Source: Chitinophaga pinensis
GTDB lineage: Bacteria; Bacteroidota; Bacteroidia; Chitinophagales; Chitinophagaceae
Length of the DNA: 64,000 nt
Direction: 5' to 3'
Assembly: GCA_945876095.1 (NCBI GenBank)
Contig: CAMCMP010000011.1
Span: 44,448 to 108,447, forward strand
In this document: piece by piece, positions 1 to 64,000 of the stretch
How the letters are laid out: each line of letters starts with the position of its first letter
Numbering within the stretch: position 1 is the stretch's first letter
Program-made: the position numbers and the translations under genes
The notes under the pieces: generated by a model
Database searches by the model: none
What the model saw: only the letters and a program-made list of their open reading frames with translations
What the model was told of the DNA's origin: nothing

Positions 1-2040
1 ATTAGGAGATATTTTAAAATTATCATGATTACATGCATCTTTAAAAATCAACTTGTTCTGTGACTCAAAAACTAATGATTCATTATCATTTTCATAATTT
101 GTCGAAATACTTCCAGTTCGAGATTGATTTCTAATCGTTATTACTTCATCTAATAGAACTAATTTTTTTTCAACTTCAGCATCTTGCTCTTCCATTTGCA
201 AGGTATTTTCTATCGACATTTCAGCATTTTCTGAATTAGATAAAAATTTAAGGGTCGAATTATAAGGAGTATTATTTATAAAAAGAAGTTTATACAGCAA
301 ATGCACAAAATCGAAATGATTTTTATCATTGCTATGATAATTAGTCCCCCTTGCTCTATTTGAACTATAAGAAACTATGTTTTTTAAAAAATCAGATTTC
401 CATTGAAGGACATCATTATTTTTTTGAAGATTTTTTAATTGATAATAATGCTCTGCCAATTCTACCGGATAGCTATTCAATGAATAATTGAATCTTGATA
501 ACATATGATCTAGAAAAGCATTTTTACGATCTACATAATCACTATCAGATTCAACCAATCTTGTTAAAGTTTGTTGATATTGAGTTATTGCAATTTCATA
601 TTGCTTTTTTTGGAACAATCCATTTTTGTCAACAGGTAACAAACTTATAAAACTGATTAAATCATTAATTCCCGGAACATCTAATATCGGCTGAGAGAAA
701 TAGGTATGGCTGTGATTTGCATCAATTTTATAGGAGAATAATTTATTAGCAGTAGATAACTGACTCAAATAATTACCCATTATTTGTTCAAAAACTAGCA
801 AGTAAGACTTTAATTGTTTTACAGCTGCTTTTCTTTCATTAGTTTCATTACTACTTATTCCTTCATTACCTATACCATATATAACAGGAAAGTGATGTTG
901 TATTGAATGATATTTTGAAATATTTCTGTACTGACCAGATACTTTATCTGAAAAAGTTGAAGAATAAGCTTTGAATTTATTCTCATTTTCATTAACAATT
1001 TTATTGTATAAAGAAGTAAAAGATTGCTTCCTTACAATTACATCCACCCCTTCTTTATAAAGTACAATACTATTAAAATCTAGTAGAGGTTTAATTGAAC
1101 CAAATTCCTCCTCTTTCAAAAATATAGGTTCTTCAAAAGTAGTAGTAGTGCCATCATTAATGGATAAACTTATAACGTTTACTACCCCTTTTACCTTACT
1201 AGCCAATCTTATTAAATCAGCTGGATCAATTTGTTTGGGGAGCGCTCGTAAAGATTCATCATTTATAACACCTTTTACTAAAGTAGGTCCATTGAAAATA
1301 TCTTCTACCTTAACATTATTTTTTAGTAGTTCATTAGGTAATAAATAATCTACTGAAGGATTAAGGAAATTATTTATTATTCCGAATATTTCAGCTAAAA
1401 TTTCCTCTGAAGAAACAGAGCTATCTATAGAAATTTTTGCATTAATTTTAATATTTTTTGGTTCAATGATTTTAAAATTATAAAAATCATTACCAATCAT
1501 TCTATTTTTTAAAAGTACATTTTTAACTTTTGAGATAATAACATCCTTCTTTTCACTTATTTCATTTTCACTTTCAATATCTGATAAACTTTGCCATGCA
1601 CTAATAGTTAATTGAAGGGAAACATTGTAAAACCCTCTAGCAGATTTTGAGCCAAACAAATCTTGTGGTGGAGTTATCCAAATATTTTGAATTTCATCTA
1701 TTTCATCAATAACGATTTTCCTATAGTCATTAATTGATACAGGATGAGTGTTAAGAATATTTGGTGCTAAATGAAATGATTGATCTTCGTAATCAATATT
1801 ACCTTTGGCATCAGACAGGATATCGGTTATTGAAAAACCCGTTCGGTATGAAAGGTCAGTTAAGGCAAAACAAAGGGCCTCTAAAATAGTAATTCCAGGA
1901 TCATGTAAATTATAGTCAGTCCACTCTGCACCAGAATATTTTTGAACATATTCTATAGCTTCGTCCCTTAGTTTTTCGAAATTCATCGACACATCCGAAA
2001 CGTCCTTCTCTACAATATTAGATATATCGGGCAGTAGCAT
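1..2040 (-). CDS. eCIS baseplate protein, baseplate-J/gp6-like (Cis11-like). Only the N-terminal 680 codons are present because the ORF runs off the left window edge.
   Basis: My own minus-strand translation from the ATG at 2040 gives MLLPDISNIVEKDVSDVSMNFEKLRDEAIEYVQKYSGAEWTDYNLHDPGITILEALCFALTDLSYRTGF... It stayed open to position 1. It is absent from the ORF track, presumably because there is no stop in the window. The F..L.DEA...EWTD.N.HDPGIT.LE block matches the N-terminus I recall for 'putative baseplate assembly protein' (J-like) genes of phage-tail-like clusters. Confidence 0.7.
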   Translation of the reverse strand, partial: MLLPDISNIVEKDVSDVSMNFEKLRDEAIEYVQKYSGAEWTDYNLHDPGITILEALCFALTDLSYRTGFSITDILSDAKGNIDYEDQSFHLAPNILNTHPVSINDYRKIVIDEIDEIQNIWITPPQDLFGSKSARGFYNVSLQLTISAWQSLSDIESENEISEKKDVIISKVKNVLLKNRMIGNDFYNFKIIEPKNIKINAKISIDSSVSSEEILAEIFGIINNFLNPSVDYLLPNELLKNNVKVEDIFNGPTLVKGVINDESLRALPKQIDPADLIRLASKVKGVVNVISLSINDGTTTTFEEPIFLKEEEFGSIKPLLDFNSIVLYKEGVDVIVRKQSFTSLYNKIVNENENKFKAYSSTFSDKVSGQYRNISKYHSIQHHFPVIYGIGNEGISSNETNERKAAVKQLKSYLLVFEQIMGNYLSQLSTANKLFSYKIDANHSHTYFSQPILDVPGINDLISFISLLPVDKNGLFQKKQYEIAITQYQQTLTRLVESDSDYVDRKNAFLDHMLSRFNYSLNSYPVELAEHYYQLKNLQKNNDVLQWKSDFLKNIVSYSSNRARGTNYHSNDKNHFDFVHLLYKLLFINNTPYNSTLKFLSNSENAEMSIENTLQMEEQDAEVEKKLVLLDEVITIRNQSRTGSISTNYENDNESLVFESQNKLIFKDACNHDNFKISPN

Positions 2041-2057
2041 TTACAATAAAAGTTAAC

Positions 2058-2843
2058 TTAATAAAAATATTCTTCCGGTAAGATCATCTCATCATCCCAC
2101 AAATTAGTTATACGATAATAGATTTGAGTGTCATCACCATAATTACGTAAAGTCCTGATTTGCAAATCATAGTTATAAGTACCAAAAGATTTCCATCGAA
2201 TACTAAGGTTATTCAAATAAAATCCGTAGCGAGCTCTAGTATATTTAATTTTACTTTTTGAATTACCAAAAGCAGATAAAGCAGTTGCATGTAAAATTGC
2301 AAATCTTCCGGATGTTTTTTTACCAGTTCTTGCAATTAATTCGAAAGCATGACAATTATTTAACCCCTTTATTACAGAATGCCATTTTCCATCTGCAGGA
2401 ACAAAGCCCGCTCTATAATTACCTGTTCTACCACTCATTGAAACGAACCCATCAACATCAAGTTTCATTCCTTGTTCTCTTCTTTTTCCAATTCCGAAAC
2501 TACCGTCTTCATCAAAGAAAAAAGATTTTTTATCTTCTTCATCTTCCTCTAATCCAGGAATATTAGGTCTCAATTTAAAACTGTAAGAGCCTTTGTCATC
2601 TACTTCAATATGAAAAAAAGGTTCTAGATCGTCTACACTTTTAAAAAAAGTCATTAATTTTTTGGAGATAGCTGATGAACTAAGAATTAATCCGCTGTCA
2701 TCATCCTTATTGAAACCATCATCTTGCTTATTGATCAAAGAATCAATAAGGTAAGAAAAATGTTTTTCTGAAGGAATATTACCATTCTTAAAGAAATTTT
2801 TAAGATGTTCTCTGTCGTATATTTTATTTTTAGAAAATGACAT
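2058..2843 (-). CDS. hypothetical eCIS-operon protein (261 aa), possibly a fibre or baseplate accessory
   Basis: ORF track. Gaps of 2 nt and 17 nt to its neighbours indicate co-transcription. The N-terminus LKNFFKNGNIPSEKHFSYLIDSL resembles the F-x-x-G-x-x-P-x(4)-F-x-x-LIDS block I recall at N-termini of tail-fibre-like proteins. I recognise nothing else. Confidence 0.6.
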   Translation of the reverse strand: MSFSKNKIYDREHLKNFFKNGNIPSEKHFSYLIDSLINKQDDGFNKDDDSGLILSSSAISKKLMTFFKSVDDLEPFFHIEVDDKGSYSFKLRPNIPGLEEDEEDKKSFFFDEDGSFGIGKRREQGMKLDVDGFVSMSGRTGNYRAGFVPADGKWHSVIKGLNNCHAFELIARTGKKTSGRFAILHATALSAFGNSKSKIKYTRARYGFYLNNLSIRWKSFGTYNYDLQIRTLRNYGDDTQIYYRITNLWDDEMILPEEYFY

Positions 2844-2845
2844 TA

Positions 2846-5800
2846 TTACAATTTCAAGGTTATGGTAAAAGTAGGTATTTTGTTTTGATTTATTACCACT
2901 TTATCAACATTAATTTGATTTACTTCTTCCGAAAGTATTAATTCTTTTCCTAATTTAAAGTTACCTATTCCTGCTTTTGAAGATGGAACAAATGCCTCTG
3001 AAGGAAGTAATTGAATAAAATGATCAGACATCGGAGCTAAAATAGCAGATGGAAGACTGGCTTTTATGAAATCTTCAGACTGTGTAAATGAATCTGTCAA
3101 TATATTTAATAATTCATGTGTAATTGGATCCTTCTTTTGATAAAAATGTAATAAAGTAACACCTGATACATATTTTACATAGGGTCTTTTCTTAATGAAA
3201 TTAATTAAGTCATTTACATAAATAATTCTGCTATCTTTAAGATTAGCTCCATTAAGACTGCTCAACCAAGGGGAAATGAATTTTACAATGTCTTCATTTA
3301 GTTGGGTAACATTGGAATTAATATTTTGATTAATTCTAGTTTTTGAAAACAACACATTACATTTTACCTTAATAAATTCATAAATTGGATTAGTAACGAC
3401 AAATTTAATTGAGGCTGGTAATATATTTTTGACAAAAGCGGTAATTTCAGACAATACTTCAAAATCCACGTACGGTAATTTATCTTCGTCATAATTGGTT
3501 ATTTCACTTAATGTAGGAACTACTGTAATCAAAATATCCATATTTTCTAACAATAAATCCGTTTGAAGTCCATTGGCCAAACATTGAACATATACCAAAG
3601 AAGGAAATTTATTTAAAATCGTTTGTGTTAAATCTCTAGTAGTAATAATGCGATTTTTCGTTCTTAATAATTCGCTCACTCTTGTATTAAATTGATCATA
3701 ATTCTCTTCAACTACACCACCAAAAGAGGAGAATGGTTGAAAAATACTTTCAATCTCTGGAATAGGTAATTCACTTTGTTTAATAGTTCTAGCTGGTAAA
3801 GAGGATAAGTTAAACGGCACCCCATTGTCTACCCTTTCAACCTCAATTGCATTGGTATACAATTGTTGTAATCTCATGTTATAATTTACATTACCATTTA
3901 ATTGAGCAGAAAGCCAATAAATTCCTGAAGGTAGAATTGTATTATTTGTATTAATATCTGCTGGCAATTGAATGGTAATTAATCCAGACTTTAAAAAACC
4001 ATCTGTGGTATCATCTATTATTTGATTATTAGACAATGGGATCCAAAAGTTGTCAACTAAATAACTCCAATTGACATTGGGCTTTTTGATAACAGAATGG
4101 GTAGGATGTAAATCAGTCAATTCAAAATATAGAGTCAATTCATCTAAAGGAGCAATATTTTCTATTCCAAAATAGCTTTGTCTATCAAATGAAAATTGAG
4201 GAATTATTCTAAAAACTGGCGACTTTGGATTTGGATAAAGTAAATCATAACCAAAAGGATGTGCATGAATAAAACGAATGTCAGATTCGAATTTATCATC
4301 AATTATTCCTCTATTCAAAATTTCAGTAGAAGTTAATGTATAACTAACATCAATTGATTTAATTAAGGGAGTAAAAGGTTCTTGAGGCAAAGGTTTATTA
4401 AAAACAAATTTTTTGCTGTTGTGGATAGAAATATCTGAAAAGATTTTACCATATCTTTTATGACCGAATGGATCAGTTGGACCTAATAACTGAATGCGAA
4501 CAATTCCTTTATGGATATTTAAAAAGATATCTTCGGACTCTTTTTCTAATGACATAGGATTAGAAAATTTTAATTTTCCGAAGTCGATCTTATTAATTAA
4601 AGAAGTAGGGCTTAAAATATCTACTTTGTCATTTTTTCTTAAAGAACCAAAGAGCTGGAATTTTTGTTGTTCTTCTATATCTGGTTTAAAATTATTAACA
4701 TCCATAGAACTGACGCCAATAATAAAAGAATCATTATTTACAATCTCACCATACTCTTTAAAATATTCAGCAAATCCATGCTCATTAACAGGTAAATTAA
4801 ACCACTCTATTTTAATTGAAAAGTCGGTAGTAAATTTATTGAAAATATTTTCATTTTGTAAATCTAAATATGTATTTTCTGAAGGTTGAGGTCCAAAAGG
4901 TGGAAAGGGGTTATCTGAATTTATTAATCCAAGATTATTAGATAAAATAAGTTTATTACTATTAGAAACATTCATATTAAAACCTATTCTCTCAATAATT
5001 AGACCTTTTAAAAAGGAATAGGCATTGTGAAATGAATTGGGATTAACCTCAAAATGAACTAATGGAATTGAAGCTGGGTATTGACCACCATGAATATCTT
5101 GTTTATAGATTCCAATTGGTGGTTGGTCTTCTTTGAGTTGGAAATTATAAGATATCAACCTCTCTCCAACATTTTCTAAATCACATTTTACACTATAGTA
5201 ATCTAACTCATACCAACCTTCTTCAATAGTAATGTATATATTAAAAGCTGATTTAAATAATTCAACTGGTAATATTTTTTCGTTACTCCCTATTTGCTTA
5301 CTGTAGGAGGAAATGTAATTTTTCAGTAATTTAAATGAATTTTCGTCGAAATAAAAATCTAAAGAAAAAGTTCGCTTTCCAGTAGTTTGGTATAAAATTT
5401 CTGATCCTGCAAAAAAACCAATTTTAGCATTCTGCATATCGCTTTCAACTGTTGATTCAAAATAAGGATCTTCACCAAAAATTGTAAAATTAGTTTTAGG
5501 AACATCATCCTTAGCTTGAAATTTTTCTATATTAAGTGAACTTTGATAAACTGTTTTTTCTTTGGCGATATTAGAGTTATCTGTAGTAAGTGAATTTTGA
5601 TGTTCACTGATTAATATATTGTGTAAGTAGGCGATGGAAGACTTGTTAATAACAGTTTCCTTAATAGTTTTATACAATATATTATCCGGTAATTCATTTA
5701 ATTCAGCTAAAAATATAGTGTCTTTTTTAAGTAAATAATTATCTATACTATTTCCTACTGTAAGAACTAAGTGAACGTTGTCAATTTTTTTAGGAGTTGG

Positions 5801-6658
5801 AAATTGTCCTAATACTTGCTGATAATAAAAATCTAGATGTCTTTTAGGAAGTAAATTTATTTTTTCTTGTAAATGTTTATATAATTTAAGGAAGGATTTA
5901 ACAACACCTAAATGGGGTTCATAATAAACTTCCTTATTTTGTATAGCTTGTTTCAGTAAATATTTTCCATTACTCAAATAGAAAGAATATTTATTTTGGA
6001 CATCACCAAAAAAAATATCTAATTTAGATAAAGCACCTATGATCTTATCTTGAATGGCATCATCAGAGTCAAATACAAAATTTGTTGGTACAAACCCATC
6101 ATCGAAAGGAACGTCCAATATGGGCCATTCTTTTGTAGAAAAAACAATACCTTCTACCTGCTGAATATCTTGTCTCCAAATATAAAGTTGATTATATAAG
6201 TAGAAGATATCATTGTCTTGCCAACTTACGTCAGAAACTACAGTCAAAGCATTAACTAGTTTTGATATTCTCTCAAAAGTAGCATGCATTTCAAGAATAA
6301 GCTGGTATAAAAAAACAAAGGTTTTTTCTAAGGCTTCGATTTTTTCTGATGCCGTATTATTAGCTCTAATAAAATCGCTTAATTTATCGTAGGTAAAGTT
6401 GAAAGAATAAACGTCAATATCCTCAAGTATGGAAAGGAGTATATGAGGATTGGAACTAAAAAAGTATTGCCAATCTCCATCTTTTTTATAATTTAAATTA
6501 TAATAATTTACGGAGGAAGAAAATCGATAAACAAAACTTAGTAAATCACTCTCAGTTTTTTCGTCTATTTGTGCATAAGAATATGATTGCTCAGGTAGTT
6601 TCCGAGTAAATTGGCTTAAACCACTAGTTACTTCATAGTTATACTTTGTCCTTTTCAT
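2846..6658 (-). CDS. large eCIS baseplate-wedge candidate (1270 aa), assigned by position only
   Basis: ORF track. It lies directly downstream of gp25 and upstream of the J-like gene, where large wedge proteins (Cis11/Cis12 equivalents) sit. I recognise no sequence motif. Confidence 0.6.
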   Translation of the reverse strand: MKRTKYNYEVTSGLSQFTRKLPEQSYSYAQIDEKTESDLLSFVYRFSSSVNYYNLNYKKDGDWQYFFSSNPHILLSILEDIDVYSFNFTYDKLSDFIRANNTASEKIEALEKTFVFLYQLILEMHATFERISKLVNALTVVSDVSWQDNDIFYLYNQLYIWRQDIQQVEGIVFSTKEWPILDVPFDDGFVPTNFVFDSDDAIQDKIIGALSKLDIFFGDVQNKYSFYLSNGKYLLKQAIQNKEVYYEPHLGVVKSFLKLYKHLQEKINLLPKRHLDFYYQQVLGQFPTPKKIDNVHLVLTVGNSIDNYLLKKDTIFLAELNELPDNILYKTIKETVINKSSIAYLHNILISEHQNSLTTDNSNIAKEKTVYQSSLNIEKFQAKDDVPKTNFTIFGEDPYFESTVESDMQNAKIGFFAGSEILYQTTGKRTFSLDFYFDENSFKLLKNYISSYSKQIGSNEKILPVELFKSAFNIYITIEEGWYELDYYSVKCDLENVGERLISYNFQLKEDQPPIGIYKQDIHGGQYPASIPLVHFEVNPNSFHNAYSFLKGLIIERIGFNMNVSNSNKLILSNNLGLINSDNPFPPFGPQPSENTYLDLQNENIFNKFTTDFSIKIEWFNLPVNEHGFAEYFKEYGEIVNNDSFIIGVSSMDVNNFKPDIEEQQKFQLFGSLRKNDKVDILSPTSLINKIDFGKLKFSNPMSLEKESEDIFLNIHKGIVRIQLLGPTDPFGHKRYGKIFSDISIHNSKKFVFNKPLPQEPFTPLIKSIDVSYTLTSTEILNRGIIDDKFESDIRFIHAHPFGYDLLYPNPKSPVFRIIPQFSFDRQSYFGIENIAPLDELTLYFELTDLHPTHSVIKKPNVNWSYLVDNFWIPLSNNQIIDDTTDGFLKSGLITIQLPADINTNNTILPSGIYWLSAQLNGNVNYNMRLQQLYTNAIEVERVDNGVPFNLSSLPARTIKQSELPIPEIESIFQPFSSFGGVVEENYDQFNTRVSELLRTKNRIITTRDLTQTILNKFPSLVYVQCLANGLQTDLLLENMDILITVVPTLSEITNYDEDKLPYVDFEVLSEITAFVKNILPASIKFVVTNPIYEFIKVKCNVLFSKTRINQNINSNVTQLNEDIVKFISPWLSSLNGANLKDSRIIYVNDLINFIKKRPYVKYVSGVTLLHFYQKKDPITHELLNILTDSFTQSEDFIKASLPSAILAPMSDHFIQLLPSEAFVPSSKAGIGNFKLGKELILSEEVNQINVDKVVINQNKIPTFTITLKL

Positions 6659-6694
6659 AATCTTTTAAAACAGATAATAATCTTCCTGAAAAAA

Positions 6695-7108
6695 TCACAA
6701 ATTTGTCCCCTCCAAAATATAATAAGGAAACACGATATTGGATCTTGTATTAGTAATAATAACAGTATAAATCAACCTCAAAATTACAATCCCCTCATTT
6801 ACATTATGCTCAACCAATTCCACCTTTTCAAATAGTATTCTTGGTTCAAAATTTAAAAGAGCTACTCTTACTATTTCACCGATTTGGGCAACAGATCCTT
6901 TATCAACATTTTCAAAAGACATTCTGTATAAACTACATCCAAAATCAGGTTGCATCAATCTTTCACCAGGATAGGTATTTAAAATAAGTCGAATACTAGA
7001 CTCGATATCCTGTTCATTTTCTTCCATTCTTACTCCTAAGCTCAATTTATCAAAAACAGGAGGGAAAGACCATCCCTTTCCTAAAAAGCTTTTTACATTA
7101 TCACTCAT
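6695..7108 (-). CDS. GPW/gp25-family baseplate wedge protein (Cis9-like)
   Basis: 137 aa. GKGWSFPP...EQDIESSIRLILNTYPGERLMQPDFGCSLYRMSFEN is the gp25/lysozyme-like signature. The operon context also fits. Confidence 0.9.
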   Translation of the reverse strand: MSDNVKSFLGKGWSFPPVFDKLSLGVRMEENEQDIESSIRLILNTYPGERLMQPDFGCSLYRMSFENVDKGSVAQIGEIVRVALLNFEPRILFEKVELVEHNVNEGIVILRLIYTVIITNTRSNIVFPYYILEGTNL

Positions 7109-7133
7109 ATTGTTAAGATAAAATTATATTAAA

Positions 7134-7430
7134 TTAACCTATTAAAACAGTAGGAAATCCCAAAACGACAATCCCGCTATGATCTGTTTGATCACCCATT
7201 CTAACGGCCTTTTTTCCTTCAATTTTAACTGTAGGAGAACCTTGTTTAAGTTTATCTGGAGGGCCAATACAAAGGGCCATATCGCCTACTAGTGCTGCCG
7301 GCATACCTCCGATTTTAGTTTTTTTTGCTCCAGGTCCAAGAATGGGTCCCCCAACATGAGGTATTGGACCTGTTGTTTTTGTACAAAGATGTAAATCAAA
7401 TACCCTTGCTGCTGGTAATCCTAATCCCAT
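7134..7430 (-). CDS. PAAR-domain spike-tip protein (Cis10-like)
   Basis: 98 aa with literal PAAR (LPAARVFD) and PAAL repeats and a Gly-rich beta-solenoid pattern. It lies directly after VgrG. Confidence 0.9.
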   Translation of the reverse strand: MGLGLPAARVFDLHLCTKTTGPIPHVGGPILGPGAKKTKIGGMPAALVGDMALCIGPPDKLKQGSPTVKIEGKKAVRMGDQTDHSGIVVLGFPTVLIG

Positions 7431-7448
7431 TGTTCGATTAATTTAAGT

Positions 7449-9245
7449 TTAATTAATATTTACTAAAGCTCCTTTTAATACTGTTTGTCCACCTGAACTA
7501 AATTCAGCCTGACTAGTACCCTTTGCTGTTAAACCAGCCTTTGCTGTTAATTTAACATTTAATCCCTCTATTGATGCATCTTGTTTAGCAGAAAGGGTAA
7601 GCTTGCTAGTTGCACTAAGTGTTATACTTCCCTTAGCTGTCAATTTTATGTCCTTGTCACTCGTAAAGGCAATGCCAGTACTGCTCATGACAATGGTGTT
7701 TTTATTTTGATCCTTAATAGAAATTTCCTTTGCTTTGTCGTCAAAGATAATTGAATTTTTTCCAGGTGTAATAATTGTGATGATTTTATTTTCATCATCG
7801 AAATTGATTTTTAACTTGGCCTTTGTTTGAATTTCTTTTATAAAATTTTTATCATCAGCAGGAACATTTGCTGGAGCATTTTTTCCATAAAGAGATCCTA
7901 AAATAACAGGATTTCTTGGGTCATTTTCTAAAAAACCAACTACCACTTCATCATTTACTTCTGGTAAAAATGCTGCGCCGGCTGTACTTGTTGCATAAAA
8001 ATTTGCATACCTAGCCCAAACACCCGTCTTAGTAGTCGCATTGGTCTGTAAAATAACTAATATCCTATTTAAGGATTGCGGGTCTTTTGAAAGTTGTTTA
8101 ACTTTTCCGATTTGTAAACCCGAAATAGCAGGTAATTGACCTGAGGCAGCAGGATAATTTAAGTTTATTTTTTCATGAACAAATTCATCATCTAGCCCAA
8201 ATTTCACGGTTGTTTCCCAAGAAGTTCTTGGATTAATTCGATGGATTACGGTAGAAACAAAAGCACTACCATTGAATTTACCACCAACACCTTCCAAAGT
8301 TATTATATTACCTGTTTTAACAACTGAATTACCAATATAAGTTACTTCTCCCTTAATTGCAGCAAGCCTTAATTTAAGTAAAACCCCATCGGCCCATGCT
8401 TTTAAGTCTGCAGTGGTCATGAGCGTATTAGAAAGTAAGCTAAGCGCTTTTTGACTTAATTTGCTGGAAAGAGTTTTGGGAGTTAAATTACCTTGAGAAT
8501 TTACAGAGGGTTCTGTAGCACTTGACTTTATCAAGGCCATTGTTTTGATATCCCAAGCCGAAGCATCTAAGGTTGGAGGTTGTCTTTCGGCACTGACTTC
8601 TCCTTTGAAAGAAAGAATAGATATTCCATAACCAACTGTTAATACTGATGAACTTGAGAAAACTGGTTTTTTTACATTAACCGAAGTGCCATCCATTGTT
8701 ATCAAAAATCCATTATGCTGAGCCCTAGAGCAAACAAAATCCCAATCGGTTGCTAGTTTTTGAATCAAAACCTCATAAGTTATACTGGTGGAGTCAACAG
8801 AAGCTGAAACACCATAATCTGATAAGATAGTCTGAATAATTTTACTATCGGTCTTATCATGATATTCTTCCTCTTGTCGATTATAGGTTGAAGTAACTAG
8901 TTTGTGCTTACAAAGTAAATTTATTTTTAAACTTGTTTTTTTTGCTACTTCAATACCCTGTTGAACGATGAGTCCATCAAAAATTTTAACCTCTGCATTA
9001 CTGTCATAAGCAATTGATATAGTAATGGTATTTCCAGGATTAAAAGTAGACCCATCTTGGGAAGGAATTGAAGAAGCAGAAGGGTCTTCACCACTCAAAG
9101 TTATTTCAGCATAAGATATTTGATTGATTGCATGATGAACTGTAATTTCACTTACTCCATATGAATCAGACATCGTCGAACCATTTATTTTTATGGTAGT
9201 TCTAATACTTCCAACTCCTATATCATTTCCAGGAATAACAGGCAT
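7449..9245 (-). CDS. VgrG / gp27-gp5-like spike protein (Cis8-like)
   Basis: 598 aa. The central block NDEVVVGFLENDPRNPVILGSLY is the gp5 OB-fold/base-V signature. The C-terminus has beta-helix repeats (KLTAKGSITLSATSKLTLSAKQDASIEGLNVKLTAKAGLTAKG). Confidence 0.9.
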   Translation of the reverse strand: MPVIPGNDIGVGSIRTTIKINGSTMSDSYGVSEITVHHAINQISYAEITLSGEDPSASSIPSQDGSTFNPGNTITISIAYDSNAEVKIFDGLIVQQGIEVAKKTSLKINLLCKHKLVTSTYNRQEEEYHDKTDSKIIQTILSDYGVSASVDSTSITYEVLIQKLATDWDFVCSRAQHNGFLITMDGTSVNVKKPVFSSSSVLTVGYGISILSFKGEVSAERQPPTLDASAWDIKTMALIKSSATEPSVNSQGNLTPKTLSSKLSQKALSLLSNTLMTTADLKAWADGVLLKLRLAAIKGEVTYIGNSVVKTGNIITLEGVGGKFNGSAFVSTVIHRINPRTSWETTVKFGLDDEFVHEKINLNYPAASGQLPAISGLQIGKVKQLSKDPQSLNRILVILQTNATTKTGVWARYANFYATSTAGAAFLPEVNDEVVVGFLENDPRNPVILGSLYGKNAPANVPADDKNFIKEIQTKAKLKINFDDENKIITIITPGKNSIIFDDKAKEISIKDQNKNTIVMSSTGIAFTSDKDIKLTAKGSITLSATSKLTLSAKQDASIEGLNVKLTAKAGLTAKGTSQAEFSSGGQTVLKGALVNIN

Positions 9246-9248
9246 AAT

Positions 9249-9914
9249 TTATTTTTTTATAGGAGGAAACAATATTTGATCACCTGGCTTTATATCAAAT
9301 ACACTGTTTAAATTATTAATCCTTGCCAATTCTAAATAATAGGAACCATCCTTATAAATTTGATTTGACATCATTGCTAAATTATCTCCAGCTTTAACAG
9401 ACCTTGCATGCGTTAGATCGGGTGATGACCTACCTGCGTTAGCTGCTACAGTTTTACGATTGGCAGTTTTCTTTAATTCCACCTTAACCTTAGCTCTCAT
9501 GGGAGAACCAAAAGTGTCAAATAAAGTATAATCAATAGAAACACTTTCACAAACTCCAGTAAAAACAAGTGTGCCCCAGGTTACCTTTGTAAACAATGGT
9601 CTATGTTCTTCACCATAATAACCTTGAAGTCCATCTTTTAAATCATCACAATAAGAAGAGACATCATAAAAAGCCCAAAAAGGAGTTATCAAAGTGTTGT
9701 CAACCATTAATTCTGATAGCGATAAGGTTTCACTATTTCCATTGAAATGCAATGTTTCTCCTGCAGATCCAGCAATAGGCATTGGGGACCAGTCATTGGA
9801 GAAAGATCTTGAATAAGAATTTGGATTTAGCCACACATAAAACCTGCCAACTTCACTAAAAAAAGAACAGCTATCAGCAGTATGGGTGGTGAAACATAAT
9901 TTTATTAAGGCCAT
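9249..9914 (-). CDS. tube-like baseplate hub / tube initiator with C-terminal LysM domain (Cis7-like)
   Basis: 221 aa. The C-terminus HARSVKAGDNLAMMSNQIYKDGSYYLELARINNLNSVFDIKPGDQILFPP is a LysM motif. Its position between the tube genes and VgrG is typical of eCIS. Confidence 0.85.
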   Translation of the reverse strand: MALIKLCFTTHTADSCSFFSEVGRFYVWLNPNSYSRSFSNDWSPMPIAGSAGETLHFNGNSETLSLSELMVDNTLITPFWAFYDVSSYCDDLKDGLQGYYGEEHRPLFTKVTWGTLVFTGVCESVSIDYTLFDTFGSPMRAKVKVELKKTANRKTVAANAGRSSPDLTHARSVKAGDNLAMMSNQIYKDGSYYLELARINNLNSVFDIKPGDQILFPPIKK

Positions 9915-9918
9915 ATAT

Positions 9919-10089
9919 TCAACGTTTATATATAAATTCCTTGATAAGATTTCTCATCTTAAAAGAAAGTTCATTCATAATTTCTAACTTAATTTTATTC
10001 ATTTGTTGTTCAACATTCACCGCTTTAGCAGTTGATTTATTTTGATCAACCGTTGCCTTAATCACTAATTCACGAATCTCAATTGGCAT
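9919..10089 (-). CDS. small conserved eCIS protein (56 aa, DUF5908-like)
   Basis: Not in the ORF track because it is under 60 aa. My own translation gives MPIEIRELVIKATVDQNKSTAKAVNVEQQMNKIKLEIMNELSFKMRNLIKEFIYKR*. It fills the tube2-LysM gap exactly. The MPIEIRELVI.ATV start is what I recall for the small DUF5908 proteins of Bacteroidota CIS loci. Confidence 0.7.
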   Translation of the reverse strand: MPIEIRELVIKATVDQNKSTAKAVNVEQQMNKIKLEIMNELSFKMRNLIKEFIYKR

Positions 10090-10144
10090 ATAATTAAATT
10101 TGGATTTTTAATTTACTAAAAAATAATTTTAATAAATGAAGACA

Positions 10145-10594
10145 TCAAGGATCTATTCTAATACATCCATCATGTCTAAATTCTATGGTATCAACTAAAA
10201 CCTCTGCACTACCTTTTGCACCCGAATCAAGATTAGAAGTGCTTAATGAAACTGGGTAGGCATTTAAAAAAGTCCAAACAACTTCAGGGACTCTATTATC
10301 TCCCCAAAGAGTTACTATGATTGGCTGGGGAACGAAAGTAAAAGTGAAGAGTGATGTTTTTATCCAAGTAATCATAGCGGAACCTCTAACCACTCCCCTT
10401 TTTGCAACAAGATTACCCCACTCAACTCCTGTTGGTAAAAAGATATCGGATGTATTGGAACCACCTTCTCTATATTTATCTCCATTTAGTTTAGAACTAA
10501 ACCCACTTATTTCCTGAAAACCACAGTCCACATTCTGCATGAACGGAGGGGCTATTAAAGAAAATCTATAATTTAATAATGGTTCACTACGCAT
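10145..10594 (-). CDS. phage-tail tube protein paralogue 2 (T4 gp19-like; Cis1b/Cis5-like)
   Basis: 149 aa. LLNYRFSL...CGFQEISGFSSKLNGDKYREGG is the tube-family motif f.v..g...F.evsGl..e.e..eyreGG. Confidence 0.85.
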   Translation of the reverse strand: MRSEPLLNYRFSLIAPPFMQNVDCGFQEISGFSSKLNGDKYREGGSNTSDIFLPTGVEWGNLVAKRGVVRGSAMITWIKTSLFTFTFVPQPIIVTLWGDNRVPEVVWTFLNAYPVSLSTSNLDSGAKGSAEVLVDTIEFRHDGCIRIDP

Positions 10595-10615
10595 TTAAAT
10601 TTTATTATAATTAAA

Positions 10616-10657
10616 AATAAGTTACCACTATAAATATTTATATAGTGGTAACTTATT
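10616..10657 (-). terminator. intercistronic hairpin / partial terminator between the two tube genes
   Basis: A perfect 17-bp inverted repeat, AATAAGTTACCACTATA (10616-10632) and TATAGTGGTAACTTATT (10641-10657), with an 8-nt loop. On the coding (minus) strand it is followed by TTTTTAATTATAAT. Confidence 0.55.
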
Positions 10658-10702
10658 AAATTTTTAAAAAACTATTGTTGTTAAATGAATTAACTGAAAC
10701 TA

Positions 10703-11161
10703 CTAACTAGAAACTTGCGCCATAGATTCGTACGCCATTTCTAAAGTTTCAATAGCTGATTCATTTGCATCAGCTTTCATATCACTAATAGTCATCTTAA
10801 CAGGGAATGCTTCGTTCAAAGTCCAAGTCATGATTGGATTTCCATCTTCATCAAGAAGTGAAATCAACACAACAGATCTTTTGAAAGTATTCATTTGTAT
10901 AAGACTGTAGTAATCCCAAAGATCATTGTCATTTTTGAAGTTACCTTTCTTAAATACAACGTTAGTGAACTTTTTGATACCAGGCATTTTTACTACGGAA
11001 TAAAGCGTGTTGTGACCAGCTCTATATTCAATTACTTGAGTTTCAGATGAAAGCCCAGTAACTTCCGAGAAAAGTAATTCCTTATCATCAATTTTTACTT
11101 GAAATTGAAATTTGACTAAGGGCCAGGTATTTTCCGATTGATTATCTCCTAATTCTGCCAT
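10703..11161 (-). CDS. phage-tail tube protein paralogue 1 (T4 gp19-like; Cis1-like)
   Basis: 152 aa. WPLVKFQFQVKIDDKELLFSEVTGLSSETQVIEYRAG is the tube-family motif. It lies directly after the sheath gene. Confidence 0.9.
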   Translation of the reverse strand: MAELGDNQSENTWPLVKFQFQVKIDDKELLFSEVTGLSSETQVIEYRAGHNTLYSVVKMPGIKKFTNVVFKKGNFKNDNDLWDYYSLIQMNTFKRSVVLISLLDEDGNPIMTWTLNEAFPVKMTISDMKADANESAIETLEMAYESMAQVSS

Positions 11162-11218
11162 AAAATTATTTTTTAAATGGTTTTTTAAATTTAATTAATA
11201 CTACTTAATAATATGAAA

Positions 11219-12718
11219 TTAAGCTTCTTGTTGTTTTTGTTGGAATGTTAATACGATGAATTCAGCAGGTCTTACGATAGCAAGTTTAACCTCAATTCTC
11301 ATAATACCATCCAAAATATCACTTGGAGTCATAGTAGAACCTAATCCAACTGAAACTGAATACGCTTGTTCAGGAGATGAACCGGCAAGTGCACCAGATT
11401 TCCATTGATTAAACAAAAAGTTGTTAATTGTTGCACTAATAGTAGACCAAGTACCACCGTCATTTGGTTCGAAAACATAAGTACGAGCAGCTAATTTTAA
11501 TGATTGCTCGATCATGATTAACGTTCTTCTAACGTTGATATAACGCCAATCTTGACTATTACCATCTAGAGTACGTGCACCCCATATTAAAGTTCCGATA
11601 CCTGGGAAAGGACGGATCACATTAATTGACTTACCACCCATCAAATCTACGTTCAAACTTTCTTGTTCGTCGTGAGAAATGTTGATAGCAGGAGCATTTA
11701 CTGCGTTCATTGAAACGTTAGCAGGAGCTTTAAATACACCTCTACTAGTATCAACTAAAGTATAAATACCAGCCATACCAGCTGAAGGAGGTAATAAATT
11801 TAATGAATTACGAATTTCACCTAAAAGGTTTACATAAGTACCACTACAAGCACTCAATGATTGATGATAACTCTTACGAGCTTCAGCATCTACTGAATCA
11901 GCAGGTAATGCTTTAAATTTCTTAACTACCTCTTGAGCATTTGCTTCTGGTAATAAAGTTTCTAGAGTAATTGAATCATCAATATTTTCAAAAGTAACTT
12001 CTGAAGCAGTTACAACACTTGTTTTAACCCAAGGGAAGTAAGCAGCACCATAGTTTAAAGAATTCAAACCAATTTGCTCTCTGAACTCAGTAACTGTTTC
12101 AGTAGTGGTATTAGTTGGAACATTAGCAATATCAAAAATACCAAATCTACTTTGAGTTTTTGCGCAATGCATTAAAACCTGTTGGTAAACAGGATAGCAA
12201 CTAGCACCTTTCAAAATAATGTCTGGAATAACAACCAATGTTGGTTCAAATTCTTTTTCCAAAATTTTGAATGGATTGGGCTTAGTATCACTTCCCAAAA
12301 AGTCGTCAAATGCAATATCAAAACCTTCTGGTTTATCCCAGTAAGTTCCAACAGAAAGAATGTAGCAAGAACTTCCTCCATTTGCATAGAAAAATCTTAA
12401 AGCTCTGTACAACAAAAATTCATTGTTGCTTTTAGCTTTTACAGTAACTTCCTTTCCATTTAAAGTAAATGAATCCTTGTCAGTAGCAGCAGCATCAGCA
12501 ACTACATACTTTGTAAGGAATCCACCTCCAAAAAGTTCAACATACTCAGCAAAAGAATTAACTTTTGTTGGCACGTGAGAAAGTGATTTACCGTTTCTTG
12601 TAGCTTTGGCAGTGTACCCGATAAATACAGGAACAGCTGTCTCAACTGCACCAGCAGAGCTAGGAAAAGCATTCTTCTCCTCGATGTAAACACCCGGTGT
12701 CATTAATTTTGTAGCCAT
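11219..12718 (-). CDS. contractile sheath protein (Cis2-like)
   Basis: 499 aa. It has the N-terminal TPGVYIEE sheath hallmark and the C-terminal INVIRPFPGIGTLIWGARTL...WRYINVRR block. Confidence 0.92.
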   Translation of the reverse strand: MATKLMTPGVYIEEKNAFPSSAGAVETAVPVFIGYTAKATRNGKSLSHVPTKVNSFAEYVELFGGGFLTKYVVADAAATDKDSFTLNGKEVTVKAKSNNEFLLYRALRFFYANGGSSCYILSVGTYWDKPEGFDIAFDDFLGSDTKPNPFKILEKEFEPTLVVIPDIILKGASCYPVYQQVLMHCAKTQSRFGIFDIANVPTNTTTETVTEFREQIGLNSLNYGAAYFPWVKTSVVTASEVTFENIDDSITLETLLPEANAQEVVKKFKALPADSVDAEARKSYHQSLSACSGTYVNLLGEIRNSLNLLPPSAGMAGIYTLVDTSRGVFKAPANVSMNAVNAPAINISHDEQESLNVDLMGGKSINVIRPFPGIGTLIWGARTLDGNSQDWRYINVRRTLIMIEQSLKLAARTYVFEPNDGGTWSTISATINNFLFNQWKSGALAGSSPEQAYSVSVGLGSTMTPSDILDGIMRIEVKLAIVRPAEFIVLTFQQKQQEA

Positions 12719-12902
12719 TTTTTTGTTTTTGATTTTTGTTAAATAAAGAATTTTTATTTATTTGGAAGACAATAATAATCAAAATATTAACATGAATAAC
12801 ATTTTGCACAAATAATTTTAAAAGAAATATTTTATCCCAAAAATTTTATTAAAATATTAAATAAAATTTTAATATTTTTTTTATTCATAATACCTAACAG
12901 TA

Positions 12903-13742
12903 TTAAATGAAAATTTCTAAAACTCGCTTTTGATTTTCCAATATATATTCCTTTCCTAGGTAACTAATTTGGTTTGTTTTGGGTACCGGTAAATTAGGCA
13001 TTATGACACGACCATTGCTCTCCCCCAGTTTGTATTGTTCCAATAACTGCCAATTCATTTCTGGATGTTCTTTATATTCAATAACAGTAGGTGAAGTAAA
13101 AGCAATAGCAGGGTTGCCATTGGGTAACACAATACTTTGAGGTCCATTAAAAAAAACAGATTTGTTTTTACTTGCTACTGCAAGTCCCTCGAACTCTAAC
13201 AAATGAGACTGGTAAATTACATAGCGCCAAAAAAGTGATGGTGAAAAAAACTGAATTTTAAAATCAGCAGGAATAGCTTCATCCGTCGTTATTTCAATGT
13301 GCCCAAAGGGCTTTGAGAAATAGGGTTGTTCTAAAGAAGAATTATTCTTTAGATCATTTTCTGTTACACAGGCCTGACTATGCATTAATCCTTTTTGCGC
13401 TGGTATAAAAGAAAATGGATATTTAAAATAAAACAAATTTTCTTCAATCACAGATGGCATATAATCTGTATAATTAAAAAAATTGGCGTCGTTTAAAGTT
13501 ATTTTAAAATTTAAAACCAAATTATCAGATAAGATTTCTTCCCTGGTTCTTATATTATCAGCAAAATGTTCGGCAAAGAAAATAGCAATTCCGTTGACTT
13601 CCCTTCTTAAAATCAAATCATAGTTCTTGAAAATATTTTCAGTCAATTGATCAGGTTTCAACTGAAAATTAGTAAAATTACCATTCGTAAAATACGAATG
13701 ATAAAAATTAATACGAAACAATAATTGATAAGTCGAATTCAT
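12903..13742 (-). CDS. hypothetical eCIS-operon protein (279 aa)
   Basis: ORF track. It sits between the cap and sheath genes on the same strand. I recognise no motif. Confidence 0.6.
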   Translation of the reverse strand: MNSTYQLLFRINFYHSYFTNGNFTNFQLKPDQLTENIFKNYDLILRREVNGIAIFFAEHFADNIRTREEILSDNLVLNFKITLNDANFFNYTDYMPSVIEENLFYFKYPFSFIPAQKGLMHSQACVTENDLKNNSSLEQPYFSKPFGHIEITTDEAIPADFKIQFFSPSLFWRYVIYQSHLLEFEGLAVASKNKSVFFNGPQSIVLPNGNPAIAFTSPTVIEYKEHPEMNWQLLEQYKLGESNGRVIMPNLPVPKTNQISYLGKEYILENQKRVLEIFI

Positions 13743-13799
13743 ATTGAAAATTAAATCCAGTTAATTTAAAAAGTAAATCAAATGAATATTTATATTAAA

Positions 13800-14987
13800 T
13801 TATATTTTATCTGGACCTTTGTTCAAATTTTTATTGGGGTCATTGTTTGGATTATTTTGAGTACCCTTATTAATATCTGCATCAGGTGCATTTATATTAG
13901 GCTGAGCTGGTTTATTAGGTAATCCAAAGGGAGAAAACGATGAACCCCTGTTACCTTTTAATGGATTCAATTTACTTAAAACATCATTGTCTTTGTTATC
14001 TTTATTGCCTCTGTTGTCTCGATCATCCTCATTGTCTGGTTCATCAGATTTTTCAATTTTTTCATTATCCTCTTTAACTTGATCTTTATCATCATCAATA
14101 TCAGCAGCAGGTTTACTCATAAAATCATTAGAAATATTTTCTCTTGGATTATTATTTCCAGTTGGGCTTTCAGGTAAATCCCTATTGTCTTCATTGTCAT
14201 CATCATCATCATTACTGCCTCCGCCGAATGCTCCACCTAAAATAACTGGTCTCTTTCCAGTAGTTTTTGGAGTTTCAGTAGGCGGTGGTGTACTTGGTGG
14301 CGGTGCAGTACTAGTATTTGCTGGTGGAGCTTCATCCTTAGTAGTAGGATTTTGGTTAGTAGTATCACCTCCTGTTCTAGGTGTATTAGCATCAGCAGGA
14401 TTAAAACCTGAATTGTTATTAGCCCCACCGCCATTTTGATTGGTTCTTCTTGATAATACAGCAGCGGAAGGTCTAAATTCTTTAAGAGAATTAGAATCTA
14501 GTGGTATCATTCGAATTTTATACAATGCAGAAGGCATGGTTTTAGCACCAATCGCACCCCATAAATGGCTAATCTGGTCTAAGGATAGAGATTCTAATTC
14601 AACTTGAACTTTGAGTCCACCACTACTGGTGCTCTTTAACAATCCACTTTCAGCAATATCAATAGAACTATTATCATTCAAATAGTTCATTGTGAAGTCT
14701 AAAAATTTAAGTGCCTCACTATAATTAGTATTCGAAAAATAACAAGAAAAAAGAACATAAAAATTGATATGAACACGTTGTTTTCCATCTTTTTTAAGTC
14801 CCACAGTTGTAGGCTCTTTCTCAACACTGATTAAAGTGATCAATACCTTATTTTCTTCCAACTGGGCCACAGAACCATCTTGATTTAAAATACCAGATAT
14901 GACAGCTTTATCCTCTAATGTTCGAAGCCTAGTTTTAAAAAATATATTTAAACCATCCGTGATGGTCTGTATTACTTCATAAATCAT
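13800..14987 (-). CDS. DUF4255 / Pvc16_N-like tail terminator (cap) protein with a long low-complexity C-terminal extension
   Basis: 395 aa. The first ~178 aa (MIYEVIQTITDGLNIFFKTRL...NKVLITLISVEKEP...HLWGAIGAK) fit the DUF4255 pattern and the usual first-gene position. Residues ~180-395 are N/D/P/K/G-rich with no hydrophobic core. Confidence 0.8.
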   Translation of the reverse strand: MIYEVIQTITDGLNIFFKTRLRTLEDKAVISGILNQDGSVAQLEENKVLITLISVEKEPTTVGLKKDGKQRVHINFYVLFSCYFSNTNYSEALKFLDFTMNYLNDNSSIDIAESGLLKSTSSGGLKVQVELESLSLDQISHLWGAIGAKTMPSALYKIRMIPLDSNSLKEFRPSAAVLSRRTNQNGGGANNNSGFNPADANTPRTGGDTTNQNPTTKDEAPPANTSTAPPPSTPPPTETPKTTGKRPVILGGAFGGGSNDDDDDNEDNRDLPESPTGNNNPRENISNDFMSKPAADIDDDKDQVKEDNEKIEKSDEPDNEDDRDNRGNKDNKDNDVLSKLNPLKGNRGSSFSPFGLPNKPAQPNINAPDADINKGTQNNPNNDPNKNLNKGPDKI

Positions 14988-15312
14988 ATCGCAAATAAAA
15001 GAAAGTATTTAAATAATAAATACATATTTTAAAACTGTATATTTATAAAAATAGTAGTTAAATTCTATAATTAATTGATTTACAATGATATAATATGATA
15101 TTGTAATTTAGAAATAATTTTATTTTATTTATTTTTTATTCAAAAAAAATGAAACTTGAAAATTATTGTTCATCTTTATAAATTATTTAAGAGTATAAAT
15201 AAGATTAAAAAATAAAATGAGCATTTAACTTATTTTAACTAATAATTTAATATATTAATTATTTTATTCTGAAATAATAATTTAAATGACATTATTCTAA
15301 AGTTGAAATACT

Positions 15313-17790
15313 ATGAACTGTTTGTTTATAAAGTTTTTAAAAAAAACATTGCTTTTATTTTTATGCATTCTTGTATATAATACTTCTATAGCTCAAGTAC
15401 CAAAATCTGTTACCAAAGAATCTGCTTCTGCCACCAAAGCAGCTGCAGACGCTCAAAAGCAATTGGTTGAAGATGCAGAAAAAATTAAAAAAAGTTTGGC
15501 TTTTAAAGTGGCTGATTTTTTTAAATTCAAATCGAATGTAAGAAAAAATCAAAAAAAACGTACACTAGATTTAATTGAATCTCTTGGAATTCAAGATTCT
15601 ATCAATGTATCAGCAGAGAATATAAAATTTTTAATTGATGCACTTTCAAAAGTTGAAAATCAACATTTTGATACCCTGTTAAGTTTAATTAATGGACTCA
15701 AATTAAAACCTGAAGCATCTGTTATTACTGATGCACCAGATAATCCTGTTAATTCTTCTAATAAACCTGTTACAGATTCTGAAATTGATGAATTAACCAA
15801 TAAGATGCTACCATTGGTTGCCAAAGAAGGTGCTCAACCAGTAGATGTAAAGGCTAAAAATGAAAAAGTAGCAGAACTTAAAAAAGTTCAAGAACAGTTA
15901 GGCACTATCCATGAAATTAAAGATTCTATCAAAGGAATAACTAAAAGATATACTCTCGTTACTTCCAATAAAGTAAAAGTTTTAGGGTTTTTAAATTACA
16001 ATAGTCAACCAGATCCAGATTATAATTATGACAATTTTGATAACGTTATTTTTAATGGACTATTTGTTGATGGTAAAACTGGTAATTTTAAAAATTTAAA
16101 CGGTTGGGACAATTCCCCTACCCTTTCATCGCTTACACAGTCTGGAGTTAATCCTATCGTAAATGTTATCTTCTCCAACAATGAAGATTTTTCATCTATA
16201 CTACTTAATAAATCTAATCAAGAATTATTTTTCAAGAACACATTGTACGTAATGAACCTCCATAATACCAATGGAGTTAGCTTACAAATAGATCAACCTG
16301 ATCCATTGTTGAAAAATGAATTATCAGAATTTATTCAAGCTTTCAGCTCTAAAATCAAAGCGGCTAATAAGGATTATCTTGTTTATTTAATTTTACCCAA
16401 TGCTAAGGTTAATGCACCTTTTGATTTAGCGAAATTTGATGAGTTTATTGATTTTTATATTTTAAATTTTTACAACCCGACAGAATTAAAAATTCCAGGG
16501 CCCATTGCTTCTATCAAAGGAAAGGATTTGAGTAGTATTGAATCTACTTTTTCCTATTATTCCAATATGAATGTACTGCCAGGCAAATTTATTCTTGGTT
16601 TAGGATATCAAGGAACCCGATGGAGTTATTCAGCCTCTTCAAGAAGTTTTAAGTTTTCACAACAATTAACCTATTCAGAAATTAGAAAAAATTATCTATG
16701 GCCAGTTATCTATGATGATGAGAAAGGAACGGTTACAATGGATAGTGTTAATAAAAAAGGTTTGTTGGAAAGAAGAATATATTTTGAAGATGAAAATTCA
16801 TTAGCTAAAAAATACGACTTCGTTTTAGACAATGCCTTAGGGGGTGTAGCCTTATACTCTGTTGGATTTGATGAAGGGTATGGAGAATTGAATGACATGA
16901 TTTTTTACAAATTTGGTAAGATAGACACCATTGCTTTAGAAAATTCTGTAACTACAAAAACTGATTTATCAAAAATTTCTTTTTTTAAATCAGTAGCTTT
17001 AAAATATAGTTTATATTCATTCATCTTAAATGAACCTTGTGAAGTTTGTTTCGAAAATATTAATGATACTAATAAAATAAAATCTTCTTTAAACTTAGCT
17101 ATTCAACTTCTTGGATATGACACTACAGCAAGAAAAAAGGGTGTCGCCACCTTTACAATTGCCAACGAAAGTTTAAATATAAATGTAAAAGGCTTACTTT
17201 TTTTAGTAGTTTTAATAGCTGGTTTACTTTCTTTTTTACTTTTTCTTAGAACAAAAAATCAGGAAGCAACCAATAGAGGTAAATATCATAAAATACTTCC
17301 AGCTTCTGTGATCTTTACTTGGTATTGGGTTTTTGTTTTACTTCTAGTAGTATTATTTACTAGTGATTCGGTACCTTGGTTTGGTCAGAGTAATCAATTA
17401 AATAGTTCAGCAAATGCTAAGGATAGCACTAAAAAAAATATGACCATAGGATCACTTTATCAAAAAGCATCTACTCAAAAACGCAAAACGCAAAGTGCTA
17501 TAAATAAAGCAAAAAATTTACCACGCTCAGCACAAAGAATTTTAACCAGAAGACTTCTTTATGGTTCTAAATCTTCTCCTACCCAAGAGGCTGATACCAA
17601 TCAAGAATTATCATCCGAAGATTCATTAAATATTCAAGCTGATGAACTTTGTAAAAAAACTAGTTCTACTGTATGTATTAATATGCCATTTAAAACTTTA
17701 TGGGCTATCATAACATTTGGAATGTTTATTGGCGGAATTCTTGGATGGTTAATTATTAAAAACTTGTTAAATAAGGTGGATGTTCCATAA
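15313..17790 (+). CDS. membrane-anchored GH18-like (chitinase-fold) protein with a degenerate catalytic motif
   Basis: 825 aa. There is a signal-like N-terminus (LLLFLCILVYNTSIAQ). GH18 strand motifs are recognisable (DFYILNFYN, KFILGLGYQGTRW, GGVALYSVGFDEG). The DGxDxDxE position reads NGVSLQID. There are three C-terminal hydrophobic helices (GLLFLVVLIAGLLSFLLFL, VIFTWYWVFVLLLVVLF, LWAIITFGMFIGGILGWLII). Confidence 0.6.
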   Translation: MNCLFIKFLKKTLLLFLCILVYNTSIAQVPKSVTKESASATKAAADAQKQLVEDAEKIKKSLAFKVADFFKFKSNVRKNQKKRTLDLIESLGIQDSINVSAENIKFLIDALSKVENQHFDTLLSLINGLKLKPEASVITDAPDNPVNSSNKPVTDSEIDELTNKMLPLVAKEGAQPVDVKAKNEKVAELKKVQEQLGTIHEIKDSIKGITKRYTLVTSNKVKVLGFLNYNSQPDPDYNYDNFDNVIFNGLFVDGKTGNFKNLNGWDNSPTLSSLTQSGVNPIVNVIFSNNEDFSSILLNKSNQELFFKNTLYVMNLHNTNGVSLQIDQPDPLLKNELSEFIQAFSSKIKAANKDYLVYLILPNAKVNAPFDLAKFDEFIDFYILNFYNPTELKIPGPIASIKGKDLSSIESTFSYYSNMNVLPGKFILGLGYQGTRWSYSASSRSFKFSQQLTYSEIRKNYLWPVIYDDEKGTVTMDSVNKKGLLERRIYFEDENSLAKKYDFVLDNALGGVALYSVGFDEGYGELNDMIFYKFGKIDTIALENSVTTKTDLSKISFFKSVALKYSLYSFILNEPCEVCFENINDTNKIKSSLNLAIQLLGYDTTARKKGVATFTIANESLNINVKGLLFLVVLIAGLLSFLLFLRTKNQEATNRGKYHKILPASVIFTWYWVFVLLLVVLFTSDSVPWFGQSNQLNSSANAKDSTKKNMTIGSLYQKASTQKRKTQSAINKAKNLPRSAQRILTRRLLYGSKSSPTQEADTNQELSSEDSLNIQADELCKKTSSTVCINMPFKTLWAIITFGMFIGGILGWLIIKNLLNKVDVP

Positions 17791-17814
17791 GAATCATTTC
17801 TACATATTTTTATT

Positions 17815-18423
17815 ATGTCTTTGTTAGATACTGCCTCTATATTTAAATATCATAATAATCTCACTCGTCAATTTGAAAAGGGAGATGTTAGAAGACTAGG
17901 TTGGATTAATACAGAGACACAGCAACTTCGCTTTTCTACACTCAGTAAAATAGCTGATTTTGATAACTGTTCTGTTTTAGATGCAGGCTGCGGCTATGCT
18001 GATTTGTGTGGATATTTAAAAAACATTTACCCTACCTGCAGATATTATGGTATCGAACAAATTCCTGATTTTATTCTAAAGGCATTAAACGATTATGGGA
18101 ATATGCCAGACGTGGTATTTTTTCAGGGGGATATTGAAACGGCTTCCTTACCAATTTTAGACTATACCCTAGCCTCTGGATTGATGAATTACAAAAACAG
18201 TAACCCATTGTATATTTTTGAAATGATACAAAAGCTTTTTGTAGGTTGCAGGCTAGGACTGGCTTTTAATTTACTTTCGAAAGAGCCTGAAAATAATTCT
18301 TTGGTAAATTCTTACGATAAAAATATGATCTTTTCTTTTTGTAAAACCCTTAGCCCCCATTGCGTTTTGCACGATGATTATTTAGAGAATGATTATACAA
18401 TTTTTATGTATCATAGACCATAA
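17815..18423 (+). CDS. small class-I SAM-dependent methyltransferase
   Basis: 202 aa. SAM-binding motif I is VLDAGCGYADLCGYL, followed by an acidic post-I residue (YYGIEQ). Confidence 0.75.
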   Translation: MSLLDTASIFKYHNNLTRQFEKGDVRRLGWINTETQQLRFSTLSKIADFDNCSVLDAGCGYADLCGYLKNIYPTCRYYGIEQIPDFILKALNDYGNMPDVVFFQGDIETASLPILDYTLASGLMNYKNSNPLYIFEMIQKLFVGCRLGLAFNLLSKEPENNSLVNSYDKNMIFSFCKTLSPHCVLHDDYLENDYTIFMYHRP

Positions 18424-18467
18424 ACTCAATTGATTTTTTATGGTATTTTTTATTCCAATATATTAAC

Positions 18468-18559
18468 ATCTTTTCCTTTTGTAAAACGCTTAGCCCCCAC
18501 TGCGTTTTACACGATGATTATTTAGAGAATGATTATACAATTTTATGTATCATAGATAA
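18468..18559 (+). pseudogene. tandem partial duplicate of the methyltransferase 3' end
   Basis: 18468-18559 repeats 18328-18423 (atcttttc.tttttgtaaaac..ttagccccca.tgcgtttt.cacgatgattatttagagaatgattatacaa...) with a few substitutions and a 1-nt deletion. No start codon is present. Confidence 0.8.
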
Positions 18560-18845
18560 AAAATCATTTGATTTTATTATGCGTTTACATTTGTTTTTTT
18601 ATCTTGAATTAAATAATATATTCAGGTATTGTTTAAATTATTAGTATTAATATGATTTAATTGCTAAACATTATAGATAGTATCTTACCTTTTTCCTCTT
18701 TCATTTTTTTTACTATTTTTTTAAATTTTTATTGGAAATATTAATTTCTTTTTTATTAAAAAATTTAATCTGAAAAATATTGATTTTTAAATTTTCTGTT
18801 TTAATTTACAAACTTTATTAATCCTCTTCCTTTTTTAAAATATAT

Positions 18846-21119
18846 ATGGTAGCCAATATATCCAAGAATCAATTAAATAACACTCCTGATAAAGGGAAAG
18901 TTAATTCCAATCAAAACACTTCAACTACTTCACTTAGCTCTCCTGTTTCACAATTATTGAAAAAAGATAGTTCAGAAGTTAATGACCAGCTAAATAGTGG
19001 TTCTAAATCTTTGAAAAGCATACAATTTTTTGGGGAAAATGAAAATCATCAAAATAATCCTACTAGTTCAATAGCATTAAATTCTTCTCCATCTTTTCCA
19101 CCAATTCAGCGCAAAGGTTCAACTGATCATTCGCCGAAGGCTGCTGGTTCTGCTAATAAAACTGGATTGCCTGATGGTCTAAAATCAGGTGTAGAGGCTT
19201 TATCAGGCATGTCTCTAGATGGTGTAAAGGTTCATTATAATTCAAGTGCTCCTGCTCAATTACATGCGCATGCTTATGCACAAGGAACAAATATACATGT
19301 AGCACCAGGACAAGAAAAGCATTTGCCTCATGAGGCTTGGCATGTAGTACAACAAAAACAAGGTAGAGTTCAAGCTACCAAACAAATGAAGGGGGAAGTG
19401 CCAGTAAATGACGATGCTGGATTAGAAAAAGAAGCAGATGTGATGGGTGCAAAAGCGGTGCAAATGGCTGCCAAGGAGAATGGTGGTGTAGTACAACAAA
19501 TATCTTCTTCTAATAATGCGGTAGCTCAGTTGGGAATGTTTGATTGGATGAAATCGATGTATAAAGGGGCGAAGAGGATGTTGGGTTTTGGGGAGGAAGA
19601 GAAGAAAAAGGAAAAGTTTGTTGGAGTAAATCCTTGGAAAACTGAAGAAAATCAAAATGTAATAAATGATAAATATCAAGAGAAAATAGACGAAAAGGTA
19701 AAAGAAAGAAATCATCAAACTTTATTTGAAAATTTACCGTTTAATCCAGCAATTGAAGATACTGAACCAGCTAAAGGACAGGATTTAAGTATAATTCCAA
19801 AAGGTAAGGTAGAAGGTATTAAAAAAGGTATTGTTGTTGCAGATGGCGAAAAGGGTGAAGCTGATAATGATAGAAAAAATGATTTAGAAAAACATTTTAA
19901 AGAAAAAATCCGTCGGCAAGAGCTTGTATCAAAGCAAAAACATGGTCAAGGAATGGCAGAGCAAATTGCTAAAGGAGGAGACGGTAATAATGAGAATGTT
20001 GATAATTTCACTAAGGACGAAGTAGCACCTGAAGCGATGTCGCAAAATTTAATGGATCTGGTAAGTCTGACTAAGTACGATGATACTGCTTCGGCTAGTG
20101 TTCTTGAATTAGCAAATGGTGGTAGCGATCTTAGTGACCAAGATATGTGGAACCTTATAGTCGTCAACTCAAAGCTTATGTCATACATTAAGGAAGGAAT
20201 GACAGTTAATAAAATTATTCCAGACGAAACAGTTAAACATGTCATAAAATACAAGCAGACTAGCGCTGATAGGACTGATGATGAGAAGGATTATGATAAA
20301 AAGAGAAAAGTTACTAAGATTGGCGGATCTGTTGCCCATGAGATGAATTATAACCAAGGACTCACTGGGGAAGAGTCTACTGCAAATTTTGGACTTGATT
20401 ATTCTGGTTATAAATCTGATACTTTGAGATCGGATGGTACTTCGATTCTTGACAACCAGTGGGAAAATAGAAAGAATACTGACAAAGAACTCGCTCATAG
20501 CGATTATGTTTTCGATGCTGCAGCGGATGAAAAAGGTCGGACTTTAAAAGCTGTACCAAATGTATTTTATATGAAAGTAGCAATACCCGCAGTGAATTTA
20601 CCTGACGTTAAAGTTCCAGTCCACGGATATGTCCAGAACTGGGCTAATAATAAGTTACATGAAATCCAAACAATCATGGGGAATCCAAATGAATTGTTAT
20701 TATTAGCAACAAGTTTAGGTGCGAAAAATTCAAATGAGATGAGTGAATCTTTAACCAAAAAGCTTGCTATTTTGAATCTATTTAATGAAAGAAGTAAGGT
20801 GGATAAAGGTATGTTGACAACACTTACAGCTGATAAGAAGAAAAATAAGGAAGATCCTTTAACGAATATGGGCATGACAAAGCCTAGCTCAAGATTACAA
20901 ACTGAATTTGGTACTATTAACCAAGAGTATCATATTGGATTATTTGATGTTCCAGAAGGATCTGGACTTTGGCTAAAGGATGCAACTGGCGTTGATACTC
21001 TAGTAGGCCAATTTGTCCAAAATCCCAATAATTCCAATCAAATTGAGTGGGGGAGTTTAGATGAAAATATAATTAATAAGAAACTTACAGAAAATTCGGA
21101 TTTGAGAAAGAAGAAATAA
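18846..21119 (+). CDS. DUF4157-domain eCIS effector candidate 1 (757 aa) with an unknown C-terminal domain
   Basis: It has a polar N-terminal leader. The DUF4157 block is GLPDGLKSGVEALSGMSLDGVKVHYNSSAPAQLHAHAYAQGTNIHVAPGQEKHLPHEAWHVVQQKQGRV, with HExxH at nt 19329-19343. The ~530-aa C-terminus has no motif I recognise. Confidence 0.8.
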   Translation: MVANISKNQLNNTPDKGKVNSNQNTSTTSLSSPVSQLLKKDSSEVNDQLNSGSKSLKSIQFFGENENHQNNPTSSIALNSSPSFPPIQRKGSTDHSPKAAGSANKTGLPDGLKSGVEALSGMSLDGVKVHYNSSAPAQLHAHAYAQGTNIHVAPGQEKHLPHEAWHVVQQKQGRVQATKQMKGEVPVNDDAGLEKEADVMGAKAVQMAAKENGGVVQQISSSNNAVAQLGMFDWMKSMYKGAKRMLGFGEEEKKKEKFVGVNPWKTEENQNVINDKYQEKIDEKVKERNHQTLFENLPFNPAIEDTEPAKGQDLSIIPKGKVEGIKKGIVVADGEKGEADNDRKNDLEKHFKEKIRRQELVSKQKHGQGMAEQIAKGGDGNNENVDNFTKDEVAPEAMSQNLMDLVSLTKYDDTASASVLELANGGSDLSDQDMWNLIVVNSKLMSYIKEGMTVNKIIPDETVKHVIKYKQTSADRTDDEKDYDKKRKVTKIGGSVAHEMNYNQGLTGEESTANFGLDYSGYKSDTLRSDGTSILDNQWENRKNTDKELAHSDYVFDAAADEKGRTLKAVPNVFYMKVAIPAVNLPDVKVPVHGYVQNWANNKLHEIQTIMGNPNELLLLATSLGAKNSNEMSESLTKKLAILNLFNERSKVDKGMLTTLTADKKKNKEDPLTNMGMTKPSSRLQTEFGTINQEYHIGLFDVPEGSGLWLKDATGVDTLVGQFVQNPNNSNQIEWGSLDENIINKKLTENSDLRKKK

Positions 21120-21289
21120 CTAAGAAGTTACTTACTTAAACTATCAATTTAACAAACAAAACTATTTCAAAAATAATCCTATTCATTATTTTAATGATCA
21201 ATACATTTTGAGCTTGTTTTAAGAAAGTAACCTATCTTTTATTAGATCATCTAAAATGATTTTGATAAAACATTAGTTACAATCTATCC

Positions 21290-21532
21290 TCAGGATTATT
21301 AAATTAAAAAAATAGCAATCCATTATATGTTTTTGAAATGATTCAAAAGCTTTATAAAGAGTGTAGATTAGGACTAGCTTTTAATATGCTTTCAAAAGAA
21401 CCAGATAAAAATTCAATTTTAAATGGTTATGATAAAAATATAATTTTTTCTTTTTGCAAAACTTTAGCCCCTAAACGTAGTTTACACGTTAACCAATAAA
21501 TGAATGATTACTCTATTTTCCTGTTTCATTAA
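21290..21532 (+). pseudogene. decayed 5'-truncated methyltransferase paralogue
   Basis: It translates to PLYVFEMIQKLYKECRLGLAFNMLSKEPDKNSILNGYDKNIIFSFCKTLAPKRSLHVNQ*MNDYSIFLFH*. The intact gene has PLYIFEMIQKLFVGCRLGLAFNLLSKEPENNSLVNSYDKNMIFSFCKTLSPHCVLHDDYLENDYTIFMYHRP. The fragment has an in-frame stop and no N-terminal half. Confidence 0.75.
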
Positions 21533-21765
21533 GAGTATAATTTAAAATTTTACCTTTTATATTAAAATATTTTTTAAAGTAATTTCGATTTTATTTTAAA
21601 AAATATTTAAAACTTACATCTTTTTCAATAATTACCTATAATTAATTCTATAAATTATTGTAAAATTTTTAAAAATTGTTAATTTCATAATTTTTTTTTT
21701 TAATGCTTTGATTTTTAAAATATTAACATTTAAATTTACTAACTGTTTAATTTAAAAATTTAAGT

Positions 21766-23772
21766 ATGGTAACCCTCACCTCTAGAACAAAAAATAATAA
21801 TAATTCTGATAATAAGAAGAATACTTCTAATGGAATTGCACCAAGTGCTGCGCTCCCTTCTCCAGTAACGCAACTTTTTAGAGAGGATCAATCAGTTGAT
21901 GACTTCAAACAAGAAAATGGGTCATTGGCTACAAAAGATATTCATTCGTTTGGAGAGATTGGAATTCCTCCAAATAATAATTCAGGTTCAAAACAATTAA
22001 AATCTTCTCCATCATTCCCTGCTATTCAACGTAAGAGTTCAAATATTAATGCGCAGAAAACAGCACCAAATAATAAAACTGGATTACCAAATAATTTAAA
22101 ATTGGGTGTTGAACAGTTATCAGGTATCTCATTAGATGACGTAAAAGTTCACTACAATTCAAAAGAGCCTAAACAACTCAAAGCCCATGCTTATGCCAAA
22201 GGAACGGATATACATGTAGCGAGTGGTCAGGAGCAACATCTCCCTCATGAAGCCTGGCATGTGGTACAACAAAAGCAAGGTCGAGTTCAAGCTACCACTC
22301 AATTGAAAGGAAATGTCAATATTAATGACAATGCCTCACTAGAGAATGAAGCAACTCAAATGGGTAAAAAAGCTTTAAATAATAATATCCAAGATTCTAA
22401 AAAGTCGCTTAATAAAGCTTCTATTCAGACCCCTACTGCTCAATTGTGGTCATGGGGGGGATTGTGGGGTTCAGCTAAAGAAAAGGGCAAAAAAGTACTG
22501 AATGATGAAGTCCTTGGTGAAGTAAAGGATGAATTTTCATTGGGAAATAAAGCTGGTAAACAACTTGAAAGATTTGGTAATATGGCAATGGGTAAGGGAA
22601 ATGAACAAAATGCAGATCCCGGACAGGATGCAGAAGGCTCTTTTTGGTCGAAAATTAAAAAACCTGGAAAATATTATGAAGATGAAAGTGATGATCATCA
22701 AAAACATAAAGGTGGCTTTATGAAAGGGGCTGTTGGAGGCGCTCTAGGTACTGTTGGAGGACTTGCAGGTGGAGTATTAGGAGGACTTGCAGGAGGTGCT
22801 AAAGGTGCTGTTAATAGTATTGGTAATGGAATCAACAGTTTATCATCATGGTGGAATGGTAAACCAAATACAACTGAGAAAAAGCCTGGATTTTTTGAAT
22901 CAATGTGGAGTGGAGCTAAATCTGGAGGTAAAACAGGAAGAGATATAGGTAGAGTTGCTGGTTCTGGTATCGTAGATGGTACAAAAGCGCTTGCTGGAGG
23001 TGCCGCCGGACTAGCTACAGGGGCAGCTGGAGGAGTTGTAGGCGCATTAGGAGGTGTAGCACATGGTGCCTACAATAAATATCATGGAAAGGGTGATTTT
23101 TTTGATACTGTAAAAAAAGATGCTAAAGCTGGGGCTAAAGGAGGATTCAATGTTGGAAAAGGTGTTGTAGATGCAGGATTTGGATTAGTTGAAGAAGCTC
23201 CTGAATTGGCAATGAATTTGGGTAGAGGTGCTTTAGGGGCAGCTGGAGGAGTTGTAGGCGCATTAGGAGGTGTAGCACATGGTGCCTACAATAAATATCA
23301 TGGAAAGGGTGATTTTTTTGATACTGTAGGAAAGGATGCTAAAGCTGGGGCTAATTTTGGTGCAAACTCGAATTTAACTAGAAATGTTTTGGGTACTGCC
23401 GCCGTGGCTGGATCAACTCTTGCTGGTGGTTTATTGGGTGGACCAGCTGGACTAGCTGCTGGATATACTGCTGCCCATGCTAATTCTAGATATTGGGGTG
23501 CATCAAAATCACAAGCAGACATCTCAGCTTTAGTGAGTACTGCTGGTGGTGCAGCATCAGGACTAATTAATGCAGATCTTCCTGGACTTGGCAATGCTGC
23601 AATTCCAGAAGCTGCCTATTATTCTGCAAAGGGTGCAGCTACGCTTGGTAATGTCGGAACAGGTGTTGCTTTAAATCAGACTTATGAATCTTTGAAGAAA
23701 GATAATAATCCTGATGAAGTTAAAACAGATTGGGGGAGTATGTTAGAAATGGGCACAATACCTTTTAGTTAA
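21766..23772 (+). CDS. DUF4157-domain eCIS effector candidate 2 (668 aa) with a glycine-zipper-rich C-terminal domain
   Basis: It has the same leader plus DUF4157 module (HEAWHVVQQKQGRV). From ~aa 315 the sequence is Gly/Ala-rich (GAVGGALGTVGGLAGGVLGGLAGGAKGAV...) and contains an internal 72-aa duplication. Confidence 0.8.
   Translation: MVTLTSRTKNNNNSDNKKNTSNGIAPSAALPSPVTQLFREDQSVDDFKQENGSLATKDIHSFGEIGIPPNNNSGSKQLKSSPSFPAIQRKSSNINAQKTAPNNKTGLPNNLKLGVEQLSGISLDDVKVHYNSKEPKQLKAHAYAKGTDIHVASGQEQHLPHEAWHVVQQKQGRVQATTQLKGNVNINDNASLENEATQMGKKALNNNIQDSKKSLNKASIQTPTAQLWSWGGLWGSAKEKGKKVLNDEVLGEVKDEFSLGNKAGKQLERFGNMAMGKGNEQNADPGQDAEGSFWSKIKKPGKYYEDESDDHQKHKGGFMKGAVGGALGTVGGLAGGVLGGLAGGAKGAVNSIGNGINSLSSWWNGKPNTTEKKPGFFESMWSGAKSGGKTGRDIGRVAGSGIVDGTKALAGGAAGLATGAAGGVVGALGGVAHGAYNKYHGKGDFFDTVKKDAKAGAKGGFNVGKGVVDAGFGLVEEAPELAMNLGRGALGAAGGVVGALGGVAHGAYNKYHGKGDFFDTVGKDAKAGANFGANSNLTRNVLGTAAVAGSTLAGGLLGGPAGLAAGYTAAHANSRYWGASKSQADISALVSTAGGAASGLINADLPGLGNAAIPEAAYYSAKGAATLGNVGTGVALNQTYESLKKDNNPDEVKTDWGSMLEMGTIPFS
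21781..22449 (+). repeat. near-identical N-terminal module, copy A (shared with 24411-25075)
   Basis: Direct comparison by eye of the two nucleotide stretches shows only scattered substitutions plus one 6-nt (two-codon) indel in the run of Asn codons near the 5' end. Identity stops immediately after ...actgctcaattgtgg. Confidence 0.85.
23021..23354 (+). repeat. tandem duplication inside effector 2 (118-nt near-identical blocks, 216-nt period)
   Basis: 23021-23138 and 23237-23354 both read gggcagctggaggagttgtaggcgcattaggaggtgtagcacatggtgcctacaataaatatcatggaaagggtgatttttttgatactgta...gatgctaaagctggggctaa. Both encode GAAGGVVGALGGVAHGAYNKYHGKGDFFDTV. Confidence 0.9.
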
Positions 23773-23801
23773 AATTATACAATTAATAAATAAAATTTCC
23801 A

Positions 23802-24308
23802 ATGATATTAGAAATAAAAAAAATCTTAGAAGAAAACGATGTTGCTTATGTTTATCACCCGAAAAGTGAAAATCTTCCCGTTGATAAAATAGATATTGAA
23901 CTAATCATTGAAAATTATCCACCTAATCTTCCAAATAAAATTGAGTTAATCTTTGTTCCTGGCATCGAAGAAGCTACCAAAGGTTTAAGTCTACTTCAAT
24001 TTTATTCGATCCTCAATCTAAAAATAAATGAAAAAGAGGCTATTAAAGTTGATTTAATGAGATTGATGTCAGATATCAATTATACTCTAGCAGCTGGTGC
24101 ATTTATATTAAATCTAAATGAGGATAATATTTATTTGAAATACAATTTAGCTATAGACCAATCACAAGAAAATAAAGATTTGGAACTAAAAATATCTAGA
24201 ACAATATGGTTAATCAGTCGCCATTTTGATGTGTATACAAAATTGTTTGTTCAAATAAACAATGAAACTTTAACCTACAACGAAATAAAAACCAAAGGTA
24301 TTATTTAA
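23802..24308 (+). CDS. small cytoplasmic protein (168 aa), possibly a secretion-chaperone-like (CesT/YbjN-like) effector partner
   Basis: ORF track. It starts 30 nt after the effector 2 stop. No signal peptide or TM segment is visible. The pattern LLQFYSILNL...AAGAFILNLNEDNIYLKYNLAI...TIWLISRHFDVY resembles the beta-sheet/helix pattern of T3SS-type chaperones. This resemblance is a judgement by eye. Confidence 0.6.
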   Translation: MILEIKKILEENDVAYVYHPKSENLPVDKIDIELIIENYPPNLPNKIELIFVPGIEEATKGLSLLQFYSILNLKINEKEAIKVDLMRLMSDINYTLAAGAFILNLNEDNIYLKYNLAIDQSQENKDLELKISRTIWLISRHFDVYTKLFVQINNETLTYNEIKTKGII

Positions 24309-24394
24309 ATTTTCAGAAAAAAATAACTTTTAATATTATTTTTCGTTTTATTCACAAGTAGCGTTAAAAGTAGATTTTAAATTATTAATAACAA

Positions 24395-26437
24395 ATGGCA
24401 GCTTTCAGCTCTAGAACAAAAAAAAATAATTCTGATAATGAGAAGAATACTTCTAATGGAATTGCACCAAGTGCTGCGCTCCCTTCTCCCGTAACACAAC
24501 TTTTTAGAGAGGATCAATCAGTTGATGACTTCAAACAAGAAAATGGGTCATTGGCTATAAAAGATATTCATTCGTTTGGAGAGATTGGAATTCCTCCAAA
24601 TAATAATTCCGGTTCAAAACAACTAAAATCTTCTCCATCATTCCCTGCTATTCAACGTAAGAGTTCAAATATTAATGCGCAGAAAACAGCCCCAAATAAT
24701 GAAACTGGATTACCCAATAATTTAAAATCGGGTGTTGAACAGTTATCAGGTATCTCATTAGATGACGTAAAAGTTCACTACAATTCAAAAGAGCCTAAAC
24801 AACTCAAAGCCCATGCTTATGCCAAAGGAACAGATATACATGTAGCGAGTGGTCAGGAGCAAGATCTCCCTCACGAAGCCTGGCATGTGGTACAACAAAA
24901 GCAAGGTCGAGTTCAAGCTACCACTCAATTGAAAGGAAATGTCAATATTAATGACAATGCCTCACTAGAGAATGAAGCGACTCAAATGGGAAACAAAGCA
25001 TTGAATAATAATACCCAAGATTCTAAAAAGTCGCTTAATAAAGCTTCTATTCAGACCCCTACTGCTCAGTTATGGGGATTACCAAAATGGCTTGGAGGTA
25101 AGGATGAAGAAAAGGAAAAACCAAAAAATATTAATGATATTGTCGCAAATCATAGCAAAACAGGGCAAAAAGAAAAATTAGGAGAAACATCAAAAGAGGA
25201 TCTTTTAAAAAATAGATTGGCAGCCAGAAGGGCAGCCCTTAATGGAGAGGAAGTTGAAGATCAAGATACCAAAACTAATTCAGTAGAATCAATCCCGAAA
25301 GCCGCTGGGTTTAATAAAGATTTTCAATCAAAATTGGGAGGTATGATCTCTACGGATAAAAATGAACAATTGAATAAAAAAAGGGATGCCTTTGAAGGAC
25401 ATGCACTTAAACAATCAGCTTATGCAGATAGAGCTAAACCAGGTGAAGAAAATTCTTGGGGTTCATGGTTTAAAAGTAAAGCCAATGCTGTCGGAAGGGG
25501 AATGAATAATTTTAAAGAAGCAGGTAAGAGCAAAATTGGAAATACATGGCTAGGTAAAAAAATGGGTATTTCAGGTCTAAATAAAAATGAAAGAGATGCG
25601 GCTGATGCTAAATCTAATGAAATTTCTAGAGGAAACGATGTTATTAAGTCATACAATAAAGAGGGTGGAGAACTTGAGGGTCAAGCTTCAAAAATTGGAA
25701 TAGCAACAACAATTGGAGCATTCGTTGCAGGTAAAGCCCCTGTTGGGGGTAAAGTAGCGAAAAACTTAGTAAAAGCTGGAGGGTCTGCTGCTCAAGAAAA
25801 TAGATACAATAAGGCTTCAAATGCTTATAAAGAAGATAAACACGATGCACTTGTAAATATTGGATCAGAAGCTAAAGGTAAAGGTGTGGAATTAAAAGGA
25901 AAGCAAGCACATTTAGATAAGCAAGGACATCTTGCCGGAGCTGCTGGAGCATTAGTTGATGAGTTGAACCCATTGGGAAAATTAGATCATTTGGTACAAG
26001 AAGCAACAATGGGATATGTCAAATTGCCATCTGCTGAATTAGCCGCAAGAAATCTAGTTAAGGCTAAAAATTACAAGGAACAATCCAAAATAGATGAAGA
26101 GAGTAAGGGTGTTGATGCTGGCCAAGCGTTAGCATTTGCTCGACAAAATACGGGAGGAATTGATAGGAAAGCCTTCAATGAGCACAAAACTAAAAATAAA
26201 GGTCTTTTTGATGAATTGGGTTCCAAGTTTAATGATGGATCAACTATTTTATCCAAAGCAGGTATTTCAGAAAAGGATGATCCAAAATTAAAGGATGGAG
26301 TCTTAAAACATGTGGATAATTCCAAAAAAGAATCTAGTAAAAAAGAAAGTATTGGAATAAATGAAGATATGCTAGCTAGAATTAGAGGTATGCAGCCAGA
26401 AGATGATACTGAAAAAGATGAGGATAATGATTGGTAA
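24395..26437 (+). CDS. DUF4157-domain eCIS effector candidate 3 (680 aa) with a Lys/Glu-rich C-terminal domain
   Basis: The first ~227 aa are almost identical to effector 2, including HEAWHVVQQKQGRV. After TPTAQLW the sequence is unrelated. That part is hydrophilic with one Gly-rich hydrophobic stretch (IGIATTIGAFVAGKAPVGG). Confidence 0.8.
   Translation: MAAFSSRTKKNNSDNEKNTSNGIAPSAALPSPVTQLFREDQSVDDFKQENGSLAIKDIHSFGEIGIPPNNNSGSKQLKSSPSFPAIQRKSSNINAQKTAPNNETGLPNNLKSGVEQLSGISLDDVKVHYNSKEPKQLKAHAYAKGTDIHVASGQEQDLPHEAWHVVQQKQGRVQATTQLKGNVNINDNASLENEATQMGNKALNNNTQDSKKSLNKASIQTPTAQLWGLPKWLGGKDEEKEKPKNINDIVANHSKTGQKEKLGETSKEDLLKNRLAARRAALNGEEVEDQDTKTNSVESIPKAAGFNKDFQSKLGGMISTDKNEQLNKKRDAFEGHALKQSAYADRAKPGEENSWGSWFKSKANAVGRGMNNFKEAGKSKIGNTWLGKKMGISGLNKNERDAADAKSNEISRGNDVIKSYNKEGGELEGQASKIGIATTIGAFVAGKAPVGGKVAKNLVKAGGSAAQENRYNKASNAYKEDKHDALVNIGSEAKGKGVELKGKQAHLDKQGHLAGAAGALVDELNPLGKLDHLVQEATMGYVKLPSAELAARNLVKAKNYKEQSKIDEESKGVDAGQALAFARQNTGGIDRKAFNEHKTKNKGLFDELGSKFNDGSTILSKAGISEKDDPKLKDGVLKHVDNSKKESSKKESIGINEDMLARIRGMQPEDDTEKDEDNDW
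24411..25075 (+). repeat. near-identical N-terminal module, copy B (shared with 21781-22449)
   Basis: See copy A. Identity ends after ...actgctcagttatgg. Confidence 0.85.
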
Positions 26438-26452
26438 AATCAGAAGTTTAAA

Positions 26453-27586
26453 CTAATCCGCCACACACCTAAAACCAGTATGCTCCAAACCTGTATCGGG
26501 AGAAGATTTCATTCTTGATGAAGTTCTATACCCCTTGCAATAACTTGCATTACATAAAAACGATCCTCCCCTCACTACCCTTTTTGGTATGCTTGGTTCA
26601 TCACTATCTAAACTTGTAGAAGGTCCTGTTGGATTAGACAATATCGTTCCTTGTATCTGCTCATAATAAGCCTCATGGTACCAATCGCTGCACCATTCCC
26701 ATACATTGCCTGCCATATCGTATAATCCATAGGAATTAGGTGGAAATGATTTCACTGGAGCTATATTATCAAAATGATCCCAACTCGTATTGGTAGCAGG
26801 AAATTTACCTTGCCAAGTATTTGCCTTCGGTCTCATAGCCTCAGGATCTTCATCGCCCCAAGGATATTTTTTATTGATCATCCCTCCCCTAGCTGCATAT
26901 TCCCACTCAGCCTCTGTAGAGAGCCTTTTTCCAGCCCATTTGCAATAAGCGATTGCATCGTCCCAACTAACCTGTACTACTGGATAATCATCCTTTCCGT
27001 TTATATCTGAACCAGGACCACGAGGGTGTTTCCAATTGGCACCTGCCGTCCAAACCCACCACTGAGAATAATCATTTAAATTGCTTGCCTGATTGTTTTT
27101 TCTAAATACCAAGGAAGCAGGTAACAACTGGTCATCAGGAGGTTTGGGTGTTCCTGCTGGCAATTGCTTTTTCATTTCATTCCAATCTATTAATTTTTCA
27201 GCAGTGGTAATATAGCCTGTAGCCAAAACAAATTGTTTAAATTGTCGGTTAGTCACTTCCGTAATATCCATCCAAAAGTCTTTTACTTTTACGGAATGCA
27301 ATGGATATTCATCTTTACGCCCTTCCTTATCTGCTGCTCCCATTAAAAAATCACCCCCTTTTATCAAAACCATTCCTGTATGATCTTTTAAAGTAGTCGT
27401 TGAATTAAGATTATCGGTAGAATCATTTTTTACATTTCCGAAACGAGAAGGAATATTGTTATGACATGAAATTATAGAATCTTGGTATCTTTTATTAGCT
27501 GCACTATTGGTGTTATTTTGACAAGCATTAACAATCAGCATCAATACTACCCAATATCCAAAACCATGTTTTAAAAATAGATTCAT
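26453..27586 (-). CDS. formylglycine-generating enzyme family protein (SUMF1/FGE-sulfatase domain)
   Basis: 377 aa. Supporting blocks are YGLYDMAGNVWEWCSDWY and RVVRGGSFLCNASYCKGYRTSSR...GFRCV. Confidence 0.85.
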   Translation of the reverse strand: MNLFLKHGFGYWVVLMLIVNACQNNTNSAANKRYQDSIISCHNNIPSRFGNVKNDSTDNLNSTTTLKDHTGMVLIKGGDFLMGAADKEGRKDEYPLHSVKVKDFWMDITEVTNRQFKQFVLATGYITTAEKLIDWNEMKKQLPAGTPKPPDDQLLPASLVFRKNNQASNLNDYSQWWVWTAGANWKHPRGPGSDINGKDDYPVVQVSWDDAIAYCKWAGKRLSTEAEWEYAARGGMINKKYPWGDEDPEAMRPKANTWQGKFPATNTSWDHFDNIAPVKSFPPNSYGLYDMAGNVWEWCSDWYHEAYYEQIQGTILSNPTGPSTSLDSDEPSIPKRVVRGGSFLCNASYCKGYRTSSRMKSSPDTGLEHTGFRCVAD

Positions 27587-27638
27587 TTACCTTCTGTTTG
27601 AAATAATTATTAGGAATAATAATGATTAAAAAAAAATA

Positions 27639-29219
27639 TTAATTAATGCCCTTTGATAAAATAACTTCCGCTTCGACATCTTCATATTTTTTTATCAAAC
27701 TCTTTAATTGATTGGTAAGATCAAGTGTAATTTTTTCGAAGCCCTTTTTTCCAAAAATATTATCCAACTCATTGGGGTCATTTTGCAAATCAAACAATTC
27801 CCAACCTTCTATTTTTTCATAAAAGCGAATGAGCTTATAGCGACTTGTTTTGATACCAAAATGCGGTGAAACAGAATGGGTGCCATTTTCGTAATAATGA
27901 TAATACATTGCCTTTCGACCTTTTATTTCCTTCTGTCTTAGCACTGGAAGTATGGACTCACCTTGCATATCGTTGGGAGATTTAATTCCAGCTGCATCCA
28001 ATACAGTTGATGCAATATCAAGATTCATCACAAAATCATTGGATTGAGTGCCTGGTTTAATTACTCCTGGAAAACGCATAAGCATAGGGGTTCTAAAAGA
28101 TTCTTCATACATGAATCGCTTATCAAACCAACCATGCTCACCTAAATAAAAACCTTGATCAGAAAGATAGATTACCAATGTATTTTCTGTCAAATGATAT
28201 TTATCCAAGTAATTCAAAGCCCTACCTATATTTCTATCTAATGAAGCTGCGGTACTAAGGTAATCTTTCATGTATCGTTGATATTTCCATTCCACCAGTG
28301 ATTTGCCAGACAATTTTTTTGCATTAAATTCTGCCTCAATAGGATTATAATAGGCATCAAATTTTTCTCGCTGAGCTGCATTCATTCTTTTGACTGTTTC
28401 ATCAGTATTTCTATTTTTGCCAAGCATTTTTAAGTCAGATCCAATCACCATCGTTTTATCAATGGTCATGTCCTGGGCTTTAGCGGCAGCCCTAGTATTG
28501 TATGGGTCAAAAAAATTATGCGGAAAAGGAAAATTTACTGATTCGAATTTACCCATATCGGCAGTATCAGGAAACCAAGATCGGTGAGTAGCTTTGTGAC
28601 CGATCACTAAACAAAATGGTTTGGAAGTATCCCTTGTATCCAACCATTGCTCAGAAAAATCTTCAATCAAATTGGAAACATATCCTTCTACCCTTTTACT
28701 AGATCCGTCCATCATCAAAAAATTAGGATTGTAATAATTACCTTGGCCGGGAAGTACTTGCCAATAATCAAAGCCTTGTGGAGCAGAACCTAGATGCCAT
28801 TTTCCTATCCAAGCAGTTTGGTAACCACCCAATCTCAATTCTTTTATAAATGTATTTTGACTGCCATCAAACTGCAGATTTCCATTGTCATAAAAACCAT
28901 TTTTGTGACTGTATTTCCCTGTTAATATTACCGCTCTACTTGGGCCACAAATAGAATTGGTGACATAGGCTTTTTTAAACAAAACCCCTTCTTTAGCTAT
29001 CCGATCAATATTAGGTGTTGCCATTAGCTTACTGCCATAAGCACCAATCGCTTGATAGGCATGATCATCAGAAACAATTATTAATATATTGGGTTTCTTT
29101 TGTGCATTTACGAGTAAAGAACAAAAAATAAAGGCTCCAATGAAAATACTTCTTAATTTAAATATCATATAAAAATGATTGAATGAATGAAATAGTCTAT
29201 TAATCAACAGTAAAATCAC
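27639..29219 (-). CDS. Cys-type sulfatase
   Basis: It has the C-x-P-x-R sulfatase signature SICGPSRAVILTGKY and the N-terminal NILIIVSDD. The likely true start is the internal Met at ~29168 (MIFKLRSIFIGAF signal peptide). Confidence 0.88.
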   Translation of the reverse strand: MILLLINRLFHSFNHFYMIFKLRSIFIGAFIFCSLLVNAQKKPNILIIVSDDHAYQAIGAYGSKLMATPNIDRIAKEGVLFKKAYVTNSICGPSRAVILTGKYSHKNGFYDNGNLQFDGSQNTFIKELRLGGYQTAWIGKWHLGSAPQGFDYWQVLPGQGNYYNPNFLMMDGSSKRVEGYVSNLIEDFSEQWLDTRDTSKPFCLVIGHKATHRSWFPDTADMGKFESVNFPFPHNFFDPYNTRAAAKAQDMTIDKTMVIGSDLKMLGKNRNTDETVKRMNAAQREKFDAYYNPIEAEFNAKKLSGKSLVEWKYQRYMKDYLSTAASLDRNIGRALNYLDKYHLTENTLVIYLSDQGFYLGEHGWFDKRFMYEESFRTPMLMRFPGVIKPGTQSNDFVMNLDIASTVLDAAGIKSPNDMQGESILPVLRQKEIKGRKAMYYHYYENGTHSVSPHFGIKTSRYKLIRFYEKIEGWELFDLQNDPNELDNIFGKKGFEKITLDLTNQLKSLIKKYEDVEAEVILSKGIN

Positions 29220-29330
29220 TTATTAAAATATTATTGAAATATACAGAATTATAAGAAATCTACCATAAAATTAGTCAGGGTTAATAAACATAAACAATTC
29301 TTTGAATGTAGTAAACATTGAATAATAAAA

Positions 29331-30410
29331 TTACTGGTTTTTTAAATCTTTTGAAGTGGCTAAAGCCAATACTCTTCCCTCATTACCCACAGCAGTATAA
29401 AAATGATATACTATACCTTTCCATTTAATCACCCAGGGTTTATGGGCATATTGATTATCATAAGGCTCAGAAGGGGTAACCAAATCATCCCCTTCCCAAT
29501 TAGTCCAATGAACTAAATCATAAGAACAGGCAAATCTTTCAAAAGCACCTGGCTTCCAAAATGCACCAAAATAAAACATTATGTACAAGTTATTAATCTT
29601 AGCAATTTGAGCGTCACCACAAATTCCTTTATATTTTGTCAATACTGGATCTTTAGTAAATCTTTTCCATGAAATCATATCATCCGAAACAGCCATTCCT
29701 ATACTCTCATATTTTGCAGTATCACCTTTGGCATTATAGTACATTACAAATGGATGACCTGTCAACTTTATTCTATCATTAATCACTAAACTTTTATAAA
29801 TTATTTTATTATCAAACCAGCTTGCATCAGAATCACTAGGCTGAAGGATAGGTTTAATCGATGTTTGCCATTCCACTGGTTTTGTAAGTACAGAATTAGA
29901 AGACATTCCTACTCCCAAAACACCCGCTTCATACCCTTTTGTTTTACCACCTAAATAAGACATCCAATACTTGTCTTTAAATTTATCTACTGCATAGGTT
30001 CCTCCCCAATTGATATCGACTAAAGACATATAACCTGCTTTTTGATTGGCATCCCAAGTACCAGGAGAGAAAGAAAGAATTTTGCCCATCGACTTCCAAA
30101 TCAATAAATCTTTACTCTGAGCCATCCAAGTCTCATAGCCCTTTCCATCGAATACAATGTAAGTCATAAACCAAATTCCATTTTCAAAAAAAAGAGTTGG
30201 ACTATCTAATAATTTAGTTGAATCGGGATGTTTAAAAACTATTCCATATTTATAAGGGGTTTGAATTTCTTTATAAATTTTTTTCATTGTAGATTTAGAT
30301 ACAATGCTAGCTCTCTTTTTTGAAAAATTAGTAGAATGACTATTTTGCGCAACAACCTGAAGCTGAAATAATATGAAAATAAACAGAAATAATTTTTTAA
30401 TAAAAATCAT
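29331..30410 (-). CDS. secreted glycoside hydrolase-like protein, five-bladed beta-propeller type (GH43/GH130-like)
   Basis: 359 aa with a signal peptide. Repeated blade pattern W.M.Y.g.d....y..G.A.S.D...W (WFMTYIVFDGKGYETWMAQSKDLLIWK; MYYNAKGDTAKYESIGMAVSDDMISWK). The family assignment is tentative. Confidence 0.5.
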   Translation of the reverse strand: MIFIKKLFLFIFILFQLQVVAQNSHSTNFSKKRASIVSKSTMKKIYKEIQTPYKYGIVFKHPDSTKLLDSPTLFFENGIWFMTYIVFDGKGYETWMAQSKDLLIWKSMGKILSFSPGTWDANQKAGYMSLVDINWGGTYAVDKFKDKYWMSYLGGKTKGYEAGVLGVGMSSNSVLTKPVEWQTSIKPILQPSDSDASWFDNKIIYKSLVINDRIKLTGHPFVMYYNAKGDTAKYESIGMAVSDDMISWKRFTKDPVLTKYKGICGDAQIAKINNLYIMFYFGAFWKPGAFERFACSYDLVHWTNWEGDDLVTPSEPYDNQYAHKPWVIKWKGIVYHFYTAVGNEGRVLALATSKDLKNQ

Positions 30411-30476
30411 AAATAAAAGGTTCTAAAATGATATCTTAAAAAAATTAAGACTAAAATTAATTTACTATTTAAGCAA

Positions 30477-33398
30477 TTATTTTTCTAACGCATCCCACAA
30501 TATTTCAACTGGGTGAAGGGCAATACGCTGGGTTCCGTCTTTGATCTGATGTCTACAAGATGTACCAGCAGCAGCTACAATTGTGTCAGATGAAAAATTG
30601 CGAACAGCAGGAAACAGTACCAGCTCTCCTACTTGCTGAGAAACTTCAAAATGCTCCGACTCGTAACCAAAAGATCCCGCCATACCACAGCATCCAGAGG
30701 GAATAAAATGAACCTGATAATTCTTTGGAATACTTAACATGGTATTGCTAAAATGCTGTGATGATAGAACTTTTTGATAACAATGACCATGCACAGCAAT
30801 CGTTTTTTTATCTTCTATAAATAGGTGTTCAGCTATATTTCCCTTCTCATATTCATTTGCAATAAATTCTTCAATAGTAAAGGTTTGCTTAGATAATTTC
30901 AAAGCATTTTCTTTATTCAAAGGGGTAGCTAAATCAATGTACTCATCTCTGAAGCTCAAGATGGCAGAGGGTTCAATTCCTATCAAGGGGATATTGTCAC
31001 TAACAACTGTTGACAGTAAATCAATGTTTTGATTAATGATTTCTGCAGCTTGTTTCACCAATCCTTTGGATAAAAAACTTCTTCCGCTTTCAACATGTTT
31101 AGGTATCAATACATGGTACCCCATTTTTTCAAGCAATTGAATGGTTATTTTTCCAATTTCAACATCATAATAATTGGTAAACTCATCGCAGAAAAAATAC
31201 ACTTTTCTTTTAAGCGAATCCTCATTTTTAATACGTTTGTTATACCAAGCAATAAGTGTAGCCGACCCCAATAAAGGCATACTTCTTTCTGGATGAAAAC
31301 CTACTACTCTATTGGCTATTTTTCTCAAAAAGGTATTCCCATAAACCAGATTATAAATCAGTGAGAATTTAGAAGCCCATTTCATTTGCCTAGAAAAATT
31401 GCCAATTAATTTAGACCTAAAAGGCACCCCATTTTTATCGTAATAATGTTGTAAAAACTCGGCCTTCATTTTCGTAATATCCACTCCTGATGGACATTCC
31501 GTTTTACATCCTTTACAACTCAGACATAAATCCATTACTTCTTTTATTTCTTCTCGATTGAGTGGGTCTACTTGTTGAGGATCACTTAAAAATTGTCGAA
31601 GAATATTTGCTCTTGCCCTAGTGGTATCTTTTTCATTTCGTGTTGCCATATAGCTAGGACACATGAGTCCACCAGAAATCTCAGTCTTTCTACAATCACC
31701 AGAACCGGAACATTTTTCTGCAAGACGAAGCATAGAACCTTGAGATGAAAAATCAAATTGAGTATTAATAGAAGGTGGTATTTTATCCCATTGAACTCTC
31801 AGCTGATCCGTCATAGCAGGAGTATCTGTAATTTTTCCTTGATTGAAGACATTGTGAGGGTCAAATAAATATTTTACTTTTTTGAATAAATCATAAGTTT
31901 CATTTCCTACAATAGATGAAATAAATTCCCCGCGCAATCTGCCATCACCATGCTCACCCGATAATGAACCTTTGTATTTTTTTACTAATTGAACTGTATC
32001 AGCAAGAATATTGCGAAACAATTTAACTCCCTCCTCAGTCTTTAAATTAAGCATTGGTTCTACATGTAATTCCCCAACACCCGCGTGAGCATAGTAAGAT
32101 GCGTTAACCTGATACTTATTCAAAATAAGCTGAAGCTCTCTAATATATTCTGGTAAATCTTCAGGTGCTACTGCACAATCTTCAATTAAATTAACAGGTT
32201 GTATATCTCCTTTTAAATTTCTTAATAACCCAAGTCCAGCCTTTCTAACATCCCAGGCAAATTTAGTATCGGAATTATATAAGATTGGAAATGCATAACC
32301 AAATCCTTGGTCACGTAAATGATTGACCAATTGATTGGCCATATCATTTACTTTATCGAAACTATCCGACATAAATTCCACCATTAAAATAGCTGCAGGA
32401 TCACCATCAATAAAAAAACAATTTTTCTTAAACTCAGGATGTTCCTTGGTAAAATTCATAATGTAACGATCTACCAATTCAGAAGCCATTGGATTTTGGG
32501 ATAGAGCTACCCTATTAGCTCTTAGCGCCTCATCTATAGAGTTACAATGAACACAAACCAATGCAATATCAGAAGGCGGAAGATCAATCAGTTGAAGTTT
32601 GATTGAAGTAGTAAAAGCAAGTGTACCTTCTGAACCAGCCAAAAGCTTACAAAGGTTAAATGAAGAACCATTGTTAGTAAATGGCTCCATTGCCAAAATG
32701 CTATCTAATGCATATCCTGAGTTTCTTCTTACAACGGATGCTTTTGGAAAATGCTTACGAATAAGCGATTTATTATTATCGTCGGAAAGTAAATTATAGA
32801 GTCCATCATAAATATTTTCTTTTAGTCCTCCATAGTTATTATTTTGAATGGGTTCATTTTTAAACGCTACTTCAGTTCCATCACTCAACAAAGCATTTAC
32901 TTCCAACAAATTTTCTCTAACAGAGCCCCAAACAATACTATGTAAGCCACAGGAATTATTTCCAACCATTCCACCAATCATGGCCCTATTAGCAGTTGAA
33001 GTTTCAGGTCCAAAAAACAAACCAAAAGGACGTAAATAATGATTAAGATCATCCCTAATAACACCTGGCTGAACCCGAACCCATTTTTCTTGCAAATTGA
33101 TTTCTAAAATTTTATTGAAATACTTAGAAATATCAACTACTATTCCTTTACCAACCACTTGTCCAGCCAATGAAGTACCAGCTGCTCTGGGAATTAATGT
33201 TAGTTTATGGGTATTTGCAAAATCAATTAAAAGTTTAATATCCTCAATATCTTTAGGTAATGCCACGGCCAATGGCTTTTCTTGGTAAACAGAAGCATCA
33301 GTAGAATAGGCAAGTAACTGGGTTTGATGAACTGAATTGAAATCGTGAAAAAGTTCTCCATTAAATTTTTTTGCGAGAAATTTTAAATGATTTTGCAT
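30477..33398 (-). CDS. FAD-binding oxidase fused to an Fe-S / CCG-domain module (GlcD-GlcF-like, D-lactate/2-hydroxyacid dehydrogenase type)
   Basis: 973 aa. It has an N-terminal FAD_binding_4 pattern (LIPRAAGTSLAGQ), 4Fe-4S Cys clusters (CSGSGDCRK, CLSCKGCKTECPSG) and C-terminal CCG motifs (CCGMAGSFG). Confidence 0.8.
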   Translation of the reverse strand: MQNHLKFLAKKFNGELFHDFNSVHQTQLLAYSTDASVYQEKPLAVALPKDIEDIKLLIDFANTHKLTLIPRAAGTSLAGQVVGKGIVVDISKYFNKILEINLQEKWVRVQPGVIRDDLNHYLRPFGLFFGPETSTANRAMIGGMVGNNSCGLHSIVWGSVRENLLEVNALLSDGTEVAFKNEPIQNNNYGGLKENIYDGLYNLLSDDNNKSLIRKHFPKASVVRRNSGYALDSILAMEPFTNNGSSFNLCKLLAGSEGTLAFTTSIKLQLIDLPPSDIALVCVHCNSIDEALRANRVALSQNPMASELVDRYIMNFTKEHPEFKKNCFFIDGDPAAILMVEFMSDSFDKVNDMANQLVNHLRDQGFGYAFPILYNSDTKFAWDVRKAGLGLLRNLKGDIQPVNLIEDCAVAPEDLPEYIRELQLILNKYQVNASYYAHAGVGELHVEPMLNLKTEEGVKLFRNILADTVQLVKKYKGSLSGEHGDGRLRGEFISSIVGNETYDLFKKVKYLFDPHNVFNQGKITDTPAMTDQLRVQWDKIPPSINTQFDFSSQGSMLRLAEKCSGSGDCRKTEISGGLMCPSYMATRNEKDTTRARANILRQFLSDPQQVDPLNREEIKEVMDLCLSCKGCKTECPSGVDITKMKAEFLQHYYDKNGVPFRSKLIGNFSRQMKWASKFSLIYNLVYGNTFLRKIANRVVGFHPERSMPLLGSATLIAWYNKRIKNEDSLKRKVYFFCDEFTNYYDVEIGKITIQLLEKMGYHVLIPKHVESGRSFLSKGLVKQAAEIINQNIDLLSTVVSDNIPLIGIEPSAILSFRDEYIDLATPLNKENALKLSKQTFTIEEFIANEYEKGNIAEHLFIEDKKTIAVHGHCYQKVLSSQHFSNTMLSIPKNYQVHFIPSGCCGMAGSFGYESEHFEVSQQVGELVLFPAVRNFSSDTIVAAAGTSCRHQIKDGTQRIALHPVEILWDALEK

Positions 33399-33778
33399 GA
33401 AATGAAATACAATTAATCAAAAAATAAATTGTTACATAATTTAATAAAGTTTGACGAAGCTACAATAGTTAAGTTATCGACAACTATATTTTTAACTTTA
33501 TTGTTTATCAAATTCTTAAATCAAATGATTAATTTGTATTAAATATTTAATTAATATCAAAATTATATAGATTTATTTCTAATCCTGATATAGAAAATTA
33601 AAAAACTAGTATTTTAAGTAATGATATAAGCTTATTTAAGTTGATAAATTAACTCTATAAAAAGGTCAAATAATTAGAAATAATGCAATTAAACTTAGGC
33701 TGTATGATAAAAATTCGATATTTTTAGAAGTGTAAGAGTTTTTAAGATTGTTACTCGTACAATAATTTTAGCATAATA

Positions 33779-34420
33779 ATGAAAAAACAAACCAATCATA
33801 TTTATTTACTATTAGGCTTGATTTTCCTATACACTTTTTTTATTAAGGCTAATTGTCAAAGTACTGTAAAAATTGGTAACCAAACATGGACTACTAAAAA
33901 TTTAGATGTCAGTAAGTATAGAAATGGAGATGAAATACAGCATGTTGATGATCCTCTTACTTGGTCTAAGTTAACATATGGAGCCTGGTGCTATTACGAA
34001 AATGTTGACTCAAATGGCACAACTTATGGCAAATTGTATAATTTGTATGCTGTATTGGATCCACGTGGATTAGCACCAGCAGGATTTCACATTCCATCCG
34101 ATAAAGACTGGACTACCCTTACAGACTATTTAGGTGGTAAGGATGAAGCTGGAGTAAAGATGAAAGAAGCAGGTACTACGCATTGGCCTAGGCCTAATAC
34201 TGGAGCTACCAATAGCAGCGGATTTACTGGCCTTCCTGCAGGTTACCGAGATGACAATGGCGTATTTGTTAGTATGGGAGTCAATGGCTTCTGGTGGAGT
34301 TCTACCGAGGGTTTTACCTATTTTGCTTGGAATCGTTATCCTGATACTCTTTATGGATTGGTAGGTAGAGACTTTGGTTATAAAAGTTATGGTATGTCTA
34401 TTCGATGCGTTGCAGATTAA
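33779..34420 (+). CDS. FISUMP (Fibrobacter succinogenes major paralogous domain) secreted protein
   Basis: 213 aa with a signal peptide. Supporting blocks are IGNQTWTTKNLDV, YGKLYNLYAV, LAPAGFHIPSDKDWTTLTDYLGG, GFTGLPAGYR and FWWSSTE. Confidence 0.8.
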   Translation: MKKQTNHIYLLLGLIFLYTFFIKANCQSTVKIGNQTWTTKNLDVSKYRNGDEIQHVDDPLTWSKLTYGAWCYYENVDSNGTTYGKLYNLYAVLDPRGLAPAGFHIPSDKDWTTLTDYLGGKDEAGVKMKEAGTTHWPRPNTGATNSSGFTGLPAGYRDDNGVFVSMGVNGFWWSSTEGFTYFAWNRYPDTLYGLVGRDFGYKSYGMSIRCVAD

Positions 34421-34614
34421 ATTCTAATCAAATATTTTTAAAAATCTTACTCAAAGAAGAGAAAAATTCTATTCATCTTACAATCAAATTTTTTAAAAAA
34501 AATCTTCGGAAAAGAAAAGCATTTAAAATTAAATATATTGATTTAAACCATATAGCTTATCTAATTTTTTAGACACTGAAAAATATTTATTCAGAAAAAA
34601 TAGAAAAAAATAAT

Positions 34615-35256
34615 TTAATCAGCAATACAACGCACAGACATTCCGCTTCTCTCAAAATCATCAAACCTTCCAATTACTGTATCATTAGAATATAAGAAAC
34701 GGTCCCATCCAAGTATTTTACTTCCTCCCTCACTTGAACTCCACCACATTCCATAATTACCCAAAAAACCAAAATTACCCCCACTATAACGATAACCACC
34801 TGGAAGTGCTGTAAAACCACTACCATTGCTTGCGCCTGTATTGGGAGATTTCCAATGGACTATTCCCTTTTCCTTTAATTTACCACCAGCTACATCAATT
34901 CCACCTAAAAAATCGGTTAGAATAGTCCACTCAGCATCTGTTGGAATATGAAATCCTTTAGGAGCTAAACCTCTTTTATCAATTACAGCATACAAATTAT
35001 ACAATTTGCCATAAGTTGTACCATTAGAAGTTTTATTCTGGTAATAGCACCAAGCACCAGTAGTTAATTTAGCCCAATCAGCATCATTTTCTACAAAAGG
35101 GATATCATCCCCATTTCTATACTTACTGACATCCAAATTTTTATTCATCCATAATTGGGTACCTATTTTTACAGTAGTTTGAGATTTAATATCATTATCC
35201 AAACAAAATAGAAAAGCAAAAATTATAATAGTAAAGTACGTGATACGATTTTTCAT
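34615..35256 (-). CDS. FISUMP-domain secreted protein (paralogue of 33779-34420)
   Basis: 213 aa with the same motif set (IGTQLWMNKNLDV, YGKLYNLYAV, LAPKGFHIPTDAEWTILTDFLGG, MWWSSSE). Confidence 0.8.
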   Translation of the reverse strand: MKNRITYFTIIIFAFLFCLDNDIKSQTTVKIGTQLWMNKNLDVSKYRNGDDIPFVENDADWAKLTTGAWCYYQNKTSNGTTYGKLYNLYAVIDKRGLAPKGFHIPTDAEWTILTDFLGGIDVAGGKLKEKGIVHWKSPNTGASNGSGFTALPGGYRYSGGNFGFLGNYGMWWSSSEGGSKILGWDRFLYSNDTVIGRFDDFERSGMSVRCIAD

Positions 35257-35447
35257 TTTTTAAAAGCTTATTTACTAAAAGAGGGTGGAAAATAAAAATT
35301 AATACCATCAACAAATATCCTATTTAAAATCAAATTTCAAGAATGTTTACATGAAAAATAGGAGTACAAAGCTGAAAAACAAATAAATTAACAAATAGTA
35401 AACACAACAAACTAAAGCAAAATAATAAACTTATTAAAGTGCTTCTG

Positions 35448-37085
35448 CTACCAAAAAACGGTGTATAAGGCAGAAAGGATACCAACAATAATAATGGACC
35501 CAATTGCAAAACCAGTTGTTATTTTAAACATTGAAGTATCAACCTCAATTGAATGGGTATCATTCTCTTTTTTAGGCATAATAAGACTCATTGATATCAT
35601 AATCAAAACTATTGCTACAAAATCAATCGTCATTCTATCTAAAAAAGGATAGTCAGGAAAAGCGCCATTAGACCAAACGGGTAAAAATTTCAAGACCGTA
35701 GAAATAGGGATCGTTAATAAAGCCCCTGCCATAGCAGCTTTAGCAGTCGTTCTTTTCCAGAAAAATCCTAACAAGAAGATAGCTAATACACCCGGAGATA
35801 TAAAACCTACATATTCCTGAATAAATTGATAAGCTTGATCAAGAGATTTCAAAGCCGGAGTAACAATACCTGCAATTACCATCGAAATAATGACTGCCCA
35901 TCTTCCTACTAAAACCATCTTACGTTCAGATGCTTCTTTATTAAAAAACTTCTTATAAATATCTAAAGAAAAAATGGTTGAGATACTATTTGCTTTACCA
36001 GCCAAAGATGCAACGATGGCAGCAGTTAGTGCAGCAAAAGCAATACCTTTTAAACCAGCAGGCAACAAATTCATCAGTGTTGGATAAGCATGATCTGGTT
36101 TGATAATACCCATTCCATCAGACATTTCTTGTTGAAATAATCCCTTATTATGAAGAACATACATAACGATACCTGGCAAAACTGCAATGATGGGAACTAA
36201 CAACTTTAAAAAAGCTGCAAATAATATCCCTTTGCGAGCTGTCTTTAAATCAGCTCCCAATGCACGTTGTACAATATATTGATTACATCCCCAATAAGCA
36301 AGGTTATTAATTAACATCCCACCAAATAAAACTGAAAGACCAGGAAGTTCTTTATAATATTTATTTGAAGAATCAAAAATCATATGAAAATGACCAGGTG
36401 CTTCTGAACGTAATATTGAAAGTCCTTTGAAAATATCTTTACCGAAACCATACTCCTCTGATAATAATGAAAGTGCTAGATAAGTAGTTACCAATCCTCC
36501 AATTATTAAAACAACTACTTGAATCACATCGGTATATCCAATTACTTTCATTCCGCCCAAAGTAACCACCATAGAAAAAATTACCAACCCTACAATGCAC
36601 CATTCAAAACTAATTGGAGAAATAGAAGAAATAGCTAGCGCACCCAAATAAATTATAGAAGTTAGATTAACAAATACATAAACTAGCAACCAAAAGACAG
36701 CCATGATGGTACTCACTTTATCATTGTACCGTCTTGATAAAAATTGAGGCATTGTGAAGATCTTATTTTTAAGATAGATAGGAATTATAAATATGGCAAC
36801 TAAAATAAGCGTTGCAGCTGCCATCCATTCATAAGTGGAAATAGCAAGACCTAAAGCAAAACCTGATCCTGACATGCCGATAAAATGCTCTGCAGAAATA
36901 TTTGAAGCAATCAAAGAAGCTCCGATAGCCCACCAAGTAAGGGAACCTTCAGCAAGAAAAAAATCTTTTGAACTAGCAGTTGCAGATTTCTTTTTATGAT
37001 AGATATAATATCCGTAGGAAGAAACTGCAATAAAGTAAATAAAAAAAACAATGTAATCGGCAATCTGTAGTTTATTCATATGCAA
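35448..37085 (-). CDS. sodium:solute symporter family (SSF/SGLT-type) transporter
   Basis: 545 aa and polytopic. The N-terminal DFFLAEGSLTWWAIGASLIASNISAEHFIGMSG block is typical of SSF. Confidence 0.85.
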   Translation of the reverse strand: MHMNKLQIADYIVFFIYFIAVSSYGYYIYHKKKSATASSKDFFLAEGSLTWWAIGASLIASNISAEHFIGMSGSGFALGLAISTYEWMAAATLILVAIFIIPIYLKNKIFTMPQFLSRRYNDKVSTIMAVFWLLVYVFVNLTSIIYLGALAISSISPISFEWCIVGLVIFSMVVTLGGMKVIGYTDVIQVVVLIIGGLVTTYLALSLLSEEYGFGKDIFKGLSILRSEAPGHFHMIFDSSNKYYKELPGLSVLFGGMLINNLAYWGCNQYIVQRALGADLKTARKGILFAAFLKLLVPIIAVLPGIVMYVLHNKGLFQQEMSDGMGIIKPDHAYPTLMNLLPAGLKGIAFAALTAAIVASLAGKANSISTIFSLDIYKKFFNKEASERKMVLVGRWAVIISMVIAGIVTPALKSLDQAYQFIQEYVGFISPGVLAIFLLGFFWKRTTAKAAMAGALLTIPISTVLKFLPVWSNGAFPDYPFLDRMTIDFVAIVLIMISMSLIMPKKENDTHSIEVDTSMFKITTGFAIGSIIIVGILSALYTVFW

Positions 37086-37171
37086 GTTTAAATGTAGAAA
37101 TATTCTTAAATCGTTTATAGCTTAACAATAATAAACTATTTTTTATTTATTCAACGTTTTTGGAAAAAAAA

Positions 37172-37208
37172 GAGGCTTACAAATAGCATTTCTCTATTTA
37201 TAAGCCTC
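37172..37208 (-). terminator. rho-independent terminator of the leu operon
   Basis: GAGGCTTACAAATAG / CTATTTATAAGCCTC forms a 15-bp stem with 1 mismatch and a 7-nt loop. A T-run follows on the minus strand. It lies 16 nt past the leuB stop. Confidence 0.75.
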
Positions 37209-37223
37209 TTTTTAAAAAATGAA

Positions 37224-38297
37224 TTAAAGAAATTTTAATACTTCCTTTCCCATTGCTTCAGTACCTAATAGTTTATCAGATGCAGTAGAAGAATCTGCAA
37301 TATCACGGGTACGATAACCTTCTTTCAAAACTTTATCAACTGCATTAATGACTAGTTCTGACTCTACCTTCATTCCAAAAGAGATATCTAATAACAAAGC
37401 AACCGACAAAATAGAAGCCAATGGATTAGCAACTCCCTTACCTGTAATATCATGAGCTGAACCATGAATGGGTTCATATACACCTGTTCCATCCCCAATT
37501 GAAGCAGAAGCAAGCATACCCATTGAACCAGCAATTTGTGAAGCTTCATCGGTTAAAATATCTCCGAATAAGTTAGCAGTAACCACAACATCAAAACGGC
37601 AAGGGTCTTTTATCAAAAGCATTGCAGTAGAATCAACAAACTGATGTTCTACTTCTACATCGGGATATTCAAGAGCTAATTTCTGAATTTCTTCTCTCCA
37701 CAAACGGCTTGTTTCTAATACATTTGCTTTGTCTACAGAACACAATTTTTTTCTTCTTGTTCTAGCGGCTTCAAATGCTTTTCGACCTATTCTCTGAACC
37801 TCATAACGGCTGTATTCTGCAATATCATAAGCGGTATCACCATCATTCTTTCGTCCTTTTTCACCAAAATATATATCACCAGTAAGCTCTCTAAAAAAAA
37901 GAATATCTGCACCTTTTAAAATTTCAGGTTTGATACTAGAAGCTGACAATAACTCATCGAATAATTTAATAGGTCGAAGGTTTGCATACAATCCCAATTC
38001 TTTTCTCATCTTCAATAAACCTTGCTCTGGACGAACTTTGGCAGAGGGATCATTGTCATATTTTGGATGACCGACAGCTCCAAAAAGAACTGCATCCGAA
38101 TTTTTCATTTTTAATAAAGACTCATCAGGCAAAGGATTACCAGTGGCTTCAATTGCAACATGACCGATTAAAGCTTCATCGTAAGTAAATTCATGACCAA
38201 ACTTATTCGCAATTTTGTCCAATACTTTTTTTCCTACCGCAGTTACTTCCTGACCTATTCCATCACCAGGAACAATGAGTATATTTTTTTTTGCCAT
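37224..38297 (-). CDS. leuB: 3-isopropylmalate dehydrogenase
   Basis: 357 aa. Supporting blocks are ILIVPGDGIGQEV, NLRP, DKANVL and NLFGDILTDEASQIAGSMGML. The leu operon context also fits. Confidence 0.93.
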   Translation of the reverse strand: MAKKNILIVPGDGIGQEVTAVGKKVLDKIANKFGHEFTYDEALIGHVAIEATGNPLPDESLLKMKNSDAVLFGAVGHPKYDNDPSAKVRPEQGLLKMRKELGLYANLRPIKLFDELLSASSIKPEILKGADILFFRELTGDIYFGEKGRKNDGDTAYDIAEYSRYEVQRIGRKAFEAARTRRKKLCSVDKANVLETSRLWREEIQKLALEYPDVEVEHQFVDSTAMLLIKDPCRFDVVVTANLFGDILTDEASQIAGSMGMLASASIGDGTGVYEPIHGSAHDITGKGVANPLASILSVALLLDISFGMKVESELVINAVDKVLKEGYRTRDIADSSTASDKLLGTEAMGKEVLKFL

Positions 38298-38328
38298 TTT
38301 TTATTTTTGGGATTGTATTGTGAAATTA

Positions 38329-39852
38329 TCAAATAGTATTTAACATTTTTTCAGTTGCTTTTATTGCAGCCACAGTCTGATCACTATCTAAACCTCTTGT
38401 TTTAAATTCTTTTGCATTGTGCAACCAGGTAATAATGGTTTCGCAGAGGGCATCCGATTTGCCTCCTGGTGGAATACGGACCGTATAATCAACCAGTAAA
38501 GGCAATTCTATTTTCCTTAATTTATAAATTTTCTTTAAGGCATTTACAAAAGCATCAAATTGTCCATCGCCCTGAGCATGCTCTTCAAACAAATCTCCAT
38601 CGATGCATATATGCAATGTAACTGAAGGTTTTAAATCTTTTGAATGAGTGAGTACATAATTTTTAATCAATACTTTTTGCTCTATGCTGTTGCTATCTAA
38701 AATATCAGAAATAATATAGGGTAAATCAGCCTGTGTAACCATTTCTTTTCTATCACCTAATTCAATAACTCGTTGAGTAACTTTCTTTAAATCTGCATCT
38801 GACAATTGAATACCCAATTGCTGCAAATTATTATCGATATTGGCTTTGCCACTAGTTTTACCTAAAGCATATTTTCGCAGACGACCAAATCGTTCAGGCA
38901 TTAAATCATTATAATAAAGATTATTCTTTTTATCACCGTCTGCATGAATACCCGCTGTTTGAGTAAATACATTTTCTCCAACTACTGGCTTATTAGCCGA
39001 AATTCTAAATCCTGAAAAAGCTTCTACTAATTTACTAGCTGTATATAAAGATTTTTCAACAACATTTGTTTTTACACCAGGAATAAAATCATTTAATACG
39101 GCAATTGCGCTAGCTAGCGGTGCATTACCAGCACGCTCCCCCATTCCATTTACAGTAAGATGCAATCCATGTGCTCCAGCTTTTATCGCTTCCATCACAT
39201 TAGCAATACTTAAATCGTAATCATTGTGAGCATGAAAATCAAAATGTAATGCTGGATAACGATGAACTAGCTCCGACACATAATCAAAAGTTTCAGATGG
39301 AGTTAATACACCCAAGGTATCAGGTAATAAAACTCTTTTGATAGGTTGAAATTGAATGAAATCTAAATACTTCAATACGTATTCTTTCGAATTACGCATC
39401 CCATTGCTCCAATCTTCCAAATATACATTACACTGTAATCCTTTTTGAGTAGCTAACTGAATAAGTTTTTCAATTTCTTCAAAATGTTGTTCCGGTGTTT
39501 TTTTTAACTGATGAATAAGATGATTCAGAGAGCCTTTGGTTAATAAATTCATTACCACAGCTCCAGCTTCTAACATCCAATTTACAGAAGTAGAGCCATC
39601 CACAAAAGTAAGAACCTCTACTTGATTGATATAGCCATTAGCACGTGCCCAATCAGTGATTTTTTTTACAGCAATAAATTCACCTTCCGATACTCTGGCT
39701 GAAGCAATTTCAATTCTGTCGACTTTTACTTCAGTTAATAATAACTGAGCGATGGTTAATTTTTCCGAAGCAGAAAATGATACTCCGCTAGTCTGTTCAC
39801 CATCACGAAGGGTGGTATCCATTATTTCAATATGCCGAGTGGTCTTTTTCAA
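38329..39852 (-). CDS. leuA: 2-isopropylmalate synthase / citramalate synthase family enzyme (LeuA/CimA type with C-terminal regulatory domain)
   Basis: 507 aa. Supporting blocks are DTTLRDGEQTSGVSF, VDRIEIASARVSEGE and HAHNDYDLSIANV. It apparently uses a TTG start at 39852, because conserved residues HIEI precede the first ATG. The N-terminal block looks closer to what I recall for CimA-type enzymes. Confidence 0.8.
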   Translation of the reverse strand: MKKTTRHIEIMDTTLRDGEQTSGVSFSASEKLTIAQLLLTEVKVDRIEIASARVSEGEFIAVKKITDWARANGYINQVEVLTFVDGSTSVNWMLEAGAVVMNLLTKGSLNHLIHQLKKTPEQHFEEIEKLIQLATQKGLQCNVYLEDWSNGMRNSKEYVLKYLDFIQFQPIKRVLLPDTLGVLTPSETFDYVSELVHRYPALHFDFHAHNDYDLSIANVMEAIKAGAHGLHLTVNGMGERAGNAPLASAIAVLNDFIPGVKTNVVEKSLYTASKLVEAFSGFRISANKPVVGENVFTQTAGIHADGDKKNNLYYNDLMPERFGRLRKYALGKTSGKANIDNNLQQLGIQLSDADLKKVTQRVIELGDRKEMVTQADLPYIISDILDSNSIEQKVLIKNYVLTHSKDLKPSVTLHICIDGDLFEEHAQGDGQFDAFVNALKKIYKLRKIELPLLVDYTVRIPPGGKSDALCETIITWLHNAKEFKTRGLDSDQTVAAIKATEKMLNTI

Positions 39853-39878
39853 TTGCTTGCAGCGAACGCTGGGTTAAA

Positions 39879-39955
39879 ATGGTGAATGGTGAATTGTGAA
39901 TGGTCAATGGTGAATGGTCAATGGTGAATGGTCAATTGTGAATTGTCAATGGTGA
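39879..39955. repeat. tandem heptanucleotide array (11 x ATGGTGA-type units), left arm of an inverted pair
   Basis: It reads atggtga atggtga attgtga atggtca atggtga atggtca atggtga atggtca attgtga attgtca atggtga. Confidence 0.9.
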
Positions 39956-40051
39956 AAATTTTAAAGTTTATTTTATTTAACATGATTTGCTATAAGTTTA
40001 AATAATTTCATTTTTTTAAAAAGTTGAAAAACAAAAACAACTTACGAAGCT

Positions 40052-40120
40052 TTGCCCATTCACCATTGCCCATTCACCCCATTCACCATTGCCCATTCAC
40101 CCCATTCACCCCATTCACCA
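40052..40120. repeat. tandem array of complementary units (ATTCACC / ATTGCCC / ATTCACCCC), right arm of an inverted pair
   Basis: It reads ttgcccattcaccattgcccattcaccccattcaccattgcccattcaccccattcaccccattcaccac. This is an imperfect reverse complement of the left-arm units. It abuts the leuD stop codon. Confidence 0.9.
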
Positions 40121-40717
40121 CTAAACTGCCCTTTCAGCAGCAAATGCACTAATTTCTGATTTCATTGCTTGTAAATAATCGATGTCATCAAATCCATTGA
40201 TAAGATTATTTTTCTTATATCCATTCATCTCAAATGATTCACTAGCTCCGGTAGCTTGAATCGTAATCATTTGATTGGGTAAACTTACCTCAATTTTAGT
40301 ATTGGGATCTAACTCAATAGCAGAAAAAATTTGTATTAAAAATTCGGGGCTTACCTGTACAGGTAAAATACCCATGTTGATTGCATTGTTTTTAAAAATA
40401 TCAGCAAAGAAACTTGATACTACACAACGAAAACCATAATCATAAATAGCCCATGCAGCATGTTCTCTACTACTGCCACTTCCAAAATTGTTACCTCCTA
40501 CTAAAATCTTTCCAGCATAGATCGGATTATTTAAAACAAAATCTTTCTTAGGTGAATCATCAGAATTATATCTCCAATCTCTAAACAAATTATCTCCAAA
40601 AGCTTCTCTTTTGGTAGCTTTCAAAAACCTTGCTGGAATTATTTGATCAGTATCTACATTCTCTATAGGTAAAGGAACTGCAGAACTAGTAAGGGTGGTA
40701 AATTTATCGTATGCCAT
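40121..40717 (-). CDS. leuD: 3-isopropylmalate dehydratase small subunit
   Basis: 198 aa. Supporting blocks are [14 protein letters not shown] and [18 protein letters not shown]. Confidence 0.93.
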
Positions 40718-40776
40718 AAAAATAATTAATAATTGATTAACTGATTACTGAAATCATAAAACTAGATTTTAAAAAA

Positions 40777-42180
40777 TTACATCAGCTCCCTAGGGTCCGT
40801 GACATAACCAGTAACTGCTGCTGCGGCTGCCACCAAAGGGCTTGCCAGCATCGTTCTACTACCAGGGCCTTGACGACCTTCAAAATTTCTGTTGCTAGTA
40901 CTCACTGCATATTTTCCTGCAGGTACTTTATCATCATTCATAGCAAGGCAAGCAGAACATCCTGGTTGACGAAGTAAAAACCCTGCTTCGGTAAGTATAT
41001 CCAAAATTCCTTCTTCTTTAATTTGAGCTTCTACAATATGAGATCCAGGTACTACCCAAGCTGTAACGTGTTCTGCTTTTTTTCTTCCTTTTATAATAGA
41101 AGCAAAAGCCCTAAAATCTTCAATACGACCATTGGTACAACTTCCTATAAATACGAAATCAACTTTTTTACCAATCATCTGTTCTTTCTCTTCAAAGCCC
41201 ATATAAGCAAGAGACTTTTCGTAAGTAGCTGTACCACCTTTCAAATCTATACCTTTTGGAATGGATTTAGAAATACCCATACCCATACCAGGATTGGTAC
41301 CATAGGTAATCATTGGCTCGATGTCAGAGGCATCAAAGTTGAATTCAACATCAAACTTTGCACCAGCATCAGTAGAGAGAGTTTTCCAATAAGCTAGTGC
41401 TTTATCCCAAGCTGCACCCTTAGGAGCTAACTCACGGCCATTGATATACGCAAATGTAGTTTCATCCGGTGCAATCATACCTCCGCGCGCACCCATTTCG
41501 ATACTCATATTACAAACGGTCATACGACCTTCCATACTCATTTTTTCAAAAACATCCCCTGCATATTCTACAAAATACCCCGTGGCTCCAGAAGTAGTTA
41601 ATTTTGAAATGATATAAAGGGTTACATCCTTAGGAGTAACCGCCTTACCTAAACTACCGTTAACGTTGATACGCATTTTCAATGGCTTAGGTTGCATGAT
41701 ACATTGAGATGACAATACCATTTCTACCTCAGAGGTACCAATACCAAAAGCAATTGCACCAAATGCCCCATGAGTAGAGGTATGTGAATCACCACAAACA
41801 ATCGTCATACCAGGAAGAGTGATGCCATTTTCTGGACCTACCACATGCACAATTCCATTTTTGGGATTCCCTAAACCCCAATGCGAAATGCCATATTTAG
41901 CAGAATTATTCTCCAATGCCTTTAACTGATTAGCAGATAATGGATCGGCAACTGGTAAATGTTGATTAATGGTAGGGGTATTGTGGTCGGCTGTAGCAAA
42001 CGTATGTTCAGGAAACATTACACTCAAACCTCTATTTTCCAAACCTAAAAAGGCAACGGGACTAGTAACTTCATGAATAAAATGACGGTCAATAAAGAAA
42101 ACATCTGGGCCATCTTCTATTTTTCTCACTACGTGGGCATCCCAAACTTTATCAAACAGTGTACTTGGCATCTGGCTCAT
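40777..42180 (-). CDS. leuC: 3-isopropylmalate dehydratase large subunit
   Basis: It has aconitase-family motifs ([36 protein letters not shown]). I prefer the start at Met19 of the track ORF ([16 protein letters not shown]). The track ORF extends to 42234. Confidence 0.92.
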
Positions 42181-42391
42181 TATTGGTTTTTTAATTATTT
42201 GCAAATATCCATTGTAATTAGGAAAAAATTGCAAAAAATCACTTAAAAATCAAATACTGTTGAATTAAACCTTAAAAATGAATGAAAAAATTTTAATTTT
42301 TGGCATTCAGATAACAAAAAACAACCGGGCTGCTCAATATTTTTAAGCAATTAATTTTTGATTATAAAAAAAAGTCAATTGATAATTCAAA

Positions 42392-43306
42392 CTATTTTTT
42401 AAGACTCTGGACCAGATAAAGTCCAGACAAAACTAACAATACACCTAAAAAAGTAAACCAACTGATCGGTTCATGCATCATTATTTTTGCAAAGGCAAAT
42501 CCAAAAATCGGACATAAGAAAAGCCAAAAAGAGGCACTTATAGGGTTCTGCCTGACTAAATACAACCATAATTGAACAGCTACTATTGAAACTGGAATCG
42601 AAAGCCATAGGACTGATTTCCAAAAATTAGCATCATACAAATTTTTATCGGGCTGATAGGTAATTAATAGAATGGGGAATAGAAAAATTCCACCAAAAAT
42701 TGTTTGCCAACCATTGATTGTTAAGATTTGTAGCCCATTCCATTGAACCCGAGAATAATAAATAGTGGCAAAAGAATAAACAATCATGCTAGTAATTAAA
42801 ATCCCTATTCCTAAAGGAGTCGCAAAACTATTTTTTATCAATGGAAATGCAGCTATTGTAACACCCAGAAGACACAGTACCAAACTTATTACATGACGCT
42901 TTGTGATGGTATGAGCAAAAAGACTGACAGCAATCAAAGAGATGAAAACTGGATTGATAGCAATAGCCAAACTACCCAAACCAGCAGAAACTTGTTGCAT
43001 TGCAATAATGTACAATCCTAAATAAAGAGAAACGTTCAAAAAACCATACACCATAATTGATTTCCATTCTGCTTTCGTTGGTAATCGATTGCCTAAAATA
43101 ACATGAGAAATAAAAAGCATTAACAATCCAGCAATTAAAAATCGAATAGAATAAATTACAAAAGGCTGTGCAGATGTCAAACTCATTTTTGTTGCCGTAG
43201 AAGCAGAAGACCATAAAATGGATAATGTAAGACCTGCAATAAAAAATTTCCAATTGTGCAATGAAAGAAACTTAAAATATTGATACTCTTTCTTTAAATT
43301 TGACAA
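42392..43306 (-). CDS. DMT-superfamily (EamA-like) transporter
   Basis: 304 aa with ~10 hydrophobic helices in two EamA-like halves. Confidence 0.75.
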   Translation of the reverse strand: MSNLKKEYQYFKFLSLHNWKFFIAGLTLSILWSSASTATKMSLTSAQPFVIYSIRFLIAGLLMLFISHVILGNRLPTKAEWKSIMVYGFLNVSLYLGLYIIAMQQVSAGLGSLAIAINPVFISLIAVSLFAHTITKRHVISLVLCLLGVTIAAFPLIKNSFATPLGIGILITSMIVYSFATIYYSRVQWNGLQILTINGWQTIFGGIFLFPILLITYQPDKNLYDANFWKSVLWLSIPVSIVAVQLWLYLVRQNPISASFWLFLCPIFGFAFAKIMMHEPISWFTFLGVLLVLSGLYLVQSLKK

Positions 43307-43393
43307 TTTTAATTTATTTTAATTTATTGATATTCAATAAGATGTAATTATTAATTAAATTTTAATATTTAATATTTTTTTTATAAAAAGCTA

Positions 43394-43882
43394 TTATTTC
43401 ACTTCCTCAAAAATACCTGAAAGCTTATTTTTACGAACGTTATCCCAATTAAAATATCTTCCATTCATAGCTATATAAACTCCTAAAGGCAAGGATTGTG
43501 CAAAAGCCAAAGCACTACCAAGATTAAATAGACCATCTGAACTTCCAAATTTAATAGGAATCATAGCTCCAGTTAGAATGATTGTTTTGTTGATAGCAGC
43601 TTCAGCTAGCACCTTAGCTGTTTGTTCCATGGTATCAGTACCGTGGGTAATTACAATCTGGCTTTCATTGCATTGCTTACATTGATGAACAATCAGTTCT
43701 CGGTCTTCAACAGTCATTTCAAGACTGTCCAACATCATTAGTGTTCTTATCTCTACTGAAACCTTGTTTCGACCCATTTCTAAGAGATCATGTAAATGCG
43801 TATCCTTAAAAAATAACTGACCATTGAGTTCATTGTATTCTTTATCAAAAGTCCCCCCCGTTATAAAAATCCGTATAGACAT
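43394..43882 (-). CDS. asparaginase-domain protein (N-terminal domain only)
   Basis: 162 aa. It has the catalytic-type motifs ITGGTFDKEY and ITHGTDTMEQTA. The C-terminal domain of full-length L-asparaginases is absent. Confidence 0.7.
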   Translation of the reverse strand: MSIRIFITGGTFDKEYNELNGQLFFKDTHLHDLLEMGRNKVSVEIRTLMMLDSLEMTVEDRELIVHQCKQCNESQIVITHGTDTMEQTAKVLAEAAINKTIILTGAMIPIKFGSSDGLFNLGSALAFAQSLPLGVYIAMNGRYFNWDNVRKNKLSGIFEEVK

Positions 43883-43980
43883 CTTTAAAAAAAATTGATA
43901 ATAGTCAAAATAAAAAAAATAACCTTTATAATTTAAAAAGCAGTCAATTAAAAGATAATTTTAAGAAAAAATTTTTGTTA

Positions 43981-44856
43981 TCACTTTTGAATCTCTCCAT
44001 TGTTCTTGCGCATAAAATCCTTTATTTCTTTATACCGATGACTGTACGGATTCAGGAATTGGGTAATCATTGGTTTGTGTTTTTTACCTTTTAAGTTATA
44101 AAAAATTGGATCACGGTTTAATTTACGCAAAGAGGCAACCAATAAATCATTACCTATTAAAATGGAGGGGTATGTTTTTTCTCCAACATAAATTAACATC
44201 GGGGGCATTGTCTTGCTAAGATGATAAAGTGGGGAAGCGTCTTTCCATGCGACAGGATTATTGGTAAAAGTCTGTACAAAAGTGTTGCCCTCTGGAAATT
44301 TAGATTCCTTCATATAAGAGTACATGTCAATGCCAGCAGCATCAATCAAGATGGTACCCTTTATAGGATTAGATATACCTAATTTATCGAAATAATCGTT
44401 GCGAACACTAATGAGTGCAGAAAGATGACCACCTGCTGAATGGCCAGAGATATAAATTTTATTAGGATCCCCTCCATATTTTTCAATGTTATCTTTTACC
44501 CATTTAACCGACTTTGCAACATCATCTGCCATTATATCATAAGTAGCACCGGGACTTTTTGGATAATCTAATATCACCGTAACCACATTTTTTCTAGCCA
44601 TTCTATTGCCTAAAAAATTATAAAGGGATTTGTAACCTGAATTCCAAGTGCCACCATACACAAAGATGAATACATCTTTCAACTTCCCTTTTTTTCGGGG
44701 AGCGAAAACATTTAATTTTTGTTCAGCAATATTTCTAGCACTATCGGCTTTTAAATAAGTTATATCTTTAGTGCGGTTCACTATTTTAAATGCACAACTA
44801 GAAAATGTTATTAACCAAAAAGTACATAGCAAAACATAGGATAAATTCTTACTCAT
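43981..44856 (-). CDS. alpha/beta-hydrolase (esterase/lipase-type), secreted or lipoprotein
   Basis: 291 aa. It has the oxyanion-hole pattern VYGGTW and the nucleophile elbow GHSAGGH. The N-terminal signal contains FSSC. Confidence 0.75.
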   Translation of the reverse strand: MSKNLSYVLLCTFWLITFSSCAFKIVNRTKDITYLKADSARNIAEQKLNVFAPRKKGKLKDVFIFVYGGTWNSGYKSLYNFLGNRMARKNVVTVILDYPKSPGATYDIMADDVAKSVKWVKDNIEKYGGDPNKIYISGHSAGGHLSALISVRNDYFDKLGISNPIKGTILIDAAGIDMYSYMKESKFPEGNTFVQTFTNNPVAWKDASPLYHLSKTMPPMLIYVGEKTYPSILIGNDLLVASLRKLNRDPIFYNLKGKKHKPMITQFLNPYSHRYKEIKDFMRKNNGEIQK

Positions 44857-45023
44857 TTTTACATCAATTGAATTAAAAGAAAATTTTATTTAACTTCCAA
44901 TAGGAATTAGGACATAAAATTACGGACAAAGTATAATTAACAAATGAAAATTTGGCAACCTTACACATTTAGATAAAACAAAAATTTAAAAACAACTTAA
45001 CTTTGATTAAATTGAATCAATTA

Positions 45024-45764
45024 ATGACCTCTTTATCAGTAAATATCAATAAGATTGCTACTCTTCGAAACAGTCGTGGAGCAAATAATCCAAATCTGGT
45101 AGCTACTGCTTTAGATATCGAAAGATTTGGTGCCAATGGAATTACTGTTCACCCCCGCCCCGATGAGCGCCATATTAGATATTCTGATGTCTACGATTTA
45201 AAGAAAGCCATCCATACCGAATTAAATATTGAAGGAAATTGCACGGAAGATAAATTTGTACAATTGGTACTCAATAACAAACCAGCACAAGTGACATTGG
45301 TTCCAGATGCCTTAGGTCAACTAACCTCCAATCATGGATGGAACACTTTAGAGCACAAGGATTATTTAAAAGGGATGATTCAAATTTTTAAAAATGCAGG
45401 AATACGTACATCGATCTTCGTAGATCCCGTTTCAGAAATGATAGAAGGTGCAGCGCTTACTGGTACTGATAGAATTGAACTATATACCGAATCCTATGCA
45501 AAATTATTTGCTGAAGGGCAAAAAAAAGCTGCCATTGAACCATTTATAAAGGCAGCAAACAAAGCAATTGAATATAAAATGGGCATCAATGCAGGTCATG
45601 ACCTCGATTTTGAAAATCTTTTATATTTTACGCAAAATATTCCAGGCTTATTGGAGGTCTCTATCGGACATGCGCTAATTTGTGATGCACTCAATTGGGG
45701 CTTAGAAAATACGGTTCAATTGTATAAAAGACAATGTGGTGGAAACCTCACCCCTAATAATTAG
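45024..45764 (+). CDS. pdxJ: pyridoxine 5'-phosphate synthase
   Basis: Supporting blocks are LSVNINKIATLRNSRG, TVHPRPDERHI and NAGHDL. I prefer the ATG at 45024 over the TTG at 45003 used by the ORF track. Confidence 0.92.
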   Translation: MTSLSVNINKIATLRNSRGANNPNLVATALDIERFGANGITVHPRPDERHIRYSDVYDLKKAIHTELNIEGNCTEDKFVQLVLNNKPAQVTLVPDALGQLTSNHGWNTLEHKDYLKGMIQIFKNAGIRTSIFVDPVSEMIEGAALTGTDRIELYTESYAKLFAEGQKKAAIEPFIKAANKAIEYKMGINAGHDLDFENLLYFTQNIPGLLEVSIGHALICDALNWGLENTVQLYKRQCGGNLTPNN

Positions 45765-45858
45765 AAAGAGAAATTATTTCTAATTGATTAATTATCTTTT
45801 TATTAAGCTCTACCCCACCAGTCCATAGTTGATGGACAATTTTATATTTAAATATTAA

Positions 45859-45893
45859 CAAAAAAAATCCTCCCGAAATAAAACGGAAGGATT
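45859..45893 (-). terminator. rho-independent terminator downstream of rpoD
   Basis: AATCCTCCCG / CGGAAGGATT forms the stem (one G-U pair on the minus-strand transcript) with an 8-nt loop. The minus strand continues with a T-run. Confidence 0.65.
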
Positions 45894-45945
45894 CAATAAT
45901 ATTTTAAAAAATTATAGCTGATTAATAATTCAACTTCTAAAAAAA

Positions 45946-46803
45946 TTATCCTAAATAAGCTTTCAAAGCTCCGCTGTATCTAGCTTTTTGTAAACGTTTA
46001 ATAGCTCTTTCTTTAATTTGGCGAATACGCTCTTTTGTTAAATCATATTTCTGACCAATTTGCTCAATCGTTACGCCATTTTCACCATCCAAACCAAAGT
46101 AAGCATTTACAATCTCTGCTTCCCTTGGGCTAAGAGATTTTAGTACACGACGAATTTCATTTCTCAAAGAATCATGCATTACATCCTCATCTGTATCGTC
46201 ACCACCCTGAAGTAAATCACCCATTGCCACATCTTCTGCTTCATGAACTGGTGCATCCAATGAAGTATGACGGGTATTACTTTGAAAAATATTATTGATC
46301 TCTGTTTCACTCATCTCTAGTAATTCTGCCAATTCTTCTGTAGATGGCTCACGTTCATGTTCCTGTTCGAATGCCATGTAAGCCTTATTGGCTTTATTGT
46401 AAGTACCAATTTTATTTTGAGGTAAACGAACTAATCTACCCTGTTCAGCTAAAGCTTGCAATATAGATTGACGAATCCACCAAACTGCATAAGAAATAAA
46501 TTTAAAACCTTTGGTTTCATCAAAACGTTGAGCTGCTTTAATCAGACCAAGGTTTCCCTCATTAATCAAATCACTTAAAGAAAGGCCCTGATGCTGGTAT
46601 TGCTTAGCAACAGACACCACAAAACGAAGGTTGGCTTGAACTAATTTATCCAATGCACGCTGGTCACCCATTTTAATTTTCTGTGCTAAAATGGTTTCCT
46701 CTTCTGGAGTAATCATTGAAATCTTAGAAATTTCCTGCAAGTATTTTTCTACCGCTTGGGAATCCCTGTTAGTAATCTGTGTTGCTATCTTTAGTTGCCT
46801 CAT
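45946..46803 (-). CDS. rpoD: primary RNA polymerase sigma factor (Bacteroidota SigA/RpoD type)
   Basis: 285 aa. It has region 2 (NLRFVVSVAKQY, FISYAVWWIRQSI) and region 4.2 (LTKERIRQIKERAIKRL). The short form lacking region 1.1 is typical of Bacteroidota. Confidence 0.9.
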   Translation of the reverse strand: MRQLKIATQITNRDSQAVEKYLQEISKISMITPEEETILAQKIKMGDQRALDKLVQANLRFVVSVAKQYQHQGLSLSDLINEGNLGLIKAAQRFDETKGFKFISYAVWWIRQSILQALAEQGRLVRLPQNKIGTYNKANKAYMAFEQEHEREPSTEELAELLEMSETEINNIFQSNTRHTSLDAPVHEAEDVAMGDLLQGGDDTDEDVMHDSLRNEIRRVLKSLSPREAEIVNAYFGLDGENGVTIEQIGQKYDLTKERIRQIKERAIKRLQKARYSGALKAYLG

Positions 46804-46904
46804 TGTAAAGAATTAAATTCAGAATATCGAAAAATTAAACCGATTTTTAATTACAGTATATTGAATTATAAATATGAAATATAATATATACGTAAACATG
46901 TTTG

Positions 46905-46912
46905 CAAAGTTA
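46905..46912 (-). promoter_or_regulatory. candidate Bacteroidota -7 promoter box (TAACTTTG) upstream of rpoD
   Basis: The plus strand reads caaagtta, which is TAACTTTG on the minus strand. This matches the TAnnTTTG consensus and lies ~100 nt upstream of the rpoD start. Confidence 0.3.
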
Positions 46913-47093
46913 CAAATCTTATCTTATAATCCATAGACTTGTTCTAAAAAAATCAAAATAGAATACTCTCTGATTTTATATAACATAAATATTTAATTTA
47001 TTAAAATTTTAAAGCATTAATAGACTATGATATTCAAAAAAAACCAGTTTTACTGCAATCCTCTAACTTATATTTTCACAGTATATTTGCGAA

Positions 47094-48110
47094 ATGATTA
47101 TTGATCTAAGATCGGATACTTTCACCAAACCATCTCCTGCAATGCTTGAAGCAATGTTCACCGCCAAGGTGGGTGATGACGTGTTTGGTGAAGATCCAAC
47201 TGTTAACGATTTGGAATCATTAGCAGCCAATATGTTTAAAATGGAAGAGGCCTTATTTTGTCCAAGTGGAACCATGACCAATCAAATTGCCATCAAATGT
47301 CATACTCAACCGGGGCAGGAAATAATTTGCGAAAAATTGAGCCACGTTTACATTTATGAAGGGGGAGGAATTGCATTCAATAGCAGTTGCCAGGTTAAAA
47401 CAATGGAAGGTAATCAGGGTAGAATTACATCGAAAGATGTTTTAGCAGCCATCAATCCCGATGATATCCACAAAGCAAGCACTGGATTGGTTAGTTTAGA
47501 AAATACTGCCAATCGAGGTGGAGGAAGTTGCTATGACTTCGAAGAAATATTAAAAATCAAAGAATGCTGTTTAGAAAATAAACTACCACTTCATTTAGAT
47601 GGTGCAAGATTATGGAATGCAATGATAGCCAAGGGTGAAAATGCTAAACAGTATGGCGAGGTCTTTGATAGCATCTCCATTTGTTTGAGCAAGGGTTTGG
47701 GAACTCCAGTGGGCAGTTTGTTGTTAGGAAAAAAAGATTTTATCAAAAAAGCAAGAAGAATTCGCAAAGTCTTTGGAGGAGGTATGAGACAGGCAGGCTA
47801 TTTAGCCGCTGCTGGTATTTATGCTTTAGAAAATAATATCCAAAGATTGGAGCAAGATCATCGACATACCAAACAAATTGCTGCAGCTTTGTCCAAAAAA
47901 GATTTTGTAGGAACTATCCTACCTGTTGAAACCAATATTCTCATCTTTGAATTAAAAGGAAGGTTTACGGCCAAAAGTTTTGAAATGGAACTAGCACAAT
48001 TTGGTATTTACACCATTGCTATATCTCCTACTCAAATTAGAATGGTGACTCATTTAGATGTCACCGAGCAAATGATTACAGAACTTATTTCAATCATCGA
48101 AGCTCTTTGA
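47094..48110 (+). CDS. ltaE: low-specificity L-threonine aldolase (PLP-dependent)
   Basis: 338 aa. Supporting blocks are DLRSDTFTKPSPAML, GDDVFGEDPTVN and a SKGLG lysine motif. Confidence 0.82.
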   Translation: MIIDLRSDTFTKPSPAMLEAMFTAKVGDDVFGEDPTVNDLESLAANMFKMEEALFCPSGTMTNQIAIKCHTQPGQEIICEKLSHVYIYEGGGIAFNSSCQVKTMEGNQGRITSKDVLAAINPDDIHKASTGLVSLENTANRGGGSCYDFEEILKIKECCLENKLPLHLDGARLWNAMIAKGENAKQYGEVFDSISICLSKGLGTPVGSLLLGKKDFIKKARRIRKVFGGGMRQAGYLAAAGIYALENNIQRLEQDHRHTKQIAAALSKKDFVGTILPVETNILIFELKGRFTAKSFEMELAQFGIYTIAISPTQIRMVTHLDVTEQMITELISIIEAL

Positions 48111-48172
48111 TTGAAATAATCCTTTAGTTTATCAACATAATAATATAACATACACAACTCATTAATAAATTT

Positions 48173-49768
48173 ATGTTTCCAAAAATCAACCCTACTAATA
48201 CGAAAGCATGGAATGAATTAAAAGTTCATTTTGAAGAGATGAAGGACGTTCACATGAAAAATCTCTTTGCAAATGATATCAATAGATTCGATAGCTATTC
48301 AATTAAAACGGATCAATTGTTGTTTGATTTTTCAAAAAACATCATTACAGAAAAAACATTTCAACTTCTCCAACAGCTTGCTGTTGAATGTAACCTTCCA
48401 GAAGCAATCAAAGCAATGTTTGCAGGAGAAAGAATCAATGATTCCGAAAAAAGAGCGGTACTTCATACTGCACTAAGGAATTTCTCCAACACTCCCGTTT
48501 TATTTGATGGCAACGATGTAATGCCCGAAGTGAAATCAGTGTTACAGCAGATGAAAAATTTTTGTCAAAAAATACACTCTGGAGAATGGAAAGGCTACAG
48601 CGGAAAAAGAATTAAATACATAGTTAATATTGGCATAGGCGGAAGTGATCTTGGACCAGTAATGGTAACCGAGGCATTGAAGCCTTATTGGGTAGAGGGT
48701 ATTCAAACTTTTTTTGTAAGTAATGTAGACGGTACACATATTGCGGAAACCCTAAAGCGAGTAAATGCTGAAGAAACCATTTTTCTTATTGCTTCAAAAA
48801 CCTTTACTACCCTTGAAACGATGACCAATGCTCATTCAGCAAGGGAATGGTTTTTACGACATGCAGGGCAAGAATCATATATCCCCCTTCATTTTGCTGC
48901 TCTAAGTACCAATGAAACTGCTGTAGTGAAATTTGGAATTGCACCTGAAAACATGTTTGTTTTTTGGGATTGGGTAGGTGGAAGATATAGTTTGTGGAGT
49001 GCAATTGGATTGTCTATTGCATTAACCATTGGCTACAATAATTTTGAAGAGCTTCTGAAAGGAGCACATGATGCAGATCTTCATTTTTCAAATAATTCAT
49101 ACGATAAAAACATTCCTGTTATCATGGCTTTGTTAGGAATATGGTATGGAAATTTTTATGGAGCTAGTTCTGAAGCTATCTTGCCATACGATCAATACCT
49201 TCATCGATTTGCTGCTTATTTTCAACAAGGTAATATGGAAAGTAATGGTAAATATGTAGATCGAAATGAAAAGGAAGTGAGTTACCCAACTGGTCCAGTA
49301 ATTTGGGGAGAACCGGGCACCAATGGCCAACATGCTTTCTATCAATTGCTTCATCAAGGAACCCAGATGATTCCTTGCGATTTTATAGCACCTGCTATCT
49401 CACACAATCCTTTAGGCGAACATCACACCATACTAATGAGTAATTTCTTTGCTCAAACAGAAGCTTTAATGAATGGCACTGATCATGAAAATCCATTCAG
49501 AGTATTTAAAGGAAACCGACCAAGTAATTCTTTCTTACTTAATAAAATTTCTCCATTTACATTAGGTAACCTTATCGCATTTTATGAACACAAAATTTTT
49601 GTTCAAGGTGTGGTTTGGAATATTTATAGTTTTGACCAATGGGGTGTTGAATTGGGAAAAGTATTAGCCAACAAAATATTACCAGAACTTAAAACGGATA
49701 AAATTATTGATTCTCATGATTCATCTACCAATGGTTTGGTGAATACATATAAAAAAATGAGAAAATAA
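48173..49768 (+). CDS. pgi: glucose-6-phosphate isomerase
   Basis: 531 aa. Supporting blocks are [35 protein letters not shown] and QGNMESNGK. Confidence 0.95.
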
Positions 49769-49844
49769 TATTAATTGTATTTTGTATCCGCCACAAAATT
49801 TTAAAATATCGCTTACTACATTTAAAAATTAGTAAGATTTGTCC

Positions 49845-49852
49845 TACTTTTG
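49845..49852 (+). promoter_or_regulatory. candidate Bacteroidota -7 promoter box (TACTTTTG)
   Basis: An exact TAnnTTTG match 18 nt upstream of the ATG at 49870. Confidence 0.3.
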
Positions 49853-49869
49853 CAAAAATTATTATTACA

Positions 49870-50025
49870 ATGGAAAATACAAAGAAATCTACCGGCTTAT
49901 ATTGGGCATTATTTTTTGCATCTTTAGTTGCATCTGTTTTTGTTTATAAAGTTGGGGGCGGTTACTGTTCCATGGTTCTTCCCTTTAATGTAACTTTTTT
50001 TGCAAAGGCCATGGATTTAATGTAA
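49870..50025 (+). CDS. possible small membrane protein (51 aa)
   Basis: My own translation gives MENTKKSTGLYWALFFASLVASVFVYKVGGGYCSMVLPFNVTFFAKAMDLM*, with one clear TM helix. It is preceded by a -7-like box and falls below the ORF-track length cutoff. Confidence 0.35.
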   Translation: MENTKKSTGLYWALFFASLVASVFVYKVGGGYCSMVLPFNVTFFAKAMDLM

Positions 50026-50044
50026 TTCATTCTTTTTTTTACCA

Positions 50045-50806
50045 CTATTTTAAACTATTGATAATAGCTGAAAACTCAGCTGATACCAATGAGGCTCCGC
50101 CTACTAAACCTCCGTCTACATCAGGTTGGCCAAATATTTCTTTAGCGTTAGCAGCTTTCACACTTCCGCCATATAGGATAGAAATAGTATTAGCTACTTC
50201 AATGCCGTATTTTGCAGACAATACATTTCTAATATGGGCATGCATTTCTTGTGCTTGGTCACTAGTGGCAGTTTTGCCAGTACCAATAGCCCAAATTGGC
50301 TCATAAGCAATAACAAAACCATTCAATTGATCAGCAGATAAATGAAAAAGGCTTTCCTTTAACTGATTTTCAACATAGCTATTTTGAGTACCTGCTTCAC
50401 GTATTTGCAATGCCTCACCACAACAAAAAATTGGTTTTAAACCCGCTTCAAAACAAATATTCACTTTTTCAGCAAGCACAGAATTAGATTCATTAAAATA
50501 TTCTCTACGCTCACTATGTCCAATAATAACATAGGGCACTTTGATACTTTTAAGCATTTCAACACTCACTTCTCCAGTGTAGGCACCTGAAGCCTTATTT
50601 GAGCAATTTTGTGCTGCCAATGAAAACTGATTTTTACCAGCAATCTTTTGGTTAATATTCATCAAATAAGGAAAGGGAACACCAAAAACTGCTTCCTGAT
50701 TTGGAGTTAGTTCTATAGAACTTGCCAATAACTCAGTTATTAAAGTTTCTGCCTTCTCAAGGCTTAAATTCATTTTCCAGTTTGCTGCTGCGATTTGTTT
50801 TCTCAT
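50045..50806 (-). CDS. tpiA: triosephosphate isomerase
   Basis: Supporting blocks are AANWKMN, IIGHSERR, AYEPIWAIGTGKTA and ILYGGSV. Confidence 0.95.
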   Translation of the reverse strand: MRKQIAAANWKMNLSLEKAETLITELLASSIELTPNQEAVFGVPFPYLMNINQKIAGKNQFSLAAQNCSNKASGAYTGEVSVEMLKSIKVPYVIIGHSERREYFNESNSVLAEKVNICFEAGLKPIFCCGEALQIREAGTQNSYVENQLKESLFHLSADQLNGFVIAYEPIWAIGTGKTATSDQAQEMHAHIRNVLSAKYGIEVANTISILYGGSVKAANAKEIFGQPDVDGGLVGGASLVSAEFSAIINSLK

Positions 50807-50815
50807 TTTATGTAT

Positions 50816-51880
50816 TTAAAGTTGCGAATAAAGTAGTTCTAAAATCCCAGTCTCCTGTTCTGTTAGTTTTGATCCTTTCAGTTTTTTCCAATTATTAATA
50901 TCAACCAACACTTTTTCAAAAATATACCTTTCTTTTCCCCAAGTAAAATTACTTACTATTTTGGGAGGAAAATTATCTCCAAAAATATGGCAACACAAGC
51001 CAACCACCGAACCTGTATTAAAAGAGGTATTAATTGCAGACCTGCTATAATCACCCATTAAAAGTCCACACTTATCGCCAACTGTGACATATTCATTGGC
51101 AGCATTGAACCATACTTTGACCTGTCCTGCTGTATTTTTTAGATTTGAATTGGAAGTACCAGCTCCTAAATTACACCAAGATCCAATTACACTATCACCT
51201 AGATAACCATCGTGTGCTTTATTACTATGATCAAATAGCACTGAGTTTTTAATTTCTCCTGCTACTACACAATAAGGACCAATAGTAGTAGCTCCATAAA
51301 CCTTTGTTCCCATTTTCAGAACTGCACCTTCACACAAAGCAAATGGGCCACGAACCATACAGCCTTCCATTATCTCAGCATTTTTACCAATGTAAATAGG
51401 ACCAGTAGATGCATTTAAAATAGCATTTTCAACCACTGCACCTTCTTCTATGAATACATTTTCACTACCTATAACACGATTAGAGGGGGAAATAGGTTGA
51501 GATAGCCTCCCATTAGTGATCATTTCAAAATCTTTACGAATTGCCCAATCATTGTATTGAAAAATTTGCCAAGGATAGCTTAATACTCTGATTGTATCGT
51601 CCTCTACAATCTTATTTTTAGCAACCGGAAATTGTAGACCATTCAGCCAAGCTAAAGAAGGAATTAAATTGGCGTCAAAAATTTTGATGGTACTACTATC
51701 AATAGGGATTTTCTCTAAAAAATACGATCCGCTATTCATTTCAACTTGAAAGCGATTTAAATAAGTCCACTTTTCTCTGATTGTTAAAATACCAATTCTA
51801 ATATCCGCAGAATGACGATTGGCCGAAAAAGGGTACAATGCCTGCTTTACTTTGGTATCATCCAGTAGTATTTTCACCAT
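50816..51880 (-). CDS. GlmU-family putative sugar nucleotidyl/acyl-transferase with left-handed beta-helix
   Basis: 354 aa. The N-terminal LYPFSANRHSADIRIGILTIREKW block fits the 'alternative bacterial GlmU' family as I recall it. Hexapeptide repeats occupy the C-terminal half. Confidence 0.7.
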   Translation of the reverse strand: MVKILLDDTKVKQALYPFSANRHSADIRIGILTIREKWTYLNRFQVEMNSGSYFLEKIPIDSSTIKIFDANLIPSLAWLNGLQFPVAKNKIVEDDTIRVLSYPWQIFQYNDWAIRKDFEMITNGRLSQPISPSNRVIGSENVFIEEGAVVENAILNASTGPIYIGKNAEIMEGCMVRGPFALCEGAVLKMGTKVYGATTIGPYCVVAGEIKNSVLFDHSNKAHDGYLGDSVIGSWCNLGAGTSNSNLKNTAGQVKVWFNAANEYVTVGDKCGLLMGDYSRSAINTSFNTGSVVGLCCHIFGDNFPPKIVSNFTWGKERYIFEKVLVDINNWKKLKGSKLTEQETGILELLYSQL

Positions 51881-51954
51881 TCAAAATTAATAAAATAAAA
51901 ATGAAATCATTTATTGAGTGGTTGGATTAAACTATTATGTAGCACTAATAAAAA

Positions 51955-51976
51955 TCCCCCCGGAAAACCGAAGGGA
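51955..51976 (-). terminator. rho-independent terminator downstream of rpmE2
   Basis: The minus strand reads tcccttcgg-tttt-ccgggggga followed by tttttatt. The stem includes G-U pairs. Confidence 0.5.
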
Positions 51977-52017
51977 AATAAATTATGGAATCAAAAAGTA
52001 CAATTAGGAACTCAATA

Positions 52018-52275
52018 TTAAAGCCCTGCTTTCTTTTCGTAACGCTTTTTAAATTTATCAATACGACCTGCAGTATCAACCAATAAATTCTTACCAGTGT
52101 AAAAAGGATGTGAAGTATTGGAAATCTCCAATTTAATTACAGGATATTCATTTCCGTCATCGTGTTTCACAGTTTCATTAGAGTTAGCAGTTGAACGACT
52201 TAGAAAAGTAGTACCATTACTCATGTCTTTGAAAATCACAAAACGATAATTCTTTGGATGCAAATCTTTTTTCAT
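52018..52275 (-). CDS. rpmE2: 50S ribosomal protein L31, type B
   Basis: 85 aa. It starts [21 protein letters not shown], lacks the CxxC zinc motif, and contains HPFYTGK. Confidence 0.9.
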
Positions 52276-52378
52276 AATTATAAAAGTTTGTGCATGGGTT
52301 TTGCCATGCTATTTTTTAAGATTGCAAATGTAGACCAATTAAATTAATTAACCAAAATACATGCATAAGTAAAGAGAA

Positions 52379-52870
52379 TTAGCTCTTCATATTAGTTTGC
52401 TGCAGGGCAATTCCAATATTCCAGCTTTTAGATTCTTGAATTACGTCTTGTAAATCATCAATTTTTTTGCCTGTCACCCGTATAATGTCGTCCATTATGG
52501 CTACTTGAACTTTTAGTCCACTATCCTTGATTAATTTCACAATTTTCTTTGCATCTTCTTGTTTGATACCGTTTCTGACAATCACTTCTTTTTTAACTAC
52601 TTTACCACTTTGATGGGCTTCCTTGCTCAAGTCATAAATCTCAGCAGCCAAGCCTTGCTTCATGCTTCTACTGATTAGCACATCTGTAATTTGGGTAAGC
52701 TTCATTTCGCTGTCTGCTTCCAAATTTACCTTAAAATCCTTTTTATTAAGTTCTATTACAACATGAGAACCCTTAAAATCGAAACGATTCGTTATTTCCT
52801 TACTAACGATATTGATCGCGTTATCAAGTGTTTGTAAATCAACCTTACTGGCAAAGTCAAAAGATGGCAT
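52379..52870 (-). CDS. yajQ: YajQ-family nucleotide-binding protein (UPF0234)
   Basis: 163 aa. The start MPSFDFASKVDLQTLDNAINIVSKEITNRFDFKGS is the YajQ N-terminal signature. Confidence 0.88.
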   Translation of the reverse strand: MPSFDFASKVDLQTLDNAINIVSKEITNRFDFKGSHVVIELNKKDFKVNLEADSEMKLTQITDVLISRSMKQGLAAEIYDLSKEAHQSGKVVKKEVIVRNGIKQEDAKKIVKLIKDSGLKVQVAIMDDIIRVTGKKIDDLQDVIQESKSWNIGIALQQTNMKS

Positions 52871-52987
52871 AGAAAAAATATTAGTTATTAAACAGATACA
52901 AATATAAAAAAACCTATTAAAAAATCAGTCAGATTATTTTAGTAATTATTATCATTCAAAATCTAATTACAGAACTGGTAGACAAAA

Positions 52988-54358
52988 TTACAACTCATTA
53001 TTAGAAGCCTTCAGCTGAACTTTTAAAAGAATAAACAATCCAAATAAGATCAAACAAAAAGAAATAATTTCAGCCTGACTGGGATGAATACCCCAAAAAT
53101 GATACTGATTATTTACTCTAACTTTTTCTACAATAAACCTTTCTAATCCATTGAAAATGAAATAAATACCAGAAATAGTTCCAGCAGTTTTAATTCGTTT
53201 TCTAAATATCCACATAACTAAAAATAAAAAGCTACAAATGACTGTTTCATAAAAAGGAGTTGGAAAGACGGGAATTGGCAGTACCCTATTGTGATCTTCA
53301 TTATTGCCTGGAATTAAAATTCCATCATCATTAACATTTTGAGGGTAATTATAAGCTACCATCCAAGTAGGAATAAAAGAATAAGCTTTTAGCTCAATAC
53401 GAGAAACAAGTTCAAGGCTGGGGCTTTTCCTATCAGTTACGTAGGTAAGGGTATTTTTACCAGGATCTAGCACCCTACCCTCCAAAAAGTAGGTCTTATG
53501 TAGTGCTAACTGAGCTTCAAATGCTCCCTTTTGAGCAGGTACTACTTTTCCACTGCTATCAGTTATATAAGCGCTGTTATATACTCCCCAGTCGCCATCT
53601 CCAGATAATTGGCAACCAATACGACCTACCGCATAGCCTAGTAACAATGCAATAGTTATAGAATCAACGAGATGAATTAGCTTAATGCCCTTTTTATAAG
53701 CAAAAACGCATATAGCTACGCCTGCACAAATTAAGCCTCCATAAAAGGTTAAACCTCCTGCTGAAAAGATTCTTTCAATCGGATTGGCTATAAAATCATC
53801 CCAATTTTCAAGATTATCAAAAATTTTTGCCCCTATAATTCCAAAAATTAAAGCTAAAATTACCATATCACCTACCCTATCATGAGGCCAAATACGAATG
53901 CTTCTTTTTTCAGGAGTTTTTAATTTTTGCTTATCCTTTTCCCACCACTTTAATCCAGTAAGTAAGATGGCAAGTAAGAAACCGCCAACAATACTACCGT
54001 CTGAAGAAAATATGTAGGTTTGGGGGCTAATTTCAGCAGGTTTATTAAATATTAAACCTAAAAATTTAAAACCAAAGCCAAAGCCAACTATAAAATTGAT
54101 CAATAAATCATAAATGGAAGCTGGTTTACCAATAGTAATAAATTCCTCCCTTGGAAATAGAAGTCCTTGTTTCTCCTTTCTTTTAAGCTCGCTATTGATT
54201 ACCACTGCTGCAACAATAAAACAAAGGGCAACAAACAAGCCGAATGTGTTTAAAATTTTAAGTAATTCCCACTCTACACCAAAAAAGTCTTTAAATATGT
54301 AATATAAATTAGGATACATTATAATAAGATTTTGAAAAACATGCTGCAATATATTCAA
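52988..54358 (-). CDS. lgt: prolipoprotein diacylglyceryl transferase, long form
   Basis: Supporting blocks are GGLTFYGGLI and GYAVGRIGCQLSGDGDWG. The likely start is Met14 (~54319, MYPNLYYIF). It is about 160 aa longer than classic Lgt. Confidence 0.85.
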   Translation of the reverse strand: MNILQHVFQNLIIMYPNLYYIFKDFFGVEWELLKILNTFGLFVALCFIVAAVVINSELKRKEKQGLLFPREEFITIGKPASIYDLLINFIVGFGFGFKFLGLIFNKPAEISPQTYIFSSDGSIVGGFLLAILLTGLKWWEKDKQKLKTPEKRSIRIWPHDRVGDMVILALIFGIIGAKIFDNLENWDDFIANPIERIFSAGGLTFYGGLICAGVAICVFAYKKGIKLIHLVDSITIALLLGYAVGRIGCQLSGDGDWGVYNSAYITDSSGKVVPAQKGAFEAQLALHKTYFLEGRVLDPGKNTLTYVTDRKSPSLELVSRIELKAYSFIPTWMVAYNYPQNVNDDGILIPGNNEDHNRVLPIPVFPTPFYETVICSFLFLVMWIFRKRIKTAGTISGIYFIFNGLERFIVEKVRVNNQYHFWGIHPSQAEIISFCLILFGLFILLKVQLKASNNEL

Positions 54359-54457
54359 ATATACCGATTTAACGCTGAAATGACATTAAGAGTAAAGCTG
54401 TTAAATTGTGGAATTTTGGGTATAAAATATACTGAATTAGGCATTCGCTGAAATGAA

Positions 54458-54484
54458 AATCCTGCAGTTGATGACTGCAGGATT
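54458..54484 (-). terminator. rho-independent terminator downstream of the bacilliredoxin gene
   Basis: A perfect 10-bp stem, AATCCTGCAG / CTGCAGGATT, with a 7-nt loop. On the minus strand it is followed by TTTCATTTC. Confidence 0.65.
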
Positions 54485-54504
54485 TACTTGATTTCCTTGG
54501 AAAA

Positions 54505-54921
54505 TTAGTTGCAATGCTGCTCAAAAGCCCCAATCAGGTTTTCAGCTATCATCTGAGCACTTCTTCCTTCAATATTATGTCTCTCAATAAAATGAACCAA
54601 TTGGCCATTTTTAAATAAAGCAATTGATGGAGATGAAGGAGGATAAGGCAAAAGATGTTCTCTAATCTTTTTAACAGCATCTACGTCAAAGCCTGCAAAA
54701 CTAGTAGTAAGTAAATTAGGCCTCTTTTCACTATTGTGAACAGCCATTAAAACACCCGGTCGTGCAGTACCTGCACTACAACCACAAACTGAATTTATCA
54801 CTACTAAAGTAGTTCCTTCAGTAGCAATTTTTTCATCTACTTCAGAAGCGGTCAACATTTCTGCAAAACCATTTTCTGTTAACTCCTCTTTCATTGGAAC
54901 GACAATTTCTGCTGGATACAT
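54505..54921 (-). CDS. bacilliredoxin (BrxA/BrxB, YphP/YqiW family)
   Basis: 138 aa. It contains MYPAEIVVPMKEELTENGF and the NSVCGCSAGTARPG redox motif. Confidence 0.85.
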   Translation of the reverse strand: MYPAEIVVPMKEELTENGFAEMLTASEVDEKIATEGTTLVVINSVCGCSAGTARPGVLMAVHNSEKRPNLLTTSFAGFDVDAVKKIREHLLPYPPSSPSIALFKNGQLVHFIERHNIEGRSAQMIAENLIGAFEQHCN

Positions 54922-55135
54922 ATAATAATTTTTTTTAGTAGAAATACAAATTTACACACTTGAATCCAATTAATAACCGAACAGATTGATTTATAAATAA
55001 AAATTAAACTTTTAGTAAAAATTAAATTGGTTAATTTCCAATTAAAAAGTTAAATATTTGCAGATTCTTTTAATGAGTAGTTATTTATTATATTAAAAAC
55101 TAGTAATTTTATTAAATCTGATTATAAAATATAAC

Positions 55136-56395
55136 ATGGGTATTAAAAAAAGTATAATTGCATCTCTATTTTTGATTTTTTCTATTGGTTCGAAAGCACA
55201 AATTTTAATAGATTCAACTATCAAGGAGGTTATTAATACAGATACCATTTTGAGGATTAAAAATATCAATCCTTACTTCACCCTGCACGTTGATTCCACC
55301 TTAAGTTATGATTTTGAAATAAATAAGGAAGACCTTTCCAAATATTACTGGTATTTAAAAAATTCTCCTGTTGGTGTAAAAATTAATAGAGAAACGGGCT
55401 TGTTAACTTTTAAAGCGGATAAGTCATTTTTTCTTTCTGGTAAATTAAAATATGATTACGAGTATAAAGTAAAAATTGGAATCCAAAATTTAAACAATCC
55501 ACTCGAGCATGTTGACACTTCTTTTAGCCTTTTATTTTTCAATACAGAGATTATACCTTCAGTAATTAAGCCTACTGTAACCAATGTAGTTTATGCTGAT
55601 GAGGGCGATACAATTAATTTTAGACTACAATGTGATGATGGAAGTTTCCCTATTGATGAAATTACCTATTTCAGTAACTATCCTGCTAAATCTATTACCA
55701 GCGTAACCAAATGTAATGATGAGTATACTTGGTTTATCCCCTTCGATTTTATCAAAGACAATGATAAGGAGAAGCTGAAAATGCTTGAATTGTATTTTGT
55801 TGGGATAACTAAATTTAATATTAGAGATACTACCACCATTAAGATTTATGTTAAAGACAATATCAACTATCCACAAAGAGTGATTGAATATGATGAACTT
55901 AGAAAACAAGTGGAGAATTACATTGTTCAATTGAAAAGTAGTTTTAAGCTGACAGATGAAAAAATTAAAAAAACAAAAAAGAATAGAACAGCATTTGACT
56001 TAGGTTCTGCTGCTACAGGTTTGGGGGGAACTGTTTTTTCATCACTTCCTAATGTTGACCAAAAAACAGTAGGGAAAATTTTACCCAGCATTGGTGTCGC
56101 ATTGGTTCCTGTAAAAGAGGCAACCGCACCGAATGTAACTTCTGATCAAAATACTGCATTGATGATTAGAAATAGTATCAAAAGGTTAGAATACCTTTTA
56201 AAAGACAACCCGCTTGTTGGTGATCGAGATCCAGAGATTTTACAAAAGGATAAAAAAATAAAGGATGAAATTAAACAGATGCAAATTCAATTAATTGATA
56301 TTCCTTTTTCAGATGAAAAATTGAATAGTAAGAAATTAGATGAATACTTTAACAACCCTAAGGTTAACAAAAAATATAGAGTCAAAAAGAAATAA
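55136..56395 (+). CDS. hypothetical secreted protein (419 aa)
   Basis: ORF track. It has a signal peptide (IIASLFLIFSIGSKAQ) and a Lys-rich C-terminus. I recognise no family. Confidence 0.6.
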   Translation: MGIKKSIIASLFLIFSIGSKAQILIDSTIKEVINTDTILRIKNINPYFTLHVDSTLSYDFEINKEDLSKYYWYLKNSPVGVKINRETGLLTFKADKSFFLSGKLKYDYEYKVKIGIQNLNNPLEHVDTSFSLLFFNTEIIPSVIKPTVTNVVYADEGDTINFRLQCDDGSFPIDEITYFSNYPAKSITSVTKCNDEYTWFIPFDFIKDNDKEKLKMLELYFVGITKFNIRDTTTIKIYVKDNINYPQRVIEYDELRKQVENYIVQLKSSFKLTDEKIKKTKKNRTAFDLGSAATGLGGTVFSSLPNVDQKTVGKILPSIGVALVPVKEATAPNVTSDQNTALMIRNSIKRLEYLLKDNPLVGDRDPEILQKDKKIKDEIKQMQIQLIDIPFSDEKLNSKKLDEYFNNPKVNKKYRVKKK

Positions 56396-56441
56396 ATACA
56401 ATTTTTCAAATTGATTCTACTTAAATATTTTTCAATTAAAA

Positions 56442-56465
56442 AAGGATGGCTCCAAAGCCATCCTT
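56442..56465. terminator. bidirectional rho-independent terminator
   Basis: A perfect 10-bp stem, AAGGATGGCT-ccaa-AGCCATCCTT, flanked by an A-run and T-rich sequence. It lies between convergent genes. Confidence 0.8.
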
Positions 56466-56486
56466 TTCCTTTCTATTAAAATAAAT

Positions 56487-57887
56487 TTAATATCCTAAAA
56501 TCTTCAACATACTTTGAGCGGTCTGTTCCTTAGCATATACCCAATCTACTAATTTTCCATTTTTATCATGTCCCAAAATAATATGCTTTGGAGAAGGAAT
56601 TAAGCAATGTTTAATTCCTCCATAACCACTAATTTGATCCTGGTAGGCACCTGTGTGAAAAAAACCTACATACAAAGGTTCTCCATTGGTGAGCTTAGGA
56701 AGAAAAACTTCATTGATATGTTCTTCTGAATCATAATAATCATGGCTATCACAGGTAATACCACCAAGGGTTACACGTTGATATTCTTCTTTCCATTTAT
56801 TAATTGGCAACATCAAAAACTTTTCTCCAATTCCCCAAGTATCAGGTAAAGTAGTAATAAATGAAGAGTCGATCATGTACCATATTTCGCGATCATTCTG
56901 CATTTTTTCACCAATCACGCTATAGATATGCGCCATACTCTCTCCCACCGTATAACTTCCAAACTCAGTAAAAATATTAGGCATTTTAACCTTATTTCTT
57001 TTACAGGCAACTTTTATATTTCTTACAATTTCATTAATCATAAACTGGTAATCATAATCAAAACCCAGAGAATGCTTAATTGGAAAGCCTCCACCAATAT
57101 TGATAGAATCCAGCTCGGGACAGATTTTTTTTAACTGACAGTAAAGATTGATTACTTTATTTAATTCACTCCAATAATAGATATCGTCCTTAATACCTTT
57201 GTTCAAAAAAATATGTAGCATTTTTAATTGATACTTATGCTCCATCCCTTCAATTTCATCTACATAAAATTCTAATACATCCTTAGCCCTCATTCCTAAT
57301 CTAGAGGTGTAAAAAGGAAAATTAGGTTCTTCTTCAGCAGCTACTCTAATACCTAATTTAAAAGGTGTCTTCACTGATTTATAAGCCTTTAACTCTTCTT
57401 TATTGTCTAATATGGGTATTACATTTTTAAAACCACTGTTTAATAATCTTGAAATTCTTGTTGTGTAAGGTTTTTGTTTATAGCCATTACAGATAATAAA
57501 AGTGTCCTTGTTAATCTTCCTTCTTGCATATAATTTATTAACGATATCGATATCATAAGCATAGGAAGTTTCCAAATGAATATCATTTTTTAAAGCCTCT
57601 TCCACAATAAATGAAAAATGGGAGCTCTTTGTGCAATAACAATAATTGTATTTACCCTCATATTTATGCTTTTTGAAAGCATTGGCAAACATCTCTTTTG
57701 CTTTTTTTATTTGTTTACCAATTTTAGGTAAATAAGTAAGTTTTAGCGGGGTACCGTATTTATCTATTAATGCCTTTATATCTTGTCCATTATATTGTAA
57801 ATACTCATCTACAACTTTAAAGTCTTCTTGAGGAAAATTAAAAGTCTGGTCTACCAAATCGGCATAAGTATTATTCATGTTATTCAT
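56487..57887 (-). CDS. speA: arginine decarboxylase (Orn/DAP/Arg decarboxylase family 2, PLP-dependent)
   Basis: 466 aa with the alanine-racemase-fold N-terminal pattern (YCYCTKSSH Lys site). The GGGFPI and GGITCDSHD motifs resemble the short Bacteroidota SpeA. Confidence 0.7.
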   Translation of the reverse strand: MNNMNNTYADLVDQTFNFPQEDFKVVDEYLQYNGQDIKALIDKYGTPLKLTYLPKIGKQIKKAKEMFANAFKKHKYEGKYNYCYCTKSSHFSFIVEEALKNDIHLETSYAYDIDIVNKLYARRKINKDTFIICNGYKQKPYTTRISRLLNSGFKNVIPILDNKEELKAYKSVKTPFKLGIRVAAEEEPNFPFYTSRLGMRAKDVLEFYVDEIEGMEHKYQLKMLHIFLNKGIKDDIYYWSELNKVINLYCQLKKICPELDSINIGGGFPIKHSLGFDYDYQFMINEIVRNIKVACKRNKVKMPNIFTEFGSYTVGESMAHIYSVIGEKMQNDREIWYMIDSSFITTLPDTWGIGEKFLMLPINKWKEEYQRVTLGGITCDSHDYYDSEEHINEVFLPKLTNGEPLYVGFFHTGAYQDQISGYGGIKHCLIPSPKHIILGHDKNGKLVDWVYAKEQTAQSMLKILGY

Positions 57888-57950
57888 CTCCGTAAATGGG
57901 TTTAAATTTTAAGCAAATGTAATTCAATGACATATTTAATAAATAAAAAA

Positions 57951-57973
57951 CGGGTGCAACATTGTTACACCCG
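57951..57973 (-). terminator. rho-independent terminator of rpmI-rplT
   Basis: CGGGTGCAACA / TGTTACACCCG forms the stem with 1 mismatch. A T-run follows on the minus strand. Confidence 0.7.
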
Positions 57974-58045
57974 GTAGGTATTTTTATAGTTTGTAATTAA
58001 TAAGGTGAATGCTGAATTGGTCCAAGCTACTCATTTCCTCAATAA

Positions 58046-58390
58046 CTATTTAACCTGAGCTACTAAACTTTTGAAACTTTCTGGTTCGTTCATGGCCAAA
58101 TCTGCCAAAACTTTACGATTAATATCGATGTTCTTTACAGCCAACTTATGAATAAATTCACTGTAAGTCATACCTTCCGCCCTAACGGCAGCATTAATAC
58201 GAGCGATCCACAAAGTACGGTATTCGCGTTTTTTTAATTTACGGCCAACGTAGCTATACGTTAACCCCTTTTCCATTACGTTTTTGGCAACGGTGTATAC
58301 ATTTTTACGTTTTCCGTAATAACCTTTAGCTGCTTTAAGTACTCTTTTTCTTCTAGCCCTAGATGCAACTGCATTTTTTGAACGTGGCAT
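58046..58390 (-). CDS. rplT: 50S ribosomal protein L20
   Basis: 114 aa. Supporting blocks are [26 protein letters not shown] and LWIARINAA. Confidence 0.95.
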
Positions 58391-58447
58391 ATCTTAATTT
58401 TTTGAAATGTTAATTTTTTGATTAAAACCCAATAATTTATTGAAAAA

Positions 58448-58648
58448 TTACCCTTTCAGGCGCAATAATCGTAATACGAAATCGTGGTTAGTAGAATGAA
58501 CCAAACCATCCTTTCTCATTACGCGCTTGCGTTTTTTTGACTTTTTGGTTAAGATGTGACGTTTGAAGGGCTTTTGAAAGGTAATTAACCCTGTACCGGT
58601 AACTTTAAAACGCTTTTTTGCGCTTGAGTTTGTTTTTACTTTTGGCAT
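58448..58648 (-). CDS. rpmI: 50S ribosomal protein L35
   Basis: 66 aa, starting [20 protein letters not shown]. Confidence 0.93.
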
Positions 58649-58760
58649 TTAATAACTTATTATAGTTACTCCCTGCTGGCGCCCCGAACAGACGGGAACT
58701 TGTAGAGCCTTGTGGGAAATGTGTGAAAAAGAACTTCTTTTTCGGGCGGCAAAGGTAATA
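58649..58760 (-). promoter_or_regulatory. candidate structured 5' leader of rpmI-rplT
   Basis: This stretch is locally GC-rich in an AT-rich genome. Read on the minus strand it is GCCGCCCGAAAAAGAAGTTCTTTTTCACACATTTCCCACAAGGCTCTACAAGTTCCCGTCTGTTCGGGGCGCCAGCAGGGAG. It contains a GAAAAAGAA/TTCTTTTTC hairpin and a CCCG/CGGG hairpin. Confidence 0.35.
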
Positions 58761-58963
58761 AAAAAACAAATACAGTACTTGTATTTTTTGAATATTCACG
58801 AAATTGAAGATTTACATTAGAAAAATTAGCCCAATTTCAAAGTGTTTGGAAGTAAAAAAAGGGCTATTTTCTATACACTTATCAATACCTAGGGATTCAT
58901 ATCAGCCTGCGGCGGACCGGATTCAAATAACGGTCTCGCTACAAAATTCTAGTTGAAAATGAA

Positions 58964-58993
58964 CAACTTACGTTTAAACGTAAGTGTTTTTTT
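58964..58993 (+). terminator. orphan plus-strand rho-independent terminator
   Basis: ACTTACG-tttaaa-CGTAAGT forms the stem and is followed by GTTTTTTTAT. No plus-strand CDS lies upstream of it. Confidence 0.55.
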
Positions 58994-59091
58994 ATTTGTT
59001 ATAAATCTTTTCGAAAGAGATTTCATAAATTTTAGCCGTTTTTTTATATAAATATTATTTAACTTTAATATATTTGACATAAATATATTTT

Positions 59092-60009
59092 ATGAACTAT
59101 ACTATTAGCCAATTAAAGATTTTTTTAAAAGTGGTTGAATTTAGAAGTATAACAAAAGCGGCCGATGAATTGAATTTAACGCAACCAGCTGTTTCTATCC
59201 AACTGAAAAACTTTCAGAAATATTTTAAATTTCCTTTAACCGAGATTATTAATAAAAAACTTTATGTAACCGAATTTGGTTTAGAAATTGCAGTTGCTTG
59301 TGAAAATATTATAAACGAAATTGAAATTATCAATTACAAAAGCAAAGGGTATAACAACAATTATACGGGTAAATTAAAAATTTCGATTGTTTCAACAGGA
59401 AAATATATCATGCCCTATTATTTATCAAGCTTTTTAAATCAATATCCAGATGTAGACTTACTAATGGATGTAACCAATAAATCAAAAGTTATAGCTAGTT
59501 TAGAAAAAAATGAAATTGATTTTGCGCTTGTTTCAACCTTACTTGATAATCTAAATTATACAGATCTTGAATTAATGGACAATCATTTATACCTTGTCGC
59601 GAATAAAGAAATAGCAGAAGAAATTAAAAAGAATAAGAAATCCTTAGACAACAAACCTTTTATCTATAGAGAGCAAGGATCGGGCACAAGACAAATGATG
59701 GAAAAGTTTATCAGCAATAATAAATTTCATAACAAAAAGAAAATTGAGCTTACTTCAAATGAGGCAGTAAAACAAGCGGTTATAGCAGGTATTGGAATTT
59801 CTATCATGCCTATCATAGGAATTAGATCAGAAATAGCCTCTGGCAAACTTAAGGTTATAGAAACCAAAGGACTCCCAATTACAACTAAATGGAGATTGGT
59901 TTGGTTAAAAGAAAAGAAATTAAGCCCGATAGCGCAACATTATATCGAGTATCTAAAAAAAGAAAAGGAAACGATTAATAAATTATCTTTTTCAATACCA
60001 AAGATTTAA
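59092..60009 (+). CDS. LysR-family transcriptional regulator
   Basis: 305 aa with an N-terminal wHTH (LKIFLKVVEFRSITKAADELNLTQPAVSIQLKNFQ). Confidence 0.88.
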   Translation: MNYTISQLKIFLKVVEFRSITKAADELNLTQPAVSIQLKNFQKYFKFPLTEIINKKLYVTEFGLEIAVACENIINEIEIINYKSKGYNNNYTGKLKISIVSTGKYIMPYYLSSFLNQYPDVDLLMDVTNKSKVIASLEKNEIDFALVSTLLDNLNYTDLELMDNHLYLVANKEIAEEIKKNKKSLDNKPFIYREQGSGTRQMMEKFISNNKFHNKKKIELTSNEAVKQAVIAGIGISIMPIIGIRSEIASGKLKVIETKGLPITTKWRLVWLKEKKLSPIAQHYIEYLKKEKETINKLSFSIPKI

Positions 60010-60212
60010 TTTAAAAATATCCATGAGTATGAAACTCTCTTTTAAATCGGATAAAAACGGATAAGCCTTTGGCGGACTGAGTTCGAATTCCGTCGTCGCT
60101 AAGAACCTGCGTGAGAAATATACACCTAAAATCGAGTCAATTCGGTTGATTACGGAATCATAAAAAATGTCCAATTATAAATCAACGCAATAATTTTCTT
60201 TTATAATATTGA

Positions 60213-60998
60213 TTATAGTGTTTGTACACCCTTCAAATAATAGTTTTTCATGATATCAAAAACCTTGTCTTTTAAATCAGAAGCTGTAATATCATCCGAA
60301 GCTACAGTCGGCAAAAAATGTATTTCTAAACGTTTAGGAACTAAATAAAATCCTTTGTTAATAGGCATAGCTTCTTTGGTTCCAAAAATGATGCAAGGCA
60401 TAACCTCTTTTTTTGCATCGATGGCTAACTTAAATGCACCATCATAGAAGGGTTTAAGAGGTTGATCCGTTCGGTTACGCGTTCCTTCTGGATAAATACA
60501 CATATGAATATTCATTTGCAATACGGAGCGCATCATTTCCAAACTTTTTCGACGACTTTGGTCATTTTTTCTATCGACTAGCACCGACCCCCTTTTATAA
60601 AACCAACCAAAAATTGGAACTTTAGCAAAGGATGATTTTGCAATCGTTTTATTTCCTCCAGGAACAAATGGAGCTGACAAGGGAACATCAATCAGCGCAT
60701 TGTGATTATAGACAATGACATAAGTCTCCCCTTTTTTAAAATTTTCTTTTCCGATAACTTTTACTGGGCATCCTACAAAATACAACCAAGTTTTCATCCA
60801 ACATCTAGAAACCCAGATAAAATAATCCTGTCCTTTCTTACCAGGTATTAAATAAGCCACCATAGATGGTAAAAAAATAATCAGGAAACTAACTACGAAA
60901 CTAACTAAACCCCATAGTGCCCAAAAACGACCAAACATATTCAATAAAAAATCAAGTACTTTATTAGCCTGTTTGTTTTCACTTTTTTTATCCTTCAT
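60213..60998 (-). CDS. plsC: 1-acyl-sn-glycerol-3-phosphate acyltransferase
   Basis: It has the H-x4-D motif (YNHNALIDV) and YPEGTRN. I prefer the start at MKDKKSENK (60998). The track ORF extends to 61046, into ung. Confidence 0.82.
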   Translation of the reverse strand: MKDKKSENKQANKVLDFLLNMFGRFWALWGLVSFVVSFLIIFLPSMVAYLIPGKKGQDYFIWVSRCWMKTWLYFVGCPVKVIGKENFKKGETYVIVYNHNALIDVPLSAPFVPGGNKTIAKSSFAKVPIFGWFYKRGSVLVDRKNDQSRRKSLEMMRSVLQMNIHMCIYPEGTRNRTDQPLKPFYDGAFKLAIDAKKEVMPCIIFGTKEAMPINKGFYLVPKRLEIHFLPTVASDDITASDLKDKVFDIMKNYYLKGVQTL

Positions 60999-61704
60999 TA
61001 CCGAATTTAATTTGTTGTTGAGAGGGAGTAAACAATTTCCAATCAATGGGAGAATAGCCCTGCTGAATCAATAATTCATTTGTTTTTGAAAAATGTCTAC
61101 AACCGAAAAATCCTTTATTAGCACTAAATGGTGAAGGATGCGCTGCCTTCAGCAAAAAATGTTTATTCTCATCAATCAGTGCTTGTTTTTGTTGTGCGAA
61201 ATTACCCCATAATAAAAATATAATCCCCTTTTTATTGTCAGAAATTTTTTTAATAACCGCATCGGTAAAATACATCCAGCCAATTTTAGCATGGCTTGCT
61301 GGTTCGTTTAATCTTACCGTTAGAAATGCATTCAACAATAAAACGCCTTGGTCTGCCCAATGGGTTAAGTTTCCATATTCCAATGGCATCTCTACTCCAA
61401 TATCTGATTGAATTTCTATAAAAATATTAATAAGTGAACGAGGAGGTTTTGTTCCAACAGGAACGGAGAAACTAAGACCGTGAGCTTGACCTGGATTGTG
61501 ATAAGGATCCTGTCCTAAAATAACCACTCTTAATTTATCAAAAGGAGTTTTATTAAAAGCATTAAATACTAGTTTACTTTGAGGAAAAATTATTTTTCCC
61601 TGGTCTCGCTCAGAATTTAATAAATCAATAATAGATAAAAAATAAGATTGGCTAATATCATCTTGCAAAAGCTCTTTCCAAGAAATATCCAATTCAATAT
61701 CCAT
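60988..61704 (-). CDS. ung: uracil-DNA glycosylase (family 1)
   Basis: 238 aa. Supporting blocks are VILGQDPYHNPGQAHGLSFSV, GVLLLN and HPSPFSA. Confidence 0.93.
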   Translation of the reverse strand: MDIELDISWKELLQDDISQSYFLSIIDLLNSERDQGKIIFPQSKLVFNAFNKTPFDKLRVVILGQDPYHNPGQAHGLSFSVPVGTKPPRSLINIFIEIQSDIGVEMPLEYGNLTHWADQGVLLLNAFLTVRLNEPASHAKIGWMYFTDAVIKKISDNKKGIIFLLWGNFAQQKQALIDENKHFLLKAAHPSPFSANKGFFGCRHFSKTNELLIQQGYSPIDWKLFTPSQQQIKFGNEG

Positions 61705-61815
61705 GCATAAGATTTTGACAAAAGTACAAAAGAAGTCTCTCTTGAAATGAAAGTAGTAGCTGATTAGTATGATTGTGTAAGCAAAATCTTTAAAATGCTA
61801 ACAACATAATAGTAA

Positions 61816-63972
61816 TTAATTTAAAAATACCTCATCTACAAATACCGAACCTTTAAATCCTTTAGGGCTCCGCCACATCGGTAATTTATGAACTGGAATT
61901 AACACCACTTTTAAATAGCTGGCTTTGATCGGATTGAATGAAATTTGTACACCTTTGGTATAAGTAGGTGCTGGTTTTTCAGGTTGAACAGGTATTTCTT
62001 TTTTAATCAATCGTAAACTTCTAGGATTATTACCAGCCCAAACTTGGATTTGTTGAGCAGGGAAAATATTGCTATTAATAGCTACTAGAGTACTAAGGGT
62101 AACGGAAGAAACATCGATAGGATCTTTTAAATAAATAAGGATCTCCATCGGTTGATCTTTAAAACCCATCCATTTTCCATTTGAAAAATCTTTATCCTCT
62201 CCTTTTTTCGTATCAATTAAAATGGATGCGCTGAATTTTTTGTAAGGATCTTGTTCTGATGGTTTCAATAAACTAATAGAGTCAATTTTTGCACCAGGTT
62301 TAAAAAATGTCCTCTCTACCACTTCGCTACTTTGCCAACCTACTTTAAAAGCTTTCACCTTCAAGGTTAATGTATTATCCATTAGATAATCTCCTTTATA
62401 AAGCGGTGATAAAATGCTGTCTGGATCAGTTCCATCAATTGTATAGCGCATTTCAACTCCTTTTACATAATGCTTTAATTTAAGTTTGGTGGGCTCCATC
62501 AAAATCAATTCCTCATTTTCAATGATTGGTTGATTTAATTTTATCACTACGGTATCACCTGAAAAACCTGTTTCAATTCTTGTATTCTTCAATTGATTTT
62601 GAAGAGTAGCTATATTTTGATTTTGAGCAGGAGTACTCCAAATAATCAATTCAGTCAATTTAGACAAAGGAGATAAAACTCCTAGGCTGGTCAAATCTAC
62701 TCCTGTTCCCGACAATGATAGTTGTTTTAAAGATTTCAACTGAGTGAATGATGATAAACCAGTTCCTTTAATATTGGTGAAAGATAAATTTAGTTTACGT
62801 AAGTTGGTAAATTGAGCGATAGTAGCCAAGTCTCCATCAGTTACAGGTATCTTATTCAGATTAAGGGTAACAATCTGTTCTTTTAATGGTAGTAATTCTT
62901 TGAGTTGTTCTGCTTTAAATTGAGAGGCACCAAAAAATTCAACACCTAATGCAGGTGAGTTAATTGACAATGGTGTGATAAAGCGGTAATTATTGCTCAA
63001 GGATTTTACTATATTTTCATCTGCAGCTTTGAAATTATAATTATCAGTTTCAATGGTATTAAATAAAACCTTTGCAAGTAAACTTAGCGTATCTGTTGCT
63101 GGTAGGTTAGCAACTTTAGCCGTTGCGCTTGCTCCACTATGTATCCAATAATAAAGAATTTTGATCTCCTCATCTGTAAGCTGAGGTCTTCCACTTGGAG
63201 GCATGTGTTTTTTACTATCTAGTGGTAAATGTACTCGACTCAGCAGTGATCCAAAATCACTTTTAGTAGAATCCCATAGAACTCCATTTTTACCCCCTTT
63301 CAACAGTTGAGCAAAAGTTACCATCACCAATTCGCCTTTAGACTTATTATCATTATGACAACTGATACATTTAGATTGCAAAATTGGTTGTACCATATTG
63401 GTATAAATAATTGCATCTTCAAATAATACAATCGGCGATTTTTTTTCTTTCATTACAGGAGCTAGCACAAAATTTTCTCCATGAGTAACACTAGCACCTA
63501 AATGACTGGTAAAAATAATTACTACCAAAGCGGTAATAGAAGTAACCCCTAATAATAATTTAGTATTACGAATCGATTGTCTAAATACATACCAAAAAAT
63601 TGATAACAATGAAATGAAAGCTCCACCCCACTTGTGCCAAAAAAGAATATCTTGTTCATAGCCATCTTCTTTTGAAAGCAATAAACCCATTAATGCACTC
63701 ATTACCGAAGTCAGCGCTGTAATTAACAAAAGGCTATCTCCTATTACAGTTTGATCTGTTTTAAGTGACAATTTAAACCCAGAAAAAAATTCCCAAAAAA
63801 TACAGGTTACTAATAACACAATGGGAAAATGCAAAAGCATCGGATGCATTCTACCTAAAGGCTGAACCCATACAGGCACCAATAAACCTTTTTCAAAAAT
63901 TAAAAGAAATACCAGTAAACAATTCAATGCAAAACTGGCATTATATAAATAGGTTTTAAATCTTTGCATCAT
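61816..63972 (-). CDS. membrane protein with c-type cytochrome (PSCyt-like) domain, leucine-rich repeats and a C-terminal discoidin-like domain
   Basis: 718 aa with ~5 N-terminal TM helices. The heme site is CISCHNDNKSKGEL. LRR-like repeats are present (LNLNKIPVTDGDLATIAQFTNLRKLNLSFTNIKGTGL...LKQLSLSGTGV). Confidence 0.65.
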   Translation of the reverse strand: MMQRFKTYLYNASFALNCLLVFLLIFEKGLLVPVWVQPLGRMHPMLLHFPIVLLVTCIFWEFFSGFKLSLKTDQTVIGDSLLLITALTSVMSALMGLLLSKEDGYEQDILFWHKWGGAFISLLSIFWYVFRQSIRNTKLLLGVTSITALVVIIFTSHLGASVTHGENFVLAPVMKEKKSPIVLFEDAIIYTNMVQPILQSKCISCHNDNKSKGELVMVTFAQLLKGGKNGVLWDSTKSDFGSLLSRVHLPLDSKKHMPPSGRPQLTDEEIKILYYWIHSGASATAKVANLPATDTLSLLAKVLFNTIETDNYNFKAADENIVKSLSNNYRFITPLSINSPALGVEFFGASQFKAEQLKELLPLKEQIVTLNLNKIPVTDGDLATIAQFTNLRKLNLSFTNIKGTGLSSFTQLKSLKQLSLSGTGVDLTSLGVLSPLSKLTELIIWSTPAQNQNIATLQNQLKNTRIETGFSGDTVVIKLNQPIIENEELILMEPTKLKLKHYVKGVEMRYTIDGTDPDSILSPLYKGDYLMDNTLTLKVKAFKVGWQSSEVVERTFFKPGAKIDSISLLKPSEQDPYKKFSASILIDTKKGEDKDFSNGKWMGFKDQPMEILIYLKDPIDVSSVTLSTLVAINSNIFPAQQIQVWAGNNPRSLRLIKKEIPVQPEKPAPTYTKGVQISFNPIKASYLKVVLIPVHKLPMWRSPKGFKGSVFVDEVFLN

Positions 63973-64000
63973 TTTAATAAACTTTTATTTCATCTATGAA

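Follow-up and report, generated by a model that had tools for sequence, protein, structure and literature searches.

The contractile injection systems (CIS) SalCIS and AlgoCIS are the closest solved relatives of the machine described here, and both carry DUF4157 cargo. In AlgoCIS, the lumen of the tube is filled by the cargo proteins Cgo1 and Cgo2. [quoted passage not shown] The PVC-metallopeptidase, the idea of a releasing peptidase and the missing immunity genes were already described by Zhang (2012), and Geller (2021), Xu (2022) and the PROCIS preprint (2026) cover the remaining interpretive elements. Almost every element of a cargo-toxin reading has thus been published. In a 64,000-nucleotide stretch of a Chitinophaga pinensis contig (the window), three DUF4157 proteins, E1, E2 and E3, form an array, and a complete clade Ib CIS lies 4 kb away. 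They are probably cargo effectors of that system, built like Cgo1 and Cgo2.

The CIS operon occupies positions 1–14987 on the minus strand and was assigned by Pfam and PDB sequence matches (SalCIS 9R9H/9RCE, AlgoCIS 7ADZ/7AEB, Anabaena 7B5H). It encodes a cap protein (Pvc16_N, 13800–14987), a 279-aa protein of no assigned function (12903–13742), the sheath (11219–12718), two tube proteins (10703–11161 and 10145–10594), a DUF5908 protein (about 9919–10089), a CIS_tube+LysM protein (9249–9914), a VgrG-like spike (7449–9245), PAAR (7134–7430), gp25 (6695–7108), an Alg11-like baseplate protein (2846–6658), a 261-aa protein of no assigned function (2058–2843) and an Alg12-like protein cut by the window edge (1–2040). 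Past the left edge the source contig (L014) continues with a CIS_TMP tape measure protein (1957 aa) and then an AAA+ ATPase. A preliminary description had named the three proteins as candidate cargo of an extracellular system. The complete CIS cluster alongside them agrees with this, whereas "extracellular" is more than the locus establishes.

Between the operon and the effectors lies a gene for an 825-aa GH18 membrane protein (15313–17790, plus strand; Pfam GH18, E 2.8e-22). The product has an N-terminal signal, a SleL-like GH18 domain (weak match to SleL 4s3j, E 0.03) and three C-terminal transmembrane (TM) segments, with TM-like windows at about 620–650, 660–692 and 795–818. A signal-GH18-3TM protein is conserved in this position. 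Its layout is that of SalCis20 of SalCIS (PMC13266070), but the likeness is one of layout only, as no sequence match to SalCis20 (9R9A) was detectable. SalCIS appears membrane-associated and is the best match of the sheath (E 1.7e-132), with AlgoCIS behind it. The window and the contig as far as the AAA gene showed no recognisable tail-fibre gene. Together with the conserved GH18 protein, these features raise the possibility of a cell-anchored machine of the T6SS(iv)/SalCIS type that is fired inside the producer and delivers E1–E3 on contact. We regard this as possible, though on the unlikely side. The baseplate proteins best match AlgoCIS, which like the MACs of the same clade is extracellular, a fibre gene may exist past the AAA gene, and the SalCIS mode of action is itself unsettled.

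E1 (18846–21119, 757 aa), E2 (21766–23772, 668 aa) and E3 (24395–26437, 680 aa) are all encoded on the plus strand. As the preliminary description proposed, they share one architecture: a leader, a DUF4157 module, an AQL[G/W] junction and unrelated CTDs. PF13699 (DUF4157, now 'eCIS_core') matches each protein at about residues 106–173 with E-values of about 2–5e-8 (1.9e-8 for E1) and 34–35 bits, above the Pfam cutoff of 22 bits. The Pfam matches, the adjacent complete CIS with its AAA+ loader, the recombination-like junction and the match to the Cgo1/Cgo2 architecture support polymorphic cargo toxins with swapped C-termini. A different assignment, in which E1–E3 would be components of the baseplate or spike (Tme-like, or coupled to PAAR/DUF4280) instead of lumen cargo, is suggested by work on Streptomyces, where a DUF4157 protein of S. 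davawensis co-elutes with baseplate proteins and the DUF4157 protein Tme co-purifies with tip and spike proteins. In addition, DUF4280 PAAR-like genes adjoin relatives of E3 and of the effectors paired with S, the small gene that follows E2. This is very unlikely here, because the operon has a separate tape measure protein of its own, E1–E3 lack TMP-like regions and PAAR/DUF4280 fusions, and their architecture is that of Cgo1 and Cgo2, for which a place in the lumen is established within this clade.

The leaders span residues 1–105 of E1 (18846–19160), 1–104 of E2 and 1–103 of E3. They are rich in S, N, K and P, lack cysteine and have a mean Kyte-Doolittle hydropathy of about -1.0. No signal peptide or TM segment was found in them, and no 10-aa hydropathy window exceeds 0.85. 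The leader islands noted earlier, SPV[ST]QL and SSPSFP[PA]IQRK, are both present, and the polar character described for the leaders holds; their disorder is read from composition only. The E1 leader is 41% identical to those of E2 and E3 at the amino acid level. Elsewhere leader conservation is limited to syntenic relatives (84% in L001 and 77% in L002) and was not seen in L012, L013 or L008, though these loci have the DUF4157 core and CTD in common with the array.

The DUF4157 modules comprise residues 106–230 of E1 (19161–19535), 105–228 of E2 (22078–22449) and 104–227 of E3 (24704–25075). HEAWHVVQ lies at residues 162, 161 and 160, respectively (HEAWH at 19329–19343, 22246–22260 and 24872–24886), and LExEA at 193, 192 and 191. 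The HEAWH noted earlier is therefore part of a full HExxHxxQ...E signature in all three proteins, and we read DUF4157 as an accessory module whose zincin signature is intact. The modules terminate in VAQLG in E1 and TAQLW in E2 and E3. Over the first ~681 nt, E2 shares 96.0% DNA identity with E3; identity drops right after TAQLW, at about 22441/25067, to a background of 57% in a gap-rich global alignment. This collapse bears out the proposed junction and shows that it is sharp. E1 is more distant, with about 66% DNA identity to both E2 and E3 over the N-terminal module and 74% amino acid identity in the DUF4157 core.

A hydrophobic-Q-[R/L/M] motif occurs family-wide at the junction and also on the N-terminal side of the domain. 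Relative to shuffled controls it is enriched 4.4-fold at the C boundary, 6.6-fold at the N boundary and 4-fold in leaders, compared with 1.05-fold in CTDs. The junction motif has a fixed position about 64 residues past HExxH, at the point of sequence divergence. The most likely role of DUF4157 is in processing or refolding after delivery and not in loading, and the boundary motif is compatible with autoprocessing. In its specific form this idea, raised in the preliminary description and already in the literature (Zhang et al. 2012), would make DUF4157 an autoproteolytic releasing peptidase that binds Zn2+, becomes active after delivery and refolding, and cuts the flanking motifs, freeing the warhead between AQL and W/G and detaching the leader between IQR and K. 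Such a sub-mechanism could coexist with the cargo-effector explanation. HEAWH is kept in 118/120 diverse homologues, and the core is 70–78% identical across phyla, which implies strong selection and more than a passive linker. Cargo that lacks DUF4157 in L007 and L018 has the motif at the leader end (SIQL/VFQL and TVAQM) and adjoins stand-alone DUF4157 genes, which fits cleavage in trans. What has been published is neutral or speaks mildly against it: cleavage of Cgo1, Cgo2 or SalCgo1 was not reported, HExxH mutants of Cgo1 and SalCgo1 are still toxic in E. coli, and a DUF4157 deletion is still loaded. Alternatively, the true domain could extend past the Pfam model of 79 residues, with the motif as its terminal beta-strands, or the motif could be an element that the loader or tube recognizes. 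Both DUF4157 and the motif are absent from the protein L11_433, and no solved structure related by sequence to the module was found. On balance we think it unlikely that DUF4157 is a releasing peptidase.

The spacers suggest how the array arose. Upstream of E1 is a gene for a 202-aa class I SAM-dependent methyltransferase (17815–18423, plus strand; Pfam Methyltransf_31/25), which is kept directly upstream of the effector in the syntenic loci L001 and L002. A tandem repeat of the gene's 3' end lies at 18468–18544. A methyltransferase pseudogene remnant (21272–21529, plus strand; tblastn, blastn, repeat family D3) lies between E1 and E2 and corresponds to residues 115–200 of the intact gene with 66% amino acid and 75% nucleotide identity; a 53-aa ORF (21338–21499) lies within it. 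The remnant points to tandem duplication of a methyltransferase-effector unit, by which, judging from these repeats, the array grew. Recombination at the junction motif would then have swapped the warheads.

The CTD families of the E3, E2 and L001 types have pairwise hhalign probabilities below 1%, so the C-termini are unrelated, as first described, even by profile comparison. All three warheads occur elsewhere in CIS context and are therefore modular. In E1 a low-confidence K/E-rich linker (residues 231–~340) precedes a conserved CTD (residues ~340–757, about 19863–21116). The family of this CTD comprises 38 clusters, some with and some without DUF4157; in another locus an E1-type CTD without DUF4157 directly follows CIS_TMP+AAA. 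No fold match was found in PDB or BFVD for the E1 CTD (AF2 model, pTM 0.69). It is a conserved, CIS-linked family without a known fold, new here, and the invariant D/H/R/E residues of its alignment (A2) suggest that it is probably enzymatic. The E2 CTD contains 21% Gly, 15% Ala and 32 [GAS]xxxGxxx[GAS] motifs. It has four hydrophobic glycine-zipper segments (residues 319–349, 407–435, 481–508 and 540–570; about 22720–23475) and is predicted to be membrane-active. The E2 gene also contains an internal 125-nt duplication (23014–23138 and 23230–23354, repeat D4). Homologues, both with and without DUF4157, occur in L008, L011, L012 and L013. The Lys/Glu-rich CTD of E3 (25076–26434) has a weakly hydrophobic segment at residues 432–454 and an acidic ...EDNDW end. 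Its family has only 8 clusters, is conserved end to end, and has relatives adjoining DUF4280, a stand-alone DUF4157 gene, AAA and CIS_TMP.

Only E2 has a small gene directly 3', S (23802–24308, plus strand), which encodes an acidic, soluble 168-aa protein (pI 4.9) with no signal peptide or TM segment. Inspection of the spacers confirmed that E1 and E3 have no such neighbor: the 3' spacer of E1 holds the pseudogene remnant alone, and an FGE-sulfatase gene convergent to E3 ends 16 bp beyond it. A weakly hydrophobic segment occurs in E3 and in L7_479, neither of which has an S partner. The AF2 model of S (pLDDT 94, pTM 0.87) yields ExsC, VecA, SigE, SchA, SicP, CesT, YbjN and AmyR as top Foldseek matches with probabilities of 0.96–1.0, though the E-values are modest (about 7e-3) and the TM scores range from 0.4 to 0.66. 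In Pfam searches 13/32 family members weakly match YbjN and 1/32 matches CesT_Tir_1; the YbjN match of S itself (14.3 bits) is under the cutoff of 22. The family is acidic in 30/31 members, and S lies directly downstream of a Gly/Ala-hydrophobic effector in 7/7 informative contexts. These results suggest that S is a chaperone-like partner of the E2 warhead, the main new lead of this analysis. Precedents are JF50_12605 of MACs, which is chaperone-like for Mif1, and soluble ExiAB, which sequesters the glycine zipper of EsxX.

The position of S downstream of its toxin resembles polymorphic toxin-immunity pairs, and in L012 S is 80% conserved versus 47% for the toxin partner. A classical immunity protein guarding sister cells against E2 delivered by neighbors would imply contact-dependent or kin-directed antibacterial competition, for which the apparent membrane association of SalCIS and the inclusion of T6SS(iv)-type systems in clade Ib would be suitable. 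We consider this role quite unlikely. Guards against external, membrane-active glycine-zipper toxins are typically membrane proteins, and the soluble partner of EsxX reaches only toxin that is still in the cytoplasm and awaits export. The fold and acidity fit secretion chaperones, E1 and E3 lack any partner, and no orphan S genes were seen, the toxin partner being kept in both genomic matches and all metagenomic contexts. A cargo chaperone or cytoplasmic neutralizer is more likely than a classical immunity protein.

As cargo effectors, E1–E3 would be used as follows. The hydrophilic ~105-aa leader, common within its own system and different elsewhere, would be recognized by the AAA+ ATPase of the operon, which would unfold the effector and thread the polypeptide into the tube lumen. 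Lumen location and loading dependent on the leader and AAA+ protein were shown in other systems, for homologous architectures; domain content, synteny, the junction, family distributions and predicted folds come from this analysis, and from these we infer effector activity, targets, processing and the chaperone role. S would hold the hydrophobic E2 warhead in the producer cytoplasm and keep it from aggregating or poisoning its own cell until the loader takes over. Sheath contraction would expel the cargo into the target, where the warheads would act, that of E1 as an enzyme-like and that of E2 as a membrane-active domain, with the activity of E3 unassigned. E1–E3 thus belong to a known kind of cargo, experimentally demonstrated elsewhere, to which this locus adds the chaperone-like partner S, the E1 warhead family, the two-sided boundary motif and the methyltransferase-effector duplication.

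DUF4157 has been described before as a module of recombining toxins. The available sections of Zhang, de Souza, Anantharaman, Iyer and Aravind 2012 (PMC3482391) name the domain 'PVC-metallopeptidase', describe constant N-terminal peptidase modules recombined onto variable toxins, propose autoproteolytic release, and note that many such toxins are without immunity genes and that distant organisms are possible targets. The parts of Geller 2021 (PMC8213781) and Danov 2024 (PMC11297309) drawn on here treat DUF4157 as the main eCIS toxin marker, in cis or in trans. The preliminary description had read three neighbouring genes as polymorphic DUF4157 cargo of this kind. E1 (18846-21119, 757 aa), E2 (21766-23772, 668 aa) and E3 (24395-26437, 680 aa) were confirmed at these positions, all on the + strand. 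PF13699, formerly DUF4157 and now named 'eCIS core domain' in Pfam (alias PVC-metallopeptidase), matches ~residues 106-173 of each protein with 33.6-34.8 bits, well over the Pfam gathering score of 22 bits used as cutoff. HEAWHVVQ is found at residues 162, 161 and 160 of E1, E2 and E3, and LE[K/N]EA ~30 residues further on at 193, 192 and 191. The HExxH reported earlier as intact is part of a full HExxHxxQ...E zincin signature kept in all three proteins, the signature that defines the family in the available text of Zhang et al. 2012 (PMC3482391). Zinc-dependent (auto)peptidase activity is a candidate function of the module. The DUF4157 module had no significant match when its sequence was compared with the PDB, and no NCBIfam model matched any effector or S, the 168-aa product of the gene directly after E2.

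The leader, comprising the first ~105 residues, is rich in S, N, K and P with a mean hydropathy of ~-1, and is probably disordered, as judged from composition alone and not by a disorder predictor. Because the leaders have neither a hydrophobic stretch nor a cysteine, they contain no Sec or Tat signal, as had been supposed. The conserved islands proposed for the leader are also present in the alignment of E1-E3. Across the N-module, E1 shares ~66% DNA identity with E2 and E3; at the amino acid level identity is 41% in the leader and 74% in the DUF4157 core.

A contractile injection system (CIS) gene cluster, outside the coordinates of the preliminary description, occupies the minus strand between 14987 and the left edge of the window (1-14987). 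It encodes a Pvc16-type cap, sheath, two gp19-type tubes, a CIS_tube-LysM protein, a VgrG-like spike, PAAR, gp25, a baseplate protein of 1270 aa resembling Alg11, and an Alg12-like protein. The source contig shows the operon to extend past the window, where a CIS tape-measure protein of 1957 aa and an AAA ATPase are encoded. A 56-aa DUF5908 gene (~9919-10089, minus strand) lies between the second tube and CIS_tube-LysM genes. Two further minus-strand genes encode proteins with no Pfam or NCBIfam match, one of 279 aa between cap and sheath (12903-13742) and one of 261 aa between the Alg11-like and Alg12-like genes (2058-2843). Since the closest solved sheaths are those of SalCIS (E 1.7e-132) and then AlgoCIS and the Anabaena thylakoid CIS, sequence comparison places the system in clade Ib. 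This clade includes extracellular systems (AlgoCIS, MACs) and cell-anchored systems (Amoebophilus, Aureispira T6SS(iv)) alike (PMC13266070).

The nearest parallel for the effectors is AlgoCIS of Algoriphagus machipongonensis. [quoted passage not shown] 2022; PMC8894135). Loading requires the NTD while DUF4157 and the CTD are dispensable, and the AAA+ protein Alg15, by which the cargo is probably unfolded, is essential (PROCIS preprint 2026; 10.64898/2026.05.27.728243). In both organisms several cargo paralogues with a disordered, system-specific NTD, a central DUF4157, differing CTDs and no signal peptide are encoded beside a clade Ib CIS with an AAA+ ATPase. E1-E3 thus appear to have the Cgo-type order of leader, DUF4157 and variable CTD, and they are encoded with a clade Ib CIS including the AAA+ loader on the same contig. 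By analogy, E1-E3 are predicted to be tube-lumen cargo loaded by means of the leader and the AAA+ protein. The two loci differ in other respects. The window has three effectors and AlgoCIS two, the CTDs are different, and one window warhead (CTD) has a dedicated chaperone-like partner, none being described for AlgoCIS. The effectors of the window are encoded divergently from the operon on its cap-proximal side, past a GH18 membrane protein and a methyltransferase, and the window sheath is nearer to that of SalCIS.

SalCIS of Salmonella enterica subsp. salamae (PMC13266070) has the closest solved sheath, matching baseplate proteins and a DUF4157 cargo with HExxH, SalCgo1. It differs in host phylum, and its effectors adjoin the AAA gene whereas those of the window are at the opposite operon end. 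SalCIS also has SalCis20, a proposed membrane or peptidoglycan-remodelling component (PMC13266070) with a signal, a GH18-like domain and three transmembrane (TM) segments. The same layout is found in an 825-aa protein of the window (15313-17790, + strand), which has an N-terminal signal, a Pfam GH18 domain, TM-like windows and three C-terminal TM segments. Like SalCis20, this protein combines a Sec signal, a SleL/GH18-like domain (the SleL match is weak, E 0.03) and three TM helices with a clade Ib CIS. No sequence homology was detected, SalCis20 (PDB 9R9A) staying unmatched by a three-sequence profile even with E allowed up to 10; the likeness to SalCis20 appears to be one of architecture alone.

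The GH18 gene and a gene for a small class I, SAM-dependent methyltransferase (17815-18423, + strand) sit between the CIS operon and E1, and the same order is found in the related metagenome contigs L001 and L002. The methyltransferase gene is directly upstream of an effector in all syntenic loci and absent from the more distant CIS loci looked at. Its 3' end is tandemly repeated at 18468-18544 (25 aa, 100% identical). Scans for sigma-70 promoters and intrinsic terminators gave results at chance level; a single Bacteroidota-type TAnnTTTG motif was found, at 18586 upstream of E1. To the right of E3 there are housekeeping genes throughout, and the GC content of the window is ~32%. The source is a Chitinophagia-like Bacteroidota MAG, its PGI falling into a cluster at 90% identity that also holds a Chitinophagia MAG. 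Two convergent genes for 213-aa paralogues (33779-34420, + strand; 34615-35256, minus strand) both match PF09603, the Fibrobacter succinogenes major domain, with E ~1e-45. A 718-aa protein (61816-63972, minus strand) has an unusual combination of a DUF2231 membrane domain, Planctomycete cytochrome c, leucine-rich repeats and chitobiase/Fn3-associated C-terminal domains.

Because a decayed methyltransferase copy (21272-21529) and a homologous upstream spacer stand before E2, the array is concluded to have grown by tandem duplication of a methyltransferase-effector unit. In L001 a single effector with a fourth CTD type lies, together with an S homologue, between the methyltransferase gene and an FGE-sulfatase gene. 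Between the start codon and the TAQLW codons at ~22441 and ~25067, E2 and E3 share 96.0% DNA identity, and beyond this point identity falls to background. This drop bears out the sharp junction proposed at AQL[G/W], the end of the DUF4157 module, and the near-identity of the two N-modules indicates that warheads were swapped, or that gene conversion took place, at the junction in recent times. A constant N-terminal region is thus joined at a sharp junction to variable C-terminal toxins, as in polymorphic toxins, and the fourth CTD type in L001 is carried on the same N-module. A constant HExxHxxQ...E module with variable toxins joined by recombination is likewise described in the parts consulted of the work on PVC-metallopeptidase and eCIS DUF4157 toxins.

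One DUF4157 gene of L001 appeared to be split into ORFs of 226 aa and 452 aa. This is an artefact, as a run of N (a scaffold gap, ~5394-5410 of L001) falls exactly at the DUF4157/CTD junction. The gap suggests that repeated N-modules break metagenome assemblies, and such arrays are therefore probably under-assembled in public data.

Among 122 DUF4157 proteins, a motif [T/V/A/I]-[V/A/I/L]-Q-[L/R/M] is found ~64 residues past HExxH, at the point where the sequences diverge. A similar motif (IQRK) marks the N boundary of DUF4157, and motifs of this type recur in the leaders. Relative to shuffled controls, the C boundary shows an enrichment of 4.4x, the N boundary of 6.6x, leaders of 4x and CTDs of 1.05x. 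In the comparison loci L007 and L018 there is cargo without DUF4157; its leader ends in the motif and stand-alone DUF4157 genes are adjacent. The effector-like genes with this trans layout (L007 10001-13884; L018 5395-8522) have short leaders with SIQL/VFQL or TVAQM at the end, and their neighbours are stand-alone DUF4157 genes of 160-199 aa, DUF4280 and AAA. Two consecutive effectors of L007 have a common 80-aa leader (86% identity).

The placement of these motifs is compatible with DUF4157 being a releasing peptidase that cuts at them, in cis or in trans. We consider such a peptidase rather doubtful. The boundary motif could just as well be due to terminal strands, if the domain extends beyond what the Pfam model covers, or to an element that the loader recognizes. 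Published mutants give no positive support for DUF4157 processing. The HExxH motifs are not needed for the toxicity of Cgo1 (Xu 2022; PMC8894135), and SalCgo1, a DUF4157 carrier, is still toxic as an HExxH mutant (PMC13266070).

The C-termini had been called unrelated, and no relation was detected even by profile-profile comparison. That all three CTDs are divergent forms of one membrane-active family was ruled out by profile-profile comparison of the E3, E2 and L001 types. None of the named Tox/Ntox Pfam families matches any of the three, and the CTDs of E1 and E3 gave nothing significant against the PDB by sequence. Most CTDs of PVC-metallopeptidase and eCIS toxins are likewise unannotated in the parts of that literature cited here.

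The E1 CTD (residues ~340-757) follows a K/E-rich linker and belongs to a family of 38 clusters whose members are fused to DUF4157 or stand alone, some of them annotated as Synechococcales and Cognaticolwellia. One member without DUF4157 is encoded directly after CIS_TMP and AAA genes, and around another there are no CIS genes for 8 kb. In the alignment the family keeps invariant polar residues, among others D460, D518, H593, D670, R683 and E694 (E1 numbering). The structural model is reasonably confident (pTM 0.69, core pLDDT above 85), and Foldseek found no match in the PDB or BFVD with E below 0.2. The E1 warhead is probably an enzyme, with a fold for which there is no such PDB or BFVD match.

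The E2 CTD consists of 21% Gly and 15% Ala and contains 32 zipper motifs in four hydrophobic segments with a Kyte-Doolittle hydropathy of 1.3-1.45; the zippers are tandem and of the GxxxG type. It also has an internal duplication of 125 nt. Homologues occur with and without DUF4157 and conserve the zippers. No Pfam or NCBIfam model matched the E2 CTD, and so homology to a described toxin family was not found. Its tandem (G/A/S)xxxGxxx(G/A/S) zippers in four hydrophobic segments resemble the type VII secretion effectors EsxX and TelE, which are membrane-depolarising glycine-zipper proteins, and as with these effectors there is a soluble partner protein. By this likeness the E2 warhead may be a membrane-active toxin. 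It differs from EsxX and TelE in having its zippers spread over ~250 residues with an internal duplication, and in its delivery machine, and no sequence homology to them was shown. Over the Gly/Ala-rich E2 CTD (window 22001-24000), GC content rises locally to 0.39 compared with ~0.31, and GC skew goes up; this rise is due to CTD composition and not to foreign DNA.

The E3 CTD family is small, with 8 clusters conserved end to end and nearly always fused to DUF4157, and it keeps TAQLW even where the leaders differ. E3 relatives adjoin DUF4280 PAAR-like genes, a stand-alone DUF4157 gene, AAA and CIS_TMP genes. An acidic-Trp motif is present near all three C-termini (EWGSLDE at 21035-21055 in E1, DWGSMLE at 23728-23748 in E2, EDNDW at 26420-26434 in E3) and is conserved inside each CTD family. 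It is not enriched in a diverse DUF4157 set, Trp making up 1.56% of tail residues and 1.35% of the body, and is not taken as a general signal; its sharing by E1-E3 is either local or due to chance.

The preliminary description found no small immunity-type gene adjoining E1 or E3, and indeed no such ORF of 25 aa or more follows either. Polymorphic toxins classically have an immunity gene directly downstream of each toxin. This arrangement was not found here, and the gene after E2 is chaperone-like in fold. Immunity genes are often missing, and DUF4157 occurs in cis and in trans, among PVC-metallopeptidase and eCIS toxins as far as the sections consulted describe them.

S (23802-24308, + strand) is a soluble, acidic protein (pI 4.92, 19.5 kDa) of a small family of ~40 representative clusters, in which 30/31 members are acidic. 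Its model is very confident (pLDDT 94) and has a predicted alpha-beta-beta-beta-(beta)-alpha-beta-beta-alpha fold. The best Foldseek matches are, with few exceptions, class I chaperones of type III secretion (ExsC, VecA, SigE, SchA, SicP, CesT and SpcU) or YbjN-family proteins, with probabilities of 0.96-1.0 but E ~7e-3 and TM 0.4-0.66. Among 32 family members, Pfam YbjN matches 13 weakly (best E 5e-4) and CesT_Tir_1 one (1.1e-3). S itself scores 14.3 bits against YbjN, below the curated cutoff of 22, and neither the S sequence nor the family profile has a significant match in the PDB. A literature search found no paper linking YbjN-like proteins with contractile injection systems.

In 7/7 informative contexts the S gene is directly downstream of a CIS-linked effector with Gly/Ala-rich hydrophobic CTD segments. 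These contexts are the window, L012, L013, L008 (of which L009 is a near-duplicate), L011, L001 and L018. An E2-type CTD adjoins S in L012, L013, L008/L009 and L011, and in L001 and L018 a second CTD type, which has a single hydrophobic hairpin. A genome scan with a narrower S alignment recovered two loci only. L013 (contig CAZPKI010000052.1) is binned as 'uncultured Limnohabitans sp.' (Betaproteobacteria) and contains an E2-type effector together with an S gene that shares 77% identity with that of the window. Its closest counterpart belongs to an Algoriphagus MAG, and the placement reflects either mis-binning or horizontal transfer.

Like CesT, SicP, ExsC and VecA or YbjN, S is small, acidic and of the same fold. 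As with the class I chaperones its gene lies beside that of its client, in the case of S a presumed one, which has to be kept unfolded or soluble before ATPase-driven export. Functional parallels may be drawn with JF50_12605 of MACs and with ExiAB of the EsxX system, which in soluble form neutralises the EsxX glycine zipper. Differences from the type III chaperones are that the window has no type III system, that sequence similarity is marginal, and that the presumed client region is a C-terminal glycine-zipper warhead rather than an N-terminal chaperone-binding domain. Because the cargo needs AAA+ unfolding and threading, and because JF50_12605 and soluble ExiAB are precedents, the best reading is that S would act as a dedicated chaperone or cytoplasmic neutraliser, and not as an immunity protein in target cells.

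Taken as one more case of DUF4157 cargo, the locus for the most part confirms known biology, and the polymorphic-cargo reading, though supported, mostly restates published ideas. New leads come from the S-warhead module, from the boundary motif, from the two warhead families and from the SalCis20-like GH18 protein. No description of the boundary motif, of leader specificity or of an S partner was found in the available portions of PMC3482391, PMC8213781 and PMC11297309.

Two of these leads may be combined, with S founding a CIS cargo-chaperone family and the hydrophobic-Q-[R/L/M] motifs being DUF4157 peptidase cleavage sites, a combination that we regard as improbable. The S family, with a fold borrowed from type III secretion chaperones or YbjN, would hold warheads that are hydrophobic and membrane-inserting sequestered within the producer and pass them on to the AAA+ loader. 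The motifs that flank DUF4157, or that end the leaders of cargo without it, would be cut in cis or in trans. If true, CIS cargo would follow a general logic of 'load, inject, self-excise'.

The boundary motif is a precise mutation target for testing the releasing-peptidase hypothesis of 2012, and the 96% identical N-modules with unrelated warheads are a natural experiment for leader sufficiency. The two warhead families, uncharacterised and CIS-linked, are candidates for new toxin activities, the E1 type having invariant polar residues. The conserved two-gene module of a Gly/Ala-hydrophobic warhead and a type III-chaperone-like protein is relevant to CIS engineering for hydrophobic payloads. 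It suggests in what way CIS producers may handle membrane-active cargo before loading, a point that is open in the cargo-loading literature.
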